Virus record (IMG/VR): IMGVR_UViG_3300025767_000004 | Reading direction: 5' to 3' (one strand) | Length of the DNA: 64,000 nt | From: an uncultured virus (IMG/VR IMGVR_UViG_3300025767_000004) | Taxonomy: Duplodnaviria > Heunggongvirae > Uroviricota > Caudoviricetes | Position numbers and translations under genes: made by a program | Notes under the pieces: model-generated | Database searches by the model: none | What the model was told of the DNA's origin: nothing | The model's input: the letters and a program-made list of their open reading frames with translations, nothing else | Shown here: piece by piece, positions 1 through 64,000 of the stretch | How positions within the stretch are numbered: position 1 is the stretch's first letter | Layout of the letters: every line of letters begins with the position of its first letter

Positions 1-575
1 GCAACCATAAAGTAGTCCTCACCGATACCTATCGCCATTGGTGAACTTTTCCTTGCGGTTACAACCTTATCCTCGTTAGTATCCATCACTAAGATAGCAT
101 ACGCTCCAACAACTTCTTTTAGTGAGAGTCTAACAGACTCCTCTAATGAACATTCACACTTTACCTTAACATAGTGAATCCAATTCACCAAAACTTCAGT
201 GTCAGTATCCGAATGGAATTCATACCCTTCAGACTTTAACTTAGTTTTAAGTGTTTCGTAATTCTCAATAATTCCGTTATGGACTAATGTGATTGTCCCA
301 TCGTTGGATGAGTGTGGGTGGGCATTTCTAACTTCAGGTGCTCCGTGGGTAGCCCAACGAGTATGACCAATAACCATATTAGTCTCACTAAATGTACTAT
401 CCAACTTATTAACCAATTGGTCAACACCTCCCACCGCTCGAGTAACAGTAATCCCGTCTTTAGTACGTATCGCAATACCTGAAGAATCATACCCTCGATA
501 TTCCAAACGAAACAATCCGTTGATTACTTTATTGACCGGTGAGTCATTACCTATATATCCTACAATCCCACACAT
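1..575 (-). CDS. glmS: Glucosamine--fructose-6-phosphate aminotransferase, N-terminal glutaminase part (runs off window start; absent from ORF track)
   Basis: Read manually from ATG at 575: MCGIVGYIG...LFRLEYRGYDSSG...GHTRWATHG...HNGIIENY...FHSDTDTEV...GAYAI...ARKSSPMAIG; Ntn Cys1 and GATase-2 motifs. Confidence 0.95.
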   Translation of the reverse strand, partial: MCGIVGYIGNDSPVNKVINGLFRLEYRGYDSSGIAIRTKDGITVTRAVGGVDQLVNKLDSTFSETNMVIGHTRWATHGAPEVRNAHPHSSNDGTITLVHNGIIENYETLKTKLKSEGYEFHSDTDTEVLVNWIHYVKVKCECSLEESVRLSLKEVVGAYAILVMDTNEDKVVTARKSSPMAIGIGEDYFMV

Positions 576-581
576 ATAATA

Positions 582-797
582 CTATCCTACTAATGTACCT
601 TTAAGACTTCTAAGAGCCTCCATCTTATCTTTTGCCGATGCTAATTGGTCGATAAGACCATCAATCTCTTCCGTGTGTTGTGGGTGTTCCCCAATCGCCA
701 CAGGGTTTTTGAAATAAATGGTTAATCTTGCCGTTGCATCTGCAATATCAGATTCGTACTTTTTGACTGTTGCGTCGTATAATAATTCACTAATCAT
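582..797 (-). CDS. Small conserved phage hypothetical protein
   Basis: 71 aa ORF with PVAIGEHP motif resembling a common aquatic myovirus hypothetical. Confidence 0.6.
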   Translation of the reverse strand: MISELLYDATVKKYESDIADATARLTIYFKNPVAIGEHPQHTEEIDGLIDQLASAKDKMEALRSLKGTLVG

Positions 798-814
798 AAT
801 TCTGTTTTTTAGTT

Positions 815-1870
815 TTACTTTATAAATGTAGTATTTGTTTTTAGTCTTTTCAAGCTCTCGATAAACATTTTTATCACAGATTCTACATCATCTTTATGTG
901 CCATCTCAACAGTTGTATGCATGTACTTTAATGGTGTTGCAACAATCGCAGTTGGTATACCACCATCAGCTAAGAAGAATCCCATAGTGTCGTTACCATA
1001 CGAACCAATCGTTAGTTGGTAAGGTATCTCATTTTCATCTCCAACTGTTCTGAATAACTCAATCAACTGTCTATGGTTTTGTGCGGTGTGTTCAATAGCG
1101 CAACCGTTACCACCAATAGTCTCACAGTCCTTCTTAACATCATACATCGGTGCCTTTGTGATATGACACACATCAGTTACCAATGCAACATCTGGTTTGA
1201 TATTATTAGCAATCATTCTCGCTCCGTACAATCCAACTTCCTCCTGTACTGAATTGACAACATACAAATCAAACGGTAACTTATCACCATTCTCTTTTAA
1301 TCTACGAGTAACCTCTGCGATGATGTAACCACCAATCTTATTATCCAATGCCTTTCCAACATAATAGTTACCCATCTCGTGTAGTCGGTCATCGAAGTTT
1401 ACAATGTTACCCACTTCAATACCCATTTCGATAACCTCATCCTTAGAACTCGCACCCACATCGATAAAGTTATTCTTCAATGATGGATTGTCCTCTTTGT
1501 CTTTTCTTACGTGAATCGCTGGCCAACCAAATACTCCCTTTAGTCTACCGTTCTTTCTCGTATGAATAACCACTGTTTTTGATGGGGCAATCTGATGGTC
1601 TGAACCACCGTGTCTAACCACATATACAAAACCGTCAGCATCAATGTGAGAAATCATCCATGAAATCTCATCACAATGTGCCTCAATAACAACTTTCTGT
1701 GCTCCTTCAATACCTGACTTTACAATACCATAAGCAGTACCATAGTTATCGTGATGAATCTCATCAACATACTCAGTTAAATAATCCGTCCACACCTTTT
1801 GTCCCTCACCTTCTTCGGCAACAGGAGAATACGCATTTAGGTAATCATATAAAAATTCCTTACTGTCCAT
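815..1870 (-). CDS. M42 family metallo-aminopeptidase (FrvX/TET-like)
   Basis: Motifs EAHCDEI, KALDNKIG, SVQEEVGLYGA, VTDV, YMHTTVE; start moved to MDSKEFL (1870). Confidence 0.9.
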   Translation of the reverse strand: MDSKEFLYDYLNAYSPVAEEGEGQKVWTDYLTEYVDEIHHDNYGTAYGIVKSGIEGAQKVVIEAHCDEISWMISHIDADGFVYVVRHGGSDHQIAPSKTVVIHTRKNGRLKGVFGWPAIHVRKDKEDNPSLKNNFIDVGASSKDEVIEMGIEVGNIVNFDDRLHEMGNYYVGKALDNKIGGYIIAEVTRRLKENGDKLPFDLYVVNSVQEEVGLYGARMIANNIKPDVALVTDVCHITKAPMYDVKKDCETIGGNGCAIEHTAQNHRQLIELFRTVGDENEIPYQLTIGSYGNDTMGFFLADGGIPTAIVATPLKYMHTTVEMAHKDDVESVIKMFIESLKRLKTNTTFIK

Positions 1871-1904
1871 ATTTATTAATTTAATACTATTTATTAAAAG
1901 AAAT

Positions 1905-2249
1905 ATGAATATAAAATTTAAAGATATCAACTTACCAGTCACTTTATGTGTCACTCCAGAACAAATACGTAAAGGTATTCAGGGGTTGGACTCATTAAAC
2001 GGTGAAGGATACTTATTTTTCTTATCGGAAGGTCAACATTCCTTTTGGATGAAAGACTGCCTAATCCCAATAGATATTATATTTCTTCAGGACGGTAAAA
2101 TTACAGAAATTTATTCGGATTGCCAACCCTGCACCTCAGAAGATTGTGAAAAATATTTAGGTACTGGTAATATGGTATTAGAAGTTGAATCAGGTTTTTG
2201 TTCACAACACGACATAAAAAAAGGAGAATCCTTTCGAATTCTCCCTTAA
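1905..2249 (+). CDS. DUF192 family protein
   Basis: FWMKDCLIPIDIIF and VLEVESG motifs. Confidence 0.85.
   Translation: MNIKFKDINLPVTLCVTPEQIRKGIQGLDSLNGEGYLFFLSEGQHSFWMKDCLIPIDIIFLQDGKITEIYSDCQPCTSEDCEKYLGTGNMVLEVESGFCSQHDIKKGESFRILP
2223..2244 (-). terminator. Probable intrinsic terminator for the 2273-3757 gene
   Basis: ggagaat...attctcc stem preceded on + by an A7 run (U tract on minus). Confidence 0.5.
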
Positions 2250-2272
2250 TAATTTATAGTTTTAGTTTTAGA

Positions 2273-3757
2273 TTACTCAGCTAATCTACCAATGATTGTC
2301 TTAAACTGACTCTCAGTAATCTTAAAAGTCTTAGCCGATTCTTCTATGTTTGAATTTGCTATCTGTGCTCTTAATTTCTCAACCATCTTACCCTGTACAT
2401 TTTTAGTCAATGCAACATATGGTGTAACACTATTATCTTTTTTTGGTGTATACTTACCATAACTAGGTTTCATTGCTCTTCTAAAGTATTGTAACCCTGA
2501 AATGTTGGTAATACATTTATGACCACCTGAGTTTCTTTCGATTATCTTAATTAATGGAATACCAATTTTGTTTAATACGTCCCATTGTTTGTCCGTCAAC
2601 TCATTTGATGGTTTACTCATAATACTTTCAATTACTTTTAAGTAACTTCTACTCATACCTTCTAACTCTTCATCCGCGTATAGTGCTTTTAAATCTGAGA
2701 ATGTGAAACCTATTGGGTTTTCTAACTTCTCAACTTTACTCCCTTCTGAAACGTGTTTGATAGTTGAAAGAGGTACAATCTTATCTTTACCCCAATCTCT
2801 CATCTCATCAATGATTTCATTAGCAATCTCACCTAAGTTAACACCTTTCAACGCTCTGTCCTCCTTAAATGGATTACACGAAGCCTGTACTAATCCCATT
2901 GGCCAAGCAATAACTAAAAAGTCAGCGTCAGGATAGTTTTTAAACGGAGTATATCTATCATACGAACCTGGTTTAAACATTGAACCACCACCGTATTGAA
3001 CAATAATACCATCTTTATATTCTACATTTGGACTGTCCTTTTGTTTCTCAACATAATTCTCGTGGTTTGCAGTCATATCTTCAGGTGATGCATAACCGTT
3101 TTGTTTAGCTACCTCACGTATCTTCAAATAGATATTAATCAATGATGGAGTACATTCCATTACTAATTGTTCTAAGAAATTTGGTTTGTTTTTATAAGCT
3201 AATAATAATTTGTTAACTACTAATCCGAATAACATCTTATTGTCACCCGCACTTTTTTCTGAATCAACAGTCTTAATGAAGTTAGTAACTTGCTCAGGTT
3301 TAATACCGTGAACCGCATAGTTAGCAGAATCTACTGTCGATATAATTGTAATGTCATCACTCGGGAAAATATCTGAAGGAGAAACAATCTGTGAAATAGA
3401 CTCCACATTCGAACGTGCAGACCTAAACGATACTGCGTCAGTATCATCAGCACCTGCCTGTGAATCGTGGTGGTCAGTATGAATCTTAAAGATTGGCTTA
3501 CCGTGAGCGAAATCAACCAATACTGGCATAATTTCAGAATTTGCCATTGGTTTCTTTATTGTGAATTCTTTGTCTCCGTATTGAATAATCTCAGCGTCAA
3601 CAACTTTAATACCGTTTCTTTGTAAGTAATCTTTCATACCGATGGCAGTAACAACCCCATCTAAATCTTGGTGAAAGAATATCTTAGCATATTGGTATCT
3701 TTTAGCTAACTTATTAATATCCCTTATTCCACCTTCGTTTAATATTTTCTTAGACAT
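2273..3757 (-). CDS. DHH/DHHA1-family phosphoesterase
   Basis: HQDLDG, VDF, TDHH, TVDSA and C-terminal SGGH motifs. Confidence 0.7.
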   Translation of the reverse strand: MSKKILNEGGIRDINKLAKRYQYAKIFFHQDLDGVVTAIGMKDYLQRNGIKVVDAEIIQYGDKEFTIKKPMANSEIMPVLVDFAHGKPIFKIHTDHHDSQAGADDTDAVSFRSARSNVESISQIVSPSDIFPSDDITIISTVDSANYAVHGIKPEQVTNFIKTVDSEKSAGDNKMLFGLVVNKLLLAYKNKPNFLEQLVMECTPSLINIYLKIREVAKQNGYASPEDMTANHENYVEKQKDSPNVEYKDGIIVQYGGGSMFKPGSYDRYTPFKNYPDADFLVIAWPMGLVQASCNPFKEDRALKGVNLGEIANEIIDEMRDWGKDKIVPLSTIKHVSEGSKVEKLENPIGFTFSDLKALYADEELEGMSRSYLKVIESIMSKPSNELTDKQWDVLNKIGIPLIKIIERNSGGHKCITNISGLQYFRRAMKPSYGKYTPKKDNSVTPYVALTKNVQGKMVEKLRAQIANSNIEESAKTFKITESQFKTIIGRLAE

Positions 3758-3771
3758 AAAAATCTTTTTAT

Positions 3772-3779
3772 TATAAATA
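3772..3779 (-). promoter_or_regulatory. Putative late promoter TATTTATA (sense strand)
   Basis: tataaata on +, about 15 nt upstream of the 3757 ATG; recurs upstream of many genes. Confidence 0.55.
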
Positions 3780-3805
3780 CTTTAAAATGAATTAAATTAT
3801 TGTTT

Positions 3806-4654
3806 TTATAGTGATGTAATGTAATTTTTTAATTTATCTTCAGGTTTCCACGATAACAAATCTAATGCATCATCTCTTTCTCTTAGTGTTACCCTATAGT
3901 TTCCGTCTTGGTCAGGTAAACTTGTAGTCTCACAATCAAACCTCTCCTTAAACATATCTGCAACCTCATTGATTGAGTAATTCTCACCCGTTCCTAACTC
4001 CCATGCGTCCTCAACTTTATTGTTAGTAGTCATAATCTTAAACAACGCATCGACAATATCATCTACGTGAGTGAAATCTCTTCGTTGTTCCCCATCACCA
4101 ACAATAGTAATCTTCTGACCGTCATTGATTTGTTGTCTCCACTTACCAATAACTGCAGCCCATTCTCCTTCCATAATCTCACCGGGACCATACACATTAT
4201 AAAATCTAACAACGTGAGTATCTAAGTTGAAACTCTTACGATACATCTTACAAATCTCTTCACCGATGTGTTTATAACACGCATAAGGAGACTGGTATAC
4301 ATTATGCCATCGAGAGGATGAACCTGAGTATATGACTCTCTTAACCCCATTGAGTCTCGACCAATCACATACTATCTGAGTGGTTAATGAGTTCGCAATA
4401 AAAGATTCTGTTGGATTGTCATATGACGGTTGGATACGACTAAGAGCCGCTAAGTGATATACCACATCAATCTCTAATGGGTAATTGAAGAGGTTATTTA
4501 CGTCATCGTGGATGTAAGTTACACCGTCTATTTGATTCTCGATAACACCGATAGATAAATCATCGATAGATGTTACGTTATGACCTTCTTTATATAGTTT
4601 TTTGATTAACGATGAACCGATAAATCCGTTTCCACCTGTGACTAATATATTCAT
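3806..4654 (-). CDS. NAD-dependent nucleotide-sugar epimerase/dehydratase (extended SDR)
   Basis: MNILVTGGNGFIG, YHLAA, YACYK (YxxxK), RFYNVYGP, GDGEQRRDFTHV. Confidence 0.92.
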   Translation of the reverse strand: MNILVTGGNGFIGSSLIKKLYKEGHNVTSIDDLSIGVIENQIDGVTYIHDDVNNLFNYPLEIDVVYHLAALSRIQPSYDNPTESFIANSLTTQIVCDWSRLNGVKRVIYSGSSSRWHNVYQSPYACYKHIGEEICKMYRKSFNLDTHVVRFYNVYGPGEIMEGEWAAVIGKWRQQINDGQKITIVGDGEQRRDFTHVDDIVDALFKIMTTNNKVEDAWELGTGENYSINEVADMFKERFDCETTSLPDQDGNYRVTLRERDDALDLLSWKPEDKLKNYITSL

Positions 4655-4690
4655 ATGTTTTATTTTTAGTAAATATAACATAAAATAAAA

Positions 4691-4710
4691 GGGAGTCAAT
4701 ATTGACTCCC
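4691..4710. terminator. Perfect 20-bp palindrome; terminator and/or operator containing TTGACT
   Basis: gggagtcaatattgactccc; near-identical copy at 17463-17491. Confidence 0.65.
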
Positions 4711-4716
4711 CTTATA

Positions 4717-5382
4717 TTACTCAACCTCTGTTAAGTCGATGTGGTCACGTACGGTATTGTAGAATTCTTCTTTTTTTAGTCGTCTTCCCTTAACCTCTCC
4801 TCCGTCAACATCAACAACGAAAACACACTTATCTGTTATCTTTGTTACATTGTATGTGTGGTTGTATCCCAACTCAATAACATAACCTGACTTTACGATT
4901 TCGAACATTCTCTCCATCTTATTCTCCGTCTCATACTTACGTACGATTGAAGAAACCTCACTCATCTTACGACTTTTCTCTTTTCTTAACTTAGCCATTT
5001 CAAAGTACTTCTTAGTCATCATCTCACCTACCGAGAACACACCCTTCTTTCCTTTGAAATCTAAAACCAACATTCCCGTTAGTGTTAGTAAGTCTTCGTT
5101 AGAGTTTAAGTTAATATTTTTAACGTCCATATCGTAGTACTCTCCGAATTGAATCTCTAACTTTAAATCTCTGTAACCTCCGTTTTCACTAATACGGAAC
5201 ATAATAGAATTTGACCATGTCTTAGCGTCAACAAGTGAGTTAGTAATCTCATACCCATATAAATCCTTAACTGATTTTTTAAGTTCAGTTTTGATTTCCT
5301 CAAAGTATTTGTCAATGTTATTATTCATAACCTCATACTCTGATACTAACTGCTCTAACTCTTTTTTATATTCTAAGTACAT
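4717..5382 (-). CDS. Hypothetical protein
   Basis: 221 aa ORF downstream of a Bacteroidetes promoter. Confidence 0.7.
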   Translation of the reverse strand: MYLEYKKELEQLVSEYEVMNNNIDKYFEEIKTELKKSVKDLYGYEITNSLVDAKTWSNSIMFRISENGGYRDLKLEIQFGEYYDMDVKNINLNSNEDLLTLTGMLVLDFKGKKGVFSVGEMMTKKYFEMAKLRKEKSRKMSEVSSIVRKYETENKMERMFEIVKSGYVIELGYNHTYNVTKITDKCVFVVDVDGGEVKGRRLKKEEFYNTVRDHIDLTEVE

Positions 5383-5404
5383 ATCTTTCCTTTTTTGTTC
5401 ACTA

Positions 5405-5435
5405 CAAAGATAAGCATTAAAACTAAACCACCAAA
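5405..5435 (-). promoter_or_regulatory. Bacteroidetes sigma-70 promoter
   Basis: Minus strand TTTG-N19-TATCTTTG. Confidence 0.75.
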
Positions 5436-5442
5436 GAAACTA

Positions 5443-5835
5443 CTAACTTAATTTACGTTTTATATATGAGGTCACCATCTTTGCAGTTGAATAGTTCGTT
5501 GCCAGTGGAATATCGTGTACGTCACACTGTCTCATCAACATTGAAATGTCTACCTCGTGAGGATGTTTACCTAATGGGTCTCTAAAGAAAATAACCGCAT
5601 GGATATCATTCTCAACAATTCTAGAGGCTATTTGTGCATCACCACCTAACGGCCCACTCTCTAATGAGTTAATCTTATCAACACCAGCATTCTTTAAATG
5701 TTTAGATGTGGTCCCTGTTCCATACAACACAATATTCTCTCTGTTGAAGAACTCTAACCTTTTCATTACAAATGCAACTAAGTCCGCTTTCTTACCGTCG
5801 TGGGCAATTAACGCAATACCTATTTTATCCCTCAT
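5443..5835 (-). CDS. mgsA: Methylglyoxal synthase
   Basis: IALIAHDGKK, GTGTT, SGPLGGDAQI, FFRDPL, HPHEVDI, CDVHDIPLATN. Confidence 0.95.
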   Translation of the reverse strand: MRDKIGIALIAHDGKKADLVAFVMKRLEFFNRENIVLYGTGTTSKHLKNAGVDKINSLESGPLGGDAQIASRIVENDIHAVIFFRDPLGKHPHEVDISMLMRQCDVHDIPLATNYSTAKMVTSYIKRKLS

Positions 5836-5872
5836 TGTTAAATCTATCACTATATTTTATGGTTACCTTTAT

Positions 5873-6124
5873 TTAAATTTTTATCGCTTTAATTATATTC
5901 TCTACCTCAGACCTCTCGAAATACTTATAGTCTTTGACCTCCATAAATTCAACCCACCACTTTCCATTGATGGTATTATCATTCTCATTAGAGATTAGAC
6001 AGAACTGATAGTTATCTTCAGATAAATCACATACATAAAAATAATACCCTTCTTCCGTTCCTGACTCCTCAGAGGTTACTTCGTTTCTTCTGAAACCTAA
6101 ATCTATTAAATCTATTTCTGTCAT
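5873..6124 (-). CDS. Hypothetical protein
   Basis: 83 aa ORF in operon context. Confidence 0.65.
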   Translation of the reverse strand: MTEIDLIDLGFRRNEVTSEESGTEEGYYFYVCDLSEDNYQFCLISNENDNTINGKWWVEFMEVKDYKYFERSEVENIIKAIKI

Positions 6125-6127
6125 ATC

Positions 6128-6796
6128 TTAAAAATTTGTTTTAGGACTATTAATATATTTGTTATGGTATTCCATTATTTTGTCTCTGGCCTCTTCTGCA
6201 TTATCAACAACACGGAACAAATCTAAGTCTTTATCTGAAATGGTCCCGTTCTCAACTAAGGTAGTCTTAATCCATTGAATCAATCCTCCCCAATAATCTT
6301 TACCTACTAACACAATCGGATACTTTACATTGTGACCACATTGTGCCAGTGTTATCGATTCAAACAGTTCATCCAACGTACCTAACCCACCAGGGAATAT
6401 CGCAAACGCCTGTGAGTATTTTAAGAACATAACCTTACGAGTAAAGAAATATCTATTTTCCACACCTAAGTCCACATACGGATTCATTCCCGCTTCGAAC
6501 GGTAACTCAATACCAATACCGATTGACTTTCCCCCTGACTCTTTAGCTCCCTGATTCGCAGCTTCCATAATCCCTGGACCACCACCTGTAATAACTCCGA
6601 AACCTTCCTTTACAATTAGTTCTGCAAACTTCTTAGCCTCTTTATACCATCTGTCTTCGATATTGGTTCTAGCACTACCGAAAACCGAAACACACGGAAC
6701 ATCAATATCATTAAAGGTATCAAAACCTTTCGTGAACTCACCCTGTATTCTGAGGATTTGCCACGCATCTTCACTCTTACTCTTCTGCACGTTCAT
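6128..6796 (-). CDS. LOG family nucleotide 5'-monophosphate phosphoribohydrolase (TIGR00730-like)
   Basis: VFGSAR, ITGGGPGIMEAAN, FFTRKVMF, PGGLGTLDELFE. Confidence 0.92.
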   Translation of the reverse strand: MNVQKSKSEDAWQILRIQGEFTKGFDTFNDIDVPCVSVFGSARTNIEDRWYKEAKKFAELIVKEGFGVITGGGPGIMEAANQGAKESGGKSIGIGIELPFEAGMNPYVDLGVENRYFFTRKVMFLKYSQAFAIFPGGLGTLDELFESITLAQCGHNVKYPIVLVGKDYWGGLIQWIKTTLVENGTISDKDLDLFRVVDNAEEARDKIMEYHNKYINSPKTNF

Positions 6797-7007
6797 ATAA
6801 GTCTTTTAATAGTTCACTATATGTTTCCTCATAATCTTCAATATTAAACACATCAACAGTAAAATATAACATATCATACTTATTCGTAATGTACTGTCCG
6901 AATCTTAAGTCATCCTCATTTCTTTCTTCTCCATATTTGAGAGCCCAATTAAGATACTCCCCATTCAAACTTTCGTAAGTTAATTTTCTTTTTTTTAATC
7001 CCACCAT
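6777..7007 (-). CDS. Hypothetical protein
   Basis: 76 aa ORF overlapping its neighbours; LRFGQ motif. Confidence 0.6.
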   Translation of the reverse strand: MVGLKKRKLTYESLNGEYLNWALKYGEERNEDDLRFGQYITNKYDMLYFTVDVFNIEDYEETYSELLKDLYERAEE

Positions 7008-7639
7008 CTTTCTATATTTTTTTCTATTATTTTAAAAAGTAATTTGTGTGCTCTATCCTGATTTAAATGTGCAATGTTCATTGCAATTATTTGTTTATCT
7101 TCTAACCCCTTCGTATTAAAGTATCCTTCACCGTTTAACACTCTCTTATGTACTAGTGGATACTTTTTAAAGTAGTCATCAAAGTTTTCACCCAACAACT
7201 TACTCTCCCAAGTTGAATACCCTTCTTTATCTTCGACGGGTTCAAACCAACTTTTAGTTTTGTGATAGTCCATATATTCACTCGAATACCATTCATCACC
7301 TACCTTATCAATTAACCTAACACATGTCATCATCACCTCAGCATCTCTTTTTGCTCTGGTATGGATATCTCTATCACCAATATATTGAGACTGAGCTTTT
7401 AGTTTGTGTTGTAAAATGGTATAGATGTATCTATGGTCGTAGTTCCTATCTTTCCAAATAATAGGTAACCAATACTTAAGATTCTTAAACCCCTGTTTAA
7501 TATCTTTAGGAATGTATTTCCAATCGTTACTCCAACGTATTTTTATACTGTTCCACAATTTTTCGTACCATGAAAGTTGTTCACTTTCAAGTTTCCATTG
7601 TTCAAAGATGTCGTTTTCTGGTTCCATACTTATACTCAT
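6995..7639 (-). CDS. Hypothetical phage protein
   Basis: PIIWKDRNYD...RWWD; start moved downstream of the promoter (7639 or 7627). Confidence 0.7.
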   Translation of the reverse strand: MSISMEPENDIFEQWKLESEQLSWYEKLWNSIKIRWSNDWKYIPKDIKQGFKNLKYWLPIIWKDRNYDHRYIYTILQHKLKAQSQYIGDRDIHTRAKRDAEVMMTCVRLIDKVGDEWYSSEYMDYHKTKSWFEPVEDKEGYSTWESKLLGENFDDYFKKYPLVHKRVLNGEGYFNTKGLEDKQIIAMNIAHLNQDRAHKLLFKIIEKNIERWWD

Positions 7640-7647
7640 TAATAGTA

Positions 7648-7679
7648 CAAATGTATGAAAAAAAAAGGAGGGTATCAAA
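7648..7679 (-). promoter_or_regulatory. Bacteroidetes sigma-70 promoter overlapping a terminator hairpin
   Basis: TTTG-N20-TACATTTG on minus. Confidence 0.75.
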
Positions 7680-7685
7680 CCCTCC
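7667..7685 (-). terminator. Intrinsic terminator after the Hc1-like gene
   Basis: ggagggt-atcaa-accctcc with an A9 run on its left. Confidence 0.7.
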
Positions 7686-7691
7686 CTATTT

Positions 7692-7862
7692 TTATTTGTT
7701 TTCCTCTACTGAAGCCTTACGGTATTCAGTGACTAACTTCTTAACTTCTCCAATTGCCTTACGAGCTCTACCCTTACCAGCCTTTGTTGTTGAGTTATGT
7801 CCTTCTTCAAATTGAGTGAATAACTCACTGATTTGTTCAAATAATTCTTGCGTATTCGCCAT
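7692..7862 (-). CDS. Histone H1-like nucleoid protein (Hc1 family, Bacteroidetes type); not in ORF track
   Basis: 56 aa MANTQELFEQISELFTQFEEGHNSTTKAGKGRARKAIGEVKKLVTEYRKASVEENK; KAxxxRARKA...YRKAS signature. Confidence 0.75.
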   Translation of the reverse strand: MANTQELFEQISELFTQFEEGHNSTTKAGKGRARKAIGEVKKLVTEYRKASVEENK

Positions 7863-7882
7863 AATATTAATTTTTTATATGT

Positions 7883-8266
7883 TTATTCTTTATTATAAAT
7901 GAATTTTACCCAACTGTAAAGGCTTCTATTCTCTAAATAATTAAAATCATCATCGTGTTTAAAGGCTTCCTTCTCAAATGGAATGTTGTAATACGCCTCT
8001 TTTGTATCGAAACCGTACTTAACTATATTCCATAAATAAAAGAATACATATAACACATAAAAGGGTATCAATAATAACTCCTGTTGTTGTTTAATGTGTA
8101 TCGATTCGTGATTTATCGTCCTCTTCGTTGAGTGAAGGTTCTTATATCTAGGTGTGTTTAATCTTTCTCTTAAAATTATAAAAGGCCATAACGTTATTCC
8201 TTTTATCTTCATAAACCAACCCAATAGATTTAATGTTCTGTCTGAGTATATTATAATTGTCTTCAT
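7883..8266 (-). CDS. HExxH-containing membrane-associated protein (possible zincin)
   Basis: GITLWPFI...NHESIHIKQ...IPFEKEA. Confidence 0.6.
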   Translation of the reverse strand: MKTIIIYSDRTLNLLGWFMKIKGITLWPFIILRERLNTPRYKNLHSTKRTINHESIHIKQQQELLLIPFYVLYVFFYLWNIVKYGFDTKEAYYNIPFEKEAFKHDDDFNYLENRSLYSWVKFIYNKE

Positions 8267-8284
8267 ACCTATAAGTATATAAAC

Positions 8285-8446
8285 TCAATGTTTAATACTC
8301 ATAATATCATTTAGTAGTGATTTAATGTTGTCTTCACACTCTCTAACATACTTCAGGTCTTTCTCCTGAATTGCAAACAATTTTTGTTCCTCCCACCATT
8401 GAAGTTCATTTTGCATTTGTTCTTTAGTTGTATAACTCTTAATCAT
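8285..8446 (-). CDS. Small hypothetical protein; not in ORF track
   Basis: 53 aa MIKSYTTKEQMQNELQWWEEQ...; start overlaps the upstream stop. Confidence 0.5.
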   Translation of the reverse strand: MIKSYTTKEQMQNELQWWEEQKLFAIQEKDLKYVRECEDNIKSLLNDIMSIKH

Positions 8447-8679
8447 TGTACATCATTTAAATTTACCCCATTCTCACTCATCAGTTCAAATAGTTTCTCT
8501 CTAGCTTCAACATATGTGTTATACTTATCCTTACTATATCCTTCATCTGGCATATACTTATACTGAGCCCTTAACCATTGGTCCATTTCCCAACAAACAT
8601 TCCACCAATCCGATGCTTTGGTTGCTAGTTTGAAATCCTGATTATCTTCGGGTAGATTAAATTCTAAGATTGCTTTCAT
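8443..8679 (-). CDS. Phage hypothetical protein
   Basis: MKAILEFNLPED start resembling a common phage hypothetical. Confidence 0.7.
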   Translation of the reverse strand: MKAILEFNLPEDNQDFKLATKASDWWNVCWEMDQWLRAQYKYMPDEGYSKDKYNTYVEAREKLFELMSENGVNLNDVQ

Positions 8680-9005
8680 TTCTCTTTGGTGTTAAATAAT
8701 TCGTAGGTACTATTACCTGTCTTAAACTTAATGTAATCTTCTCTCTGTTCCACAATCTCTGTAATTGTTGTAGTTTGCCAAGTAAAGAATTGGTTGAATG
8801 GTGACATTAATAAACTTCTGTTGATTAGAGGTTCATCGTGTTTAGATTTAAATGTTCTGTCCTCATTCCATTCAACCCACATTACCTCTTTAGATACTTT
8901 AGTTAAACCATCGCGTTCTCTGACCAATTTCCAGTCAAATTCAGTTTCTAAACCTAGTTCGTTTAGTACATCTACCGGTATTTTTGTTTGTTTTAATTTA
9001 CTCAT
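8676..9005 (-). CDS. Hypothetical protein
   Basis: Start moved to MSKLKQ; WQTT...FKTGNSTY motif. Confidence 0.65.
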   Translation of the reverse strand: MSKLKQTKIPVDVLNELGLETEFDWKLVRERDGLTKVSKEVMWVEWNEDRTFKSKHDEPLINRSLLMSPFNQFFTWQTTTITEIVEQREDYIKFKTGNSTYELFNTKEK

Positions 9006-9153
9006 CTTCTTTTCCTGATTTTCTAGCCAATACCAACCCAAATCCAATTAGTGTTCCACCAAACCAAGACCACATAAACGTATCGGAAAATAGACATACC
9101 CATAATCCTAATGTTGAGATTAAGATTGAATGTCCGTAAGTTGTAATTTTCAT
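8998..9153 (-). CDS. Small membrane protein; not in ORF track
   Basis: 51 aa MKITTYGHSILISTLGLWVCLFSDTFMWSWFGGTLIGFGLVLARK...; follows a -7 box TATATTTG (9174-9181) and its stop overlaps the next ATG. Confidence 0.55.
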   Translation of the reverse strand: MKITTYGHSILISTLGLWVCLFSDTFMWSWFGGTLIGFGLVLARKSGKEDE

Positions 9154-9204
9154 AATTATTATTTATCTCTCTACAAATATATGAAATTTTACTATAACTA
9201 AAAA

Positions 9205-9492
9205 CTATACCTTCATTAATTTCCTCATCTTTGGATTGAGGACCATATAACACACCTTAAAGACGGTGAGAATCAAAAATGACATAGCTAATCCCATTCT
9301 TAATAAACTTTCAGATTGAACAAAATCTTCAAGTATGAGGTACCAAGTACCTGCAATTGCCCCGTCTCCAACAAACATTAATAAGACCGCACCTAAACTA
9401 AACTCAGGAGGTAATAAGTCCATTAAAAATACAACCAATAAAAAGAACGGGATTAATAACATTAACGACCCTAAACCAATTAAAAATTCCAT
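9205..9492 (-). CDS. Hypothetical membrane protein (about 3 TM)
   Basis: Hydrophobic segments. Confidence 0.65.
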   Translation of the reverse strand: MEFLIGLGSLMLLIPFFLLVVFLMDLLPPEFSLGAVLLMFVGDGAIAGTWYLILEDFVQSESLLRMGLAMSFLILTVFKVCYMVLNPKMRKLMKV

Positions 9493-9595
9493 ACCTATAC
9501 TCGAGTTTTTCTTTTTTTGTTTTTCTTTTTTTCATTGTCTTCTCTCAACCACACATCTGACATATATAATATCCAATCAAACTTATGTCCCATCA

Positions 9596-9823
9596 TTAAC
9601 TACTCTTAGTGGTTAGTTTTTGATAGATGTATCTGGTCGCAAATATCAAGAACAATATCCCAACAATTGGATTATCTATTGCTCTCATTAAACCCCACGG
9701 TAAATCTTCAGGTGTTGAAGCATAACTCATACCAATCACTAAACCAATAGTTCCTGTGATAATTAAGTGAGCCACTTTAGCCAATACGAATGACAGTAAT
9801 CCTGTCCAAAATCCTTTTTCCAT
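9596..9823 (-). CDS. Hypothetical membrane protein (about 2 TM)
   Basis: Hydrophobic segments. Confidence 0.6.
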   Translation of the reverse strand: MEKGFWTGLLSFVLAKVAHLIITGTIGLVIGMSYASTPEDLPWGLMRAIDNPIVGILFLIFATRYIYQKLTTKSS

Positions 9824-9831
9824 TTTATTAT

Positions 9832-10455
9832 TTATTTAATCCAATCTTCCCATTCATCAAAGAACATACCGTCACTCTCAACCAACTTTAAACACTTGTC
9901 TAATAGATTATCTTGAGTCTCCGCTAAAGTTTCGTAAAACTCCATCTGAGTATCATCGTAGTCTTCATCGTCAAAATCCATATCTGCAGTTGGGTCTTCC
10001 AATGTTGTCTCTTCACCCCAAATACAACCCTCTAATACCATTTCTTCATTTTCATCTTCAGTCATTCTTGATTTGATTACTAACGCACCAACAGGGTCAA
10101 AACCTTCATCTTCATACTTCACTTCAATAACCACATTATTATCTAAAGGGAAACATAGTTCATATAAACGATAGAAAAATTGTCTTGGTGGATACCACGC
10201 TGACTCGATAGAGAACACCCCTTCATCTATTGAATCATATAATTGAGTCCACTTAGGTCCTAAATTTTCATACGACCAACTATTCATTACACTACCACCA
10301 TCTTCACTTAACTCTACGTTATCATAGAATGCCTTTGCAAATGCAACAATAGCATCTTCATCACTATCATTTACTTGGTCAACCAACGAATCAACTAACT
10401 TTACCACTTCTTCGTTACCCTTTACTTCAACGTAACTTTTTAAATTATTTGCCAT
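9832..10455 (-). CDS. Acidic protein, YubB/DUF1281-like ferredoxin-fold candidate (paralog 1)
   Basis: WSYENLGPKW...ESAWYPP...YEDEG; paralogous to 10473-11042. Confidence 0.5.
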   Translation of the reverse strand: MANNLKSYVEVKGNEEVVKLVDSLVDQVNDSDEDAIVAFAKAFYDNVELSEDGGSVMNSWSYENLGPKWTQLYDSIDEGVFSIESAWYPPRQFFYRLYELCFPLDNNVVIEVKYEDEGFDPVGALVIKSRMTEDENEEMVLEGCIWGEETTLEDPTADMDFDDEDYDDTQMEFYETLAETQDNLLDKCLKLVESDGMFFDEWEDWIK

Positions 10456-10472
10456 TTTATATTTTTTTTAAA

Positions 10473-11042
10473 TTAAACTTCTATTTTATTTCCTTCACCA
10501 CTCCAAACCGTATCGTGAGCGTAATTTAAAGAACCAATCATAATATCATCCAACTCTTCCATAAACTCCATCTGAGTATCTTCATAGTCTTCATCGTCAA
10601 AATCCATATCCTCAGTTGGGTCTTCAATGTCGTAATCCTCTGACATCGACCATGCAGGAACACCATTGTGGTCTTTTTTAACTACCAATCCACCGACTGG
10701 CTCGTATGACTCATCTTGGAACTTAACTAAGATTTCAACATTCGGGTCAATCTTAGATGCCAACTTATATAACTGTACCCAAAAATGTTCAGGAGTATAA
10801 CCTGCCGATGAAATATTCCATTCTCCACGGTCCATTTCATTTTCAACGTAAATCCACTTAGCACCTACATTATCAAATAACCAATCGTGTGGTACCCCTT
10901 TTTCGTAATCCGTTCCGTAAAACGTATTTACGAACGTATGAGTCTCTGCGTACCCACCCGCGTTTTTAAATAGGTTATCCATTGCTTCAATTACCTCGTC
11001 AGTACCATTAACTTCAAGGTAGTTTGTCATTGTATTCGCCAT
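10473..11042 (-). CDS. Acidic protein, YubB/DUF1281-like candidate (paralog 2)
   Basis: WLFDNVGAKW...SAGYTP...FQDES. Confidence 0.5.
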   Translation of the reverse strand: MANTMTNYLEVNGTDEVIEAMDNLFKNAGGYAETHTFVNTFYGTDYEKGVPHDWLFDNVGAKWIYVENEMDRGEWNISSAGYTPEHFWVQLYKLASKIDPNVEILVKFQDESYEPVGGLVVKKDHNGVPAWSMSEDYDIEDPTEDMDFDDEDYEDTQMEFMEELDDIMIGSLNYAHDTVWSGEGNKIEV

Positions 11043-11043
11043 C

Positions 11044-11244
11044 TTATTCTTCTTTTAATTCAGGCCACTCAGTGTCCTCTAACACTTTGTCGTTCACCAG
11101 TTCAAACTCAACATTATCAATGATATCTTGTTGTAAATCATCATCACCTGAGTTCCAATCTTTCAATTGTTGTTCTGTCAATTCCTCCCAAGTTTCTTCA
11201 TATCGTATTGTCGTAACAATAACTCTTCTTTCTAATTTTGCCAT
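11044..11244 (-). CDS. Small acidic hypothetical protein
   Basis: 66 aa, tightly packed operon. Confidence 0.65.
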   Translation of the reverse strand: MAKLERRVIVTTIRYEETWEELTEQQLKDWNSGDDDLQQDIIDNVEFELVNDKVLEDTEWPELKEE

Positions 11245-11258
11245 TATATCTTTATTTT

Positions 11259-11633
11259 TTAATATTCGTATTCACCGGTTTCACTCGCTTGGAAACCACC
11301 ATATTTTGTGTACTCTTCATCTGGCACACCTACTTGAATGAATGATTCCTCACCCTTGTTACGAGAATCATAGAACTCCTCCATATCGTAAACCTCTTCC
11401 ATACACAACTCATATACGGCGTCTTCACCATACACTTCTTTGTTAGTCTCGTTCTCATAGAACTCATATTCGTTATACACCTTGTTGTATAGGTATTGAA
11501 CCAATTCCTTATCAGAGTCTCCCTCATATGGTGGTTCACACTTACGAAGTGCCTCTACGTTAACCTCAATCGGTTCACTTGCCGCTGAGACTGTCCAAGT
11601 CTCTACTTTACGGACATAAACTTTTTCTGACAT
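11259..11633 (-). CDS. Acidic hypothetical protein
   Basis: 124 aa ORF. Confidence 0.65.
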   Translation of the reverse strand: MSEKVYVRKVETWTVSAASEPIEVNVEALRKCEPPYEGDSDKELVQYLYNKVYNEYEFYENETNKEVYGEDAVYELCMEEVYDMEEFYDSRNKGEESFIQVGVPDEEYTKYGGFQASETGEYEY

Positions 11634-11639
11634 AATACC

Positions 11640-11816
11640 TTAGTTTAAAATTCCTTTTCCTAAAACCATCGGTGAACCGTCTTTGTGTGTCGCCACCAAA
11701 AATATTGATTCTCTCTCCTCAATAATTGGGGTAACTCCTTTGAATACGTTAGGATAGTTTTTCTGTACATAAGCAGTAACTTGCTCCTCAACCTGTTTGT
11801 CAATTTTTTTCTCCAT
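11640..11816 (-). CDS. Hypothetical protein
   Basis: Start moved to MEKKIDK, downstream of a TACATTTG -7 box (11846-11853). Confidence 0.6.
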   Translation of the reverse strand: MEKKIDKQVEEQVTAYVQKNYPNVFKGVTPIIEERESIFLVATHKDGSPMVLGKGILN

Positions 11817-11886
11817 ATCTTTTATTATTTTTTTTAGATTCACTACAAATGTAAGACATTATATCTTATAAAAAAAAAGTATTTCT

Positions 11887-12120
11887 CTATTTCTTTAAAT
11901 TTTTTATTCTTCTTTCCAAATACCAAAGCGCCTTCTCTAAGTCCTGTACTGGTGGGTTACCATCTTTCTTACCCTTTCTACCAATATATTTAATGACATT
12001 GAATAGGTAAGCATCTTCATCTAATCCCCACGCTTCCGCAACTTTAACAACCTCATATGGGTTCTCTTCTCCCCCGTAATGTTCAGGGTGTTTTACCATT
12101 TCATTATTACCTTCTTCCAT
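11887..12120 (-). CDS. DUF3310 family phage protein
   Basis: VKHPEHY...NVIKYIGR...DLEKALWYL. Confidence 0.85.
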   Translation of the reverse strand: MEEGNNEMVKHPEHYGGEENPYEVVKVAEAWGLDEDAYLFNVIKYIGRKGKKDGNPPVQDLEKALWYLERRIKNLKK

Positions 12121-12135
12121 TCCTATACTATAACT

Positions 12136-12273
12136 TTATAATCCGATTATAATTTCCCACTTCAACCAACCAATGATTAATTCTATATCACCATTAAGTA
12201 GTCTATCGTGGGTTAGTTTAATAAATGGTGTCACATATATTTGACCCCATACTTCACATTTTGTTATTTTCAT
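12136..12273 (-). CDS. Small hypothetical protein; not in ORF track
   Basis: 45 aa MKITKCEVWGQIYVTPFIKLTHDR... filling the operon gap. Confidence 0.5.
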   Translation of the reverse strand: MKITKCEVWGQIYVTPFIKLTHDRLLNGDIELIIGWLKWEIIIGL

Positions 12274-12275
12274 AT

Positions 12276-12869
12276 CTATACTATCATTGAATTAGCAAAG
12301 TTTATACTCAATACCAACGAAGTGATTAATATCTTCATACCAATCGCAATCAGTATAATACCAAAAACTCTTTCCATTATTGTAATACCCACAACTCCCA
12401 ACTTATTCTGAATCCACGATGCCGATTTTAAGAATACATAGATAACCATCGCATTTAGTACGATACCAATAATAATAACCAAATCATTCATATCCTGAGT
12501 CAATGACATAATTGTTGATAACGTACCTGGACCTGCAATGATTGGGAACGCAATTGGGAATATCGTCGCAGGCATCGGTTGAGACTTATCTTGCTCATCA
12601 ATACCTAAAACCATTTTAACACCAAAGTAAAGTAGTAACATCGCCCCCGCCAATGCGAAATGAAATGTTTCAATACCTAACAAAGTAAACAGGGTCTTAC
12701 CAACAAATAACATAGTCACCATTATACATACTGATATAACTGTCGCCTTAAGCGATTCAATCTCACCATTCTCTTTCCTTAATCGTATAATCAAAGGAAC
12801 ATTCCCCGGCATATCTATCACCGCAAACAATGTCAAAAATACTGTCAGTATGTTTAATACAATTTCCAT
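12276..12869 (-). CDS. MarC family inner-membrane protein
   Basis: LFAVIDMPGNVP, PIAFPIIAGPG, MERVFGIIL; about 6 TM. Confidence 0.9.
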   Translation of the reverse strand: MEIVLNILTVFLTLFAVIDMPGNVPLIIRLRKENGEIESLKATVISVCIMVTMLFVGKTLFTLLGIETFHFALAGAMLLLYFGVKMVLGIDEQDKSQPMPATIFPIAFPIIAGPGTLSTIMSLTQDMNDLVIIIGIVLNAMVIYVFLKSASWIQNKLGVVGITIMERVFGIILIAIGMKILITSLVLSINFANSMIV

Positions 12870-12870
12870 T

Positions 12871-14643
12871 TTACTTAATCCACATTTTTTCGTTAATAAC
12901 TAATATGTCAACATCACAACCGTTGTATAGGTTGAATGCATCTTCAGGGGTTTCAACAATCGGTTCCCCCGCTAAGTTCAGAGAAGTGTTAAGAATTACT
13001 GGTACTCCACTATGTTTCTCAAACGCACGTATTAAATCGTAGTATCTTTCATTGTCACTTCTTTCAACTGTCTGAATTCTTGCGGTACCATCAACGTGAG
13101 TTACCGAAGGAATCTTATCTGAAATCACATCACAAATCTTCAACATATACGGAGACTCACCTTTAAAGTCAAAGTACTCCTCAACATTTTCAATACAAAC
13201 TGCCGGTGCGAATGGTCTAAACCACTCTCTGTTCTTGATGTCAAAGTTAATATAATCTCTCATATTTTCCAAACATGGATTCGCAATAAAACTTCTATGA
13301 CCTAAGGCTCTCGGACCGAACTCAGAACCACCTTGGAACCAAGCGATTACCTTACCCTTATTTAAATGGTCTCCTAATACTTCGTAATCAATTAACTGAC
13401 CACCTTCAGGAGTATCGTACTCTTTACCTGTATAAACTACCTCACCGACCGTCTTAGTAACTCTATCGATGTCTAATATGTTATGCGTAACGTATAATGC
13501 ACAACCCACTGATAATCCGTCATCACCAGCTCCTGGATATGGAGACACCGTACTAAAGGATGTATTATGTTGTATCTTACCGTTTGTGGTACAGTTTAAG
13601 AACCCACCACCCGCAAGACATAGATTACCTCCATTATATCTTTTTGTTTCGTTATATAGTTTCTCAGCAAATCTAAAGATGGTATGTTCAAATATGTACT
13701 GAATAGTTGCCGCTGCATCCATAGCTTCTTGCGAATCAGAAGTTTCTTTGGTGAAATACTCTACGTTGAAGAAGTTATCCGACTCCATAATCTCACCAGG
13801 ATGTGGGTTAGTAATCACCTTACCAGTAACTTTCATAAATAATCTATACACCCATCTCCAATCATCACCACCATCATTTCTTTCCCAATACGATTTAGTG
13901 TATTCATCAATATCTTTTACAATATCAGGGTTTACCTTACCATAAGGAGCTAATCCCATAGTAGTTCCCGCTTTAAACAACCCAGGACCCAAACCTAACG
14001 TCTCTGTAAACATAGAGTACGCATGTGCGATATTAACACCAGGGTAGTATAGAGTTTCTAACTTATTCCCATAACCGTAACTAAACAATGAACATGCATA
14101 AGGGTCAGCCTCTGTTGAATCCAAAGTGAATATCGCAGCTTTGTCGTGGTTCGTTGTATAATAAGTCGACGCAGCATGTGCGTGATGGTGATTGATAAAC
14201 CAACCCGGAATAGTCACTCCGTAGATGTCCAAATTAATCTTAACATTCTCAACAGGTCTTTTAGTTGTTGGAGGACTTAGAAGAACTAAATCTTCAGTAA
14301 CCTGAAACCCTTTGTTTGGAACAAACTTATCTTTAATATCACCTTCTAAACTTAAGTTGAAACTATCTGAAAAGATACTTTTGTCCTCAACGTACATCTT
14401 AATGTCTTCAAAGTCATTTTTCCATTCACTACGATTCTCAAACCAATATGAGATACCCACATAATCAACATCATTTATCGTTAGTCCCGCTTCTCCCAAC
14501 ACATAATCCATCATTGGTTGTGTGATGTACCTATCTTTCTTAACTCTCGATAGTCTCTCTCTAGAAATTGCTGAGACTATTTTTCCATCGACCACCAAAC
14601 AAAGTGATGAGTCGTGATTTGGTGATATACCTAATACTACCAT
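12871..14643 (-). CDS. O-carbamoyltransferase (NodU/CmcH/TobZ family)
   Basis: HDSS, ERLSRVK, HHHAHAAS, GGGFLNC, GDDGLSVG, SEFGPRALGHRS, REWFRPFAP, HVDGTARIQTV, LNTSLN. Confidence 0.93.
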   Translation of the reverse strand: MVVLGISPNHDSSLCLVVDGKIVSAISRERLSRVKKDRYITQPMMDYVLGEAGLTINDVDYVGISYWFENRSEWKNDFEDIKMYVEDKSIFSDSFNLSLEGDIKDKFVPNKGFQVTEDLVLLSPPTTKRPVENVKINLDIYGVTIPGWFINHHHAHAASTYYTTNHDKAAIFTLDSTEADPYACSLFSYGYGNKLETLYYPGVNIAHAYSMFTETLGLGPGLFKAGTTMGLAPYGKVNPDIVKDIDEYTKSYWERNDGGDDWRWVYRLFMKVTGKVITNPHPGEIMESDNFFNVEYFTKETSDSQEAMDAAATIQYIFEHTIFRFAEKLYNETKRYNGGNLCLAGGGFLNCTTNGKIQHNTSFSTVSPYPGAGDDGLSVGCALYVTHNILDIDRVTKTVGEVVYTGKEYDTPEGGQLIDYEVLGDHLNKGKVIAWFQGGSEFGPRALGHRSFIANPCLENMRDYINFDIKNREWFRPFAPAVCIENVEEYFDFKGESPYMLKICDVISDKIPSVTHVDGTARIQTVERSDNERYYDLIRAFEKHSGVPVILNTSLNLAGEPIVETPEDAFNLYNGCDVDILVINEKMWIK

Positions 14644-14648
14644 ATTTA

Positions 14649-14879
14649 CTATTTTAATTTAACTGTTATATATCCAGGGTTATAAATGTCCCCTATTTCA
14701 TACTCCAAATTATAATCATCCAAAGTATCTGTTACTATTTCTTCCATCCTATCAGATAGTCCCGTTATTATCTCAACGGTATAAAAATTACTGAGTAATA
14801 CACTATTCATAAACTCATCCACTTTTCGAGGAACGTCTTTATGTCTCACACCGTGTAAGTCTAAAGAATCTCGTTTCAT
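14649..14879 (-). CDS. Stand-alone Smr domain protein
   Basis: LDLHG...EIITG...NPG. Confidence 0.75.
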   Translation of the reverse strand: MKRDSLDLHGVRHKDVPRKVDEFMNSVLLSNFYTVEIITGLSDRMEEIVTDTLDDYNLEYEIGDIYNPGYITVKLK

Positions 14880-14880
14880 C

Positions 14881-15744
14881 TTACTTATCCAATACCATTT
14901 CGACCTGAGCCATTTCAGCCTTAGTCTTATTTATCCTACCCTCAGATTGTTTAACATAGTTTTCTGACAATTCAATACCAACATATCTTCTGTTGTGTAC
15001 CATCGCAGCAACCGCCGTTGTTCCTGAACCTGAGAATGGGTCCATTACTATATCGTTCTGATACGATAATATCTTAATCGCTTTCACAGGAATGTCCATA
15101 GAGAACGTAGCCTTAGTCAACTGATTGGTGTCTGCAAAGTAACTCCACTGACCAAACACCAAACTCATAAACTCCTTTTTATCCTTATCGTCATACTCAA
15201 CCCTCTTCCTCATTCCTTCACCGTTGGTTTTTTCAACCATCTTTATCTCTGAAGGTGACCATTGAGGTTCTCCTTTAACTTTCTTTTTATAATCCTTTTT
15301 ATATCCTAAAATAACACACTCCTTTGGATTATAAATGTACGGAGCCGATGGACTCATCCAACTACCCCAAGCCGTTGTCTTACTTCTATGTGGTGAATCC
15401 TCATCTAAGTCAACCAACCCAAAAAATCCAAACCCTATCTCTTTCATTATTTGGTAGAACTCAGACGCAAAAAATATTCGACCACCTCTCTCTCTTACAT
15501 TGGTTTCGTAAGGGATATTAATTGCAACTCGACCGTCATCCTTAAGAGTATCATAAGCTCCCTGTAACCATTGACGAGTGAAGTCCCAATACTCTTCCAT
15601 CGACATCTCATCCATATGTGTGTCGTAATTGATGCCCACATTGTATGGTGGCGAGGTAATCATTAAGTCAACAGACTCATTAGGCATCTCTTTAAGTACG
15701 TCAATACAACTACCCTGAGTAATCTTATTTATATATTTCTCCAT
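14881..15744 (-). CDS. Site-specific DNA amino-methyltransferase, beta class (N4-C/N6-A)
   Basis: TSPPY precedes DPFSGSGTT and GIEL. Confidence 0.92.
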   Translation of the reverse strand: MEKYINKITQGSCIDVLKEMPNESVDLMITSPPYNVGINYDTHMDEMSMEEYWDFTRQWLQGAYDTLKDDGRVAINIPYETNVRERGGRIFFASEFYQIMKEIGFGFFGLVDLDEDSPHRSKTTAWGSWMSPSAPYIYNPKECVILGYKKDYKKKVKGEPQWSPSEIKMVEKTNGEGMRKRVEYDDKDKKEFMSLVFGQWSYFADTNQLTKATFSMDIPVKAIKILSYQNDIVMDPFSGSGTTAVAAMVHNRRYVGIELSENYVKQSEGRINKTKAEMAQVEMVLDK

Positions 15745-15884
15745 TCTATATTATCGTTTTAGTAAGTATAGAAAAAATAAATCGTAAAGTCCAGTAATGA
15801 CATAAAAAAAAAACACCCATTAGATTTCTCCAATGAGTGCTTAATCAATTTATTAGGAAATAAACTTAGGGACGGTAATAAATA

Positions 15885-16214
15885 CTACCTTAGTTCCATT
15901 TGTTTAACTTTTTCTATAAAAAGTTCAACATCATTAACAGACAACTTTGTCTGTATCGGTTCCCCATCAATTAATTCGATATCCCCCTGAACTTTATTAC
16001 ATAGAGCAACCTCAAAGGTACTCTTTATTCTATTGGTCCACACACTAAAGTCATTATCTATCAAAGCAATACGGTCATACTTATTTAAATCTCCGTAAGC
16101 TCCACCACCACTACATACCGATACGTACCAATTTTCATTGATGGGATAGATACCGTGAATACCTTTACCCTCTAACCTGTGTTCTTCAAATTTGATGTTA
16201 TTAAACTCTAACAT
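15885..16214 (-). CDS. Hypothetical protein
   Basis: 109 aa ORF. Confidence 0.6.
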   Translation of the reverse strand: MLEFNNIKFEEHRLEGKGIHGIYPINENWYVSVCSGGGAYGDLNKYDRIALIDNDFSVWTNRIKSTFEVALCNKVQGDIELIDGEPIQTKLSVNDVELFIEKVKQMELR

Positions 16215-16464
16215 AACTTACATCTCATTAGATAATATGTAAGTTAAGAACACAACAGTGTCAATATTAAAAGATACCATGTTTCCGAAAGATATAACCT
16301 GTTCATACATTTTAGAGTACATACCTACTTAAATTCTTTAACTTTTTCCAACCTCTTAGTTAGTTCCTTTATTAACTCACTACTACCACCACCAGATTTT
16401 GTCTTCTCATTCTGAATCGTATTTTCTAGTAGACCTATAATTTCTTTCTTTTTATTACTCATCC

Positions 16465-16644
16465 TTATTGTATTTTATTTTTAGATTTTATTTGTTTCCA
16501 TAGGTCTTCATATACATCACTCAACCTACCTTTGTATCCTCCGTCTTTAACCTTTCTAACCTCATCAATAAGATGACTTCTCAGACCTCTCTTATTGGCC
16601 TCAAATAATATTTCTTCAATATACTCCTCAGATGAAAATCCCAT
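16465..16644 (-). CDS. Small hypothetical protein; not in ORF track
   Basis: 59 aa MGFSSEEYIEEILFEANKRGLR... Confidence 0.55.
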   Translation of the reverse strand: MGFSSEEYIEEILFEANKRGLRSHLIDEVRKVKDGGYKGRLSDVYEDLWKQIKSKNKIQ

Positions 16645-16648
16645 ACCT

Positions 16649-17422
16649 TTATTTTGTTAATGTTGTTAATAAAAATTTAAATATCTTAGTGTAGTGCACA
16701 TCATAATTCTCACCACCCATTGGTATTACATTCGCACTGGTCGGACAAACTTCTAACATCCGTCTTACCTTTAAAGACTCCGCAATTGAATAGTATTCAT
16801 TTTGATTACCGATAAATAATGAACATCCCTTAATGATTTGAGCCGCATCCATATAATCTTTAGGTTTGATATGAATTAGATTGTTAACTTTTTCACTAAT
16901 TCTTTGGTATTCCAAATCATCACCAATGAATACAAACTTAACATCTGGAAAGTCATTGATAACCGACCAATCCACATTCTCATTTTGATATGACAATGAA
17001 CGAGATAAAACTACCTTACGATTATACCTCTCGTTTGATTTTAGATTAATACACGGTCTCTCAAATGGGACACTTAATCCCATCATTGTTGAAAAGTATC
17101 TAACAATAGACCCTGATTTATAATTGATTGGTTGTTCTCTGAAAATATCTAAGTCGACATTTATTTTTGTAGTATCCCCATCAAAGATTTTAACGTCATC
17201 GATGTAGTATTGATTCTTTAATAGATTCTTAAGTGAATCGACATCCTCTTTGATTAACATAAAAGGCCTATGTGAGTAACCCTCTGTAAATTTTTCCTTA
17301 TTATCCATACCCACCTGTAAGTGTAGTATTGCTTGAGTGTCGTTTAAGTCACACGCAGTTTTAATTGAAGGTAATGAATAGAATAAATCGCTTACCGTTC
17401 CTGAATGTTTAAAGTGAATCAT
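16649..17422 (-). CDS. Putative glycosyltransferase, GT9/heptosyltransferase-like
   Basis: FKHSGTVSDLFYSLP (HSGxxGD-like), VFIG, IIKGCSLFIGNQ. Confidence 0.55.
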   Translation of the reverse strand: MIHFKHSGTVSDLFYSLPSIKTACDLNDTQAILHLQVGMDNKEKFTEGYSHRPFMLIKEDVDSLKNLLKNQYYIDDVKIFDGDTTKINVDLDIFREQPINYKSGSIVRYFSTMMGLSVPFERPCINLKSNERYNRKVVLSRSLSYQNENVDWSVINDFPDVKFVFIGDDLEYQRISEKVNNLIHIKPKDYMDAAQIIKGCSLFIGNQNEYYSIAESLKVRRMLEVCPTSANVIPMGGENYDVHYTKIFKFLLTTLTK

Positions 17423-17462
17423 ATTGTTTTTTTTATCTATTACTAAAACATAATAAAATAAA

Positions 17463-17491
17463 AAAGGGGAGTCAATATTTGACTCCCCTTT
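17463..17491. terminator. Palindrome/terminator, copy of the 4691 element
   Basis: aaaggggagtcaa-tat-ttgactccccttt. Confidence 0.65.
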
Positions 17492-17511
17492 GGTAAATGT
17501 TTTTAAGTAAT

Positions 17512-17727
17512 TTAGATTATATCAGAATTCTCTAACATCCCTTTAATTATCTCACTATTCTTCGAGAAGAATATACCGAAACCGATACCTCCAATAAATG
17601 GATATCCACCTAAAAGAAATAAAGAACCTAAACCTAAAGCCACCATTGCGGTGAAACCCTTTGTTTTCGCAAAATCAACTGCCTTACCATACAGACCCTT
17701 TGCAATTTGAAAAAATGATTTTAACAT
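17512..17727 (-). CDS. Small membrane protein
   Basis: Gly-rich hydrophobic hairpin; TATTTATA motif at 17763-17770. Confidence 0.6.
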   Translation of the reverse strand: MLKSFFQIAKGLYGKAVDFAKTKGFTAMVALGLGSLFLLGGYPFIGGIGFGIFFSKNSEIIKGMLENSDII

Positions 17728-17872
17728 ACCTTTAAAATTATTAATTACGTTTATTACTCATATATAAATATCACCGAATACTAAAATAACTTTGTAGTAT
17801 CGATTTATTTTCTATCGATTTTAATAAACTTTAACTTAAAGTAGTTAAAATAATATATAATTGAGATAAAAT

Positions 17873-18292
17873 TTATTCTTCTGTCTCTTCTTCGTCCTCT
17901 TCACTCATCATCTTATCAACTAAAGCTGAACCTGCACCTGCAGCCGCTGCTCTACCTAATGACATAGCAATTGGATTTTCGTTTAATTCTTCTTCTGTCA
18001 TCCATCCTTCAGAGATTGAAGTGTCAGCACATTTCTTACCGTACGTCTCCATCATATCATTAACAGACTCACACATACCTTGGTAAGACTCTAAACATTC
18101 TTTACCTTCCATACATGCAATTTCGTACATCATAGAACCACAGTCCTCTAACATCTCCATTAATTTTGTTTTCTTCTCTTCTGATTCATTGATTGTGAAT
18201 TCAAATCTACCGAAATCTAATTTTTTAGGTGCCGAATCGTGTAAGTTTTTGATTCTATCTACCTCTTCTTGTAATAATCTTAAGTTTTTCAT
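17873..18292 (-). CDS. Acidic hypothetical protein, possibly virion-internal
   Basis: LQE/INE/LNE motifs; TATTTATA at 18309-18316. Confidence 0.55.
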   Translation of the reverse strand: MKNLRLLQEEVDRIKNLHDSAPKKLDFGRFEFTINESEEKKTKLMEMLEDCGSMMYEIACMEGKECLESYQGMCESVNDMMETYGKKCADTSISEGWMTEEELNENPIAMSLGRAAAAGAGSALVDKMMSEEDEEETEE

Positions 18293-18349
18293 AATAATTT
18301 TTTATATCTATAAATAGTTAAGGTTTTAAAAAAACCTCTCTAATTGGTA

Positions 18350-18691
18350 TTAATAACCAAATAATTTACCTAATAACTTATACCATACATCTTCAGATAC
18401 TGTTGTTTTTCTGAATGACCACATTCTTCTATCCGATAATTCTGAATAGTATCTAAGTAGTGGTGTTCTTAAGAATAGAAAATCACACTCATACGAAGTT
18501 TTTCTTACCTCAGCACCGTTAGGTAGTCTGAAGGTAACTTTAAGAAATGAGTAACTTCTTAATTTGTACTCAACCCTAAAAAAATCAAACCCCCATTCGT
18601 GGTGGTGATTGTGTAATAAGACTTCTAATAAAATTACAGACAAATTTAGTCTCCTAGTCTTCCAACTTATTTTTTGTAGTATCTTTTTCAT
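18350..18691 (-). CDS. Hypothetical protein
   Basis: 113 aa ORF. Confidence 0.6.
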   Translation of the reverse strand: MKKILQKISWKTRRLNLSVILLEVLLHNHHHEWGFDFFRVEYKLRSYSFLKVTFRLPNGAEVRKTSYECDFLFLRTPLLRYYSELSDRRMWSFRKTTVSEDVWYKLLGKLFGY

Positions 18692-18854
18692 AGTATGGAT
18701 TATTTCTATTGTATTTATTCTTACTAACGTTTTTCCTTAATGGTATATCAATATCGTAGGGGATAGTATTCTTCCTGTAAACCTTTGGTGTATGGTAGAA
18801 ACCACAGGAGGTAAACAAAAGACATACTAACCCTATCAATATCTTATTCATCAT
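18654..18854 (-). CDS. Putative lipoprotein
   Basis: MNKILIGLVCLLFTSC lipobox-like N-terminus. Confidence 0.55.
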   Translation of the reverse strand: MMNKILIGLVCLLFTSCGFYHTPKVYRKNTIPYDIDIPLRKNVSKNKYNRNNPYYEKDTTKNKLED

Positions 18855-19999
18855 TTCTTTTCGTAAAGTTCTAAAATCAAATCTTCGTGGAACTTAACGT
18901 TCGCAGGATTCAGAGAAGCGTGTTCCCAAATAGTTTCCTTAGAAGCTTGTTTGTATTGTGCTAAGTTCTCATCGTGAGTCTCAAAAGCCTCAATCAACTT
19001 TTCTTTACCCATATTCACATCCCACCCTTCGTAGTAGTAACCTGCGTCTTTGATGAAGTGAGCGTTGTGGATAAGTGGGTAGTTACCGTAAAGTACATCA
19101 TACCACATATAGTTAAGCGCATTTTCAGTTTGCCACGATACAACCGCATCGACATATTCTGACATAAACCACGGTAATTTGTATCTCGCTTCAAACGATG
19201 CTTTGTTATCTTTAACAATATCTAAAGTGTTTGAGAAGTGTCTGAAAATCTCACCTTCTTTAATCTTCGCAGCGTTAGTCACAAAGATATCTCCCATTCT
19301 ATGCTCTTCCTCAGATAATCCTAAGTCTCTTTTGTAGTGACGATAAGTATCTTCCATAACTAACATCGGGTAGTGACAGGTCTTTAACATATTAATGTTT
19401 GGTTCAAACACTCCTAAGTTCCACTTAGCCTTTCCTGGCTGGTACTCGTACGGTTTCTTACATTGTTGAGCAACTTTATCAATAAAGAATGGGTCCCAAA
19501 TGTGTGGTACTTCTTTAACCTCAGTATCGTAAGCCAATCTAAAGTAATGATAGTTAGTGTTGATGTGTTGTGGTGTCGTCCAAATCGCATCATACTCAAT
19601 TCCGATGAATACGGCACCTGGCTTTTGACCAAACAACGTTCTCTCAGTATCAATCCAAAAGTCGTTACCACCTTTGTACGCAACAACCTTACCTCCGTTA
19701 TCTTTAACCTTACCAGTGATAACTGAACCTGTCTGAGCACCTAACTCAATAAGGAAGTCAATCTTATCTTCAACATCTGTGAATCTAACAACCTTCACAT
19801 CCACATCGTCCATCATCAATAGAGATGGGTCTTCACCATCACCTACATTAATAATATAAATCTCGTTGAATTTATCTGATTGCTTTAGCAACTTATAGAA
19901 CATCAATACGTTCTGTTTGATTCCGTTTGAGAAAATAGAATCACCGTCTTTCTTTATGTATAATGATATTCCTATATCAATTTTACCGTTCTTTCCCAT
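18851..19999 (-). CDS. DUF2827-like putative glycosyltransferase
   Basis: IFSNGIKQN, VPHIWDP, FEPNINMLK, SWQTENALNY, YPLIHN, GYYY. Confidence 0.7.
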   Translation of the reverse strand: MGKNGKIDIGISLYIKKDGDSIFSNGIKQNVLMFYKLLKQSDKFNEIYIINVGDGEDPSLLMMDDVDVKVVRFTDVEDKIDFLIELGAQTGSVITGKVKDNGGKVVAYKGGNDFWIDTERTLFGQKPGAVFIGIEYDAIWTTPQHINTNYHYFRLAYDTEVKEVPHIWDPFFIDKVAQQCKKPYEYQPGKAKWNLGVFEPNINMLKTCHYPMLVMEDTYRHYKRDLGLSEEEHRMGDIFVTNAAKIKEGEIFRHFSNTLDIVKDNKASFEARYKLPWFMSEYVDAVVSWQTENALNYMWYDVLYGNYPLIHNAHFIKDAGYYYEGWDVNMGKEKLIEAFETHDENLAQYKQASKETIWEHASLNPANVKFHEDLILELYEKK

Positions 20000-20057
20000 T
20001 ATTTGTTATTAATTTATTTATTTAACCAACTAAGGTCTTTATTTAAATATCCGACGC

Positions 20058-20204
20058 TTAGTCATTAATGAATATAGCCATAATAATATATACAATCAAG
20101 GTGGTTCCGAATGTTGACATTGCGGATATAACAAACCCAATTCTAAATAATATTGTAGGAATATTTGTTATTCTCTCTAACCTTTTACACAATCCTGTTA
20201 TCAT
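20058..20204 (-). CDS. PspC-domain small membrane protein; not in ORF track
   Basis: 48 aa MITGLCKRLERITNIPTILFRIGFVISAMSTFGTTLIVYIIMAIFIND matches the GxCxxL...xxRxxF...YI PspC pattern; has its own promoter. Confidence 0.7.
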   Translation of the reverse strand: MITGLCKRLERITNIPTILFRIGFVISAMSTFGTTLIVYIIMAIFIND

Positions 20205-20223
20205 AATTTTTTATTGTTTAATA

Positions 20224-20255
20224 CAAACTTACAAAGTTTTATTTTAACTACCAAA
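20224..20255 (-). promoter_or_regulatory. Bacteroidetes sigma-70 promoter
   Basis: TTTG-N20-TAAGTTTG. Confidence 0.75.
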
Positions 20256-20256
20256 T

Positions 20257-21327
20257 TTAATTTGATAGTGGTGCTTTAATACTTGGGTGAGATTGATAAT
20301 CATCTAATACAAAATCATTAACTCTCAAAATATCTATAATTGAATCGAAGTCTTTTAGATGGCTTTTGAAAAGTAACTTAGTTAATTTCATAGGCTCTCT
20401 ACTAATCTGTTCTTTAGCTTGTTCAATATGATTTGAATATAAATGAACATCTCCTAAATTACCAATTAATTCATCAGGAACCATATTTACTTCTTTAGCA
20501 ATGATTTCCAATAACAATCCGTAAGAAGCAATATTAAATGGTAAACCCAAGAATGTATCTACTGAACGTTGATTCCACATTAAGGATATAGACCTCTTTG
20601 GTGTTGCCGTATAATAATCATCATCAAAATTAGGTATGTTAGATTCATTGTATTCCATACCCGTCTCATAATTATTTTTAAACCAATAGGCATACCTCTC
20701 ATTATCACTCAACTCTCTTGTATAAACTTGAAAACCATAGTGGCATGGTGGAAGTGTCATTTGGTCTATCTCACCGACATTCCAAGCATTAACCATTAAT
20801 CGTCTTGAGTCTGGATTTGTTTTTAAATCATTGATTAGGTTTTGGATTTGGTCTATTTGTTTTGTATAAACGCCAGGGTCAACTATTTTCTCATCACGAG
20901 TTGCATTTCTGCTCCAACTTCTCCATTGTTTACCATAAATTGGTCCTAATTCACCCCAATCTCTAGCAAAAGCATCATTAGTTTTAATTAACTCTATAAA
21001 TTGTTCTTGAGTATATCGGGGTCCATGCCAACCGGGAACAAATTGGTCTGCGTACTTCTTATAAGCATCACCATTCCAAATGTTACACCCATTATCAACT
21101 AGGTATTTAATGTTAGTATCTCCTTTTAAAAACCAAAGTAACTCGGTTACCATAGTTTTAAACGCCATCTTCTTAGTAGTAAGAAGTGGGAAACCATCAC
21201 TCATTTTATGTCTGATTTGTCTACCAAATACTGAAATAGTTCCAGTACCTGTCCTATCCTCTTTCTTTACTCCATTTTCAAGTACATCTTTTAGGAGTGA
21301 TTGGTAATCTTTATCTAGTTTATTCAT
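20257..21327 (-). CDS. thyA: Thymidylate synthase
   Basis: DRTGTGT, FPLLTTKK, ELLWFL, LGPIYGKQWR, SRR, LPPCH, QRSVDTFLGLPFNIASY, DVHLY. Confidence 0.97.
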   Translation of the reverse strand: MNKLDKDYQSLLKDVLENGVKKEDRTGTGTISVFGRQIRHKMSDGFPLLTTKKMAFKTMVTELLWFLKGDTNIKYLVDNGCNIWNGDAYKKYADQFVPGWHGPRYTQEQFIELIKTNDAFARDWGELGPIYGKQWRSWSRNATRDEKIVDPGVYTKQIDQIQNLINDLKTNPDSRRLMVNAWNVGEIDQMTLPPCHYGFQVYTRELSDNERYAYWFKNNYETGMEYNESNIPNFDDDYYTATPKRSISLMWNQRSVDTFLGLPFNIASYGLLLEIIAKEVNMVPDELIGNLGDVHLYSNHIEQAKEQISREPMKLTKLLFKSHLKDFDSIIDILRVNDFVLDDYQSHPSIKAPLSN

Positions 21328-21328
21328 T

Positions 21329-21532
21329 TTAAAATTCGTTAAGGTCTGTTAAATCCAGTGTGGTTCCTGTAAGTTCACTTTTGACTTCTATGAATTGTCC
21401 TATCCCATCAGTATAAGTAATCCATTTAATCATACCAACTTGCCCGTGTATTGTTTTAATCGCAGCAACCCAAGTATTATAAGCCTTTTGTTGCTCATCG
21501 TTTAATTCGATATTGATTTGTTTATTTTTCAT
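21329..21532 (-). CDS. Hypothetical protein
   Basis: 67 aa ORF coupled to thyA. Confidence 0.6.
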   Translation of the reverse strand: MKNKQINIELNDEQQKAYNTWVAAIKTIHGQVGMIKWITYTDGIGQFIEVKSELTGTTLDLTDLNEF

Positions 21533-21689
21533 CTTTATTTAGTCTTCTATCAATTACTTCAAATAATTCACGTTCAATTTCTTCTTCTGTTACATCATCT
21601 AAATTAAAGTACCAATCATCAAATCCTGGACGGTCATATAATTTATCTAATATCTCAGCAACTGCCTTCTTAATTTCTACGTTTTTCAT
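21522..21689 (-). CDS. Small hypothetical protein; not in ORF track
   Basis: 55 aa MKNVEIKKAVAEILDKLYDRPGFDDWYF... Confidence 0.55.
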   Translation of the reverse strand: MKNVEIKKAVAEILDKLYDRPGFDDWYFNLDDVTEEEIERELFEVIDRRLNKDEK

Positions 21690-21697
21690 TCTATAAT

Positions 21698-21979
21698 TTA
21701 CGACTTTCTCTGTAAAAAGTCCATAGCCGATGTAAATAGTTTAATCCCCTCTAAAGAATCACCGTATTGTGGTATATTCCCTAAATTAGACATTAAATTA
21801 TCATGTTCAGTATTTCCGACATACTTCTCTAAGAACTTAGCATGAACATCCACATACGTAAAACCCTCGTCTAACTTCCACTTCTTTATGTCGTTAGCTA
21901 ATACTTCAGACATTAAATTTTGGTAGTTATTATCCATCACTGTACTCCTTATATTTCCCTTTATAATTGGATATCTCAT
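21698..21979 (-). CDS. Hypothetical protein
   Basis: ORF in operon; true start may be the internal MDNN. Confidence 0.55.
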   Translation of the reverse strand: MRYPIIKGNIRSTVMDNNYQNLMSEVLANDIKKWKLDEGFTYVDVHAKFLEKYVGNTEHDNLMSNLGNIPQYGDSLEGIKLFTSAMDFLQRKS

Positions 21980-22262
21980 CCATTAGTTTTTGGAGGTCAG
22001 AACACATCTCGTAGTTCTCAACCTCTTCAAAGTAATCCAAACTTAGTTCTAAGTTAAGTAGGAAATCTGAATCTTCAGCACTAATAACCATCTCGTCATT
22101 ATTCCCTTCAATCGTGAAGGACATAAGCTCAACGTTATTGTATTTATCTCCGTAAAAATTATCTCGTATTTTCTCGAAACAGGTGGTATGATACCACTCT
22201 GCATTGTCTCTAAGGTAGTTTAGTAAAACTTCTTCGTTTGATTCCATCATATAATTTTCCAT
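21930..22262 (-). CDS. Hypothetical protein with UVR-like C-terminus
   Basis: YFEEVENYEMC motif; start moved downstream of the promoter. Confidence 0.6.
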   Translation of the reverse strand: MENYMMESNEEVLLNYLRDNAEWYHTTCFEKIRDNFYGDKYNNVELMSFTIEGNNDEMVISAEDSDFLLNLELSLDYFEEVENYEMCSDLQKLMDEISNYKGKYKEYSDG

Positions 22263-22280
22263 AATTCGTATTGTATAGTA

Positions 22281-22312
22281 CAAATATATGAAAATTATTT
22301 AGTAATACCAAA
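22281..22312 (-). promoter_or_regulatory. Bacteroidetes sigma-70 promoter
   Basis: TTTG-N20-TATATTTG. Confidence 0.8.
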
Positions 22313-22319
22313 CAATTTA

Positions 22320-22592
22320 CTACTCAGAGTCCGTATTATTTCTACCACCCCATATCTTGTCAACCGAAGTTAGACCTAAAGCCCCGAACGCTAAAGCAGC
22401 AACTGCATTGACTAACGCATCTGAAGGTGCAATAGTAATATCAGTAAAACTATTAGCAACCATAGTAGCACATAATGAAAGACCTGAGATTAGACCTAAT
22501 AACCTTTTAGATGATGGTACACCATTCTCATCATTAAGTAATCCTTTAACCCAATTTAAAAGTTTGTTTGAACCGTTTTTGATAGCACCCAT
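22320..22592 (-). CDS. 2-TM membrane protein, holin-like candidate
   Basis: PSSKR motif followed by two TM helices; TATTTATA at 22609-22616. Confidence 0.5.
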   Translation of the reverse strand: MGAIKNGSNKLLNWVKGLLNDENGVPSSKRLLGLISGLSLCATMVANSFTDITIAPSDALVNAVAALAFGALGLTSVDKIWGGRNNTDSE

Positions 22593-22618
22593 AATATAAT
22601 TCTTTCTATATAAATAGT

Positions 22619-23323
22619 CTAAAGAATCTGTTTGGGGGCATTTCTATTTAGTATTTTTCTTCTAACGATAGGAAGTACCGTACTGTTGAAAGGGTATGGT
22701 TGGTGTCCTTTAACCACATAACAGTTAATCGTGGTTTTATCTGTTTGTTGTATTAAATGAAATTTAACATCGTATATGGATTCAAACCTATTTTTAGGTA
22801 AGGTCTCTACTTTTTCAATATACACAAACCTATTTCCATTAACATCGATTAATATATTACCAATATTATATTGGTATAGGTCCAACTCGTTACCTTCAAA
22901 GATAATATAACCTGACTCTTCATCGGGAGAACCAACTCCCAACTTCTTAACTTCTATGTCTTCAGAGATTTCACCGTATATTACAATACCCATTTGAGTA
23001 TAATCCAATAAAGTATCTAACCCCCACTGTATGATTTCTGATAACTCTTCAGTTATGTCTTGGTTAGCATACTCATTAACCTCGTATATTATCTCTCTCT
23101 TTTCTAAATCTATCCCCACCATTTCTTTAGGGAATAAATCTTCAATTTCTTTTTTGTTCTTACTAATCGTATTTAGTATCCCGTGATACTCAACCAAATT
23201 TGTTAGGTGAGGGTATAGTTTATATTGGTCCCAATCATTATCAACATCTTTCAAATAAGACATCAACTTATACTGCTTATACTCTAAATCTATCGGACCA
23301 ACATCTAACCACTCTATTATCAT
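22619..23323 (-). CDS. Hypothetical protein resembling a Bacteroidetes conserved family
   Basis: IDLEYKQYKLMSYL...LYPHL...TVLPIVRRK. Confidence 0.6.
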   Translation of the reverse strand: MIIEWLDVGPIDLEYKQYKLMSYLKDVDNDWDQYKLYPHLTNLVEYHGILNTISKNKKEIEDLFPKEMVGIDLEKREIIYEVNEYANQDITEELSEIIQWGLDTLLDYTQMGIVIYGEISEDIEVKKLGVGSPDEESGYIIFEGNELDLYQYNIGNILIDVNGNRFVYIEKVETLPKNRFESIYDVKFHLIQQTDKTTINCYVVKGHQPYPFNSTVLPIVRRKILNRNAPKQIL

Positions 23324-24750
23324 AGTTTTACTAAATTTCCTTTTTTAAACTCTTCGTAATTCTCTCCCTTCTTAAATTTATAATACTTACCGTCTCTTAC
23401 GTATTGTATGATACCCGCATTTTTTAAAGAAGAAAAGAATGTTGAAAAGTATCCTCCAATATTAATTGGACTACCCCCATTATAGAATACCCCATTTTTC
23501 TCAGTTAATTTACCAGTCTTTAAAAAGAAATCTTTTTTACTACCTAAACCGTTATCACCTAAGTCATCCAAATATTTAACCATCTGTTGGGTCAATTTAC
23601 CATTACGGTTAAACTTATATGTTGACATCCTGTTGGTATCACTCCAAAAAGCCTTACCCGTTAACTCTTTAAGTTTTTCAGGTGTAAAGTATCTCTCCGA
23701 TATGTATTTCTGTAACATATCCTTAAACTTCTTAAAACTAACGTAATCACCATTAGACTTATAACGACCATCTCTTAATTCTGTATCCTCTCCATCATCA
23801 CCAGGATAGTATCTTAATCCGTCAGTCACCTGAAGGTTCGCATGTAACCCATTATTAGTATGAACTATTTTAACCGATGCAGTAAAATGTACATTATCCT
23901 CATCTTTAAACCTGAAATTTAATTCAATATTAGAACCATAAACCTCAACATCACCTATATTAATCTTAAGTTGTTTTACCGCTAAATCTTTATACTTTAT
24001 TTCTAAATCTAAGATATATGGTACATTATCTAACTTTAACGCCTCAAATGTTTTATTTACCTTATCCTCATTAGACCTATTATCATTTTTCTTTTCATTT
24101 ACATATTTGATTATTGTCTCATAAATACCATCACCTAAAACCATCTTAGATAACTTTTGCTCACCCCTACCTAATCTATCATCTTTAGAGTCATACCACG
24201 TCTCGTTATTATTATATATATTATAATGAATCGCCATTTTATAGTATGGGTTATCCTTTGTGAATTTCTTTAAGAAAATATAGAACAATATACCACTACT
24301 CGTATAATTTGAAAATGCTTGAGGGTTTTTAGCCGTGGTACACCACTTAGTACCCGCACCATACTTACACGAAGCCTCGTGTGTCTTTGGGACGACAACC
24401 AATACATCCTCAGTATCTATAATCTTATCGTAGTCATCACCAACTTCTAACTTATCAGGTCTATCACCTTCATATTTAGCTATGACATCAAATAACTCTG
24501 AGTATGTTTTGTATTGGTTAATATCTTTCTTCTCTAAGTTCTTACGATATTTCTCGAATTTTTCAATAGTGTCATCTCCATCTTCAATCCTTTCGATGTC
24601 ACTACCTGTACTATAGTATTGTTTTAAATACCAATCAGCATACTTGTAATTTGTCTTAACGTGAATATCTGAGTTGGTTAGATAGTCCTTAATCAACTCC
24701 TCATCACCATACTTAGCAATTAAATTTTCTTTTCTTCCTTCGTTTAACAT
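23320..24750 (-). CDS. Hypothetical protein with SCxYGxxTxWCT domain
   Basis: DINQY...PKTHEASCKYGAGTKWCTTAK; paralogous domain in 60151-61596. Confidence 0.65.
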   Translation of the reverse strand: MLNEGRKENLIAKYGDEELIKDYLTNSDIHVKTNYKYADWYLKQYYSTGSDIERIEDGDDTIEKFEKYRKNLEKKDINQYKTYSELFDVIAKYEGDRPDKLEVGDDYDKIIDTEDVLVVVPKTHEASCKYGAGTKWCTTAKNPQAFSNYTSSGILFYIFLKKFTKDNPYYKMAIHYNIYNNNETWYDSKDDRLGRGEQKLSKMVLGDGIYETIIKYVNEKKNDNRSNEDKVNKTFEALKLDNVPYILDLEIKYKDLAVKQLKINIGDVEVYGSNIELNFRFKDEDNVHFTASVKIVHTNNGLHANLQVTDGLRYYPGDDGEDTELRDGRYKSNGDYVSFKKFKDMLQKYISERYFTPEKLKELTGKAFWSDTNRMSTYKFNRNGKLTQQMVKYLDDLGDNGLGSKKDFFLKTGKLTEKNGVFYNGGSPINIGGYFSTFFSSLKNAGIIQYVRDGKYYKFKKGENYEEFKKGNLVKL

Positions 24751-24753
24751 ATC

Positions 24754-25842
24754 TTAATTGGTTCTATATACATAATAACTTACACCATCAATATCTTGGT
24801 ATTCTTCATTACCATCATAATGTGAAAGAGTGTTACCCCTTCCGTCATGCCTTAAGATATCATCAGCAACACCATCCATATCTACGTAATCTTTAACATC
24901 CCATCCTTCATATTCTAAGTTTACATAATCTGACATTAAATCTTCTGCCCTATCATTAGCCATCTCTTCAGCCTTCTCTTCAATATCATCATCACTAGGG
25001 TGTGTCTCTTCGTCATCCTCATCATAGTCCTCGAAGTAATCTGATAGGTCATAGGTAATATCATCTCTGTAATGTTCCAAATAGGAAGCTACCAAATCTT
25101 CTTTTAACCGACTATCATTAATATTATCTTCGATAACCCATGAACTAATACCTTCGATACCTAACTCATCTAATTGATTAGTTAACGATTCTTTTGCCGC
25201 ATCATCAGCCTCTTCATCTGTACCAACCGCATACTCCCCGTAACTATCACAATCAAAATGCCTTAATCCGTAATGTTCCCATTGTGATTCGTATAATATT
25301 GCGTAGATACCATACTCATCAACCATTTCTTCTGCTTCGTCATATTGAGCTTCTAACGTATCTATTTTAAGTTCGACGTATTCAATCTTATCGTCGTATT
25401 TACCATCATCGTTAATATCTGTTAGTCTCTCTAACTTATTCTTTAACTTTTTGATTTTAGGACCTAACTCGTTAATCTCATCTACATAGATATCAATTTC
25501 TTCAACACCTTCATTTTCTATTAAGTGTAGATACACTGCCTGAGCATGTGGGTCGTCTTCATAAACCTTATTTTCTTTATTAGTCGCTTTTGTTCTTCTA
25601 ATCTCAAGTTGTCTTTGACGTTCCCTCTCTTTAAATTCTCTATCACGCTTCTCCTTTGCTATCATTTCGTCATTCTGTTTTGACGCTCTATCGATAACCT
25701 CTTGGTCCACACCAAACTTTTTCATTGAGTCTAATGCCGTTTGTCTATCTTTTGCCTTATCTTCGGAGTTGTCGTACTTTTTTTGAAAGTCATATCCAAA
25801 ATATTTATAAATCTTTTCAGTTGATTTTTCTTTCCAATTCAT
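24754..25842 (-). CDS. Highly acidic hypothetical protein
   Basis: 362 aa, D/E-rich, coiled-coil N-terminus; TATTTATT at 25861-25868. Confidence 0.7.
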   Translation of the reverse strand: MNWKEKSTEKIYKYFGYDFQKKYDNSEDKAKDRQTALDSMKKFGVDQEVIDRASKQNDEMIAKEKRDREFKERERQRQLEIRRTKATNKENKVYEDDPHAQAVYLHLIENEGVEEIDIYVDEINELGPKIKKLKNKLERLTDINDDGKYDDKIEYVELKIDTLEAQYDEAEEMVDEYGIYAILYESQWEHYGLRHFDCDSYGEYAVGTDEEADDAAKESLTNQLDELGIEGISSWVIEDNINDSRLKEDLVASYLEHYRDDITYDLSDYFEDYDEDDEETHPSDDDIEEKAEEMANDRAEDLMSDYVNLEYEGWDVKDYVDMDGVADDILRHDGRGNTLSHYDGNEEYQDIDGVSYYVYRTN

Positions 25843-25930
25843 TTTAGTCAGTCGTTTAGTAATAAATAGTTCATTATTTGACTTTGTATATAGAAAAAGA
25901 TAATATTTAGTTAAATCAAAAACATAATTT

Positions 25931-26503
25931 ATGCGTTATCGTTACGACAAAAACTCATTAGAATTTAGTAAAGACAACAAAAGTATCTTTATCTGTATTT
26001 TAATCTCACTAACATTAGTCGTGGTATCTTACTTTGTTGGTAAGTATTCACATAAACCTTCAGAAATTGTTGAGTTGGAAAAAGAACTAATCATTATTAA
26101 AAACGAATGTCATACCACACCATTTTATAGAGACACTCTCATCAGTGAATTAAAAAGACTTAACGTTAACTTTCCACATATCGTATTAGCACAGTCAATC
26201 GTTGAAACAGGTCATTGGACCAGTACCATCTTTATTGAGAATAATAACTTATTTGGAATGAAAGAAGCCTCTATTAGAATTCACACTTCTATAGGGACTC
26301 AAAGAGGACACGCATATTACACCAATTGGAAAGAATCACTTTACGATTATTGTTTCTACCAAAGTAGATATCTAAGTAAGTTAAAAACTGAAGAAGAGTA
26401 TTACAATTATTTAAGTAGGTCATACGCAGAAGCCGATAACTATATATCATCACTTAAAAGGGTAATAAAAAAGGAAAAACTGAAGGAACTATTTAACGAC
26501 TAA
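25931..26503 (+). CDS. GH73 glucosaminidase/muramidase with N-terminal TM anchor
   Basis: LAQSIVETG, NNNLFGMK, YAEADNY; hydrophobic segment near residues 20-37. Confidence 0.85.
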   Translation: MRYRYDKNSLEFSKDNKSIFICILISLTLVVVSYFVGKYSHKPSEIVELEKELIIIKNECHTTPFYRDTLISELKRLNVNFPHIVLAQSIVETGHWTSTIFIENNNLFGMKEASIRIHTSIGTQRGHAYYTNWKESLYDYCFYQSRYLSKLKTEEEYYNYLSRSYAEADNYISSLKRVIKKEKLKELFND

Positions 26504-27579
26504 TAGTCGTGAATGTAATCGGTAAAGATTTCATTCATATCTTTTTCGAGAATAGTCGAATCTGCATAGTCAGGGTAACTAGCACTCAAAGAATCTTGGT
26601 AGGATAAATTATCACAATATTCTTCTAACACAGTTTCAAAACCACCGTAATACCAAAGGTCCTGACCCTCATCTATTATGTATTGGATAACATCAGTATA
26701 AATATTAGTAACGTCAATCTCCGTATTAACTATTGAATACGTATATTTATCCCCGTTACGATGATATCCAACACCTGTCTTACCAGTATCTACCTGAGTA
26801 TGTTTAGAACCAAAGAAATTCTCTATCGCTTCGTATACATTATTATACGCTTCGGATTCTAATGCCGACTCATAAGAGTAGTTGTAAATACGTCTTAGAT
26901 TATCCTTTAAACCCTCAAAGAAATCTATTCCTATTAATGCATCTGCAATTGTTGAGTTACTCATAAAAATCTCATCAAACGTTTCTTTAGTTAACTCACC
27001 GTCATCCTGTGAGATAACATCACTCAACATCTCATTGTCCCCATCGTAATTAACATACTCTCCGAAACCTTGCTCTAACATTAAATCTTTTAATTCTTTT
27101 AAATTAACGTCATTTAATGAATCAAGTATATCATCTTCAATACTAATATATTCTGAGAAGTCACTTCCTGAATAAAAATCACCTTCACCAACTAATATAT
27201 TTTCAATCCAATCAGTCCCCATATTACGGTCACTATAGAAAAATTTAGTCAACTCGTCAGCACTATTTAATACCATAATCACCTTATCGTTCCTAACCTC
27301 AATGTCAGGAAATCCAGGTGCCGTATGTTTTATTAATCTATGATTGTCTTTACTACTAATTAATGTTTGGAGAATCGTGTTGTATGTAACTTCATCGTAT
27401 GAGTCTTCATCTGATACCATATCAATCAGAAAACTATCTAATTGATTACGCATTATTAAATACTTATATAAATTTTCAGGGTCCCCTTCAAAAGTCTTTG
27501 CTATTATACTGAACTTATTTTCAGTAATAGGTACCACACCTTCTTTAATAATTTGTTTAATAGTCTCGATTAACCTCAT
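26500..27579 (-). CDS. Acidic hypothetical protein, possibly virion-internal
   Basis: MRLIETIKQIIKEG leader; TATTTATT at 27583-27590. Confidence 0.65.
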   Translation of the reverse strand: MRLIETIKQIIKEGVVPITENKFSIIAKTFEGDPENLYKYLIMRNQLDSFLIDMVSDEDSYDEVTYNTILQTLISSKDNHRLIKHTAPGFPDIEVRNDKVIMVLNSADELTKFFYSDRNMGTDWIENILVGEGDFYSGSDFSEYISIEDDILDSLNDVNLKELKDLMLEQGFGEYVNYDGDNEMLSDVISQDDGELTKETFDEIFMSNSTIADALIGIDFFEGLKDNLRRIYNYSYESALESEAYNNVYEAIENFFGSKHTQVDTGKTGVGYHRNGDKYTYSIVNTEIDVTNIYTDVIQYIIDEGQDLWYYGGFETVLEEYCDNLSYQDSLSASYPDYADSTILEKDMNEIFTDYIHDY

Positions 27580-27591
27580 CCTAATAAATAG

Positions 27592-27714
27592 TTACTTCTT
27601 TATTTTATTGTATTTGTTAATCACAACTTTAATTTGATTTTTTAATTCGTCGTTTGTAACAACAGGTTTTTGAGGAACCTGATTTGTACTTTTCTTTTTA
27701 CATCCACAACCCAT
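27592..27714 (-). CDS. Small basic protein MGCGCKKK...; not in ORF track
   Basis: 40 aa ORF preceded by TATTTATA (27746-27753). Confidence 0.6.
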   Translation of the reverse strand: MGCGCKKKSTNQVPQKPVVTNDELKNQIKVVINKYNKIKK

Positions 27715-27782
27715 AATCTTTTTTTTTAAGGTATTTATTCTTTATTATAAATATACACTATTACCATAATTAAATAAACAAA

Positions 27783-27808
27783 AAACCCCCACATTTCTGT
27801 GAGGGTTT
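27783..27808 (-). terminator. Intrinsic terminator after the collagen operon
   Basis: aaacccccaca-tttc-tgtgagggttt with an A run on its left. Confidence 0.65.
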
Positions 27809-27828
27809 CTTATCTTTAATCTTAAGTA

Positions 27829-30639
27829 TTAAGACATTTCATCTAAATCATCACTTAACTTACTCAACTTAGCGTGTTGTTCGTTAAACGCATTTACTAA
27901 TAACGATGTCATCTGTGGGTAATTAACCTTTAAGAATCCATCAGCACTTTCAACAACTAATTCAGGTAAAACTTTCTGTACTTCCTGTGCGATTACACCG
28001 ATATCCGTTGGAGTTTCCAACGACTTTGGTTTATAATCACCTTTCCATACGAACTCAACACCTCTAATGCTCATTGCTTTATCTAACGAATTAGAAATCA
28101 ATTCTACATTTTTCTTAGCTCTTATATCAGATGCGGGTCCTGTATAACCTCTAGGTCCTTTAGCTCCTGTATAACCTCTAGGTCCTTTAGGCGCTCCTAA
28201 TGGTACTATACCAGCAGGTCCTTTAATCCCTTTATAACCTTGTGGTCCTCTAACACCTTTTGTGGTATTACCGTAACCTTGCGGTCCTTGATTACCTCTA
28301 CTGTTACTCGCAGTACCTTGGTTACCAGGTTCACCTACATTTCCTGTTGGTCCTTGGTTACCTCTTGGTTGTGGGTCTCCTATTGAATTCCAATATTCCC
28401 TTCCATTTAACCCTCGGCTACCTTTTTTACCTTTAACACCTTTATTACCTTTAGGTCCTCCGTCACCAGGTCCTCCACGGTAGCTATCACCTTGTGGTCC
28501 TTGTGCACCAGTGGCTCCCATAGTTTTACCAGGTCTGTTACCTTTGATACCTTTGTAACCCTTAACACCTTTAGTAGTATTTGCATCCCCACCTTGTCCA
28601 CCAGGTCCTCTATTACCTTTAGTTCCGATATTACCTTTAGGTCCTTTTGGTGAGTATCCTGTTGGTCCTTGGTTACCTGTAGCACCTTTGTAACCTTTGT
28701 TACCTTTAGTACCTTTATCTCCAGGTCCTCCTTGTGGCCCTACTGGTCCTTGTGGTCCTACTGGTTGATATCCTTTAGGTCCTGCGTTTCCTTTAGGTCC
28801 TTTTCCACCAGCATTACCTTTAAGTAAGTTGGTCGTGTAACCTTTGTCCCCTAATGGTCCTACGTCTCCTCTATTACCTTTAGGTCCTTTGTTACCTTTA
28901 ACCCCTTGAGGTCTAGCACCAATATTACCTTTAAGTCCTACGTAACCTTTAACACCTTTGATACCTTTTCCACCTGTTGGTCCTTGTGGTCCCGTTGGTC
29001 CTACTGGTCCTTGTGGTCCTCCCGGTCCTTGTGGTCCCTGTACACCTTGTGGTTGATAACCTTTAGCACCTTGGTATCCTTGTGGTCCACGGTCTCCAGC
29101 GTTACCTTTGTAACCTTTGTTACCAGTAGCACCTTTATAACCTTTAACCCCTTTATATCCTTGAGGTCCTTGTGGTCCTTGTCCACCTCTGTTACCTTTG
29201 GTATTACCACCTTGTGGCCCTCTAGGTCCTTGCGGTCCTGTTGGTCCTCCCGGTCCTGTAATACCTTTATCACCAATAGGTCCTGTTGAACTATCACCAA
29301 CACCACCACGATATCCTTGAACACCCTGTGTTCCTCTGTAACCTTTATCACCACCAGGTCCTGTAATACCTTTTGCTGATGTGTTACCTTTGATACCCTT
29401 AAGTCCTTGGTAACCTTGTGGTCCCGTTGGTCCTTGTGGTCCTAAAATGTTAGAGACACCTTTTCTACCTTTTCCACCTGTTGGTCCTTGTGGTCCTGTA
29501 GCTACTGAAGGTCCTTTAAGACCTTTATAACCTTTAGGTCCAATTATACCTTTATAACCTTTAATGTTTCCACCTTGGTTACCCTGTGGTCCTCTGTATC
29601 CCTTAACACCTTGATTACCCTGTGGTCCTCTAGGTCCTTTTGGTCCTGTTCCTCCACGATAACCTTTGTCACCACCTTGACCTACAGGTCCTCTTGGTCC
29701 TTGCGGTCCTTGATATCCCTGAGCTCCTTGGGCTCCTTGTGCTGATGGAGTACCTACAACACCTTTATCACCTTGCGGTCCTTGGAACCCTTGAAGTCCT
29801 CTAGGTCCTTTAGTTGTGTTAGCATCACCCTGAATACCACGGTCACCATTAACACCTTTAAAACCTTTGATACCTTTGATACCTTTTTGTCCTACCGGTC
29901 CTGTAATACCTTTAGGTCCCTGTGGTGAAACACCTTGAGGTCCCTGATAACCAGTATTACCCTGTGGTCCTACGACACCTTTGTTACCTTTGATACCTTT
30001 AGCACCTTGGTCCCCTACAGGTCCTAAGTTACCTACAGACCCTATATTTCCTTGTGGTCCTCTGTATCCTTTTGGTCCGATATTACCTTTAGTCCCTTGC
30101 GGTCCTGTTGGTCCTACGACACCCTTCTCACCAATAATACCTTTAGTACCTTTGAATCCTTTGTCACCAGGTCCTCCTTGGACTCCCTTGTTACCTTTGT
30201 TTCCTTTGGTACCGATATTACCTTTAATACCTAATGGTCCTTTATCACCGTTTATACCAGCGTAACCTTTAGGTCCTGTCGGCCCTGTTGGTCCCGTTGG
30301 GCCAGTGGTACCTTTAGTACCCTTAGCTCCAACGTTACCTACATAACCTTTTATGTTAGTGATAGACCCAACCCAATTACCGTTTTCATCGATAACTATG
30401 TCAGTTAAACCTTCACCGTTTTTCATTATAATCTTACCGTCCACAAGTTTTAAACCTCCAGACATTTTTACCCCACCAGAACCAATTTCTAATGCTGATA
30501 TTTCTCCGTCGTTACCTACTGTTAGTGGAAGGTTTTCACCCATAGATACTTTCATATCCACAGTACCGTTATTTACAAACAATATCTCTGGAGATGATAA
30601 CCCTTCTCTATTTGGTGTTATTAATATATTCTTAGCCAT
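27829..30639 (-). CDS. Collagen-like fibre protein 1 with C-terminal peptidase S74 chaperone
   Basis: Gly-X-Y from about residue 98 to 836, then SDIRAKKN...IGVIAQEV. Confidence 0.9.
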   Translation of the reverse strand: MAKNILITPNREGLSSPEILFVNNGTVDMKVSMGENLPLTVGNDGEISALEIGSGGVKMSGGLKLVDGKIIMKNGEGLTDIVIDENGNWVGSITNIKGYVGNVGAKGTKGTTGPTGPTGPTGPKGYAGINGDKGPLGIKGNIGTKGNKGNKGVQGGPGDKGFKGTKGIIGEKGVVGPTGPQGTKGNIGPKGYRGPQGNIGSVGNLGPVGDQGAKGIKGNKGVVGPQGNTGYQGPQGVSPQGPKGITGPVGQKGIKGIKGFKGVNGDRGIQGDANTTKGPRGLQGFQGPQGDKGVVGTPSAQGAQGAQGYQGPQGPRGPVGQGGDKGYRGGTGPKGPRGPQGNQGVKGYRGPQGNQGGNIKGYKGIIGPKGYKGLKGPSVATGPQGPTGGKGRKGVSNILGPQGPTGPQGYQGLKGIKGNTSAKGITGPGGDKGYRGTQGVQGYRGGVGDSSTGPIGDKGITGPGGPTGPQGPRGPQGGNTKGNRGGQGPQGPQGYKGVKGYKGATGNKGYKGNAGDRGPQGYQGAKGYQPQGVQGPQGPGGPQGPVGPTGPQGPTGGKGIKGVKGYVGLKGNIGARPQGVKGNKGPKGNRGDVGPLGDKGYTTNLLKGNAGGKGPKGNAGPKGYQPVGPQGPVGPQGGPGDKGTKGNKGYKGATGNQGPTGYSPKGPKGNIGTKGNRGPGGQGGDANTTKGVKGYKGIKGNRPGKTMGATGAQGPQGDSYRGGPGDGGPKGNKGVKGKKGSRGLNGREYWNSIGDPQPRGNQGPTGNVGEPGNQGTASNSRGNQGPQGYGNTTKGVRGPQGYKGIKGPAGIVPLGAPKGPRGYTGAKGPRGYTGPASDIRAKKNVELISNSLDKAMSIRGVEFVWKGDYKPKSLETPTDIGVIAQEVQKVLPELVVESADGFLKVNYPQMTSLLVNAFNEQHAKLSKLSDDLDEMS

Positions 30640-30644
30640 ATCTA

Positions 30645-33600
30645 TTATTTATTGTTTAGTCTAAGTTTATTTATTTCTTCCTCTAATTTGTCAATATTAA
30701 TCTGTTCCGCTTTAATAGCTTCAATGATTAATGGTACAACTCTAGAGTACGACATTGTTAAGAAACCTAAAGAGTTCGTAGTAACCGATGCCGGTAATAC
30801 TTCCTTAGCGTTCTGTGCAACAAATCCGATATCATGTTTACCATAGTATCCAACTTCTGCCCATTCTTTCTCTAATGACTCTTGTGTCCAATCATACTCA
30901 ACAGGTACTAAGTCCATGATTTTATCTAAAGGATTTGATATTTCAACAATATCAGTCTTTAGTCTAACATCCGAAGATGATAATCCACCACCATCATTTT
31001 GTGGATAATCACCGCCTGGTCCTCTACACGTAGAAGCCTGAGACCATGAAATACCATTCCAGTAATATGTCGACCCGTTAGCAGAATAATATCCTGGTTC
31101 CGCTAATTGACCACCAAATGGGTCCAAATAGATAGGATTACTAAAACTGAAAGTACTAGACGTTTGGAAAATCTCTATATTCCTAGGAGAATTACAACTA
31201 GAAAAATAATCACGACCATTAGCAATTATGTGACTGTAGTAAGTAGTTTGTGCTGGACCTGAAAGTCCTGTATCACCACGATTACCTTTAGTACCAGTAG
31301 CTCCTCTATTACCTTTAAGTCCTACAGTTGCGTCAGCTCCAGCATTACCTTTTGGTCCTACCGCTCCTCTATAACCTTTTACTCCGTTAGCCCCTTTTGG
31401 TCCTCTAGGTCCTTTATAACCTTGAGTTCCTGCCGGACCTGTAGGTCCTTGATAACCTCTAGGTCCTTTAACACCTTTAGGTCCAATCGTTGGTGTGTAG
31501 TTACCTCTAGAACCAGGTCCACCTGGGCTACCTGCGTAACCTTGTATACCTCTGTTTCCTTTAGGTCCTTTTGCACCTTGATTTCCACTTGCGTATCCTT
31601 TGTCTCCTGTTGGTCCTTTGTCTCCACCGGCACCTGTAGGTCCACTAGCACCTTGATACCCTGTTGGTCCTCTACCACCGTTATAACCTTTAGCTCCTTT
31701 ATAACCTTTATCTCCTTGTGGTCCTGTTGGTCCTACATTACCTATGTTACCTTTAGTTGCGGTATTACCTCTTGGTCCTTTTGGTGATGGTCCTGTATAA
31801 CCTTTAGGTCCTTGGTCTCCACGGTATCCTTTAGGTCCTATGTTACCTTTGATACCTTTGTTACCTTTGGTTCCAGTATTACCTCTATCACCTTGTGCTC
31901 CTCTATTACCTTTAGTACCTACTGGTCCTTGATAATGTGGTCCTCTGTAACCTTTAACACCTTTATAACCTTTAGGTCCTCTGTTACCTTTGTAACCTTG
32001 AGGTCCTTGTGGGGCAGTACCACCTACAGGTCCTTGACCACCTTGGCCACCTCTAGGTCCTTGTGGTTGGTATCCTTTAACACCTTTGTTACCCTTATAA
32101 CCTTTGTTACCTTTGTAACCTTTATCACCTACTGGTCCTGTCGGTCCTTGCGGTCCTGTACCACCTCTAAGTCCTGTCGGTCCTCTGTTACCTTTATGAC
32201 CTTTCTGACCGATAACCCCTTTTGGGCTACTACCTTGTGGTCCTCTGTAACCTTGAGGTCCTCTATTACCTTTGTAACCTTTGTCTCCTACAGGTCCTTG
32301 TCCACCTATTGGTCCACCAGGTCCACCAGGTCCTACATTACCTTTGATACCTTTATTACCTTTGGTTCCAACGTAACCTTTAACACCTTTAGGTGCGATA
32401 TAACCTTTATCTCCTGTAGGTCCTCTATCACCCGTAATTCCCGTGTTACCACGATTACCTTTGTTACCTTTAAGTGCTGGTGTTTGATTACCCTGAGGTC
32501 CAACATCTCCTTGTGGTCCTATATAACCTTTAACACCTTTGTTACCTTTGGCTCCAGTATTACCGATATACCCTTGTGGTCCTTTAACACCTTTAGGTGC
32601 TACTAATCCCGGAGTATTTGGGTCGTCATTCTGAGGTAAACCTTTAGGTCCCTGTGGTCCTCTATAACCTTGTGGTCCTTGATTACCTCTGTCACCTGTT
32701 GGTCCTACATTACCTATGTTACCTGTAAGTCCTCTATCTCCAGTATTACCTATGTTACCTTTAAGTCCTTTACCACCGCCTGGTCCTGCAACACCTTTGT
32801 TACCTTTATTACCTTTGTAACCTTTGTCACCTCCTGGTCCTGTTGGTCCTTTTGGTCCTGTTGGTCCTTTTGGTGATGAACCGATACCCCCTTGGATACC
32901 TTTATCACCTACAGGTCCTCTGTTACCAATATTACCTTTTAAACCTACAGGTCCTTTTGGTTGATAACCTTTTGGTCCTTGACCTCCTCTGTTACCTTGG
33001 TTTCCTTGAACTCCTTTAAGTCCTTTCGCCCCAATGTTACCTTTAGTTCCTACAGGTCCTAAGTCACCAGTATATCCCTTAGCTCCGATGTTACCTTTGA
33101 TACCTTGCGGTCCTTGATACCCAACGTTACCCGTTATACCTTTGATTCCTTTATAACCCTGAGGTCCTTTTGGTCCGATTTCACCTTTTGGTCCTCTAGG
33201 CCCTACAGGTCCTAAGTCACCAACGTTACCCTTGATACCTTTAATTCCCTGAATACCTTTTGGTCCTTGCGGTCCATCGTTACCTCTATAACCTTTATCA
33301 CCAGGTGCTCCATTATCTGAAGTTTCACCCTGTGGTCCAACGTTACCTTGAATACCTTTGTTACCTTTAGGTCCCTTCTGACCTACTGGTCCTCTGTTAC
33401 CTACAGTACCTTTGATACCCTTTATTCCTTTTACTCCTTGATATCCTTGTGGACCCTTTAAACCTTGAGGTCCTTTAATATCACCTAAGTAAACACCGTT
33501 CTCATTAATGATTACGTTACCCTGAGAATCCTTCAAATCACCTTCAATAATAAGGTCACCTTGAATTACGAATCTCTCAGTACCTGAGGTTTTCATTCTT

Positions 33601-33764
33601 GCAACCTCAGAACCGTTTAACATAACAACTAAATCATTCGTAGATGCTTCAGTCACTAATGTGTATTCCGTACCACCATTATATAATTCAATATTTGGTG
33701 CTCCGTCGGCTTCTGCTCTATTAGGATAAATAATTACCCCTTTTGTTCCTTTTTCTAGTGCCAT
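30645..33764 (-). CDS. Collagen-like fibre protein 2 with extra tip domain and S74 chaperone
   Basis: Gly-X-Y about 98-838, ~92 aa Cys/aromatic domain, SDVRLKTD...IGFVAQ. Confidence 0.9.
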   Translation of the reverse strand: MALEKGTKGVIIYPNRAEADGAPNIELYNGGTEYTLVTEASTNDLVVMLNGSEVARMKTSGTERFVIQGDLIIEGDLKDSQGNVIINENGVYLGDIKGPQGLKGPQGYQGVKGIKGIKGTVGNRGPVGQKGPKGNKGIQGNVGPQGETSDNGAPGDKGYRGNDGPQGPKGIQGIKGIKGNVGDLGPVGPRGPKGEIGPKGPQGYKGIKGITGNVGYQGPQGIKGNIGAKGYTGDLGPVGTKGNIGAKGLKGVQGNQGNRGGQGPKGYQPKGPVGLKGNIGNRGPVGDKGIQGGIGSSPKGPTGPKGPTGPGGDKGYKGNKGNKGVAGPGGGKGLKGNIGNTGDRGLTGNIGNVGPTGDRGNQGPQGYRGPQGPKGLPQNDDPNTPGLVAPKGVKGPQGYIGNTGAKGNKGVKGYIGPQGDVGPQGNQTPALKGNKGNRGNTGITGDRGPTGDKGYIAPKGVKGYVGTKGNKGIKGNVGPGGPGGPIGGQGPVGDKGYKGNRGPQGYRGPQGSSPKGVIGQKGHKGNRGPTGLRGGTGPQGPTGPVGDKGYKGNKGYKGNKGVKGYQPQGPRGGQGGQGPVGGTAPQGPQGYKGNRGPKGYKGVKGYRGPHYQGPVGTKGNRGAQGDRGNTGTKGNKGIKGNIGPKGYRGDQGPKGYTGPSPKGPRGNTATKGNIGNVGPTGPQGDKGYKGAKGYNGGRGPTGYQGASGPTGAGGDKGPTGDKGYASGNQGAKGPKGNRGIQGYAGSPGGPGSRGNYTPTIGPKGVKGPRGYQGPTGPAGTQGYKGPRGPKGANGVKGYRGAVGPKGNAGADATVGLKGNRGATGTKGNRGDTGLSGPAQTTYYSHIIANGRDYFSSCNSPRNIEIFQTSSTFSFSNPIYLDPFGGQLAEPGYYSANGSTYYWNGISWSQASTCRGPGGDYPQNDGGGLSSSDVRLKTDIVEISNPLDKIMDLVPVEYDWTQESLEKEWAEVGYYGKHDIGFVAQNAKEVLPASVTTNSLGFLTMSYSRVVPLIIEAIKAEQINIDKLEEEINKLRLNNK

Positions 33765-36565
33765 TATTTATTGTTTTTTGATTTGATAATCTCAAGTTTA
33801 TTATTTAAATCCTGAACGATTTGTCTTTGTTCTCTTAAAGAAGCAATTAAAATCGATGTCATTTTTGCATAATTAACGATTACCGCCCCACCAGGAACTT
33901 CAGTCGTCAATTCAGGTAATACTTCCTTCACCTCTTGAGCGATGAAACCAGTATCTTTACCTTTCTGTTTAAGTATATTAAATTCAGAATCTTCAATCCA
34001 CTCAAAGTTTACCCCTCTTAACTTAGTGATTTTATCAATCGCCATTGTTAATTCTGTGATATTCTCTTTAAGTCTCTTATCCGATGGTGGTCCTTGTGAC
34101 CCTATAGGTCCTTTAGCTCCTTGATACCCTGTAGGACCTCTAAGACCTTGTGGTCCTGAACCTCCTGGTGAAGTTGCAGTAGCACCTACCGGTCCTCTGT
34201 TACCTTTAGTACCTACTGGTCCTCTAGGGCCTCCGCCACCTTCATTACCTCTATAACCTTTTGGTCCTAATTTACCTTTATTACCTTTATTACCTTTGGT
34301 ACCTCTGTTACCTTTAAGTCCTCCTGGGAAAGTAATCCCTAAGTTATCATTAGTTCCTGAATAACCTTTGTCACCTGTTGGTCCTGTTGGTCCTCTACCT
34401 CCAGTATTACCTCTGTAACCTTTTGGTGCGGTACCAGCGTTACCTTTAAATCCTTTAGCACCTTTGTAACCTTTATACCCTTGAGGTCCCGTTGGTCCTC
34501 CTGGTCCTCTCGGTCCTTTTGGTCCTGAACCTCCTCTAGGTCCTGCATTACCTTTTGGTCCTTTATTACCTTTGTAACCTTTTTCACCAGCGGCACTGTT
34601 AGCCCCTTTATTTCCTATGTTACCTTTAGTTCCTGTATCACCTTGTGGTCCTCTATCACCAATTCCACCTTTAGCGCCTCTACCACCTTGGTTTCCTTGT
34701 GCACCTTGGTTTCCTTGGCCTCCAGCACCTCCTTTATATCCTTTGTCACCGACAGGTCCTTGATATCCTTTATCTCCTTTTCCACCAACGATACCTGTAG
34801 TACCTCTAGACCCTTGTGGTCCTCTATCACCACCAGGTCCTGCGTTACCTTTAATACCTTTGTTTCCTGTGTAACCTTTGATACCTTTTGCACCTGTTGG
34901 TCCTGTTGGTCCCTGTGGTCCTGTTATACCTCTAGGCCCTTGTGGTCCTTGGTTTCCTTTAGCTCCAATATTTCCTTTAACACCTTTGTTACCTTTAATA
35001 CCTTTACCTCCAGTATTACCTTTAAGTCCAATATAACCTTTTGGTCCTGTATATCCTTTAGGTCCTTTATTACCTTGAGTACCTACCGGTCCTGTTGGAC
35101 CTCCTGGTCCTCTATTTCCTTTAACTCCAATGTTACCTTTAGGTCCTTTAATACCTTTGTTACCAACGTAACCCTTAACACCTTTATTACCAGGTCCTCC
35201 TTGTGGCCCTTGATAACCCTGAGCACCCTGTGGTCCTCTTGGTGAGTTACCCGTATAACCTTTAACACCTTTATTACCCTTGATACCTTTGTCACCAGGT
35301 CCCCCTTGTGGCCCTTGATAACCCTGTGCACCAGGTGAACCTACAGGTCCTATAACTCCTTTGTTACCTTTATTACCTGTATTACCAAGGTTACCCTGTG
35401 GTCCTTGAGTACCTACCGGTCCTTGAGCTCCTCTGTTACCTTTAGTTCCTGTTAAACCACCTGAACCGATTGGACCTAAGTCTCCTCCTCCATTTTGTGG
35501 TCCTCTTGGTCCTTTAGGTCCAAAGTTACCTTTAATACCTTTATAACCTTGCGGTCCTTGGATTCCTTTAATCCCTTTGTATCCTATAGGCCCTTGTGGT
35601 TGATATCCTTTATCTCCTTGTCCCCCTTGAGGTCCTTGATATCCGATAACACCTTTATTTCCTTTGATACCTTTAATACCTTTGTTACCTTTAAGTCCTT
35701 TAGCCGCTGAATAACCTTTGTCACCCGTCGTACCTTTAGTACCTTTGTAACCTTTATCTCCTTGTGGTCCAAAGTTACCTCTGTAACCCTTAAGTCCAGT
35801 ATCCCCTCTGTCTCCAGTTGGTCCTGTTGGTCCCTGTGGTCCTTGCGGTCCTTGTTGACCTTGTGGTCCAACATTACCTGTTGCACCTTTATTACCTTTA
35901 ATACCCTTAGCTCCTCTGTTTCCTGTCGGTCCCTGTGGTCCTAATGGTCCGGTAATTCCTTTTGGAGAAAGTCCTTTTTGTCCTTGTTCTCCTCTGTTTC
36001 CTTTTATCCCTATAGGTCCCTGATTACCTACGTAACCTTTGTTTCCTTTAAGTCCTTGTTGTCCTTGTGGTCCTTGACCTCCTTGAGGTCCTATTGGACC
36101 GATTGGGCCTTGTTGTCCTTGGGCACCAATTGCTCCTTTTTGAGCAGTTGGTCCTACTATCCCTTCTGGACCTTTAGCACCTTGTGGGCCGATTACCCCT
36201 CTGGAACCAATGTATCCTTTCAAACCTTTTTGTCCTTGATTACCTTGAGCTCCCTGAGCTCCTGTTGGTCCTGTGTTTCCTTTTCTACCCTTGTCTCCAA
36301 TAAAATTAGAGGTATCACCTACGTAGTCACTTTCGATGAATGAGTCTTGTTCTTTGTTCTTAATTAAACCTGTTTGAAGGTTTTGGTTCTTTACTGTGGC
36401 AGTACCCTGAGCGTCAAATTCCATAAGTGTTGTTCCACCAGACTTGAAGATAAGAGAACCACCGGGGGTTAACCCGATGGTAATCTCTTCTACTCCATGT
36501 GTGATAACAATACTTGGATTACTTGACCCCGTAATATTCGGTGTGATTTTAATGTTCTTAGCCAT
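33764..36565 (-). CDS. Collagen-like fibre protein 3 with S74 chaperone
   Basis: Gly-X-Y about 90-827, SDKRLKEN...GFIAQEV; TAATG coupling to the next gene. Confidence 0.9.
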   Translation of the reverse strand: MAKNIKITPNITGSSNPSIVITHGVEEITIGLTPGGSLIFKSGGTTLMEFDAQGTATVKNQNLQTGLIKNKEQDSFIESDYVGDTSNFIGDKGRKGNTGPTGAQGAQGNQGQKGLKGYIGSRGVIGPQGAKGPEGIVGPTAQKGAIGAQGQQGPIGPIGPQGGQGPQGQQGLKGNKGYVGNQGPIGIKGNRGEQGQKGLSPKGITGPLGPQGPTGNRGAKGIKGNKGATGNVGPQGQQGPQGPQGPTGPTGDRGDTGLKGYRGNFGPQGDKGYKGTKGTTGDKGYSAAKGLKGNKGIKGIKGNKGVIGYQGPQGGQGDKGYQPQGPIGYKGIKGIQGPQGYKGIKGNFGPKGPRGPQNGGGDLGPIGSGGLTGTKGNRGAQGPVGTQGPQGNLGNTGNKGNKGVIGPVGSPGAQGYQGPQGGPGDKGIKGNKGVKGYTGNSPRGPQGAQGYQGPQGGPGNKGVKGYVGNKGIKGPKGNIGVKGNRGPGGPTGPVGTQGNKGPKGYTGPKGYIGLKGNTGGKGIKGNKGVKGNIGAKGNQGPQGPRGITGPQGPTGPTGAKGIKGYTGNKGIKGNAGPGGDRGPQGSRGTTGIVGGKGDKGYQGPVGDKGYKGGAGGQGNQGAQGNQGGRGAKGGIGDRGPQGDTGTKGNIGNKGANSAAGEKGYKGNKGPKGNAGPRGGSGPKGPRGPGGPTGPQGYKGYKGAKGFKGNAGTAPKGYRGNTGGRGPTGPTGDKGYSGTNDNLGITFPGGLKGNRGTKGNKGNKGKLGPKGYRGNEGGGGPRGPVGTKGNRGPVGATATSPGGSGPQGLRGPTGYQGAKGPIGSQGPPSDKRLKENITELTMAIDKITKLRGVNFEWIEDSEFNILKQKGKDTGFIAQEVKEVLPELTTEVPGGAVIVNYAKMTSILIASLREQRQIVQDLNNKLEIIKSKNNK

Positions 36566-36614
36566 TACAAAGAATCAATTTAATTTAGTTTATTATTATT
36601 ACAATTATTCATTA

Positions 36615-36622
36615 TATAAATA
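36615..36622 (-). promoter_or_regulatory. Putative late promoter TATTTATA for the collagen operon
   Basis: tataaata on +, 50 nt upstream of the 36565 ATG. Confidence 0.55.
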
Positions 36623-39600
36623 TTACGCTGAAAATTCAACTTTCAATTTGTATAAATCTTTTCTTTCAGCGTGTACGATGTAGTAAGCATTTACTTCACC
36701 TTCCGCAGAAACTTCAACCTTATTGTCAGCGACTGAAGAAACATAGTGTTGTGTTGGTTTACCGAACGGTGTTAATTGAACCGTGATAGTGTCCTCGTCA
36801 ACAAGACCAGTCCAATAATCAGGTAATTCAATTACTCCGTCACCCGTAACTTTACCTCTTACATAAACTCCGTGTTCTGGTCCCTCTAAGTTACCATACT
36901 GAAGTTTCATATTTGGTTTAGTTGGGTGGTCAATTAAGAACGATTTACTCTGTGCTCTTAACTCACCCATAATCTCAACATCTTGGTTAATCATTAATGC
37001 TCCACCAATATCTGTTAATCTATTTTGACCAACAAATACATTAGTTGCCACAACATGAGTTGCAGTTACATCATTAAACCTTACGTTATCGGTTGTTCTT
37101 AGATTTTGGTTCATTAAGTGAACTTCAGTTGCTCCTTGACCCGTATTAACAGTACTAAACGTTACCGCTGAGTTTGTTTTTACGTGTTGGTTCATTGTGT
37201 CCGCGTAACCATTATCTGTAAACCTACCATCTAAATCAATATTGATATCAGATAAAGAACCTGACCTTCCTATTGTTAATACCCCGTTTGCGGTATTGAA
37301 AGATGCTCCGTCAACGTAGTTGTTGTTATCTACAGTATCAACTAAGTATCTACCATCTAAATCGATTGTTAAATCTGATAAAGAACCTGTTCTACCGATA
37401 GTTAATTGACCATTAGTTGTATTGAATGCCACTGAATCTGCGTAGTTATCAGTATCCGTGTCAATAGCAAATCCTGAAACCGCCACACTATCACCATCTG
37501 ACTTAGTCAGTGTTAATGTTTGTGTTCCTGAATTGTATGTACCACCTGTTACTGTAACATCCGTCGTTAATGACGATAAGTTAACATTGTAAGATTCATT
37601 TGTACCACCAACTGTTAATGTTGTACCGTTAAGTGATGCTCCAGCTAAACCGTTTACATCTTCAATTTCAATAGATAACTGACCGTCAGACGCGATTCTC
37701 GCAGTCTCTTCAGCCGCTATTCTATTTGTTAATGAAGTGTCAGCGGTTCCTCTAACAGACTCTTCATTACCTACCCTAGTGTGTAATGAAGTTACTTCTC
37801 CATTTGTTACACCTATCTCAGTAGACAATCCTGTTGAGATTGTACCTACTCTCGTATGTAATGAATTATCTTTTACTAATCTCGTAGACTCTTCTTTAGA
37901 AATTCTCACTTCTAATGAACCGTCGGCAGAACCTGCAGAACCTTCTACGTTATTAATTCTCGAGTGTAACTGTACAATATCAGCATCTGTAGTATCAATC
38001 TCAGTAGATAATGCTGACGATACTTGTGCGAATCTATTATGTAATGATGTTTCACCCGCACTATATGCGTTTGATACATTCACTACGTTATTAGCGATTG
38101 AATTATCTTTCACTAATCTCGTAGACTCTTCTTTAGAAATTCTAGTATGTAATGAAGTTACTTCACCATTTGTTGTACCAATTTCGTTACCGATTCTAGT
38201 ATTTAATGAATTTACCTCACCATTTGTAGTATTAATTTCTGAAGATAAAGCTGCAGATACATTACCTAATCCTGTAGATACTGCTCCTAATCCACCTTCA
38301 ATAACATCAACTCTTTCGTTGATTGACGTATCGTCATAACCTGATTGCTCAATGTTCTGTACTCTAACGTTTAATGCGTTAATTTCAGTGTCTGTAGTGT
38401 TAATCTCGTCGAATAAATCTTTAGAAACTTCTCCGATAAGACCTATAACATCGTCAATCGCATCTTCTCTATTACCTTCCTCGTTAGCGATTCTTGTAGT
38501 TAATGAAGTATCAGCCGACGCTCTAACACCAGCCTCAGTACCTACTGCTGAAGATACATTTCCTACCTTAGTAGTTAATGAGTCATCTCCTGCTTTGATA
38601 GCCACAGAAACTGCTACAGATGTAGCGTATGGATTAAGTGCTGAAGTTAATTCTCCACTCGTAGTGAACGTTCCTAAATTAACAGAAACAACCCCACCTT
38701 TTACTCTATTTAATTTTAATACTTGATTAGTTAACGATGCTCCCGATACATAATCTTCGTTATCGATAGCGTAATCAATTTTAGTATTTAACGATAAGTC
38801 ACCAGCAATTCTTGCCGTAGCTTCATCACCTACTTCACTAGCCACCTGAGACGATACATCTGATGATGTTGCGTATGGTGCTAATGCCGCAGTTACTTCA
38901 CTTGCAGTTTGGTATTGACCTAAGTTAACCGATACGTTTCCGTTCTGTCTCGTTAATGTTAATACGTCACCTGTGATAGATGCTCCTGTGATAAAGTTAT
39001 CAGTATCTGTATCATCTTTGAATTGAGATAAGTCAACTGAAACAACACCACCAAGTGCTCTTGTTAATTCAAGTACGTCTCCGTCCATAGAAGCAGAAGA
39101 TACATAATCTTCACTTCCAATTCTTGAAGAAGCTTCCGCACTAATCTGAGCCGCTAATGCCGCGTCCTGTGCGTCAACATATGATGTGTTCGCTTTCGGT
39201 GCAATTGCTGAAGCTAATTCTCCTGATGTTACAAAACCTGCTAACGATACCGATAATGGTGCTAAACCTTGTCTCGATAAGATTAAATCTTGTCCTGACA
39301 TTGCCGCTCCTGTGATAAAGTTATCACCATCAACATCAACGTAGAAGTCAGATACCACTACTGTGTAACCATCAGACTTAGTTAATGTTAATTCACCCGT
39401 TGCTGAGTCGTAAGAACCTGAAGATACGTTTACGTCAGTCGCTAATGAACTTAAATCAACCGTGTAAGATTCTTCAGAACCTGAAACTGTTAATACGTTC
39501 GCTGCGAATGATGCTCCGTCTAATTCATTATGTGATGCAATATCACCGTCCATACTATCAAGTCTTGCAGTGATTGAAGCATCCTGTGCGTCAACATATA

Positions 39601-42600
39601 CTGTATTCGCTTTCGGTGCGATTGCCGTACCTACATACGATTCAGTTGCGTAACCCGCGATTGCTGAATTGATTTGTGACGTTACTTCAGAAGCCGTTTG
39701 GTACTGACCTAAGTCTACCGTTACGTCTCCGTTTTGTCTTGATAAAGTTAATGTATCACCTGAGATAGATGCTCCTGTTACGAAGTTATCCGTATCTGTG
39801 TCATCTTTAAATTGTGATAAGTCAACTGATACTAAACCACCCTTAGCTCTCGTAAGTTCTAAAGTGTCTCCGTCCATAGTTGCAGATACTACGAAGTCTT
39901 CTGACTCGATTCTACCACTTACTTCCGCAGAAATAGCAGATTCTAATGACGCGTCAGCCGCAATTCTTGCAGTCTCTTCGTTTGTTAAACCTGACTCAGT
40001 TCCACCAACTCTAATGTTAATTGATGTATCATCATATGCTGAAGCTTCAACATTGTTCACTCTCGTATGTAATGAAGTAACTTCATCATTCGTAGTTGTG
40101 ATTTCAGCTCCTAAAGCAGTTGATACACCGTTTATTTTTGTGTCTAATGATAAATCACCAGCACTTCTTGCTGAACTCTCATCTCCAATTTTAGTTGTTA
40201 ATGAACCTACCTCAACACCTGTTGTTGCAATTTCACTCGATAAATCAGAAGCTACGTCCGCAATTTTATTTGATAAAGATAAATCAGCAGTTGAATAAGC
40301 AGTACCTACAGTGTTAAACCTGGTATTGATTGAACCTACTTCAATATCTGTTGTGCTAATCTCATTTGATAAATCACCTGAAACAGATGCGATTACAAGA
40401 CCTAAAGAATTATCTTTAGATACTCTTACACCTTCTTCTGTTGAAACTCTCGTAGTTAATGAGTTAACATCTATATTTGTTTGTGCGATTTCAGTAGATA
40501 AATTAGCTTCAACAACATCAACTCTATCGTTTAATTGTCCTTCCGCTACAACTCTATCTGAAACCTCCGTTGAAATCTTACCGTCTAATACAACGTCTGC
40601 AGATATTCTGTCAGCAATTTCAGCGTCTATTTTATTATCGATTACTGTGTCATCGTATGCTCCTTGTTCGATATTACCTAAACGTGTATCGATAGAAGTA
40701 ACTTCACCGTCAACTAAATCTTCAGCTAATGATACTCTCGTAGTTAATGAACCTGATTTACTCTCTTCAGCAGTTAATCTTGTTTTAATACCATTAACTT
40801 CACCATCTAATAATGAATCTTTAGCTAATCTCGTTGAAGCTTCACTAACAACCGCATTACTTACAGAAGTAACAACACCATTAGTGTTTGTTATCTTAGT
40901 ATTTAATGAACTATCAGCAGTCGCTCTGTTAACCTCCTCAGATGAAACTCTGTTGTGAAGTGAAACGTCTTTTGCCGTTAATGAAGTATCAGCATCTTCT
41001 CTAGCACCTTCTTCAACACCAACTCTACTATTTAATGCAGTGATTTCACCACCTGTAGTGTTGATTTCTGAAGCTAACGCCGTTGAGATGTTACCAATCT
41101 TATTACTTAATGAACCGTCAGCTAAAACTCTTGATGATGCTTCGTTAGAAATCTCAGAATCTAAACTATCTTCAACACCACTAACTCTAATGTTAATTGA
41201 TGTATCACTGTAAGCCGCATTGTCTAAAGAAACAACAGAAGATAATCTTACTGATTCTTCAGCCGCAATTCTATTAGTTAATGTGTCATCAGCAGTTTCT
41301 CTGTTAGCTTGTTCTAATGATAATGAATCCCCTAATTGAGCGATTTCTGTATCTATTGAAATATCAGCAGAAACTCTATCAGCAACTTCATCAGAAATTA
41401 AGACTCCGTTTGCAATATCACCTTGTGTTCTGTAAACTTCTTCGTTAGAAATTCTCTCACCAATCGATGCTTGGTTTGTTAAGATACTTGAAATATCACC
41501 ATCATTATTTTCTAATTCAGTCTGTAACTCTTTTAACGTATCGTATGCTTCACCAGCACCGTTAACTACACCGTCAATCGCATCTGCAATCGCAGCCTCT
41601 CTAACAGACGCTTCAATACTTACTTTAGAATCTATTTTAGAATCTAACGTGTTTAAAGAACCACTAACTTCAACTAATCTATCATCAACTGATTCTACTC
41701 CGTCTTCTACGTTACTTACTCTAGTTACGATTGATGATGTATCACCACCTGTCGCAGCTTCTAAAGAGTCAATTCTTGAATCTAATTCATTGTCAGCAGC
41801 AATTCTACTACCTTCCTCTGAAGAAATCTGACCTTCTAAATCTTCAATAGATAAGTTAGTCTCTGATAAGTTGTCACCAATTACAGTTGCCAATGATTGG
41901 TCAGCTGCGAATCTTAATGAACCTTGTGCTGAAATTTCAATAGATAATTGGTTGTCTTTTGAATCTGTATAAGACTCTAAATCACCAATCTTAGTAGCTA
42001 ATGATGCATCAGCCGATTCTAATGTTGAAACCTCAGTATCAATTTTAGTGTTTAATGTATTATCACCTAAAGTTCTAGCGTTTACTTCGTTTGTTAATTG
42101 ACCACCTAATAATGTGATATCGTTTGATAACGTACCAACTTCAGAATCAATCTTAGAATCTAAAGAATCGTCAGCAACTACTCTTGTTGATGCTTCACCA
42201 ACAATTTTAGTATCTAATGATGAATCTCCAGTTAATGATGTAGTAATCGCAGAGTTTAATTTAGCCGTTAATGATTCATCAGCAGTTGATAAATCAGAAG
42301 AAATTAAACCATCAACTAATGTTAATGATAAATCTTTAGCCGCTCTTAATGATTCTTCATCTGAAACTCTCGTCTCTAAAGATGCTGAGAAATCTTCTGA
42401 ATCCCCAACTCTTTCGTTGATACTTGAATCGTTATATGCCGCAGCTTCTAACTCACTAATTTTAGTTTCTAATGAACCATCAGCAGTAACTCTTAATGCT
42501 GACTCCTCACCAATCTTAGTCTCTAATGAATCATCACCGTCAACTCTTAATGCTGATTCTACACTAATCTTACTATCTAAAGTATCGTCAGCGTCAACTC

Positions 42601-43375
42601 TTGCAGCTGATTCAACACCAATTGCAGTATCAATAGATGCTACATCACCTGTTAATTGAGTGTCTAAGTCAGATATTAAACCTGATTTTGATACTTCTTC
42701 TAATGATAATCTTGTTTCAACTGAAACAACATCACCCTCAATTACTAAAGCTCTGTCATCTACTGAATCGATATCAGCAGTTACTTCACCTGTAATTTCA
42801 TTTGTTAATGATGTGATTGCCGTTTCTCTAACTACTTCTTCAGTCGAGACTCTCGTCGCTAATGAACTTACTTCGAAGTTAGTCGTACTAATCTCATCAC
42901 TTAGTTGTGTCGACACCCCTGTAGATACCTGACCAACTAATGTCGCTAACGAATCATCCGCAGATAATCTCGTCGCCGCCTCTTCAGTAACTCTTTGAGC
43001 AACTGAATTAATCTCGGAAATAATATTCGCTTCTGTAATAGTACCGTCTCCAATTTTAGTTGCGATTTCAACTAATGTATCCAAAGCAGCAGGTGCACCA
43101 TCAACTAAGTTGGTGATTGCTAATTGAACATCATTAGACATTTTGGTTACTAACGAAGAGTCTCCAGCAACTCTTGCAGTTTCTTCTACCGCTACACGCT
43201 CTATTAATGACGTTAAACCTTCAATTGTAAGGTTCGAACCGTCACCATAAAACACATCAGCAGATACCGAACCTGCAAAGATTTCATCTAAAGGATTCGT
43301 TGGTGTACCAAAATCGACTTCACGACCTTTTGGGTCAGTATTAAGTTGGAATAATCCTAATTGTCTTAATGCCAT
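36623..43375 (-). CDS. Giant acidic fibre protein (coiled-coil repeats, beta-repeats, C-terminal phage fibre domain)
   Basis: SLxTRxSxEExxRxxxD repeats, GAPAALDTLVEI and GAGEAYDTLKEL motifs, LTLTxxxGxxVxVDL repeats, C-terminal KSFLIDHP...LEGPE...LPDYW...VQLTP. Confidence 0.8.
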   Translation of the reverse strand: MALRQLGLFQLNTDPKGREVDFGTPTNPLDEIFAGSVSADVFYGDGSNLTIEGLTSLIERVAVEETARVAGDSSLVTKMSNDVQLAITNLVDGAPAALDTLVEIATKIGDGTITEANIISEINSVAQRVTEEAATRLSADDSLATLVGQVSTGVSTQLSDEISTTNFEVSSLATRVSTEEVVRETAITSLTNEITGEVTADIDSVDDRALVIEGDVVSVETRLSLEEVSKSGLISDLDTQLTGDVASIDTAIGVESAARVDADDTLDSKISVESALRVDGDDSLETKIGEESALRVTADGSLETKISELEAAAYNDSSINERVGDSEDFSASLETRVSDEESLRAAKDLSLTLVDGLISSDLSTADESLTAKLNSAITTSLTGDSSLDTKIVGEASTRVVADDSLDSKIDSEVGTLSNDITLLGGQLTNEVNARTLGDNTLNTKIDTEVSTLESADASLATKIGDLESYTDSKDNQLSIEISAQGSLRFAADQSLATVIGDNLSETNLSIEDLEGQISSEEGSRIAADNELDSRIDSLEAATGGDTSSIVTRVSNVEDGVESVDDRLVEVSGSLNTLDSKIDSKVSIEASVREAAIADAIDGVVNGAGEAYDTLKELQTELENNDGDISSILTNQASIGERISNEEVYRTQGDIANGVLISDEVADRVSADISIDTEIAQLGDSLSLEQANRETADDTLTNRIAAEESVRLSSVVSLDNAAYSDTSINIRVSGVEDSLDSEISNEASSRVLADGSLSNKIGNISTALASEINTTGGEITALNSRVGVEEGAREDADTSLTAKDVSLHNRVSSEEVNRATADSSLNTKITNTNGVVTSVSNAVVSEASTRLAKDSLLDGEVNGIKTRLTAEESKSGSLTTRVSLAEDLVDGEVTSIDTRLGNIEQGAYDDTVIDNKIDAEIADRISADVVLDGKISTEVSDRVVAEGQLNDRVDVVEANLSTEIAQTNIDVNSLTTRVSTEEGVRVSKDNSLGLVIASVSGDLSNEISTTDIEVGSINTRFNTVGTAYSTADLSLSNKIADVASDLSSEIATTGVEVGSLTTKIGDESSARSAGDLSLDTKINGVSTALGAEITTTNDEVTSLHTRVNNVEASAYDDTSINIRVGGTESGLTNEETARIAADASLESAISAEVSGRIESEDFVVSATMDGDTLELTRAKGGLVSVDLSQFKDDTDTDNFVTGASISGDTLTLSRQNGDVTVDLGQYQTASEVTSQINSAIAGYATESYVGTAIAPKANTVYVDAQDASITARLDSMDGDIASHNELDGASFAANVLTVSGSEESYTVDLSSLATDVNVSSGSYDSATGELTLTKSDGYTVVVSDFYVDVDGDNFITGAAMSGQDLILSRQGLAPLSVSLAGFVTSGELASAIAPKANTSYVDAQDAALAAQISAEASSRIGSEDYVSSASMDGDVLELTRALGGVVSVDLSQFKDDTDTDNFITGASITGDVLTLTRQNGNVSVNLGQYQTASEVTAALAPYATSSDVSSQVASEVGDEATARIAGDLSLNTKIDYAIDNEDYVSGASLTNQVLKLNRVKGGVVSVNLGTFTTSGELTSALNPYATSVAVSVAIKAGDDSLTTKVGNVSSAVGTEAGVRASADTSLTTRIANEEGNREDAIDDVIGLIGEVSKDLFDEINTTDTEINALNVRVQNIEQSGYDDTSINERVDVIEGGLGAVSTGLGNVSAALSSEINTTNGEVNSLNTRIGNEIGTTNGEVTSLHTRISKEESTRLVKDNSIANNVVNVSNAYSAGETSLHNRFAQVSSALSTEIDTTDADIVQLHSRINNVEGSAGSADGSLEVRISKEESTRLVKDNSLHTRVGTISTGLSTEIGVTNGEVTSLHTRVGNEESVRGTADTSLTNRIAAEETARIASDGQLSIEIEDVNGLAGASLNGTTLTVGGTNESYNVNLSSLTTDVTVTGGTYNSGTQTLTLTKSDGDSVAVSGFAIDTDTDNYADSVAFNTTNGQLTIGRTGSLSDLTIDLDGRYLVDTVDNNNYVDGASFNTANGVLTIGRSGSLSDINIDLDGRFTDNGYADTMNQHVKTNSAVTFSTVNTGQGATEVHLMNQNLRTTDNVRFNDVTATHVVATNVFVGQNRLTDIGGALMINQDVEIMGELRAQSKSFLIDHPTKPNMKLQYGNLEGPEHGVYVRGKVTGDGVIELPDYWTGLVDEDTITVQLTPFGKPTQHYVSSVADNKVEVSAEGEVNAYYIVHAERKDLYKLKVEFSA

Positions 43376-43443
43376 TTTGTAATGTTTATTTTACTTTATT
43401 TATTTCTGTTTTCACAGATTATTGTTGATTTCTCAACGGGTAT

Positions 43444-44874
43444 TTATATCAACGCACCTAAATCTCCATTCATTTGGTCACGGAATTCAAAATATGTACC
43501 TATATATAGGTCTGACTCCGCTTGCCATGATGGTCTATCGAATGCTACGTTAGATACAGAAATATCACCTAAGTTGTTGATAGTCGCTGAACCTGTAACC
43601 GCACCGTCTAAAACGATTTGTTGTGTTTTGTTTATTACTGTTGATGAGTCAATCTCACCATCAAATTTCCATTTGTTTCCATCAAATAAGATAGACGCTA
43701 ATGGTAAGTTTTCATCACCTATTTTAACTCCTGCTGGCGATGCTAATAATTCTTCATTAGTCGCTCCTGAACCTACAACAATTGCTTTATCCTCAATAGT
43801 AACCTCTGTTGAGTTAACAGTAAAGGTTTCACCCGTAACATATAAGTTACCTTCAACCGTTACCGCTCCGTTACCTTCAGAAATTAATGAATCAGTTACT
43901 GATAAACCGTCATCACCAAACTTTGCTAATCTATTTGTAGTACCTGATACTGATGAATCACCAGTGTTGTAATATAATACTGCAATTTCAGAGCCATTAC
44001 TTGGTACACCCGCAAAATTAATTGTCTGTCCGTTAGTTGAGTAGTTTTCATTCATTAACTGAACTAAACCATTTATCTCAACATAAACAACCTGAGATAA
44101 ATTCTCAGAAACTGTTACAGAATCTAATGAACCATCAGCAACAAATTTTTGATATCTTAATACTGGTTTAGAACCACCATAGAAATAAGTAATCTGTACT
44201 GTATCACCTTCAATCGGTGCTTCATTAAATGTTATTGTCTTTTCATACTCAACGTGAGTAAATGCATCATCTTTTTCTTGCACTAATCCGTTCACATCCA
44301 CCATAACTAAAGAAGTCATAGTTTTTGATACGACAAACTCAGTAGTCGCCCCGTCACCAATAAAGGTTTCGTGATATACTAATGGTTTTGCTTCACCTGA
44401 TTGAATTGGTACACCTGACTGGTATATCTGACCTGATAAATGTAGGTCGTTATATTGTTTCTCTGATGCTCCTAAGTCCTTTGTAGAATCTACACTAGGA
44501 ATTAAGTTAGAAGTTAATTCTGATACGTCTAAAGTCCCTACCTCAACACCAGCGAATGTTGGTGCGTCAGCAATAGCAACTCCTTGGTCCATTACATCTG
44601 CGAATTCATTGTCGGTAAATCTACCGTCTAAATCTACAGTTACAGTTGAACCATCACCCTTTGTTAACGTAAAAATTCCATCAGTTATGTCAAATGAAAG
44701 ATTTGAAACTGTGGAATCTGATAACAAACCGTCGATTTCGGTTTCTGTGTAGTACCTCGTATCTAATGAACCTCCGTTGATGTCAGCCACATCTTGTGTG
44801 TGTGTATTTACCTTACCGATAATTGTATTCAATTTCGACGCGATAATTTGTGCTAAATCTTGGTATTGTGTCAT
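43444..44874 (-). CDS. Fibre/structural protein
   Basis: LDTRYYTETEID, VDLDGRF, two FxGDG...VxINGLVQ repeats, VNSTEVTIED. Confidence 0.7.
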   Translation of the reverse strand: MTQYQDLAQIIASKLNTIIGKVNTHTQDVADINGGSLDTRYYTETEIDGLLSDSTVSNLSFDITDGIFTLTKGDGSTVTVDLDGRFTDNEFADVMDQGVAIADAPTFAGVEVGTLDVSELTSNLIPSVDSTKDLGASEKQYNDLHLSGQIYQSGVPIQSGEAKPLVYHETFIGDGATTEFVVSKTMTSLVMVDVNGLVQEKDDAFTHVEYEKTITFNEAPIEGDTVQITYFYGGSKPVLRYQKFVADGSLDSVTVSENLSQVVYVEINGLVQLMNENYSTNGQTINFAGVPSNGSEIAVLYYNTGDSSVSGTTNRLAKFGDDGLSVTDSLISEGNGAVTVEGNLYVTGETFTVNSTEVTIEDKAIVVGSGATNEELLASPAGVKIGDENLPLASILFDGNKWKFDGEIDSSTVINKTQQIVLDGAVTGSATINNLGDISVSNVAFDRPSWQAESDLYIGTYFEFRDQMNGDLGALI

Positions 44875-44909
44875 TATAAAATGTTTTTTTTTATTGGTTT
44901 ATATAAGAA

Positions 44910-44932
44910 GGGGGAGAGATATCCCCTCCCCC
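44910..44932. terminator. Hairpin/terminator between fibre genes
   Basis: gggggag...ctccccc. Confidence 0.55.
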
Positions 44933-44955
44933 AATTTTTTTAATTATAAACTATC

Positions 44956-47472
44956 TTAGTTTAATGCTATTAAATTAGCGTTTAACGTAGTTTCAAACTC
45001 ATTTACAGTTCCTTGGAATGCAATGTGGTTAGCTAAAGCTACCTCGTCTAAACCAACTCTTTCTTCTAATGAAGTTAAGTCACCGTTAATTGCTGCGTCA
45101 GCATTAGCTCTAGCAACCTCTTCAGTTGAGATTCTCGTAGTTAATACTGTATCAGCCGCTCCTCTTGCGTCAGCCTCTTCTTCAATTAATGCTTGTAAAG
45201 ATGCATCACCTGCACTTAATACAACACCAATAGAAGCGTCTTTCTGAATTCTCGTAGCAGACTCACCGTCTAATCTAGTAGATAATACTGTATCAACAGA
45301 TGCTCTTGCAACTTCTTCGTTAGATACTCTTGTATTGATTGATACGAAATCATCACCCGCTTTAGAATCTAATGATTCAACCGCTGAAGCTCTTACTGAT
45401 TCCTCAGTTGAGATTCTTGAAGTTAATGTAGCATCACCTGCGATTCTTGCTTCAGCCTCTAAAGAGATACTTTCAGCTAATGAACCTTCAGCAACTTGTC
45501 TACCTTCGATTTCAACATCGATTTTAGCATCTAATACACCGTCAGCGTTAGCTCTTACAACTTCTTCAGTTGAAAGTCTTGAAGTTAATGAACCGTCAGC
45601 AGAAATCATTGCCGCTGATAATGAATTATCTTTAGCTAATCTCGTAGACTCTTCACCTGATAATCTTGTCGTTAACGACATGTCAGCAGATGCTGATGTA
45701 GACTCTTCACCAGATAATCTAGTTTCTAATGAACCGTCAGCAGAATTTAATGTGTCAACCGCCTCAATGAACTCTTGGTGGTTACTCTCAACTAATTCAG
45801 CGATTGCCGTGTCAGCAGATGCTGATGTAGACTCTTCAGTCGATAATCTTGTCTCTAATGAATCAACACCGTCTAATTGGTTTTCTTCTAAAGTAGATAC
45901 TCTAGCGTCAATTGAACCATCAGCAGATACATAAGCATTTACGATAGACGTGTCAGCAGTACCTAAACCAGCGATTTGGTTTACGAAAGTCGCTTGTAAC
46001 GTGTTATCAGCAGCTAATTCATCAGCGATTTCTTTTAATGTATCAAACGCTTCAGGTGCACCGTTAATTAAACCGTTTACCGCTACGTCAATAGCATTGT
46101 CTCTGTTTACAACCTCGTTAGAGATTTCAACAGATAATTTGTTAGTGATTGAGATATCAGTTGATTCAACTGAAGATACAACACCTGAGATTCTAGAGTT
46201 TAAAGAAACTTTAGCATCTACTAACGCTCCTTCGTCAGCTAATACTCTCTCGTCAATAGATACGAAATCTTGACCCGCTTTAGCGTCTAATGAAACAACA
46301 GAAGATAATCTTACTGATTCCTCAGTTGATACTCTTACGTCTACAGACTCTACCTCAGCAGACATGTAGTCTTGTAATGAGTTAGTTAAAGAAACTGTAG
46401 CTTCTTCTTCCTCACCTAATCTTGTTTGTAATGAACCTTCGATTGCAACTGCTCTCTCGAATTCAGCATTGATTTTACCGTCTAATACTTCCTCAGCACC
46501 TTCAGCTCTTAAAGTCTCGATTGAAACCTTAGCGTCTAATGCGATAACGTCAGAGTTAGTTGAAGAAATCTCAGTACTTAAAGCCTCGTCTAATGCGTCA
46601 AACGCATTTCCTCTCGCCACTTCTTCAGCAGAAATTCTGTTAGTTAATGAACCATCAGCAGAAACGTAAGCCGTTACGATTGATGCGTCCTTGTTAGCAG
46701 ATAATACTTCTTCGTTTGATAATCTAGTTTCGATTGAACCTACACCACCAGCTAATTGAGCATCTACTGATTCGATAGCAGAAACTCTATCAGAAACCTC
46801 TGTAGAAATTTTACCATCTAATACAACATCAGCCGCAGTATAAGCAGTAACGATTGAAGCGTCTTTATTAGCTCTGATTGTAGCTTCTTCTTGAATCGAA
46901 GCGTTTAAAGCGATATCGCCTTCGTTACTTGCAGATTCTACTTCACCAATTTTAGTCGCTAAAGATGCGTCAGCAGCAAATCTTGTAGATGCTTCTGATG
47001 AAATCTTAGTCGCTAATGAAGCGTCTTTTTGTGTGAACGCAGTTTCTACTGAGTTTACTTTGTTTGTCATTGCAACAGTTACAGAAGCGTCTCCTGAAAC
47101 TCTTGATGACTCCTCCGCTGAAATTCTTGTGTCAGCCGAAGTTAATTTTGCACTTACTGATTGAGATGCCGCTAAATCCGCTGCCGCTCTATCAGATACC
47201 TCTACAGATAGTTTTGAAGCTAATGAATTGTCCCCTACTAAACGAGTTGACTCTTCCGCTGAAACTCTTACCTCTAAAGAAGTTGCCGCTGAATTGTTAT
47301 CAACGATTAAGTCTACGATAGAATTATCAGCAGAAAGTCTTGTTGACTCTTCGTTTGAAACTCTAGTGACTAATGATGTCCTACCAGTGGTGTTGGTGTT
47401 TACCTTACCAATGATTAGATTTAACTTACCCGCAATAAGTGATGCTAAATCTTGAAATTGAGTGTTTGCCAT
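44956..47472 (-). CDS. Acidic coiled-coil fibre protein
   Basis: Dense SLxTRLSxEExxRxxAD repeats; GAPEAFDTLKEIA; TATTTATA at 47509-47516. Confidence 0.8.
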   Translation of the reverse strand: MANTQFQDLASLIAGKLNLIIGKVNTNTTGRTSLVTRVSNEESTRLSADNSIVDLIVDNNSAATSLEVRVSAEESTRLVGDNSLASKLSVEVSDRAAADLAASQSVSAKLTSADTRISAEESSRVSGDASVTVAMTNKVNSVETAFTQKDASLATKISSEASTRFAADASLATKIGEVESASNEGDIALNASIQEEATIRANKDASIVTAYTAADVVLDGKISTEVSDRVSAIESVDAQLAGGVGSIETRLSNEEVLSANKDASIVTAYVSADGSLTNRISAEEVARGNAFDALDEALSTEISSTNSDVIALDAKVSIETLRAEGAEEVLDGKINAEFERAVAIEGSLQTRLGEEEEATVSLTNSLQDYMSAEVESVDVRVSTEESVRLSSVVSLDAKAGQDFVSIDERVLADEGALVDAKVSLNSRISGVVSSVESTDISITNKLSVEISNEVVNRDNAIDVAVNGLINGAPEAFDTLKEIADELAADNTLQATFVNQIAGLGTADTSIVNAYVSADGSIDARVSTLEENQLDGVDSLETRLSTEESTSASADTAIAELVESNHQEFIEAVDTLNSADGSLETRLSGEESTSASADMSLTTRLSGEESTRLAKDNSLSAAMISADGSLTSRLSTEEVVRANADGVLDAKIDVEIEGRQVAEGSLAESISLEAEARIAGDATLTSRISTEESVRASAVESLDSKAGDDFVSINTRVSNEEVARASVDTVLSTRLDGESATRIQKDASIGVVLSAGDASLQALIEEEADARGAADTVLTTRISTEEVARANADAAINGDLTSLEERVGLDEVALANHIAFQGTVNEFETTLNANLIALN

Positions 47473-47585
47473 TTGTTTTTTTTTAAATTAATGGTTTATT
47501 ATTGTTATTATAAATACTACGAAAATGTAGTAATTATTCTTTAAATGAAAAATAAGTTTGTATTTATGAAACTTTTTTTTCTATA

Positions 47586-48461
47586 TTACACAAGACCATT
47601 TAGATTGTCATCTAAATAGTTTTGGAAATCAGTATTAATACGGTGAGTTAATTCATCTTCAGTCACAACATCAACCTCTCCTTCTTCAGGAGAATCAGAT
47701 ACTAAATTATCTTCATTATCTTTTAAAGAAGATAAATCAACTGAGAAAATATCACCACCACCAGCACTCGAAAATGTAATTTGATTCGTTTGGTTGTCAA
47801 AAGCGGCACTATCAACGATAGTATTAACTAACCCCTGTAATGGAATCTCAACATCATCCGCCCCTGATATATTTAATGTAAGTACTCCTGAGTTGTAAGA
47901 CCCTCCGTACACAAAACGGTCATCTATACCTGATAAGTCTACACTTACGTTAGGTTCACCGTTACTTTGTTTAATCGTCAATACAGAACCCGTTAAAGTA
48001 GTTCCTGTTACTGAACTACCCGAACCACCGCCACTGAAGTCTAATTGTTCCCAAGCATCATCGTGGTTTCCTGTTCCTGTTAATTGTGAGAAGGTTGAAA
48101 AGTCAAATGCTGAAGTAGTAGGGTCTAACCATACTAACTTTTGTGCGTCTGACGCTGAATCCCACTCTTCTATAGTTACTAACGTTCCGTTAGCTCTCTT
48201 TGGGTTTAATTGAAATAACTTTCTCTCCCCAATAACATAAACCATCATACCTAGTCTTCTTCTACCTGAAGAATAACCGTCAGCACCAATAGTTGATGAT
48301 ACAGGAATGTCATTTCTGAAGTCCATATTTGGAACCTCCACATAACCACCGACACCTAAGTAAGAGTAATGAGTACCATACGTCGCATCACTTGATGCTG
48401 GTACCATCCCCGCTCCTGTCCTTAGACCTCCTGGTTCAATTGGAAAAACATTTTCTGACAT
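47586..48461 (-). CDS. Structural protein with RRLGMMVYV motif and beta-repeats
   Basis: GGY...RRLGMMVYV resembles Bacteroidetes phage structural proteins; VDLS repeats. Confidence 0.6.
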   Translation of the reverse strand: MSENVFPIEPGGLRTGAGMVPASSDATYGTHYSYLGVGGYVEVPNMDFRNDIPVSSTIGADGYSSGRRRLGMMVYVIGERKLFQLNPKRANGTLVTIEEWDSASDAQKLVWLDPTTSAFDFSTFSQLTGTGNHDDAWEQLDFSGGGSGSSVTGTTLTGSVLTIKQSNGEPNVSVDLSGIDDRFVYGGSYNSGVLTLNISGADDVEIPLQGLVNTIVDSAAFDNQTNQITFSSAGGGDIFSVDLSSLKDNEDNLVSDSPEEGEVDVVTEDELTHRINTDFQNYLDDNLNGLV

Positions 48462-48495
48462 ATTATTTTATTAAAAAATATATTAATTTATTTAC

Positions 48496-50631
48496 TTATA
48501 AACAAGTACTAACCTTCACCGTAAATTGTGTTCCATCAGGTTGTCCTAATAACCATCTATAAACTTTATATGATGACCCATTAATCGTAACCGTCTGACC
48601 ACCATTTGGTGTTACATTATACACTAAATTAGTCGCAGTGTCAATAATTGTTTCTACAGTACCCTGTGATACAGGGTGTAAATAGAACGCCTGTACTTCA
48701 TTAGAAGATGAACTATCACCAACATAATCTAAAGTATATGTTACGGTTGCTTTATCTGAACAAACGTCATGAGTAAATGTAGTTATTTTATTTGAATTGT
48801 TAAGTCTATCATTTACAAATGAATCAAATGTTGTTGGAGCCCCTTGAGTTAAGAATGGATAGAACTGATTATTATTACCATTAAATAATACTTGTCCCGC
48901 TCCCGCTCCTGAATCAGCATACATTAAGTATGACTCTGTAGGAGCACTTGTTGTTGTTGGTGTTGTACTTCCACCACCACTAGCAACCTCAGTTGAGTGG
49001 TAATATTCTACCTTATCATCTAAAGAAGTAATTGTAGATGACTGAGCACTTATTAAAGTCTGTAAACTACTCACTAAACTATTTAAATTACTAATGTCAT
49101 TATTAATGACCGTACTTAATTTACTATCTAATGAGATGATTGATGAATCGTTTGTTGAGATACTACTATTAATAGATTGCTCATCTAAATCGTGAGTGGT
49201 CTCTAAGTTACTTAACCTAGATGTTAATGATAGGTCACCAGTTAAACGATTGTCCTCTTCATTACTCACCCTACTATTAATAGAACCATCGTTATACTCT
49301 GTAGGTATTGAAATTGAATCGATGTCACTTTCTAATGTAGATACTCTACTATTAATTGATGTATCATTGTAAGTTGAACCTCCAATGTTGTCAACTCTAC
49401 TATTTAACGAATTAACCGAAGATGCAGTTGTAGATTCCTGACCACTAAGTCTCGTCTCGATAGATGTATCATCATAAGACTCAGATGAAGGTAATCCACT
49501 AACTGTTTGTTCTACTGTAGAAATTCTAGAAGATAACGAAGAATCATCAAAAGATGGGTGTATTAATAACCCTGCATAGTCTGATAATTCAGAAATATCA
49601 GAAACCATCGTAGGTATTACAATACCATCAACTCTTTGGTTTAATGAACTAACACTTAATGTCATCTCATTTTTAACTGACTCATCACCTGAGATTCTAC
49701 TACTTACTTCATTAGTGATACTAAGGTCAAGTCTAGCCTCGGTAGAAATTAAATTAACTTCGTCAGTCGATACTCTACTATTAATAGATGTGTCATTATA
49801 TGAATCCGTTGAGATTGAATCGATTCTTTGTGATAATGAATAATCTGAAGATTCTAAATTACTAACCGAAGAACTAAGTCTATTCTGAATAGATGCATCA
49901 TTATATGTAGCACCACCAATATTATCGAATCTACTATTTAAAGATGAAACCGATTGGTCCGTACCACTAATCCTTACCTCTAAAGAAGAAGGGTTAAATG
50001 ACTCAGGTATTACAATACCATTTAATGAACTCTCAATAGACGATACCTTTGTTGTTAATGAACTATCGTCAAACTCGTTTGGTATTACTATACCGTCAAT
50101 TTTATCATTTATAGAAGAAGTCGAACTAGTTAAATCCCCCTCAACCTCTGAAACACGACTAACTAAAGACGTGTCATTATATTCCGTAATACCAGTGATT
50201 CTTGTCTCCAATGAATCATCCCCTGATATTCTTAAACTCTCTTCTATTGATATGTTTGATGTTAATCCCTCATCTATAGTAGACCCTTGAGTACTTACCG
50301 CAACACTTAATGAGTCAACGATAGTCCCTTGGTCCAAACTTGATAAGTCAACTAAGAATTCGTCACCACCTGTTGTTGTTATTTTTAAAGAGGTACCAAT
50401 TAAGTCAACCGTACTAACACTGTTAGCCGCAACCTCACCAGTACTAATAGGGGTCAAATCTACCTGCTCAGTACTACCATCGTTTCTCTTAATAAGTAAG
50501 TCAGCACCACTAAGTTCTAACCCTGAAATAAGACCTGAGTCAACAATACTCGCTAACTCTTTTATCGTATCCACATTAGGACTTACACCCTGTATCGTAG
50601 TCGTTGTTGTTGTTTTATTGTATATAGCCAT
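48496..50631 (-). CDS. Ser/Asp-rich repeat fibre protein
   Basis: YNDTSINSRVS repeats, DTIKELA motif; TATTTATA at 50653-50660. Confidence 0.7.
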   Translation of the reverse strand: MAIYNKTTTTTTIQGVSPNVDTIKELASIVDSGLISGLELSGADLLIKRNDGSTEQVDLTPISTGEVAANSVSTVDLIGTSLKITTTGGDEFLVDLSSLDQGTIVDSLSVAVSTQGSTIDEGLTSNISIEESLRISGDDSLETRITGITEYNDTSLVSRVSEVEGDLTSSTSSINDKIDGIVIPNEFDDSSLTTKVSSIESSLNGIVIPESFNPSSLEVRISGTDQSVSSLNSRFDNIGGATYNDASIQNRLSSSVSNLESSDYSLSQRIDSISTDSYNDTSINSRVSTDEVNLISTEARLDLSITNEVSSRISGDESVKNEMTLSVSSLNQRVDGIVIPTMVSDISELSDYAGLLIHPSFDDSSLSSRISTVEQTVSGLPSSESYDDTSIETRLSGQESTTASSVNSLNSRVDNIGGSTYNDTSINSRVSTLESDIDSISIPTEYNDGSINSRVSNEEDNRLTGDLSLTSRLSNLETTHDLDEQSINSSISTNDSSIISLDSKLSTVINNDISNLNSLVSSLQTLISAQSSTITSLDDKVEYYHSTEVASGGGSTTPTTTSAPTESYLMYADSGAGAGQVLFNGNNNQFYPFLTQGAPTTFDSFVNDRLNNSNKITTFTHDVCSDKATVTYTLDYVGDSSSSNEVQAFYLHPVSQGTVETIIDTATNLVYNVTPNGGQTVTINGSSYKVYRWLLGQPDGTQFTVKVSTCL

Positions 50632-50714
50632 CTATCTATTCTTTTTGTTGTATATAAATATCTTAAACTTTATTATGAGTTTTAAAATCCTTACGTTTAT
50701 AAAAAATAATTAAC

Positions 50715-51686
50715 ATGAGGTATAGAAATTATAAATCCTACTCAACATATAATAAGGTATTACTACCTAACATCATTAGTGAAACTATTGTAGATTACTT
50801 TACACATTTGAATATCACTCATCCTTATAACATAAATACTTTAATTTATGATAAACACTGTAAGGTTTATATTCCTAAGACAAATATATTAGAATTAAAA
50901 AATTACTTATATAGTCAGAATAACGACTTAATTTCTAACTTTAAGAACTTAGAGTTTATTGAAACTTCTGAACCGTTCTTTTCCGATTACCTATCGTATG
51001 GTAATTACTACGGATACGCAATCAGTAATAATTATGGGTCCATACCTAAGGGTAAAAGTATATCAAATACAATACTCAATAAATTAGACGAGAAACATTC
51101 GAGTATCCTTCAGGTAACTTATGATACTAAGAATGATAACCTAACACGGTTAACTCTATTTACAACCGATAAAACCGTTGATAGTAATTTTGTATTTACA
51201 TTATCGGAATATATCACTGAAGATACAAACATTAAAGTTGTTTATACAAACCACAATACTAACGGTGAGTTTTATACCAATAACTCTAATCTACACATTA
51301 CACACGAGATTCCGAGTCATAACCCATTATTTGTAGGGGCAGACCCATTAAGTCCGTCTAAAGTTATACCACTATATCTTAGACATATCGCCAAGTCAAT
51401 GGTGAACTCATCACTTTTAGATGAATGTCTTATAACTGCGAACTACACCAATAACTCTTTAATCCCCGTCACACTGAATATCGACTCTTTTGGTACTGAG
51501 AAATACCCGATGAAATATATTTATACATGTCTAATGGATGTTTTTCCTTTATCATTAAAGGATATTAAAAAAGAGATTGACTTTTTTAAACCGATATATA
51601 GACAATCCTCAGAGTGTGATTATGTTAATAATATTAATTTACCTTGGGAGAGCACTAATAAGTCAAAAGATTTGATTATATTTTAA
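50715..51686 (+). CDS. Degenerate S-adenosylmethionine synthetase (MetK)-like protein lacking catalytic motifs
   Basis: Collinear MetK-like blocks YYGYA, QVTYD, NTNGEF, YLRHIAKSMVNSSLLDEC, IDSFGTEK, KPIYRQS, LPWESTNK; no GHPDK, GAGDQG or GGGAFSGKD. Confidence 0.7.
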   Translation: MRYRNYKSYSTYNKVLLPNIISETIVDYFTHLNITHPYNINTLIYDKHCKVYIPKTNILELKNYLYSQNNDLISNFKNLEFIETSEPFFSDYLSYGNYYGYAISNNYGSIPKGKSISNTILNKLDEKHSSILQVTYDTKNDNLTRLTLFTTDKTVDSNFVFTLSEYITEDTNIKVVYTNHNTNGEFYTNNSNLHITHEIPSHNPLFVGADPLSPSKVIPLYLRHIAKSMVNSSLLDECLITANYTNNSLIPVTLNIDSFGTEKYPMKYIYTCLMDVFPLSLKDIKKEIDFFKPIYRQSSECDYVNNINLPWESTNKSKDLIIF

Positions 51687-51688
51687 AT

Positions 51689-52237
51689 ATGAATAATACT
51701 AAAAAATGGATTTTTAAATATCGTTATCTTCAATTAGAGTTAGACGAAACTAAAGAAAAACAAGATAACTATACTAAGAAGTTTATGGAAGACTTTCATG
51801 AAGTCTTAGTCGACGAAAAAAATCAAGAAGGGATTAACAACGCATCTGAAGAAGGTAAACAACTTATAGACGCAATCAGTGATGAGGTTAAACCAAAAAA
51901 TAAATCTAAATTAGCAAAAGAACTTTACAGAAACATATCCCGTAAAACACATCCCGATGTGACAAAAGACGAAGATATGAATAATATCTTTAGTGAAGCC
52001 GCAGACGCATACGAAGAACTAAACCTTATGGAGTTAATTATGCTATCCGATAAGTTGGGTATTGATATTAGTTCTGAGATTGATGATAAAGATTTACAAA
52101 TGGTTCAAACTAACTGTGAGCAGGTTCAGGTAGAAATCGATACAATCAAATCAACATTAACGTGGCAATGGTGTACAACACCAGAAGAAAACAAAGAGGA
52201 ACTTAAAGAATACTTTATAGGTCTGTTGGTAAGGTAA
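51689..52237 (+). CDS. J-domain-containing protein
   Basis: KELYRNISRKTHPDV...IFSEAADAYE. Confidence 0.7.
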   Translation: MNNTKKWIFKYRYLQLELDETKEKQDNYTKKFMEDFHEVLVDEKNQEGINNASEEGKQLIDAISDEVKPKNKSKLAKELYRNISRKTHPDVTKDEDMNNIFSEAADAYEELNLMELIMLSDKLGIDISSEIDDKDLQMVQTNCEQVQVEIDTIKSTLTWQWCTTPEENKEELKEYFIGLLVR

Positions 52238-52239
52238 TC

Positions 52240-54081
52240 TTACTTAAGAAGTCTCTTAACTTCTTCTTCCTCAGCAATTAACTTTAATTTTGAAGGAGTT
52301 ATATACCCAATAGATTCGTCAATATTATATACGTTGGTCTTACGGTCAATAAATCCTACTGTCTCAAAAGTAGAATTGTTAACAAAGGTTGTTTTACCAT
52401 TCTCAACAATCATATTATGTGTCGCTAAGAAAAACTCTTTAACCTCGTCCTCACTAATCATAGCTGAAAAGTGTTCCATATCATATATGTATTTACTCAA
52501 CAATCTATCAAAAGTTTCTGGACTGTCCATATTACCCATATCGAAGTAATCTCCTTCATCATCAATAATCGTAATATCCCCATTATTTGAAACTCTTATA
52601 TATAAGGTTTCCAAATCACCATCAATAATCATAACAAATCCAAAATCATTATATTCGTCTTTGTCTGAGTAATCAACTACGTGTCTTGGTCTATACCCTA
52701 TATTCGTTAACGTATCAGTTATATAGTCAATAATTTCTTCACTATTGTGGTGGTCAAACTCTTCGTTTATTAACCTACTTTCATTTAATGTATCACTTAC
52801 CTCATCAACTGTCGTTGTTACTTCAGGGTATTTACCACCAATCTTACTTTCGTCTTTATCTTTATAGTCGATGTTCTTTAGAACGTGTCTTAATAAATTT
52901 AAGGTACCAACTCTTTTGTCATTACTATCAACAACAGTCCACGGCATCGCCTCTTTAGTCTGTGTCAATACTTTCTCCTTATACTCCGTATAACTATCCC
53001 ACTTATCAATCGACTTTTCATCGTTGGGTGAGAACTTCCAATATTTTAATGGTGAATTCTTTCTTAGGTCGAATCTTTTCTTTTGAGTTTCTGAAGTGAT
53101 TGACAACCAAAACTTAAATAGTTTAACCCCTCTATCAACTAACGACTTCTCAAAATCGTTTACAGTATTCATAAAGTCAAAATACTCTTCTTCACTACCG
53201 TAACCCATAACAGGTTCAACTATACCTCTGTTGTACCAACTACGGTCAAAGAATGTTATCTTTCCTGGTTCAATATACTTTTCATATCTTCCGAACCAAT
53301 CTTTTCTTTCCTCATCTGATGGTATACCTAAAGCCACAACCTTAAAATACTTAGGGTCTAAGTATTCTGTCATTTTTTTAATTGTAGAACCTTTACCTGC
53401 AGAATCTCTTCCTTCCATTACAATAGCAACAGGAGTACTAGTTTCTTTTACATGTTCCTGTAGTTTTAATAACTCAACCTGTAGGGGTAATAATTCTTTT
53501 TTGAATTGCTTTCTACCAATCTTAGATTGTTCTGGCTCGATACCACCATAAAGAAAATCATCGTCAATACCAAAATCATCTGACGGGTCAGACTTTGAAT
53601 CTTCCCTACTCTTAATTGAGTCGATGTATTTTTGGATGTACTTTTTTATGTTTTCAGTTTTATCTCCCGACTTAAGTAATTTTCTATCTAAATTTCTAAT
53701 AAATGAATCTGAGATATCATCATCAGTTAACTGACCAACTAAATCTTCTAAAGATTCTGAATCAATTTCACTATCTCTTAATTTGTCTTTTAAGGTATCA
53801 ACACTTTCAACAACCAATCCTAACATCTTATTAATGAATGTTGTTGGAAATACATTATAGATATCCTCTTTAATAATATCCTTACCGTTTTTCTTTATAG
53901 TATAGAAAACTTCACCATTACGCGATTCTGTTAATGTTGTATTTTTTGCAATTGAGATATTATAATACTCTCCCGTACTCTCTTCAATGAATACAAAGTT
54001 TTTAAATCCTATCGCCTCATTAACCTCTAATAATGTCTTACCTTTAACATTTAAAAGTAATTTGGATTCTGTGATGTTCAT
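52240..54081 (-). CDS. ppk2: Polyphosphate kinase 2 with long N- and C-terminal extensions
   Basis: LQVELLKLQ, MEGRDSAGKGSTIK, FDRSWYNR, KFWLSI, LKYWKFSPND, PWTVV. Confidence 0.93.
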   Translation of the reverse strand: MNITESKLLLNVKGKTLLEVNEAIGFKNFVFIEESTGEYYNISIAKNTTLTESRNGEVFYTIKKNGKDIIKEDIYNVFPTTFINKMLGLVVESVDTLKDKLRDSEIDSESLEDLVGQLTDDDISDSFIRNLDRKLLKSGDKTENIKKYIQKYIDSIKSREDSKSDPSDDFGIDDDFLYGGIEPEQSKIGRKQFKKELLPLQVELLKLQEHVKETSTPVAIVMEGRDSAGKGSTIKKMTEYLDPKYFKVVALGIPSDEERKDWFGRYEKYIEPGKITFFDRSWYNRGIVEPVMGYGSEEEYFDFMNTVNDFEKSLVDRGVKLFKFWLSITSETQKKRFDLRKNSPLKYWKFSPNDEKSIDKWDSYTEYKEKVLTQTKEAMPWTVVDSNDKRVGTLNLLRHVLKNIDYKDKDESKIGGKYPEVTTTVDEVSDTLNESRLINEEFDHHNSEEIIDYITDTLTNIGYRPRHVVDYSDKDEYNDFGFVMIIDGDLETLYIRVSNNGDITIIDDEGDYFDMGNMDSPETFDRLLSKYIYDMEHFSAMISEDEVKEFFLATHNMIVENGKTTFVNNSTFETVGFIDRKTNVYNIDESIGYITPSKLKLIAEEEEVKRLLK

Positions 54082-54096
54082 ACTATTAAGTTTTAA

Positions 54097-54104
54097 TATA
54101 AATA
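54097..54104 (-). promoter_or_regulatory. Putative late promoter TATTTATA for ppk2
   Basis: tataaata on +, about 15 nt upstream of the ATG. Confidence 0.55.
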
Positions 54105-54638
54105 CTACTTTAGTTTAGAAATTAACGTAAAGTAATCAATATTACTATCACAGTAATGTACAATAGATTCTAATAGTGTTCTAAACTTCTTAACTTTAGG
54201 TTTAACCTTCTCACTTAAGATATAAAGATTAATAACCGTTGATAACATCTCTATCGATAACTCACCGTAAAAATTAAGTTCCGAATATTCACCTAACACC
54301 CTGTCAAAATCAAAGACATAACTATCTCTCTCTTCAACACTTGAGGGTACCACCATAGTATCCCATATCATTAAAAAATCAACGATAAAATCTTTGGTTA
54401 GTTCTTTGTTCTGCTGAGCCTTTAATAGAAGGTCAACACCAATCATACAGTATGAAGGAGTTCTCAGATTTTTAGACTTACTCGTATCTAAATACTTCAC
54501 CATAAAGTCCATATCTGTTATATCCCCATCAAATGTGGCGATAACAACACCCTCATCCAACTGAAACTCTCTAATAGATTTTAATCTAGGACCTCTAGGT
54601 ACTTTATATTCTAACCCAACCTTAGTCTCAACTATCAT
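54105..54638 (-). CDS. Hypothetical protein
   Basis: 177 aa ORF coupled to glutaredoxin. Confidence 0.6.
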   Translation of the reverse strand: MIVETKVGLEYKVPRGPRLKSIREFQLDEGVVIATFDGDITDMDFMVKYLDTSKSKNLRTPSYCMIGVDLLLKAQQNKELTKDFIVDFLMIWDTMVVPSSVEERDSYVFDFDRVLGEYSELNFYGELSIEMLSTVINLYILSEKVKPKVKKFRTLLESIVHYCDSNIDYFTLISKLK

Positions 54639-54907
54639 AGATATTCCTTTATTAGTGTTACCGCATCGGGTAAGTCATGAAAATCTCTATCAGGTGTCAA
54701 ATACCTTTTAGTGAATTTTTCATCATCTCTTATTTCTATTGCCGGAATAAATTCATTTTTAGTATGGTCTACTAATAACGCATACTGCATTTCGTAGTCA
54801 TCACAATTTCTTTCAGTATACACCACCTTACTTTCATCCAATAACTCCTTCATTTGAAGACAGTAAGGACACGTATCCATCGTATAAACAAAAACCGTTT
54901 TAGACAT
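54635..54907 (-). CDS. Glutaredoxin-like protein
   Basis: VYT...CPYC...IP. Confidence 0.85.
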   Translation of the reverse strand: MSKTVFVYTMDTCPYCLQMKELLDESKVVYTERNCDDYEMQYALLVDHTKNEFIPAIEIRDDEKFTKRYLTPDRDFHDLPDAVTLIKEYL

Positions 54908-55220
54908 TTAATGACTCTTTTATAGTTTCAATTAGGTGTTGTTTAGATTGTACCCCAGAATATCTCTCTTTGATTTCACCGTTATCAATCATAACAAACG
55001 TTGGAATTCCTCTAACCCCAAACTCTGCAGATAATTCTCTCTCCTCATCAGCGTTTACCTTAACAAAAGTAACTTCACTATCCTTAAACTCTTCAGATAC
55101 TGTTTCTAATACAGGCATCATCATCTTACACGGTCCACACCAATCAGCGTAGAAATCTATAAACACTTTATTGTTTCCGTTTTGTAATTCTTTAAATTCT
55201 TCGTAATTTACTTTTTCCAT
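54900..55220 (-). CDS. trxA: Thioredoxin
   Basis: DFYADWCGPCK, GVRGIPT. Confidence 0.95.
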   Translation of the reverse strand: MEKVNYEEFKELQNGNNKVFIDFYADWCGPCKMMMPVLETVSEEFKDSEVTFVKVNADEERELSAEFGVRGIPTFVMIDNGEIKERYSGVQSKQHLIETIKESLNV

Positions 55221-55270
55221 TATATTATATTTTATACAATCTTAATCAATTAATTTATTTTTATAAAGTA

Positions 55271-55855
55271 TTATTTAGCAACTCTAAAAATACTATAATC
55301 TAATCCTTTTAAATTTTCATTTGGGAATCTATATTCCAATGTATCATTACTCGTGGTGATAATCTTAGTGAATGAGGTTGGTAACTCAGCCCCATACGGT
55401 AACATAACACTACCCTCAAAGTTCACAGTAACCTTTACAGTGACTTTTCCGTATTTCTTAAGTAATTCCCTTTCATACTTTTCTAAGTCCTTCCACGGTC
55501 CTCTATTAAGTCCCTCGTGTTGAAGGGAACAGTTTAAATAACTAAAGGTGGTTTTTAAATCCTCTTCGTCGCAATTAAAGTCCGCCGCTGGTGCAATATG
55601 ACCCTTATCCCAAACATTATTTTTATAATCTTGGTTATTGGAAGTGACAACTCCCTTATACGACCTAAAGTCCAATCCTTTACGACTATACTTACTCTCG
55701 TAACATAATACTTCATACTCAACCATTAGTGGTTGTTGCTTAACCTCAGAATAAATTACTTTATATATCCCCATATCCACAAAAACACTATCTCTAAGTG
55801 TCTGTGAATATAAGTTTCCAAAACTTAATACAAAAATTATCGTTAATATTCTCAT
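55271..55855 (-). CDS. DNA/RNA non-specific endonuclease (His-Me, NucA-like) with signal peptide
   Basis: WDKGHIAPAAD, TFSYLN, LNRGPWKDLE; N-terminal signal MRILTIIFVLSFGNLYSQ. Confidence 0.9.
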   Translation of the reverse strand: MRILTIIFVLSFGNLYSQTLRDSVFVDMGIYKVIYSEVKQQPLMVEYEVLCYESKYSRKGLDFRSYKGVVTSNNQDYKNNVWDKGHIAPAADFNCDEEDLKTTFSYLNCSLQHEGLNRGPWKDLEKYERELLKKYGKVTVKVTVNFEGSVMLPYGAELPTSFTKIITTSNDTLEYRFPNENLKGLDYSIFRVAK

Positions 55856-57492
55856 TAAAATTCTATTTCTATTCTATCATAATCATTATCCATATATTCA
55901 TCGAATGTCAAACCTCTGGATAGTCTCTTATAATTTCTTTTATCTTCACCCTCTAATATAGTATAACTGTCACTCTTAGTATTGTAAACTTTAACTTTAA
56001 AATCTGATAGCGATTTTTTCCTTACCAACTGTTTAATAATATTCTCAATATATTCTGCCGAGTCATACATAGACTCATCTATGTCTTTGTTGAATCTCAT
56101 TCTTTTCTGAATACACTGACCCTTCATATTAAACTCCATTGTAATTCTTTCTTTACCCTTTCTAGCAGATACTATAATAGTGTTGAATTTATCGGCATAA
56201 GTCCTCACACAATTATGTTGGTAAATCGACTCTTCAATATAGTCCATATCATTTTCCAATAACTTATACTCTGTCCCATTAAAGTTTGTATTGATAGTCT
56301 CTTTAACCTCGTCATCAAAAAGATAATAAATCTCTTCAGACTTCGCATACATCTGTATTCTTTGACTACACGAATAATGAACCTCTTTAAATTGTTCAAT
56401 AGTAAATTCACCAAATTTTAATTCAGGTTCAAAAGGTTTAAGGGAGTCCATTATTCTTAAATGGTCAATAATGATTCCAGTTAAATTAGTTCTTTGGTGC
56501 TCGTTAAACTTAACCGCAACCCCCTGTTGACTAACATATAAATTTATTAACTTAACAATGTTTTTTCTATCATTGTCAGTTAACCATTCATAATTTAACT
56601 CATTCCTTTGTTCTTCCCAATTGGTCAAATCTTTGTTATTCCCGTATAATCTTTTTTCTGATTTAAAAAACTCTCTATCTATGGTTTTGAAGTATTTAAT
56701 CCCTAATATCTGTAAATAGTCAACCATAATCGACACATCAGGCAATCCCTGATTAAAAACCTTATTGAAGTACTTACCCTTAAAATTCAATTTACTCATT
56801 AAAGACTTTACGATATTCCCATCGTTCTTCTTCATCGCCACTTTACCAGGGTAATACTTAAGGAAATAATTATATATGTTGTTCGGTCCTTTATAACCGT
56901 TTCTTTTTACAAAAACATCAATAAGTGAGTAATGGATTGGATACTTATACTCAACGTCATCATCTAACTCAGATAGGAAAGCCTTAAATATGCTATTAAT
57001 CTCAACTCCGTTTATATTGAATCTTTTAATCTCATTATTAAACGTACTACTCAACATCTCAAAATTATTAACGTATATCTTACTACGTTCTCGATTATAT
57101 AAAGATTTTTCTTTCTCTATGATGTAAAAATTATTCGTCCTCTTATTATATGTTAAAAATATTCGATAATATGTCTTTGAAAAGAATTTTTTACCTACCT
57201 TTCTATGTTTGTTGTATTCGTAAAGACCAATCCTTACTTTATCTCCCTCAGTCTCAACAACCACAGTTTTTCGATAACAGTCTAACTCCGCTAATCCATT
57301 TGAGTAATTATCCACAAAGGATTCCTCAGTATGTTCCGAGTTCTTAATTCTAAACCTATACTCACTCCCGTTTCTTTCAAATCGAGTCCTAGTGTATGCT
57401 CCACGCACAATGATATCATCGAGACTATTCTCCACCTCGTGAAATATAACATTGTATTCCTTAAATACTTCTTTGAGTATTACTCGTCTCAT
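55855..57492 (-). CDS. PcfJ-like domain protein
   Basis: C-terminal EESIYQHNCVRTY...ITME pattern. Confidence 0.65.
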   Translation of the reverse strand: MRRVILKEVFKEYNVIFHEVENSLDDIIVRGAYTRTRFERNGSEYRFRIKNSEHTEESFVDNYSNGLAELDCYRKTVVVETEGDKVRIGLYEYNKHRKVGKKFFSKTYYRIFLTYNKRTNNFYIIEKEKSLYNRERSKIYVNNFEMLSSTFNNEIKRFNINGVEINSIFKAFLSELDDDVEYKYPIHYSLIDVFVKRNGYKGPNNIYNYFLKYYPGKVAMKKNDGNIVKSLMSKLNFKGKYFNKVFNQGLPDVSIMVDYLQILGIKYFKTIDREFFKSEKRLYGNNKDLTNWEEQRNELNYEWLTDNDRKNIVKLINLYVSQQGVAVKFNEHQRTNLTGIIIDHLRIMDSLKPFEPELKFGEFTIEQFKEVHYSCSQRIQMYAKSEEIYYLFDDEVKETINTNFNGTEYKLLENDMDYIEESIYQHNCVRTYADKFNTIIVSARKGKERITMEFNMKGQCIQKRMRFNKDIDESMYDSAEYIENIIKQLVRKKSLSDFKVKVYNTKSDSYTILEGEDKRNYKRLSRGLTFDEYMDNDYDRIEIEF

Positions 57493-57531
57493 CTTAACTA
57501 TTTTTATAATATTAACTAAAATAAAAACAAT

Positions 57532-57559
57532 AAAAAAGAGGACCGTAGTCCTCTTTTTT
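57532..57559. terminator. Bidirectional-type intrinsic terminator
   Basis: aaaaaagaggac-cgta-gtcctctttttt. Confidence 0.75.
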
Positions 57560-58372
57560 TTAACTGTAAATGTTTTGTGTTTGTGTGACGTAATTCTGTG
57601 TTACTTCCCAAAGAGCTTCGTTAATCTTTATCTTTAGGTCCACATTGGTAATTGCTCTTACCGTCTGTTTTCTTTTAGATGGTAACTCATATGTAATACC
57701 ACCCTCTAAGATTCTGTTTTGGATGTTTTTAAATGCGTCCCATAGACTTACATTCTCACCCTTCAAAGGTTTAAGTAATACCTGAGAAAGAATGTTTGGA
57801 TAATCCTTACCCCAACGAGTCATCATCGCCTTTAAGATATAGTTACGTTGTTCTTTAACTGTAATCTGAGTGTTTGATAAACTCTCAACCTGCTCAATCA
57901 ATAATGGTAAGTGGTTAGTAACCTTCTGAGCCACCTCTCTAACCTCATTTAATGTATACCATTGGTGTTTGATTCTTAAGTTATCGATTGTCTGATGAGA
58001 CATAATGAAAGAAGTCCCCGACTCATTATTATACAATCCAACGTGGAATTGAAACGCATTTCTACCGTCGTGTGAGTTAGTCAAAGTAATCTCAGGAATA
58101 CATCCTTTGATAGACTCTAATTGGTCATTACGAAAACGTAGTAAGTGTTTTGTGAAGTTATTACGTACTTTAGTTCTTGCTGAACGTTGCTCTGCCGAAT
58201 AAACTTTCCAACCTAACCCTGACATATCCTCAATTACTTGAGTTGTTGGGATAAAGGTGTATTTATCCGATACGTGTCCCGAAGCCGAGTCAGCATAAAC
58301 TGAAGGGGCTATTTCTCTGATTTCTGATTCTGTTAGTGGAATCGCTCTGTGGTATTTTAATAAGTCAGTCAT
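57560..58372 (-). CDS. DUF932/DUF945 family protein
   Basis: APSVYA, SDKYTFIPT, KHLLRFR, NSHDG, RIKH, INEALW. Confidence 0.9.
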   Translation of the reverse strand: MTDLLKYHRAIPLTESEIREIAPSVYADSASGHVSDKYTFIPTTQVIEDMSGLGWKVYSAEQRSARTKVRNNFTKHLLRFRNDQLESIKGCIPEITLTNSHDGRNAFQFHVGLYNNESGTSFIMSHQTIDNLRIKHQWYTLNEVREVAQKVTNHLPLLIEQVESLSNTQITVKEQRNYILKAMMTRWGKDYPNILSQVLLKPLKGENVSLWDAFKNIQNRILEGGITYELPSKRKQTVRAITNVDLKIKINEALWEVTQNYVTQTQNIYS

Positions 58373-58396
58373 ATCTTTGTTTTTTTATTTCTTATA

Positions 58397-58429
58397 CAAA
58401 TATACAATATTTTTTCTTTGTAGTCCAAA
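58397..58429 (-). promoter_or_regulatory. Bacteroidetes sigma-70 promoter
   Basis: TTTG-N21-TATATTTG. Confidence 0.75.
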
Positions 58430-58431
58430 CT

Positions 58432-59826
58432 TTATTGTAGAAACTTTCCAAAATATCTTTTATTTGTCACAAACATGAAATGATTAAGTGAACGTATATG
58501 ATTACACAGTACAACAAAATGGTCGTTACCGTAACTCTCATCTTTAGTCCTCACATATAACTCTAAGTACTTATTTGATGTAATTGTTTCGTAGTCAAAC
58601 ATAATAACACCTCTCACAAATGGTACGTTAAAGGTACCCACTTTTTCATAGTCTCTGTATTTGAAGTAATTATCGTGGTCCCTAAAATAACCGTACTCAT
58701 CAACACCACACCAGAAGTTAGATTCTAAACTCTGCTCCGTGTTCAACATTGGAGCAACAATACTTTTATTCTCTCCTAATAATATTTGAATGGTATCGTG
58801 GTTTTTAACGTAGTAATTAGAATCCATCACTAATACATTACTTACCTTATAGTTTCTAACGGCAAAAATAGCACGGTCTCTTAAGACGAACGTACTCTCC
58901 CCTTCTAAATAATGATAATCAGTACTATTATATTGTTCCCCATACTTCTTAATGAAGTTAGTTATCTCCCAATGATTTCTAATACTGTTGTTAATCACAT
59001 ATAAGTCAATTAACGACTTATCGTAAGTAAGGTAACCAATACTATCCATTATTACTGATGGGTTTGAGTGGTCCTCGTCAAAGATTACCTGAACTAAAAC
59101 CTTATCTTTACCCGAAACCTCTATCGTATAATTAATTGGTTGATTCATATCGTTATATAACGTATTTAAGAAAGTTCTAACAGAAACCCCTCCGTTTGCG
59201 TGTATTACGGTTGGGTGAGTATCTGTAATAATATTATGAACGTAACCATCATTTATCTCAACATCCTCTGTTGATTCATTAAGTGTTTGGAATATATCTA
59301 AGTTATAATCTAACTTTATCCCTTCACCGTTTAAAAATTTAAGAGTGTAGTATAGTTGGTCATCATCAGTATTCTCACACGGAGTCTCCGTTAATACCTT
59401 AAGGTCTGACACACGACCAATAAACCCACCACTATTTAAAAATCTGTATTCCGTTTTTGAGTTAGGGTATTTTTCAATTAGATTCGTATCGGGCCAGCAA
59501 GTTTTCTCAGCAGTGAACAATACACCTTCTCCGTCCCAATTTTTCAATACGTCTTTAGGTCCTCCCGAAAACACCACATCATACGAATCAGTGAAAAGAA
59601 TAATGGTATCATCGTCCTGAGTGGTTAAGTATTCTTTAAGTAAGTTAACCTTCATTCCCCCACCAGGAAACACTAATCTACCGTTAACGGCCTCTCCACC
59701 ACTCCATTCCATACCCAAACCTAATATTTGGTAATCGAATCCGTAATGAGTCGCAGATTCTTTGAATCTGTTTAGCTCATCGGTTTTATGTGTAGCAACC
59801 GTAACTAATTTTATCGTTTCACTCAT
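58432..59826 (-). CDS. PLOD/LH3-type collagen glycosyltransferase (GT domain plus accessory GT-A domain; no dioxygenase domain)
   Basis: LVTVAT, LGLGMEWSGG, GGGMKVNLLK, FTDSYDV, FTAEKTCWPD, RFLNSGGFIG, DDDQLYYT, IFQTLN, IHANG; second domain IVAPML...SNFWCG...GYF...NVPF...TNKRYFG. Confidence 0.88.
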   Translation of the reverse strand: MSETIKLVTVATHKTDELNRFKESATHYGFDYQILGLGMEWSGGEAVNGRLVFPGGGMKVNLLKEYLTTQDDDTIILFTDSYDVVFSGGPKDVLKNWDGEGVLFTAEKTCWPDTNLIEKYPNSKTEYRFLNSGGFIGRVSDLKVLTETPCENTDDDQLYYTLKFLNGEGIKLDYNLDIFQTLNESTEDVEINDGYVHNIITDTHPTVIHANGGVSVRTFLNTLYNDMNQPINYTIEVSGKDKVLVQVIFDEDHSNPSVIMDSIGYLTYDKSLIDLYVINNSIRNHWEITNFIKKYGEQYNSTDYHYLEGESTFVLRDRAIFAVRNYKVSNVLVMDSNYYVKNHDTIQILLGENKSIVAPMLNTEQSLESNFWCGVDEYGYFRDHDNYFKYRDYEKVGTFNVPFVRGVIMFDYETITSNKYLELYVRTKDESYGNDHFVVLCNHIRSLNHFMFVTNKRYFGKFLQ

Positions 59827-59873
59827 ATTCTATTTTTATACAAATATAAAAAAAGTATGAGACAAAAAAAAGT

Positions 59874-60140
59874 CTAATTTAAAAAAATCGGTGGAAACCC
59901 TTCCATTTCGAAAATTGGGGCCGATGTATCGGGTAGTAAATTCGTCCTAACATCCTCATACTGTCCCTTAGTAAGTTGTGGGTCCTTACCCTCAGATACA
60001 TTAATATCCGACAGTCTCTCAACCTCATCCATAAAGGTATCTATCGACACCCCATTTGGTAGGAACAATTTTTTAGCATCATCAGAAGTATTCAGATACT
60101 TCCTTAAGTTTTTAAGATAAACTTCTTTATCTACACTCAT
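59874..60140 (-). CDS. Hypothetical protein
   Basis: 88 aa ORF. Confidence 0.6.
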   Translation of the reverse strand: MSVDKEVYLKNLRKYLNTSDDAKKLFLPNGVSIDTFMDEVERLSDINVSEGKDPQLTKGQYEDVRTNLLPDTSAPIFEMEGFPPIFLN

Positions 60141-60150
60141 TACCTATGTT

Positions 60151-61596
60151 TTATGTTGCTGGAACTAAAAGGAATCCTCTTTTTTCGATTGGGACACTAT
60201 CGTCATTGTTTTTGTATTCAATAGCATCTAAAATTTCTTGGTCTAATTCTGTCACCCCTGAACCTTTAAGCATAAGTGCCGATAAGTTACCATTCCTAAT
60301 TAAATTAGCCACTGATTTTGGTAATTTAGTTAACTTTTTACTCTCAGGTACCGCAAGGATATTAAGATTTGTCAACTCACCAATACTCTCAGGTAATTGA
60401 CTAACACATCCAGACAGTAATAAGTGACTTAGTTTTTTAAATCTACCAAATGACTCAGGTAATACTAAATCATCTAACGGTTCAACATTATCTCTACCAT
60501 ATCTAGAACTAGTCGAACTCTCAAACTCAAAAGTATCTAAATCGTCAGGTAAATTATTTACAAATTCATCAAAACCGAATAACCCAATAATCTTAGAAAT
60601 ACCGTCATTAGGATAATTTATATCCACTGATGTCCCCACATTTTTATCACTTGAGAAGTGATTTTTGATAATCGGTTTAAACGCCTCTTTAAGTGATTCA
60701 TTCTCTTTGAAGAACGAAACGAAATCAATTTGTCTATCATCCGCGTTCATAAATTGATTAGACTCGAAGTGGAATTGATATCTATGTGCCGGTAATCCTG
60801 ACACCTCACCCTTTTTAGAGTCTGTCTTATCCATAATAACATAGTATGGTCCCTGTCTTAAATAATTAAAGTAATAATTTTGACCAGGAGCCGAAGTACA
60901 CCATGACGTTTCATTCCTACGTGTTTTTTGATTACTACCACCGTAGTATATCGCGGCTTCTTTACCTAACTCTGAGTTTTCACTCATCTTAACAACATAC
61001 CACTTATCATCCTCATACATAAACTCAGCACCTGGATGTAACATTGAAGACTTTCTTTCTTCTTTAGTTGTTGTCGCCATCTCTAACGATAAATCAGCAA
61101 CCGCGTCTTCTAATGTAGTTAAATTGTATTTGTTAATATCTGCTTCAGATATCTTATCCGAAGACTTAAATCTATGGAACTTAATTAAGTTTTCTTTGGT
61201 ATCGAATAAATCCTCAAAGAATAACCTTTGTTTCTCTGATAACTCTTCTTCAAAACCTGGCTCACCATAAGGAGTGCTTAAGTTTTGAGGTATAGACTTA
61301 TATTGTTTAATCATCCATTGAGTATACTCACCTGTCTTTAAAACGTCTTCAGGGGTTTTTTTGGTGATTGTTTCTTGGTCATATGTCTGTGTAGACTCTA
61401 AACCCTGTATTCTCGATGTAGGGTCATTCGCAACAATAATCATTAATTGATTAGCAGTAAGAGGGGCTTTCTTAACCTTTTTCTTACCTGTCTCTTGATT
61501 AACTTTAACGATATCTTTATGTGCATGTGTCTTTAATAAATGCTCCAATCTAGCATCCTCAATAATCATTGATTTAAGTAACTCCTGAAATTTCAT
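60151..61596 (-). CDS. WCT-domain protein fused to C-terminal leucine-rich repeats
   Basis: DINKY, YYGG...TSWCTSAPG, YQFHFESNQFM; LPESFGRFKKL, LPESIGELTNL, LPKSVANL; TATTTATA at 61615-61622. Confidence 0.75.
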   Translation of the reverse strand: MKFQELLKSMIIEDARLEHLLKTHAHKDIVKVNQETGKKKVKKAPLTANQLMIIVANDPTSRIQGLESTQTYDQETITKKTPEDVLKTGEYTQWMIKQYKSIPQNLSTPYGEPGFEEELSEKQRLFFEDLFDTKENLIKFHRFKSSDKISEADINKYNLTTLEDAVADLSLEMATTTKEERKSSMLHPGAEFMYEDDKWYVVKMSENSELGKEAAIYYGGSNQKTRRNETSWCTSAPGQNYYFNYLRQGPYYVIMDKTDSKKGEVSGLPAHRYQFHFESNQFMNADDRQIDFVSFFKENESLKEAFKPIIKNHFSSDKNVGTSVDINYPNDGISKIIGLFGFDEFVNNLPDDLDTFEFESSTSSRYGRDNVEPLDDLVLPESFGRFKKLSHLLLSGCVSQLPESIGELTNLNILAVPESKKLTKLPKSVANLIRNGNLSALMLKGSGVTELDQEILDAIEYKNNDDSVPIEKRGFLLVPAT

Positions 61597-61647
61597 ATAT
61601 AATCTTTTTACTTATATAAATATAATGACATACTAAAATATCCTATT

Positions 61648-62523
61648 TTATCCCTTTTCTTCGAGTAAATCCTTTTTTAAGTCAATACCCTCAATCACTT
61701 GGTTAAATTCCCCATAATTCATAATGAGTAATTCACTTGCCTTATTTTGTTTTTTACCTGATACCGCTCCCGCTGATTTAGCATAGTCTTTAGCCTTCCA
61801 ACAGAACTTATCATTTGGATATAAATCATCCAACTCTTTAAAGTGATAATATGAAAGACTGAACTTACCCTTAATGTTAGATAACGACTCCGCCAATCTG
61901 TCGTGGTCATCTCTATCAAAATCTTGATTTGAGTAGTAGTCCTCTGTTTTCCAATATGGTGGGTCTAAGTAAAAGTAGGTATCCTCAGCATCATAAGTTT
62001 TAATAATATCCTCAAAGTCCATATTATGAACGTGCGTTATCTTATCAAAGTGATTAAAGAACTTTGGATTGTTCAATTTATTTCTAAACGCATTAAACTT
62101 TGAATTGTACTTACCCTTTAAGTCTATGAAGTTAGATGTCTCAGGGCGAATACCACTGAAAACTTGGGTAACCACATAAATATACTCCAATCCTTTTTGG
62201 TAATCAGGCTTATCAGGGTCGAAATCAAAGTCTGAGAATGCAGATTTCTGATATTCAACGAAACGGTCTCTCTCCTGAGCGGGAATATCCTTAATGTATT
62301 CAAAAAACTCTTTATAGTTTTTTACACACGCAAATAAGTTCGCGTTAACTTTATTAAAGTCGTTATAAACCACCCTCTCTAAATTAGGGTACTTTGTTAG
62401 GTCCATATTGTAGTACACCCAAAAGGCACCACTAAACGGTTCAACATACGTCTTAATATCGGTAGGGATGTATTCCTTTATCCACTTACCTATTTTACTC
62501 TTACCTCCTATATAACTAAACAT
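61648..62523 (-). CDS. DNA adenine methyltransferase, D12/Dam-like family
   Basis: YIGGKSK, YVEPFSG, YNDFN, YLDPPY; start moved to MFSYIGG. Confidence 0.92.
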   Translation of the reverse strand: MFSYIGGKSKIGKWIKEYIPTDIKTYVEPFSGAFWVYYNMDLTKYPNLERVVYNDFNKVNANLFACVKNYKEFFEYIKDIPAQERDRFVEYQKSAFSDFDFDPDKPDYQKGLEYIYVVTQVFSGIRPETSNFIDLKGKYNSKFNAFRNKLNNPKFFNHFDKITHVHNMDFEDIIKTYDAEDTYFYLDPPYWKTEDYYSNQDFDRDDHDRLAESLSNIKGKFSLSYYHFKELDDLYPNDKFCWKAKDYAKSAGAVSGKKQNKASELLIMNYGEFNQVIEGIDLKKDLLEEKG

Positions 62524-62543
62524 ATCTTTTCTTTTAATTTCTA

Positions 62544-62575
62544 CAAATGTAATATAAAAAATCGTAAAAGGCAAA
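62544..62575 (-). promoter_or_regulatory. Bacteroidetes sigma-70 promoter
   Basis: TTTG-N20-TACATTTG. Confidence 0.75.
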
Positions 62576-62600
62576 TGTTTTTAGTGTTAAAATATAAGAT

Positions 62601-62633
62601 TTGACAATTTCAAGTGATAACACTATATTTATA
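62601..62633 (+). promoter_or_regulatory. Promoter for the MORN-repeat gene
   Basis: TTGACA-N17-TATATT overlapping TATTTATA (62626-62633). Confidence 0.5.
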
Positions 62634-62670
62634 ATAAGATAACATTAAGATAACATTAAAACTAAAAACT

Positions 62671-63024
62671 ATGAAAATGAAAAGTTTATTAACAATTTTA
62701 GTAGGGTTATTTATTATGACAGTATCTTACGGACAAAGTAAGACTTACTCTGTTGATGAGTATGGTCGTATAACATATACCCTTACCGATGATAATGGTA
62801 ACCTAAAAGAAAAGGGGGAATATCTAAACGGTAAAAAACATGGAACGTGGAAGTCATACCACCCAAACGGTAAAATTCAAGCAATAGCAACTTATCGTAA
62901 TGATAAAAGAGATGGTAGATGGAAATTCTACAAATCAAACGGAGACTTAGAAGCTATTTTAGTATTCGATAACAATAAGAGAGAAAGAGCCATCGTACAT
63001 CAAACATTGGTTTATAATTTTTAA
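62671..63024 (+). CDS. Exported MORN-variant repeat protein (YwqK-like)
   Basis: Signal peptide; GEYLNGKKHGTWKSYHPNG and YRNDKRDGRWKFYKSNG repeats. Confidence 0.85.
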   Translation: MKMKSLLTILVGLFIMTVSYGQSKTYSVDEYGRITYTLTDDNGNLKEKGEYLNGKKHGTWKSYHPNGKIQAIATYRNDKRDGRWKFYKSNGDLEAILVFDNNKRERAIVHQTLVYNF

Positions 63025-63043
63025 CTTAACCTAACGTAATGTT

Positions 63044-63079
63044 TAATCCCCTTATTTTTTAATGAGGGGATTATTTTTT
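63044..63079 (+). terminator. Intrinsic terminator
   Basis: taatcccctta...tgaggggatta followed by T6. Confidence 0.7.
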
Positions 63080-63132
63080 CCCCACTATTTACACTAAACT
63101 AAATTTATTTATTTTTAATAAAAAACAATACT

Positions 63133-63291
63133 ATGTCTTGCAGTAAATGTAAAAAGAAAGAAGAAAGAGAATTTATCGAAAAAGAAATTAATCGATTGGA
63201 ACGACCAGTACAGATATTTGTATTTGCGGGATTAGCACTTACACTATACGGTATTGTATCATTAGTGATTAAAGTTGTCTCCCTTTTTTAA
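63133..63291 (+). CDS. Small membrane protein MSCSKCKKK...; not in ORF track
   Basis: 52 aa with CxxC, basic patch and C-terminal TM; TATTTATT at 63106-63113. Confidence 0.55.
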   Translation: MSCSKCKKKEEREFIEKEINRLERPVQIFVFAGLALTLYGIVSLVIKVVSLF

Positions 63292-64000
63292 TTCCTCTAA
63301 TAATCTAATCTCTGTGTCCGTTAGTTGTTTCGGACTAATCACCTTAAACTTAATGTATAGGTCTCCCTGACCGTAACTAGTCATAAAACCCTTACCTCTA
63401 ACTCTTATCGGTTGGTCTGGTTGTAAACACGTTGGTGAGTTTACTTTTATCTTAGTTGTAAATAAATCCACAATTACTTCAGTACCCAATAACACGTCAA
63501 TAGGATTTATACTATGGGTATATATAATATCATTACCGTACTTTTCGTAAACACCGTCACTCTCAATACTAATAATAACGATTAGGTCACCTGTGAATCT
63601 CTGACCCTCATTACCACCACCACGAACTCTAAACATATTACCGTCATCACAATTGCTTGGGATGTTAATTTTTATAGTTCTTAATTCTTCTCTACCCTGA
63701 AGGTCTTTTCGGTAATACCTTATCTCTTTATCTAAACCTAAAACACAATCCTTAACCGTAATAGATAAGTCTATTTTAATATCTGACCCTCTTAAGTTCG
63801 CATTCCTTCTCTGAGACCTAAAGATATCCTCACCAAAATGTTGTCCGAAGAAATCTGAGAAGTTAATTTTTGGGGTGTCGTACTCTCTTCTCTTATTCTC
63901 ATCACCTAAAACACTATACGCCTCATTAATCTTTTTAAACATTTCATCGTTACCATCATTAATATCTGGATGGTATTTTTTGGACAACTGTCTGTACATC
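63262..64000 (-). CDS. dnaJ: DnaJ-class chaperone (J domain plus C-terminal domain, no Zn finger); 5' end outside window
   Basis: YRQLSKKYHPD, FKKINEAYSVL, RGSDI, GDLIV, RVRGKG...GDLYI. Confidence 0.88.
   Translation of the reverse strand, partial: MYRQLSKKYHPDINDGNDEMFKKINEAYSVLGDENKRREYDTPKINFSDFFGQHFGEDIFRSQRRNANLRGSDIKIDLSITVKDCVLGLDKEIRYYRKDLQGREELRTIKINIPSNCDDGNMFRVRGGGNEGQRFTGDLIVIISIESDGVYEKYGNDIIYTHSINPIDVLLGTEVIVDLFTTKIKVNSPTCLQPDQPIRVRGKGFMTSYGQGDLYIKFKVISPKQLTDTEIRLLEELKKGDNFNH

Follow-up and report, generated by a model that had tools for sequence, protein, structure and literature searches.

Three tandem collagen-like genes of an uncultured phage with rods of matched length and no common glycine register

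The 64,000-nucleotide stretch of DNA analyzed here (the window) contains three tandem genes, A, B, and C, whose products share an architecture of N-terminal head, long Gly-X-Y rod, and C-terminal S74 chaperone (Table 1). The rods are locked in length, both in the window and in related phages, the S74 domains belong to three ancient classes (alpha, beta, and gamma), and the three chains have no common Gly register. Since their lengths are near equal in every related phage, the three rods must function as a matched set, and they most likely form three separate triple helices rather than a mixed one. The explanation that we prefer, with about an even chance of being right, is that they are three homotrimeric rods of ∼211 nm, whose common length reflects a side-by-side arrangement or a shared anchorage.

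Table 1. Features of the trio and of neighboring genes in the window.
Feature	Position	Strand	Residues	Length	Remarks
Gene A (alpha class)	33764-36565	minus		933 aa	
Gene A head	36299-36565		1-89		
Gene A Gly-X-Y rod	34085-36298		90-827	738 aa	235 triplets, 10 interruptions
Gene A S74 chaperone	33767-34084		828-933		begins S-D-K-R-L-K
Gene B (beta class)	30645-33764	minus		1039 aa	
Gene B head	33474-33764		1-97		
Gene B rod	31251-33473		98-838	741 aa	228 triplets, 14 interruptions
Gene B distal domain	30975-31250		839-930	92 aa	non-collagen, between rod and S74
Gene B S74	30648-30974		931-1039		begins S-D-V-R-L-K
Gene C (gamma class)	27829-30639	minus		936 aa	
Gene C head	30349-30639		1-97		
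Gene C rod	28132-30348		98-836	739 aa	222 triplets, 21 interruptions
Gene C S74	27832-28131		837-936		begins S-D-I-R-A-K
359-aa protein	26500-27579	minus		359 aa	no known family; directly downstream of trio
2250-aa protein	36623-43375	minus		2250 aa	repetitive, fibre-like; directly upstream of trio
464-aa protein	58432-59826	minus		464 aa	collagen glycosyltransferase homologue; LH3/PLOD3 GT and accessory domains
481-aa protein	60151-61596	minus		481 aa	weak leucine-rich-repeat matches; beside glycosyltransferase

The trio is located in the fibre gene block of the phage. All three chains contain long runs with Gly at every third residue, and A, B, and C match the Pfam Collagen family (PF01391) with 280, 279, and 226 bits (E 3.8e-85, 7.4e-85, and 3.4e-68, respectively), above the curated cut-off of 27.2 bits; triple helix formation is predicted for these rods. 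An independent map of the Gly-X-Y repeats gave exactly the spans that a preliminary description of the sequence had proposed, and the C-terminal S74 domain that it assigned to each chain was recovered as Pfam Peptidase_S74 (PF13884; curated cut-off 22 bits) with 61.1, 50.4, and 57.8 bits in A, B, and C (E 1.2e-16, 2.7e-13, and 1.3e-15). The tight gene coupling described there can be read directly in the junctions, which are a TAATG overlap (...AAATAATGGCA) and a 5-nt gap (TAA-TAGAT-ATG), and this coupling suggests equal stoichiometry of the three chains. The triplet order indeed differs among the genes: X/Y likeness is no higher on the main diagonal than off it, and the paralogous rods of the window have no colinear similarity. 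Lysine occupies one third of the Y positions in the trio rods and the three chains are strongly basic, with a net charge of +72 to +84 each. Megablast of the window DNA found no close relative among cultured phages, and tblastn of gene C and the 2250-aa neighbor against cultured phages returned only short domain or collagen matches.

As had been noticed, the heads of A, B, and C are homologous; they have nevertheless diverged, and 16 of 105 alignment columns are invariant. AlphaFold2 gave a beta-rich head model (pLDDT 77.7), and the distal domain of gene B was modeled with a pLDDT of 66.8. Foldseek found no match to either model in the PDB at E <= 0.001; contractile-injection spikes were dropped as a structural likeness, their top matches being weak (E 0.04, rmsd 10 Å). 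In Pfam nothing matched the distal domain even at an E threshold of 1, and when the gene B tail was used in a word-indexed protein search the 15 matches all fell on the S74 half, with no relative of the distal domain among them. In the alpha and gamma chains of the window there is no such domain and the S-D-x-R-x-K motif starts immediately after the last triplet. A distal domain never occurs on more than one chain of a trio, and 8 of the 12 complete trios carry a single one; it is absent from every chain in the relatives L020, L037, L044, L062, and L074.

The motif at the start of the S74 domains reads SDKRLK, SDVRLK, and SDIRAK, and its S, D, and K are invariant in nine aligned sequences. The Lys stands five residues after the Ser, a spacing that agrees with that of the catalytic pair Ser1264/Lys1269 reported for the S74 domain of T5 pb1 (PMC4690869), and the gene C domain matches a long tail fibre distal subunit in the PDB (6f45, E 1.6e-6). 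Homotrimerisation and self-cleavage are predicted for the S74 domains of the trio. A phylogenetic tree divides these domains into three clades, each with a single sequence from any one genome (IQ-TREE ultrafast bootstrap 100/92/87). Because the tree of the heads has poor resolution and contradicts the S74 tree in part, the ortholog classes were defined on S74. When the relatives L035 and G002 are compared, head types and S74 classes appear recombined, with one of each still kept. Judging from the sequences, the triplication is ancient, heads and S74 domains having become distinct before the split into length classes and remained so, and with three ancient classes present once per genome the rod lengths must have changed together many times.

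The relatives were collected with a degenerate DNA pattern for the start of the genes. A complete trio was found in 12 contigs (the window and 11 further contigs of uncultured phages), four more contain two complete genes, and the third gene is incomplete in several metagenome loci; in all, roughly 15 orthologs of each class were obtained. Across phages the rods range from 212-226 to 1153-1163 residues, about six-fold; within the complete trios they differ by 3-28 residues, and in the four two-gene contigs by 1-5 residues. In a permutation test over the six length classes, 1 in 518,400 arrangements was as tight as the observed one, and the pairwise correlations were at least 0.9998. The agreement within three residues reported for the window (738/741/739) is, judging by these relatives, far beyond chance. 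Furthermore, the lengths are matched in 12 of 12 complete trios and in the four two-gene contigs, which strongly supports selection for equal length, the premise shared by the two readings offered in the preliminary description (an ABC heterotrimer or a bundle of homotrimers). Between the window and L020, orthologous rods share 55-57% of their residues, with net differences of −1, +1, and −2 residues and no gap over the first 545-575 residues, and the interruption positions are retained chain by chain in five genomes. The lock has a tightness of 0.4-4%, with a within-trio difference of 6% in the shortest class, and it is not absolute: the L044 rods measure 740/768/754 residues, and an L081 beta gene lacks 23 residues but is otherwise identical to that of L062. 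A giant-virus contig (L001) that came up in the locus search with gene B is unrelated, its tandem collagens of 129, 117, and 188 aa being unmatched in length and lacking S74. In the literature searched we found no description of three paralogous rods length-locked over a six-fold range, nor of chain-specific interruption maps that tolerate almost no indel.

In each of the 12 complete trios three different chains have predicted triple-helical rods matched in length, as a heterotrimer would require, but in the window neither the Gly register nor the interruptions are matched between chains. In a rigid ABC alignment the Gly phases were compatible over 0.27 of the rods, compared with a mean of 0.30 in shuffles, and 153 of 200 shuffles reached the observed value; the compatibility was at most 0.43 in any trio. 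Banded phase alignment gave z values of 0.15-2.2 (with individual values of 1.0, 2.2, and 1.5). Where one chain is interrupted, the other two mostly have unbroken Gly-X-Y. The earlier caveat that the first interruptions are out of register was broadly right, except that for 5-6 of the 10 interruptions in chain A both other chains have an interruption no more than 8-10 residues away (post hoc p ∼0.01). These coarse three-way coincidences are found near rod positions 200, 355, 627, and 655, and at a tolerance of 8 residues there are 5 of 10, where 1.6 would be expected (post hoc p 0.012).

In the relatives with periodic rods, the long segments without interruptions succeed one another along the axis from rod to rod, in steps of one third of a period and in the same cyclic order, which is gamma 63, beta 109, alpha 155, gamma 204, and so on in L085 (period 141) and alpha 152, gamma 198, beta 252, alpha 295, and so on in G002/G003. 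Stagger and order are thus kept in two distant clades. If these rods were combined in one helix, the longest stretch regular in all three chains would be ∼9-21 residues. The one-third-period stagger fits three staggered rods and not a single helix. Of the two readings offered initially, what they had in common (selection for equal length) has stood, whereas the heterotrimer has gained no support, because Gly phases and interruptions agree no better than in shuffled controls and in the periodic relatives the patterns of the chains are shifted against each other by a third of the period.

We propose that the trio represents the alpha3, beta3, and gamma3 collagen-like rods of one large uncultured phage. 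The beta-rich N-terminal head of ∼90 aa would be the anchor on the virion, and the rod of 738-741 residues would extend ∼211 nm at 0.286 nm per residue. Each S74 domain would trimerise its own chain type, nucleate the helix from the C-terminus, and then cut itself at the Ser of S-D-x-R-x-K, after which alpha and gamma would end as bare collagen and beta would retain its 92-aa distal domain. The single common length and the residue-precise internal maps would be explained by the rods acting as a set, either alongside one another in axial register or with their ends sharing an anchorage. The different triple helices may even pack in register into a three-rod rope, with their stiff segments displaced from rod to rod by a third of the super-repeat; this stagger could also have been inherited instead of selected.

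Several observations do not sit easily with three homotrimers and would be more natural in a single alpha-beta-gamma helix, which we nevertheless consider doubtful. In such a molecule a hetero-assembling S74 would nucleate C-terminal zipping, the heads would meet at the N-terminus and thereby impose equal length, the helix would tolerate unmatched interruptions, and the beta distal domain would be a single asymmetric tip. It explains the length lock in all relatives directly, when homotrimers need the additional assumption of bundling or common anchoring to account for a lock of 0.4-4%. It also agrees with the strict 1:1:1 presence of the S74 classes, with the absence of further collagen genes from the relative G002, which is 99% complete, with the gene junctions, with the near-zero net indels among orthologs, and with the coarse coincidences of interruptions in the window. 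A tip on at most one chain suits it better than homotrimers, which would leave alpha3 and gamma3 as bare rods, and so does the reshuffling in L035 that leaves one head type and one S74 class of each kind. Moreover, the motif KG[DE], which provides the salt bridges for self-pairing in homotrimers and has been reported to be over-represented in viral collagens (PMC11923368), is depleted in the chains of the window (1, 1, and 0 observed versus 5.1, 6.2, and 5.3 expected). However, a mixed helix has to reconcile these points with a Gly-phase agreement no better than shuffles, with interruptions that mostly face regular triplets, and with the L085 and G002/G003 patterns, which are as far out of step as possible. 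In natural collagen heterotrimers the interruptions of the chains are aligned. In addition, all chains of the trio are strongly basic and so offer no charge complementarity, lengths within a trio differ by up to 28 residues, and we saw no S74 heterotrimer in the literature searched. If it exists, the mixed helix would be the first collagen heterotrimer outside animals.

Two other explanations were considered. Three independent homotrimeric fibres without lengthwise contact could be set to one length by an outside ruler, such as a span or reach on the virion or a fixed-length tail, and we regard this as unlikely. Length conservation of each chain among orthologs needs just a per-fibre constraint, the differences of up to 28 residues and of 6% in the shortest class would be tolerated more easily, and the three distinct head types could correspond to three attachment sites. 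But an outside ruler does not account for the missing 3-residue indels in the first 545-575 rod residues between the window and L020, nor for the conservation, across two distant clades, of the cyclic order and of a stagger of one third of a period; a precision of 0.4% should be unnecessary for flexible rods that contain 10-21 interruptions, and no partner acting as ruler was identified. Equal lengths could also be a by-product of concerted evolution through gene conversion between paralogs, without selection on length, which is very improbable. In the G002/G003/L083 clade, the paralogous rods do have higher DNA identity (71-74%) than orthologs (68-70%), and derived local motifs are common to paralogs of one genome. 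Against this, the best paralog alignments are 40-100 residues out of register, no paralog tract above 77% DNA identity was seen, and the S74 and head domains remained distinct since before the length classes split. As the sole cause, gene conversion was rejected for the window, where rods without colinear similarity are matched within 3 residues.

The genes around the trio are partly conserved. The 359-aa protein has homologues at the same position in eight related loci from seven contigs (tblastn synteny), with 37-41% identity in the six window-like contigs (L020/L069, L034, L037, L042, L044/L071, and L062/L064) and 26% in L085; as a query for related loci it found nothing. The last ∼120 residues of the 2250-aa protein share 57% identity with a 'putative tail fiber-like protein' of a Flavobacterium phage. 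The 464-aa protein is a putative collagen glycosyltransferase of the LH3/PLOD type: it matches Pfam GT_PLOD (E 6.7e-68) and has an accessory domain, with homology to LH3 residues 14-493 and to R699, and in the PDB it matches human LH3 (6fxk, E 3.4e-54, query residues 3-463) and R699 (9dyt, E 5.2e-48). In L006, L008, L030, and L085 a homologue is encoded 1-8 kb away from the trio, and in L030, L085, and L087 homologues of the adjacent 481-aa protein (35-39% identity) lie just upstream of it. No lysyl hydroxylase or 2OG oxygenase was found within the window, and a small 2OG-Fe(II) oxygenase adjoins the trio only in G002/G003. The rods would probably be glycosylated by this linked LH3/R699-like enzyme, which suggests that collagen glycosylation exists in bacteriophages too, beyond animals and mimivirus. 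Mimivirus likewise combines collagen-like genes and an LH3-type glycosyltransferase (R699, with reported glucosyltransferase activity; PMC9546862, PMC12279948) in one virus. However, it is a giant virus and not a bacteriophage, its system also includes the L230 hydroxylase/glucosyltransferase, whereas no lysyl hydroxylase domain was found in the window, and we found no S74 chaperones or length lock described in the mimivirus literature searched.

The trio offers a natural system for how the length and register of collagen are measured and maintained, and it can reveal how three similar collagen chains are sorted in one cell, into homotrimers or a heterotrimer. Collagen design, in which it is difficult to select chains and to control their stagger (PMC8968730), would learn from either outcome.

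Collagen-like phage fibres with S74 chaperones are already known. The solved S74 fibres (the T5 pb1 L-shaped fibre, K1F endosialidase, and S16 long tail fibre gp37; PDB 6f45), described as single-gene homotrimers (PMC4690869), have in common with the trio the C-terminal S74 and the conserved Ser/Lys pair at the domain start, and the trio genes are also in a fibre block. Unlike them, the trio places the chaperone right after the collagen rod in alpha and gamma, and not after a beta-helix or knob, and presents three ancient S74 classes at 1:1:1 with length-locked rods. Prokaryotic and phage collagens (Scl1/2, BclA, the EHEC prophage collagens, and mycobacteriophage minor tail proteins) resemble the trio in their Gly-X-Y repeats, the lack of an obvious hydroxyproline system, and their presumed trimeric rods. 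Their repeat number varies freely between strains, whereas the trio keeps one length in three paralogs with almost no net indel among orthologs; its rods are also 3-10 times longer and depleted in KG[DE]. Prokaryotic collagen-like proteins have been described as homotrimers of one gene (PMC8968730), and those of phages are annotated as tail fibres in phage records (PMC3368898). Finally, the animal heterotrimeric collagens and C1q share with the trio three paralogous chains, neighboring genes, matched collagen length, and a C-terminal trimer-nucleating domain, which is removed in procollagen. C1q in particular is encoded by three tandem genes, A, C, and B, with equal collagen stalks. The trio departs from these animal proteins in its unmatched interruptions and Gly phase, and its nucleator would be S74 instead of gC1q or a C-propeptide.

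The three tandem collagen genes of the window (A, B and C) are real open reading frames, all with Pfam Collagen and Peptidase_S74 matches well over the curated cut-offs. An independent map of their Gly-X-Y regions (the rods) gave exactly the spans and lengths of the preliminary description, which had reported three rods matched to within 3 residues, and the tight coupling that it had claimed is also seen, the junctions being a TAATG overlap and a 5-nt gap. Nothing separates the last triplet from the start motif of S74 (S-D-x-R-x-K) in A and C, and in B a 92-aa non-collagen domain lies between the rod and S74. The Ser of this motif and the Lys five residues on are the counterparts of Ser1264 and Lys1269, given as the catalytic pair in the description of T5 pb1 (PMC4690869). 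The N-terminal heads, previously considered similar, are homologous but far diverged from one another. The rods have a composition common to all three, with Lys at about one third of the Y positions (78/235, 76/228 and 69/222 in A, B and C), and net charges of the chains are +84, +82 and +72. Colinear similarity among the rods was not found on the main diagonal, where X/Y identity and banded alignment scores are at background, in agreement with the differing triplet order noted before.

Coordinates of the features in the window and in related loci (L-numbers)
Feature	Location	Strand	Remarks
Gene A	window 33764-36565	-	933 aa; rod residues 90-827, 235 triplets, 10 interruptions
Gene B	window 30645-33764	-	1039 aa; rod residues 98-838, 228 triplets, 14 interruptions
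Gene C	window 27829-30639	-	936 aa; rod residues 98-836, 222 triplets, 21 interruptions
2250-aa fibre-like protein	window 36623-43375	-	C-terminal ~120 residues 57% identical to Flavobacterium phage tail fibre-like protein
838-aa and 711-aa proteins	window 44956-47472, 48496-50631	-	upstream of the 2250-aa protein
464-aa two-domain LH3/PLOD3-like glycosyltransferase homologue	window 58432-59826	-	matches human LH3 (PLOD3) and R699
481-aa LRR-like protein	window 60151-61596	-	weak leucine-rich-repeat matches; adjoins glycosyltransferase
A/T-rich stretches before the three starts	window 36566-36640, 33765-33785, 30640-30665		
Super-repeat rods	L085 1754-10030; L012 4630-17678; L013 1549-13405		two distant clades
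GT17 and 2OG-Fe(II) oxygenase genes	L012 467-1198, 2308-3777; L013 13397-14947; L100; L101		beside trio
CBM_4_9-like insert, beta rod	L012 16749-17240	-	G002-like phages
165-aa insert, second gene's rod	L033 7491-12236	+	protein residues 386-550; in L033/L040/L045
Beta genes compared	L081 1324-4188; L062 7065-9998		
G001 trio	L014 1-12412		
G001 receptor and synthetase-like genes	L006 11833-16252		

A three-head profile run against 1.84 billion representatives returned 12 proteins, mostly short A-like, B-like or C-like head fragments. A degenerate DNA pattern, designed on the start that the heads share, matched 10 stretches among viral contigs, of which 3 are collagen genes, and 86 in metagenome contigs, where long collagen ORFs were present in 37 of the 80 loci with DNA. 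For the rod lengths, the S74 start was placed by an HMM from nine sequences and inserted globular domains were subtracted when they had 25 aa or more; the rod boundaries of L030 beta and L089 beta were set by eye. The length match first claimed for the window was found again in the complete trios and two-gene contigs, with no counter-examples among them. Additionally, the beta rod of L033/L040 has some 1406-1415 residues, and the truncated alpha gene there still gives at least 1367. When each of the 6 length classes was represented by one trio and the beta and gamma columns were permuted exhaustively, 1 of 518,400 arrangements was as tight as the observed one, the mean within-trio range being 7.8 residues against a permuted mean of 488. 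The length match of the trio is a conserved, selected property of this phage gene family.

Rod lengths (residues) in complete trios and two-gene contigs
Genome or locus	Alpha	Beta	Gamma	Remarks
Window	738	741	739	
L020	737	742	737	
L037	735	749	748	
L044	740	768	754	
L062	741	762	756	L074, a different contig, has identical values
L085	686	685	690	
L030	862	869	864	
L056	226	213	212	
L087	226	216	212	
G002	1159	1163	1153	
G003	1023	1026	1018	
L035				two complete genes, 1037/1042
L083				two complete genes, 1034/1037
L048				two complete genes, 1152/1154
L089				two complete genes, 1155/1156

The lock is not absolute, as seen in L044 and in L081, whose beta rod is short. This rod is 100% identical to that of L062 but for a 23-residue deletion (739 vs 762 aa), which may be natural variation in length or a fault of the assembly in the repeats. 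Insert-bearing rods match in length only once the insert is subtracted; in the G002-like phages it is a CBM_4_9-like carbohydrate-binding domain of 164-167 aa (E 4.5e-7). G001, a related phage contig, is not included in the length table, because its collagen genes look frameshifted or broken: one reads as 1427 + 256 aa, another has 986 aa and lacks S74, and the third is truncated where the contig ends.

In a tree built from 39 S74 domains there are three clades, alpha, beta and gamma (A, B and C of the window, respectively), each with exactly one gene per complete-trio genome (IQ-TREE ultrafast bootstrap 100, 92 and 87; FastTree agrees). According to this tree the triplication is old, and it follows from the one member per clade in each complete trio that rod length has shifted in concert, in long-separate genes, many times. 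Head type and S74 class are not always coupled (L035 is unlike G002 in this), and one of each is still kept; in the 99%-complete G002, every Pfam Collagen match lies inside the trio. Beta is the chain with the distal domain (about 80-98 aa). This domain has homologues in the different length classes, is rich in Cys in most relatives, and has shrunk to 5-14 residues in L020, L037, L044 and L062 (and L074, with the values of L062). AlphaFold2 gave a beta-rich head model (28-sequence alignment, pLDDT 77.7) and a moderate distal-domain model (15-sequence alignment, pLDDT 66.8), and Foldseek found no match to either in the PDB at E ≤ 0.001.

The constraint on length is tight. The rods of the window and L020 are 55-57% identical, with net length differences of -1, +1 and -2 residues; the first 545-575 residues align without gaps, and in the last ~190 the small indels cancel out in each chain. 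In contrast, the alignment of the 2250-aa neighbour with its L044 homologue, 1757 residues long, has about 190 columns with gaps. Interruption positions are conserved chain by chain in five genomes (for example 52, 112, 198, 234 and 353 in alpha; 52, 172, 201, 281 and 360 in beta; 142-145, 177-180, 202-205, 262-265 and 282-285 in gamma). What sets G002 apart from G003 in all three genes is one block of about 136 residues, which lies 316-460 residues from the rod C-end in each; its exact placement is uncertain because the rods are repetitive.

Our favoured reading, to which we give about an even chance, is that each chain of the trio would form a homotrimeric rod of its own and that the three rods would function as a set locked in length, probably lying side by side. 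The preliminary description had also offered a single mixed alpha-beta-gamma (ABC) heterotrimer, which explains the length lock without further assumptions and is favoured by a distal domain on at most one chain, by head and S74 modules that are swappable between chains, and by the depletion of the self-pairing K-G-D/E motif, found 1, 1 and 0 times in the window rods (5.1, 6.2 and 5.3 expected, a five- to eight-fold depletion) and 34 times over nine chains (about 82 expected). Charge pairing between unlike chains cannot be the selector, because all three are strongly basic. A canonical ABC helix requires a constant Gly phase relation between chains. However, when interruptions and Gly phases were mapped in register, phase agreement was no better than in shuffles. 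Pairwise agreement near zero shift, anchored at the S74 junction, was 0.2-0.5 against a background of 0.33 (sd 0.07-0.13), and a banded phase alignment allowing local slips did no better than shuffled segment orders (z of 1.0, 2.2 and 1.5 for the window pairs, where 29, 4 and 14 of 150 shuffles scored at least as high; z of 0.15-1.7 in G002 and G003). The fraction of axial positions with all three phases mutually compatible was 0.27 in the window (shuffle mean 0.30; 153/200 shuffles reach the observed value) and at most 0.43 in any trio. The earlier caveat of out-of-register interruptions holds broadly, but coarse three-way coincidences do exist in the window: 5 of the 10 alpha interruptions are within 8 residues of one in both other chains (1.6 expected; p 0.012 with 20,000 shuffles, in a test chosen post hoc), several of the sites (about 200, 355, 627 and 655) being conserved in orthologs. 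Relics of an ancestral gene explain these coincidences as well as co-assembly does.

Furthermore, the picture is clearer in L085, G002 and G003, whose rods are built from a regular super-repeat of 132-143 residues. In L085 (period 141, autocorrelation 0.92-0.97) the three chains carry the same pattern shifted 46 residues each, with long uninterrupted segments along the axis at gamma 63, beta 109, alpha 155, gamma 204, beta 250, alpha 296 and so on; in G002/G003 (period about 132-143) the order is alpha 152, gamma 198, beta 252, alpha 295. The shift is about one third of the period, and the cyclic order is the same in the two distant clades. With this stagger, hardly any stretch of a single mixed helix would be regular in all its chains, and in three separate, axially registered triple helices the stiff segments would be spread evenly. 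This argument applies to the window by homology only, because its own rods have no super-repeat of this kind. Altogether, we regard one mixed helix as rather unlikely. Independent fibres whose length is set by an outside ruler are also an unlikely explanation, and pure concerted evolution a very improbable one.

The window also encodes a 464-aa glycosyltransferase homologue that aligns with residues 14-493 of human LH3 (E 3.4e-54, PDB) and with mimivirus R699 (E 5.2e-48, PDB), described as a collagen galactosylhydroxylysyl glucosyltransferase (PMC9546862, PMC12279948). In L006, L008, L030 and L085, homologues of it are found at a distance of 1-8 kb from the trio. In G001, a TonB-dependent receptor gene (Plug and beta-barrel) and a glutamine-synthetase-like gene lie between the trio and the glycosyltransferase. 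The adjoining 481-aa LRR-like protein may be part of the collagen module, because its homologues (35-39% identity) are located immediately upstream of the trio in L030, L085 and L087; in L030 and L085 they sit with the glycosyltransferase homologue. The G002/G003 trio is flanked by a small 2OG-Fe(II) oxygenase (PF13640, 36 bits) and by a GT17 glycosyltransferase, and for neither of them was a homologue found in the window. Because Lys occupies one third of the Y positions, it is reasonable to suppose that the rods are glycosylated.

The window appears to belong to a large uncultured phage, for which no close cultured relative was found. Nearly all its genes are on the minus strand, and PHROG and Pfam scans revealed tail-fibre-like proteins, an endolysin, thymidylate synthase, DNA methylases, PPK2 and other auxiliary genes. 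The trio is flanked by the 2250-aa repetitive fibre-like protein on one side and by a conserved 359-aa protein that belongs to no known family on the other, an order kept in window-like relatives; in L085 the 359-aa homologue likewise follows the trio. Internal repeats of the 2250-aa protein also occur in the 838-aa and 711-aa proteins, seen as many overlapping tblastn alignments in relatives. No Shine-Dalgarno-like purine run was seen in the A/T-rich stretches before the three starts, which would fit some host groups such as Bacteroidota.

In the literature searched, we found no description of such length-locked trios. The K-G-D/E motif, which forms self-pairing salt bridges, is described as strikingly frequent in viral collagen-like proteins (PMC11923368); in contrast to the enrichment reported there, it is rarer than expected in the rods of the window.

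What the first reader, a model, noticed from the sequence alone, without database searches (positions are those of the whole stretch)
50715..51686. Catalytically dead MetK (SAM synthetase) homologue retained as an intact gene
Seen: the 323 aa ORF aligns by eye with MetK as I recall it (NIISETIVD~DQISDAVLD; YYGYA~MFGYA; NTNGEF~NPTGRF; YLRHIAKSMVNSSLLDEC~YAARYVAKNIVAAGLADRC; IDSFGTEK~VETFGTEK; KPIYRQS~HPIYKET; LPWESTNK~FPWEKTDK). The catalytic signatures GHPDK, GAGDQG and GGGAFSGKD are all gone, yet there are no stops or frameshifts. Established: MetK active sites lie at subunit interfaces, SAM is needed by type I R-M and BREX, and T3 SAM lyase both degrades SAM and binds MetK. Inference: a pseudo-enzyme that poisons or retunes host MetK oligomers (anti-defence or SAM control), or a repurposed scaffold. 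The phage's own methyltransferases need SAM, so modulation is more likely than shutdown.
Basis: partly seen in the sequence, partly recalled or inferred. Interest (0 to 1): 0.75.

Follow-up and report, generated by a model that had tools for sequence, protein, structure and literature searches.

The report
Dead MetK copy in marine phage
A large marine phage keeps, under strong selection, a full-length copy of the enzyme that makes the methyl donor SAM, but the copy has lost the residues needed for catalysis and always sits just before a small chaperone-recruiting gene, so it does a non-enzymatic job that is still unknown.

Summary
ORF 50715-51686 (+, 323 aa) is a full-length homologue of S-adenosylmethionine synthetase (MetK). 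Evidence: Pfam C-terminal domain E 1.5e-14; profile-profile match to active MetKs at 99.8% over residues 96-320; an AlphaFold model with TM 0.82-0.83 to solved MetKs; and an independent ESM Atlas model with TM 0.86 over residues 3-323.

It keeps only 11 of 43 positions that are invariant in 28 active MetKs. The GHPDK, GAGDQG and GGGAFSGKD loops and the phosphate- and metal-binding Lys, Arg, Asp and Glu are replaced or deleted, so it almost certainly cannot make SAM.

It is not decaying. dN/dS is 0.016-0.094 in 14 unsaturated pairs, and 90 of 323 columns are invariant across 12 homologues of 48-61% identity.

In 8 of 8 related phage contigs it is followed, two bases after its stop codon, by a J-domain (HPD) gene. 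The pair lies on the strand opposite to its neighbours.

Function is not shown. My best guess (about 0.3) is a subunit mimic that binds host MetK and lowers or retunes SAM synthesis. Rivals are a J-protein/DnaK-linked scaffold, a remodelled ligand pocket, and an assembly role. I found no description of this family in print. Automatic annotation would wrongly call it a metK metabolic gene.

The parts
50715..51686 (+). Pseudo-MetK gene: 323 aa, full three-domain MetK fold, catalytic residues lost
   Evidence: ORF. Pfam PF02773. hhalign 99.8% to active MetKs. AF2 pLDDT 91.7 and Foldseek TMq 0.82-0.83 to MetK structures. ESM Atlas model TM 0.86 over residues 3-323. 11 of 43 MetK-invariant positions kept.
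50715..50744 (+). N-terminal strand MRYRNYKSYS. R2, R4, N5, Y6 and K7 are invariant in 12 of 12 homologues. It replaces the first MetK strand, whose invariant Glu becomes Lys.
   Evidence: Alignment A1; column table; translation.
50976..51020 (+). Remnant of the GAGDQG loop and the following strand (FFSDYLSYGNYYGYA). Only the Asp (D91) and the G-Y-A are shared with MetK. YGNYYGY is invariant within the family.
51318..51362 (+). Remnant of the GGGAFSGKD phosphate loop and the start of the next helix (HNPLFVGADPLSPSK). K265 is Ala here (Ser in 10 of 13 members), K269 is Ser, and D271 is Ser or Asn.
51372..51650 (+). Stretch matched by Pfam S-AdoMet_synt_C (residues 220-312). This is the part most like MetK.
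   Evidence: the family matches in 12 of 12 members.
51689..52237 (+). Downstream partner gene of 182 aa, starting two bases after the pseudo-MetK stop codon. It has a central J-domain (residues about 66-112, nt 51884-52024) with an invariant HPD.
   Evidence: Pfam DnaJ E 1.3e-5, 25.7 bits, just under the cut-off of 27.8. The family profile matches the CbpA J-domain 2kqx_A at E 8.6e-6. HPD is invariant in 6 of 6 sequences. The gene is present after pseudo-MetK in 8 of 8 contigs.
50632..50714 (.). Divergent intergenic region between the fibre-like gene (minus strand) and pseudo-MetK (plus strand). It has blocks conserved in 6 of 6 aligned phages: ATAAATATC, CTTTAT.ATG and TTTAT.AAAA.
   Evidence: Alignment A5. 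Promoter-like matches in the region are not above shuffled expectation, so no promoter is claimed.

Best explanation
Shown: the gene encodes a MetK-derived pseudoenzyme. It keeps the whole three-domain MetK fold. It has lost the glycine-rich loops and the metal- and phosphate-binding residues, so it almost certainly cannot make SAM. It is a core gene, under purifying selection, in a small clade of large marine phages whose nearest cultured relative infects Flavobacterium. It always forms a two-gene unit with a J-domain protein. Inferred: it acts by binding and not by catalysis, and the most likely partner is the host's own MetK, which it resembles as a subunit. From my recall of the E. coli MetK structures, each MetK active site is built from residues of both subunits across the flat dimer face. 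On that basis one dead subunit in a dimer would cripple both sites, so mixed oligomers should lower or retune SAM synthesis. This would be the same target as T3 SAM lyase, reached by a different route. The co-translated J-protein could recruit host DnaK to open pre-existing, stable MetK oligomers so that mixed ones can form. That last step is pure inference.
For: Fold and homology. Loss of catalysis: 11 of 43 positions invariant in 28 active MetKs are kept, and 5 of the 43 are deleted in all 13 family members. Lost positions include H18, D20, D162, K164, D238, R244, K245, K265, K269 and D271 in P0126 numbering. NCBIfam metK scores 53.7 bits against a cut-off of 309.4. Glycine content is 2.2% against 7-10% in active MetKs. 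Selection: dN/dS is 0.016-0.094 in the 14 of 28 pairs with dS 0.08-1.15, similar to three neighbouring genes at 0-0.10. Ninety of 323 columns are invariant among 12 homologues of 48-61% identity. Core position and pairing with the J gene: 8 of 8 contigs, with a two-base spacing. Precedent that a phage protein binds and inhibits MetK: abstract of 10.1101/2023.02.27.530186 and PDB 8bb1. Former catalytic columns are not released from constraint: 23 of 50 are fixed within the family against 86 of 273 other columns.
Against: No result here shows any binding partner. The flat face that would have to dock on host MetK is heavily remodelled by three deletions and the loss of all glycine loops. Replaced catalytic columns are no more fixed than the rest of the protein (11 of 33 against 56 of 210, p = 0.41), so there is no signal of a specially conserved interface. 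The phage carries two DNA methyltransferases in this window, which need SAM, so shutting down SAM looks self-defeating unless it is timed or partial. The gene is a syntenic core gene (8 of 8), whereas anti-defence genes are usually variable. The J-like family also occurs alone in a 642-kb uncultured phage with no MetK-like sequence within 4 kb, so the J gene does not depend on pseudo-MetK.
Confidence: 0.3

Rival explanations
1. Repurposed scaffold or adaptor working with the J-domain protein and host DnaK on a target unrelated to SAM. The MetK fold would be only a stable platform.
For: The gene is invariably adjacent to the J gene, two bases apart, in 8 of 8 contigs. The J gene has an invariant HPD. 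The window also encodes a full DnaJ at 63262-63999. Related large Flavobacteriia phages are reported to carry DnaJ and DnaK (passages of PMC12619734). One characterised phage J-protein acts through DnaK (PMC3486835, search listing only).
Against: The J-like family exists without pseudo-MetK in a megaphage. Nothing shows that the two proteins touch. Adjacency alone is weak evidence.
Confidence: 0.2
2. The former active-site cavity has been re-specified to bind a small molecule, as a sensor or sponge, or to carry out a new reaction.
For: Eleven former MetK-invariant columns are changed but fixed in the family: E to K7, D to N19, D to E23, E to N41, E to P54, A to Y89, G to F186, G to N189, G to N203, K to S213 and Y to L220. 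D91 and D210 are retained in 13 of 13 members. An invariant aromatic block, YGNYYGY, sits at the old site.
Against: The enrichment of fixed columns at the old site is not significant (p = 0.41 for replaced columns, 0.052 overall). Charges for both metal and phosphate binding are neutralised, so a nucleotide or triphosphate ligand is unlikely. No ligand is indicated by any result.
Confidence: 0.15
3. Morphogenetic or virion-associated role, for example as an assembly factor for the neighbouring tail-fibre module.
For: It is a core gene at a fixed position next to the fibre-like genes in 8 of 8 contigs. A J-protein neighbour could serve fibre folding.
Against: It lies on the opposite strand to the structural genes. 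The nearest cultured relative, Flavobacterium phage immuto, is not among the organism names tallied or the 40 records listed for the tblastn match (56 of the 96 records were not listed). No structural-protein family matches it.
Confidence: 0.1
4. Still an active, very divergent SAM synthetase.
For: The full MetK fold is present. Pfam and JGI-style annotation would name it so; a comparable degenerate cluster is named SAM synthetase by a source.
Against: Thirty-two of 43 invariant positions are lost, including the His, the Lys and Arg that hold the triphosphate and the Asp that hold the metals (the roles are recalled from the MetK literature). NCBIfam metK scores 53.7 bits against a cut-off of 309.4.
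Confidence: 0.02
5. A decaying relic that happens to be still open.
For: It is the fastest-evolving of the compared neighbours across deep splits: 47-61% identity against 65-82%.
Against: dN/dS is 0.016-0.094. The frame is intact in all 8 contigs and in 13 protein clusters. Ninety columns are invariant.
Confidence: 0.02

Closest known systems
Canonical S-adenosylmethionine synthetase MetK/MAT (Pfam PF00438 + PF02772 + PF02773; TIGR01034; e.g. E. coli 1fug, 7ll3)
   Same: It has the same three-domain fold over the whole length (TMq 0.82-0.83; TM 0.86). The C-terminal domain is recognisable by sequence. It shares fold-determining residues: P111, R223, K227, P251 and W311-E312.
   Different: It is 323 aa against about 380-400. 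Three deletions lie at the active-site face. Only 11 of 43 invariant positions are kept. The GHPDK, GAGDQG and GGGAFSGKD loops are gone. The Pfam N-domain model matches 0 of 12 family members and the central-domain model only 3 of 12, weakly. The score is far below the TIGR01034 cut-off.
Compact active phage MetKs (about 345-358 aa; e.g. Streptococcus phage Javan320 QBX26447.1, and metagenomic P0060, P0027, P0051, P0054, P0016)
   Same: They are phage-encoded, shortened, and the best full-length sequence matches: residues 18-313, 24% identity.
   Different: They keep all 43 invariant positions (they were among the 28 used to define those positions). In Javan320 the gene lies about 1 kb upstream of two DNA methyltransferase genes, which fits a role in SAM supply. 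The window's family sits on a very long stem (3.17 changes per column) and its origin is unresolved.
T3 SAM lyase (SAMase), which cleaves SAM and also binds and inhibits host MetK
   Same: It would share the target, host SAM supply through MetK, if the best explanation is right (abstract; PDB 8bb1).
   Different: The fold is unrelated, and T3 SAM lyase is an active enzyme. Here the agent would be a dead copy of the target itself. Nothing here shows MetK binding.
Dead-paralogue regulators ('prozymes') of trypanosomatid AdoMetDC and deoxyhypusine synthase
   Same: A catalytically dead paralogue is kept by selection and forms mixed oligomers with the active enzyme (abstract openings of PMC5201418 and PMC3663545).
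   Different: Those paralogues activate their partner and sit in the same genome. Here the dead copy is viral and the partner would be the host's enzyme. In MetK, shared active sites make inhibition the more likely outcome (inference).
Phage J-domain protein Rki of RB43
   Same: The downstream gene is a small phage J-domain protein with HPD. Rki works through host DnaK (title and abstract opening of PMC3486835).
   Different: There is no sequence relation beyond the J-domain, and Rki is not paired with a MetK-like gene, as far as I recall.

Membership tests
MetK/MAT superfamily (fold and common descent) | Three repeated beta-alpha-beta-beta-alpha-beta domains over the full length | tested here: met
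   The AF2 model has pLDDT 91.7 and pTM 0.89 (its alignment included MetKs, which biases it towards the fold). Foldseek finds 8bb1_A at E 3.2e-22 and TMq 0.82. Independent check: the ESM Atlas model has TM 0.86 over residues 3-323. The low-confidence family-only model places its helices and strands in the same order.
MetK/MAT superfamily (fold and common descent) | Significant sequence similarity to MetK | tested here: met
   PF02773 E 1.5e-14; hhalign 99.8% over residues 96-320; BLASTP E 4e-15 over residues 18-313.
Functional SAM synthetase (EC 2.5.1.6, TIGR01034 equivalog) | GHPDK motif (His and Asp at the triphosphate and metal site) | tested here: not met
   The G, H, P and D columns are Y, N, K and V in the window protein and variable across the family.
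Functional SAM synthetase (EC 2.5.1.6, TIGR01034 equivalog) | GAGDQG loop and the gating-loop Q-S | tested here: not met
   Only the Asp (D91) is kept. The Q102 and S103 columns are deleted in 13 of 13 members.
Functional SAM synthetase (EC 2.5.1.6, TIGR01034 equivalog) | Phosphate-binding Lys and Arg and metal-binding Asp (D162, K164, D238, R244, K245, K265, K269, D271 in P0126 numbering) | tested here: not met
   D162 and K164 are deleted. D238 is variable. R244 is Asn in 11 of 13 members. K245 is Ser, Asn, Asp or Thr. K265 is Ser, Ala or Thr in 12 of 13. K269 is Ser in 12 of 13. D271 is Asn or Ser in 13 of 13.
Functional SAM synthetase (EC 2.5.1.6, TIGR01034 equivalog) | Score above the curated equivalog cut-off | tested here: not met
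   53.7 bits against 309.4.
Functional SAM synthetase (EC 2.5.1.6, TIGR01034 equivalog) | Makes SAM from ATP and methionine | not testable with these tools
   This needs an enzyme assay.
J-domain proteins (downstream gene) | Helix II, HPD, helix III | tested here: met
   HPD is invariant in 6 of 6 sequences. The profile matches the CbpA J-domain at E 8.6e-6. The Pfam score of 25.7 is just under the cut-off of 27.8.
Subunit-mimic inhibitor of host MetK (working hypothesis, not an established family) | Forms mixed oligomers with host MetK | not tested
No host MetK was modelled or assayed.

The most novel reading that the evidence does not exclude
A phage two-gene module for subunit poisoning of an essential host enzyme. 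The dead MetK copy would be a Trojan subunit. The co-translated J-domain protein would recruit host DnaK to pry open pre-existing, kinetically stable MetK oligomers, so that inactive mixed oligomers form within the short time of an infection. SAM supply would collapse or be retuned, and SAM-dependent defences with it. That would be a new principle: chaperone-assisted dominant-negative subunit exchange. Other dead MetK-fold families in large phages (leads from earlier notes of this scan, and the degenerate P0050 and P0055 found here) may have reached it more than once.
Probability: 0.1. Interest if true: 0.9.

Novelty: new variant of a known kind. Interest (0 to 1): 0.62.

Why it matters
metK is routinely counted as a viral auxiliary metabolic gene on the strength of a Pfam hit. 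This family carries that hit and cannot make SAM, so such counts include non-enzymes. A comparable degenerate cluster is named SAM synthetase by a source.

If the protein targets host MetK, it would be the first viral dead-subunit inhibitor of SAM synthesis, and a second route to this target alongside T3 SAM lyase. SAM is a cofactor of type I R-M and BREX (abstract).

Full-text searches for a dead or inactive phage MetK found nothing. The paper on large Flavobacteriia phages with DnaJ and DnaK does not contain the words S-adenosylmethionine or MetK.

The phage is common. The stretch is held in marine metagenome runs of 16 studies, some of which may be its source. A pull-down and a SAM measurement would settle the question.

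Tried and rejected
- **Complex prediction.** I ran pseudo-MetK (alignment A1) with the J-like protein (A3). The verdict was 'no answer', score 0.00 against a mark of 0.32, and the controls were not run. This is evidence neither for nor against binding.
- **Host MetK and homodimer.** With the one job spent, neither the host-MetK heterodimer nor a homodimer could be modelled.
- **RNA evidence.** Contigs of four metatranscriptome runs were laid on 47000-56000.
  - One contig (X20, record 27) spans 51601-51851, across the junction of the two genes.
  - One contig (X19, record 23) spans 50587-50813, over the intergenic region and the first 99 bases of the gene.
  - Bins 50913-51514, the body of the gene, have no cover in any of the four runs.
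  - Contigs cannot show a transcript, DNA can be present in RNA libraries, and a gap proves nothing. Expression is therefore neither shown nor excluded.
- **Family-only AlphaFold run.** With 12 rows it gave pLDDT 51.8, too poor to use alone.
- **Search for relatives in viral contigs.** Fifty-seven pattern matches were found and none was confirmed.
- **Fused forms.** No fused longer forms of 570-2000 aa were found, which is weak evidence.
- **Whole-genome searches.** They were not possible. No genome is held for the window or for loci L002, L003 and L007. I could not check whether the phage also has an active MetK outside the window. Inside the 64 kb there is none (tblastn).
- **T4-type late promoter.** TATAAATA occurs 16 times against 12.0 +/- 3.5 expected, which is not enriched. 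The copy at 50653 fits the minus-strand fibre-like gene better. Sigma-70-like matches are at shuffled level.
- **Origin of the family.** It is monophyletic in the tree, but its sister (P0136) is flagged as a long-branch join. The tree is a quick one, because the careful search did not finish. No donor is claimed.
- **Fixation test at former catalytic columns.** Not significant.
- **Earlier notes on this genome.** None were found, by place or by sequence.
Full report
**What is there**

The window is part of a large, AT-rich tailed phage. It has collagen-like fibre genes with S74 chaperone domains, thymidylate synthase, two DNA methylases, thioredoxin- and glutaredoxin-like ORFs, a DnaJ, and many genes of unknown function. 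Nearly all of these lie on the minus strand.

The nearest cultured relative is Flavobacterium phage immuto. Its ThyA is 55% identical, and there are short DNA matches at 67-68%. The protein's cluster is seen on 16 contigs, the longest 171,142 bases.

**Homology to MetK**

By sequence, the C-terminal third is unmistakably MetK:
- Pfam PF02773: E 1.5e-14, residues 220-312.
- E. coli MetK 1fug_A: E 5.5e-12, residues 205-318 against chain residues 261-374. With a profile of 12 family members the E-value is 1.5e-17.
- Profile-profile comparison with 28 active MetKs extends the match to residues 96-320, at 99.8% and E 2.6e-29.
- tblastn against 50,697 phage records found 96 records, 7 of which cover at least 80% of the query. 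These are compact MetKs of about 345 aa in Streptococcus prophages.
- The Javan320 protein aligns over residues 18-313 at 24% identity, E 4e-15. It keeps GHPDK, GAGDQG and GGGAFSGKD.

**Fold**

- An AlphaFold run with the 12 family rows alone was poor, at pLDDT 51.8.
- With a 54-row alignment that adds MetK relatives it reached pLDDT 91.7 and pTM 0.89.
- Foldseek then returned MetK and MAT chains: 8bb1_A at E 3.2e-22 and TMq 0.82, and 7r2w at TMq 0.83. At least 167 matches have E <= 0.001, and all those listed are MetK or MAT.
- Because that alignment contains MetKs, the model leans towards the fold.
- The independent check is the ESM Atlas's own single-sequence model (pTM 0.79). It superposes on a 398-aa MetK cluster at TM 0.86 over residues 3-323.
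- The poor family-only model also places its helices and strands in the same order.

The full MetK fold is therefore established.

**Loss of catalysis**

I picked 28 MetKs by eye for having the motifs, and found 43 alignment columns that are invariant among them.

- The window protein keeps 11 of the 43. The 13 family members keep 11-14. Five columns are deleted in all 13.
- Lost positions are the Gly-His-Pro-Asp of GHPDK, the Q-S of the gating loop, and the D.K strand (D162 and K164).
- Also lost are D238, R244 and K245 in the D.G.TGRK loop, the three Gly and K265 of the phosphate loop, and K269 and D271.
- Their roles in binding metal, triphosphate and methionine are recalled from the E. coli MetK literature. 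They come from no call.
- Kept positions are D91 (the Asp of GAGDQG), A102, P111, T188, D210, R223, A226, K227, P251 and W311-E312.
- P111, R223, K227, W311 and E312 are also kept by every other degenerate MetK-like protein I looked at. They are probably needed for the fold.
- Glycine falls to 2.2% from 7-10%.
- NCBIfam's metK equivalog scores 53.7 bits against a cut-off of 309.4.
- Pfam's N-domain model matches 0 of 12 family members. The central-domain model matches 3 of 12, weakly (best E 0.0053). The C-domain model matches 12 of 12.

**Not decay**

- A word-indexed search found 12 proteins (including the query), all 318-325 aa and 48-61% identical to the query.
- An exhaustive profile search of 1.84 billion representatives found 1,406 proteins at E <= 0.001. 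Only two reached <= 1e-30 (P0006 and the 327-aa P0014). The next best is 4.5e-22, which is ordinary MetKs.
- The family is therefore small and sharply separated.
- Ninety of 323 columns are invariant among the 12. These include the N-terminal MRYRNYK, the block YGNYYGY, and the C-terminal LIIF.
- From the window and seven metagenome loci I computed pairwise NG86 dN/dS.
  - Of 28 pairs, 8 had incomputable dS, 5 had dS above 2.5, and 1 was identical.
  - The other 14 had dS 0.08-1.15 and gave 0.016-0.094. L005 and L006 are identical, so some of these pairs repeat.
  - Three neighbouring genes gave 0-0.10 over the same range.
- In a quick maximum-likelihood tree the family is one clade (SH-aLRT 100) on a stem of 3.17 changes per column, against a median end branch of 0.77. 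This fits a burst of change followed by constraint.
- Its sister is flagged as a long-branch join and the careful search did not finish, so no origin is claimed.

**Context**

- In all seven loci and the window, the gene sits between a fibre-like gene on the opposite strand and a conserved gene set: a 270-aa protein, a 177-aa protein, and glutaredoxin-like and thioredoxin-like ORFs.
- In 8 of 8 contigs it is followed on the same strand by a gene of about 182 aa. In L008 this gene was found by ORF listing, not by the BLAST table.
- In the window the stop codon and the next ATG are two bases apart.
- That downstream protein has a central J-domain.
  - Pfam DnaJ scores E 1.3e-5 and 25.7 bits, just under the cut-off of 27.8.
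  - The family profile matches the CbpA J-domain 2kqx_A at E 8.6e-6.
  - HPD is invariant in 6 of 6 sequences.
- The downstream protein is more conserved (65-82% identity) than pseudo-MetK (47-61%).
- A homologue of the J-like protein (29% identity, E 1e-8) occurs in the 642-kb uncultured phage LR756502. No MetK-like sequence lies within 4 kb on either side of it. The J gene therefore does not depend on pseudo-MetK.
- The window holds no second MetK-like sequence.
- The rest of the phage genome could not be searched.

**Mechanism**

What is shown ends here: a MetK-fold protein without MetK chemistry, kept by selection, and paired with a J-protein.

For the rest I commit to the following, at about 0.3.

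- The protein acts by binding, and its most likely partner is the host's MetK.
- The reasoning rests on established MetK structure, which I recall and did not test. The two active sites of a MetK dimer lie on the flat interface and use residues from both subunits. One dead subunit would therefore disable both sites.
- It also rests on the precedent that a phage protein, T3 SAM lyase, binds and inhibits MetK to defeat BREX (abstract; PDB 8bb1).

Against this reading:
- The docking face is heavily remodelled.
- Replaced catalytic columns are no more fixed than the rest of the protein: 11 of 33 against 56 of 210, p = 0.41. Overall the figures are 23 of 50 against 86 of 273, p = 0.052.
- The phage's own two methylases need SAM.
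- The gene is a syntenic core gene, not a variable accessory gene.

The rivals are a J-protein/DnaK-linked scaffold (0.2), a re-specified pocket (0.15), an assembly role (0.1), residual activity (0.02) and decay (0.02).

The boldest reading that is not excluded is that the J-protein recruits DnaK to open stable host MetK oligomers so that poisoned mixed oligomers can form (0.1).

**Comparison with what is known**

- It belongs to the MetK superfamily by fold and descent. It fails every tested feature of a functional SAM synthetase.
- It resembles the dead-paralogue regulators of trypanosomatid AdoMetDC and deoxyhypusine synthase in principle (abstract openings). Those regulators activate their partner and are not viral.
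- Full-text searches found no paper on an inactive phage MetK. The terms methionine adenosyltransferase + pseudoenzyme + phage together returned 0 papers.
- The paper on large Flavobacteriia phages with DnaJ and DnaK has 0 occurrences of S-adenosylmethionine or MetK (passages only).
- Subscription journals are not covered by these searches.

**Earlier notes of this scan**

These are AI notes, used as leads only.
- Four notes describe 978-base genes in other genomes as a dead MetK always followed by a J-domain gene. They agree with what I found independently.
- Three notes describe shorter dead MetK-fold proteins (825 and 690 bases) in other giant phages.
- Loss of catalysis in MetK homologues may therefore be recurrent. 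Their genomic context was not examined.

**Verdict**

It is a new variant of a known kind. Interest is 0.62.

Noticed in passing
window 52240-54081 (-): The 613-aa protein is the 270-aa protein conserved in the seven related loci, with an insertion of about 335 residues (about 88-421). The insertion carries a complete PPK2 polyphosphate kinase domain (Pfam E 6.2e-72, residues 190-411). Residues 13-87 and 422-613 align to residues 12-86 and 79-270 of the L008 orthologue. Only this phage of the eight has the insertion.
   Followed up: partly
window 3772, 18309, 22609, 50653, 54097, 61615 (+ strand hits): TATAAATA on the + strand reads TATTTATA on the sense strand of minus-strand genes. It lies 14-21 bases upstream of the start codons of six of them, including the fibre-like gene next to pseudo-MetK. 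The total count (16) is not above chance (12.0 +/- 3.5), so this may be a leader or promoter element, or nothing.
   Followed up: partly
L009 (LR756502.1 537724-546191), ORF 3809-4480: A 223-aa homologue of the J-like protein (THPD motif, and a shared C-terminal TW.W block) stands alone in a 642-kb uncultured phage, with no MetK-like neighbour.
   Followed up: partly
proteins P0050, P0055, P0095, P0136, P0128, P0017 (metagenomic): These are other MetK homologues with partly or largely eroded catalytic positions: 13, 21, 29, 30, 30 and 34 of 43 kept. P0050 (338 aa) shares the family's D-to-N and D-to-E changes in helix 1, and JGI names a member of its cluster S-adenosylmethionine synthetase.
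   Followed up: partly
window 12871-21327 (-): This cluster may modify DNA or nucleotides. It holds a carbamoyltransferase (12871-14643), an N6/N4 DNA methylase (14881-15744), a DUF2827 gene (18851-19999) and a thymidylate-synthase homologue that is long for the family (356 aa against a 266-position profile; 20257-21327).
   Followed up: no
window 27829-36565 (-): Three tandem fibre genes of about 930-1040 aa each carry many collagen triple-helix repeats and a C-terminal S74 intramolecular chaperone domain. This stretch has raised GC (0.41-0.45 against about 0.33).
   Followed up: no
window 63262-63999 (-), cut by the window end: A full DnaJ homologue (J-domain plus DnaJ_C) is encoded 11 kb from the small J-like gene. 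The phage therefore carries at least two J-proteins.
   Followed up: no
window 50400-52500: The stretch is held nearly complete (share of words 0.72-1.00) in 16 marine or seawater metagenome runs dated 2017-2025. All 20 holders together come from 16 studies, and nine runs may be the source. The phage appears widespread in seawater.
   Followed up: no
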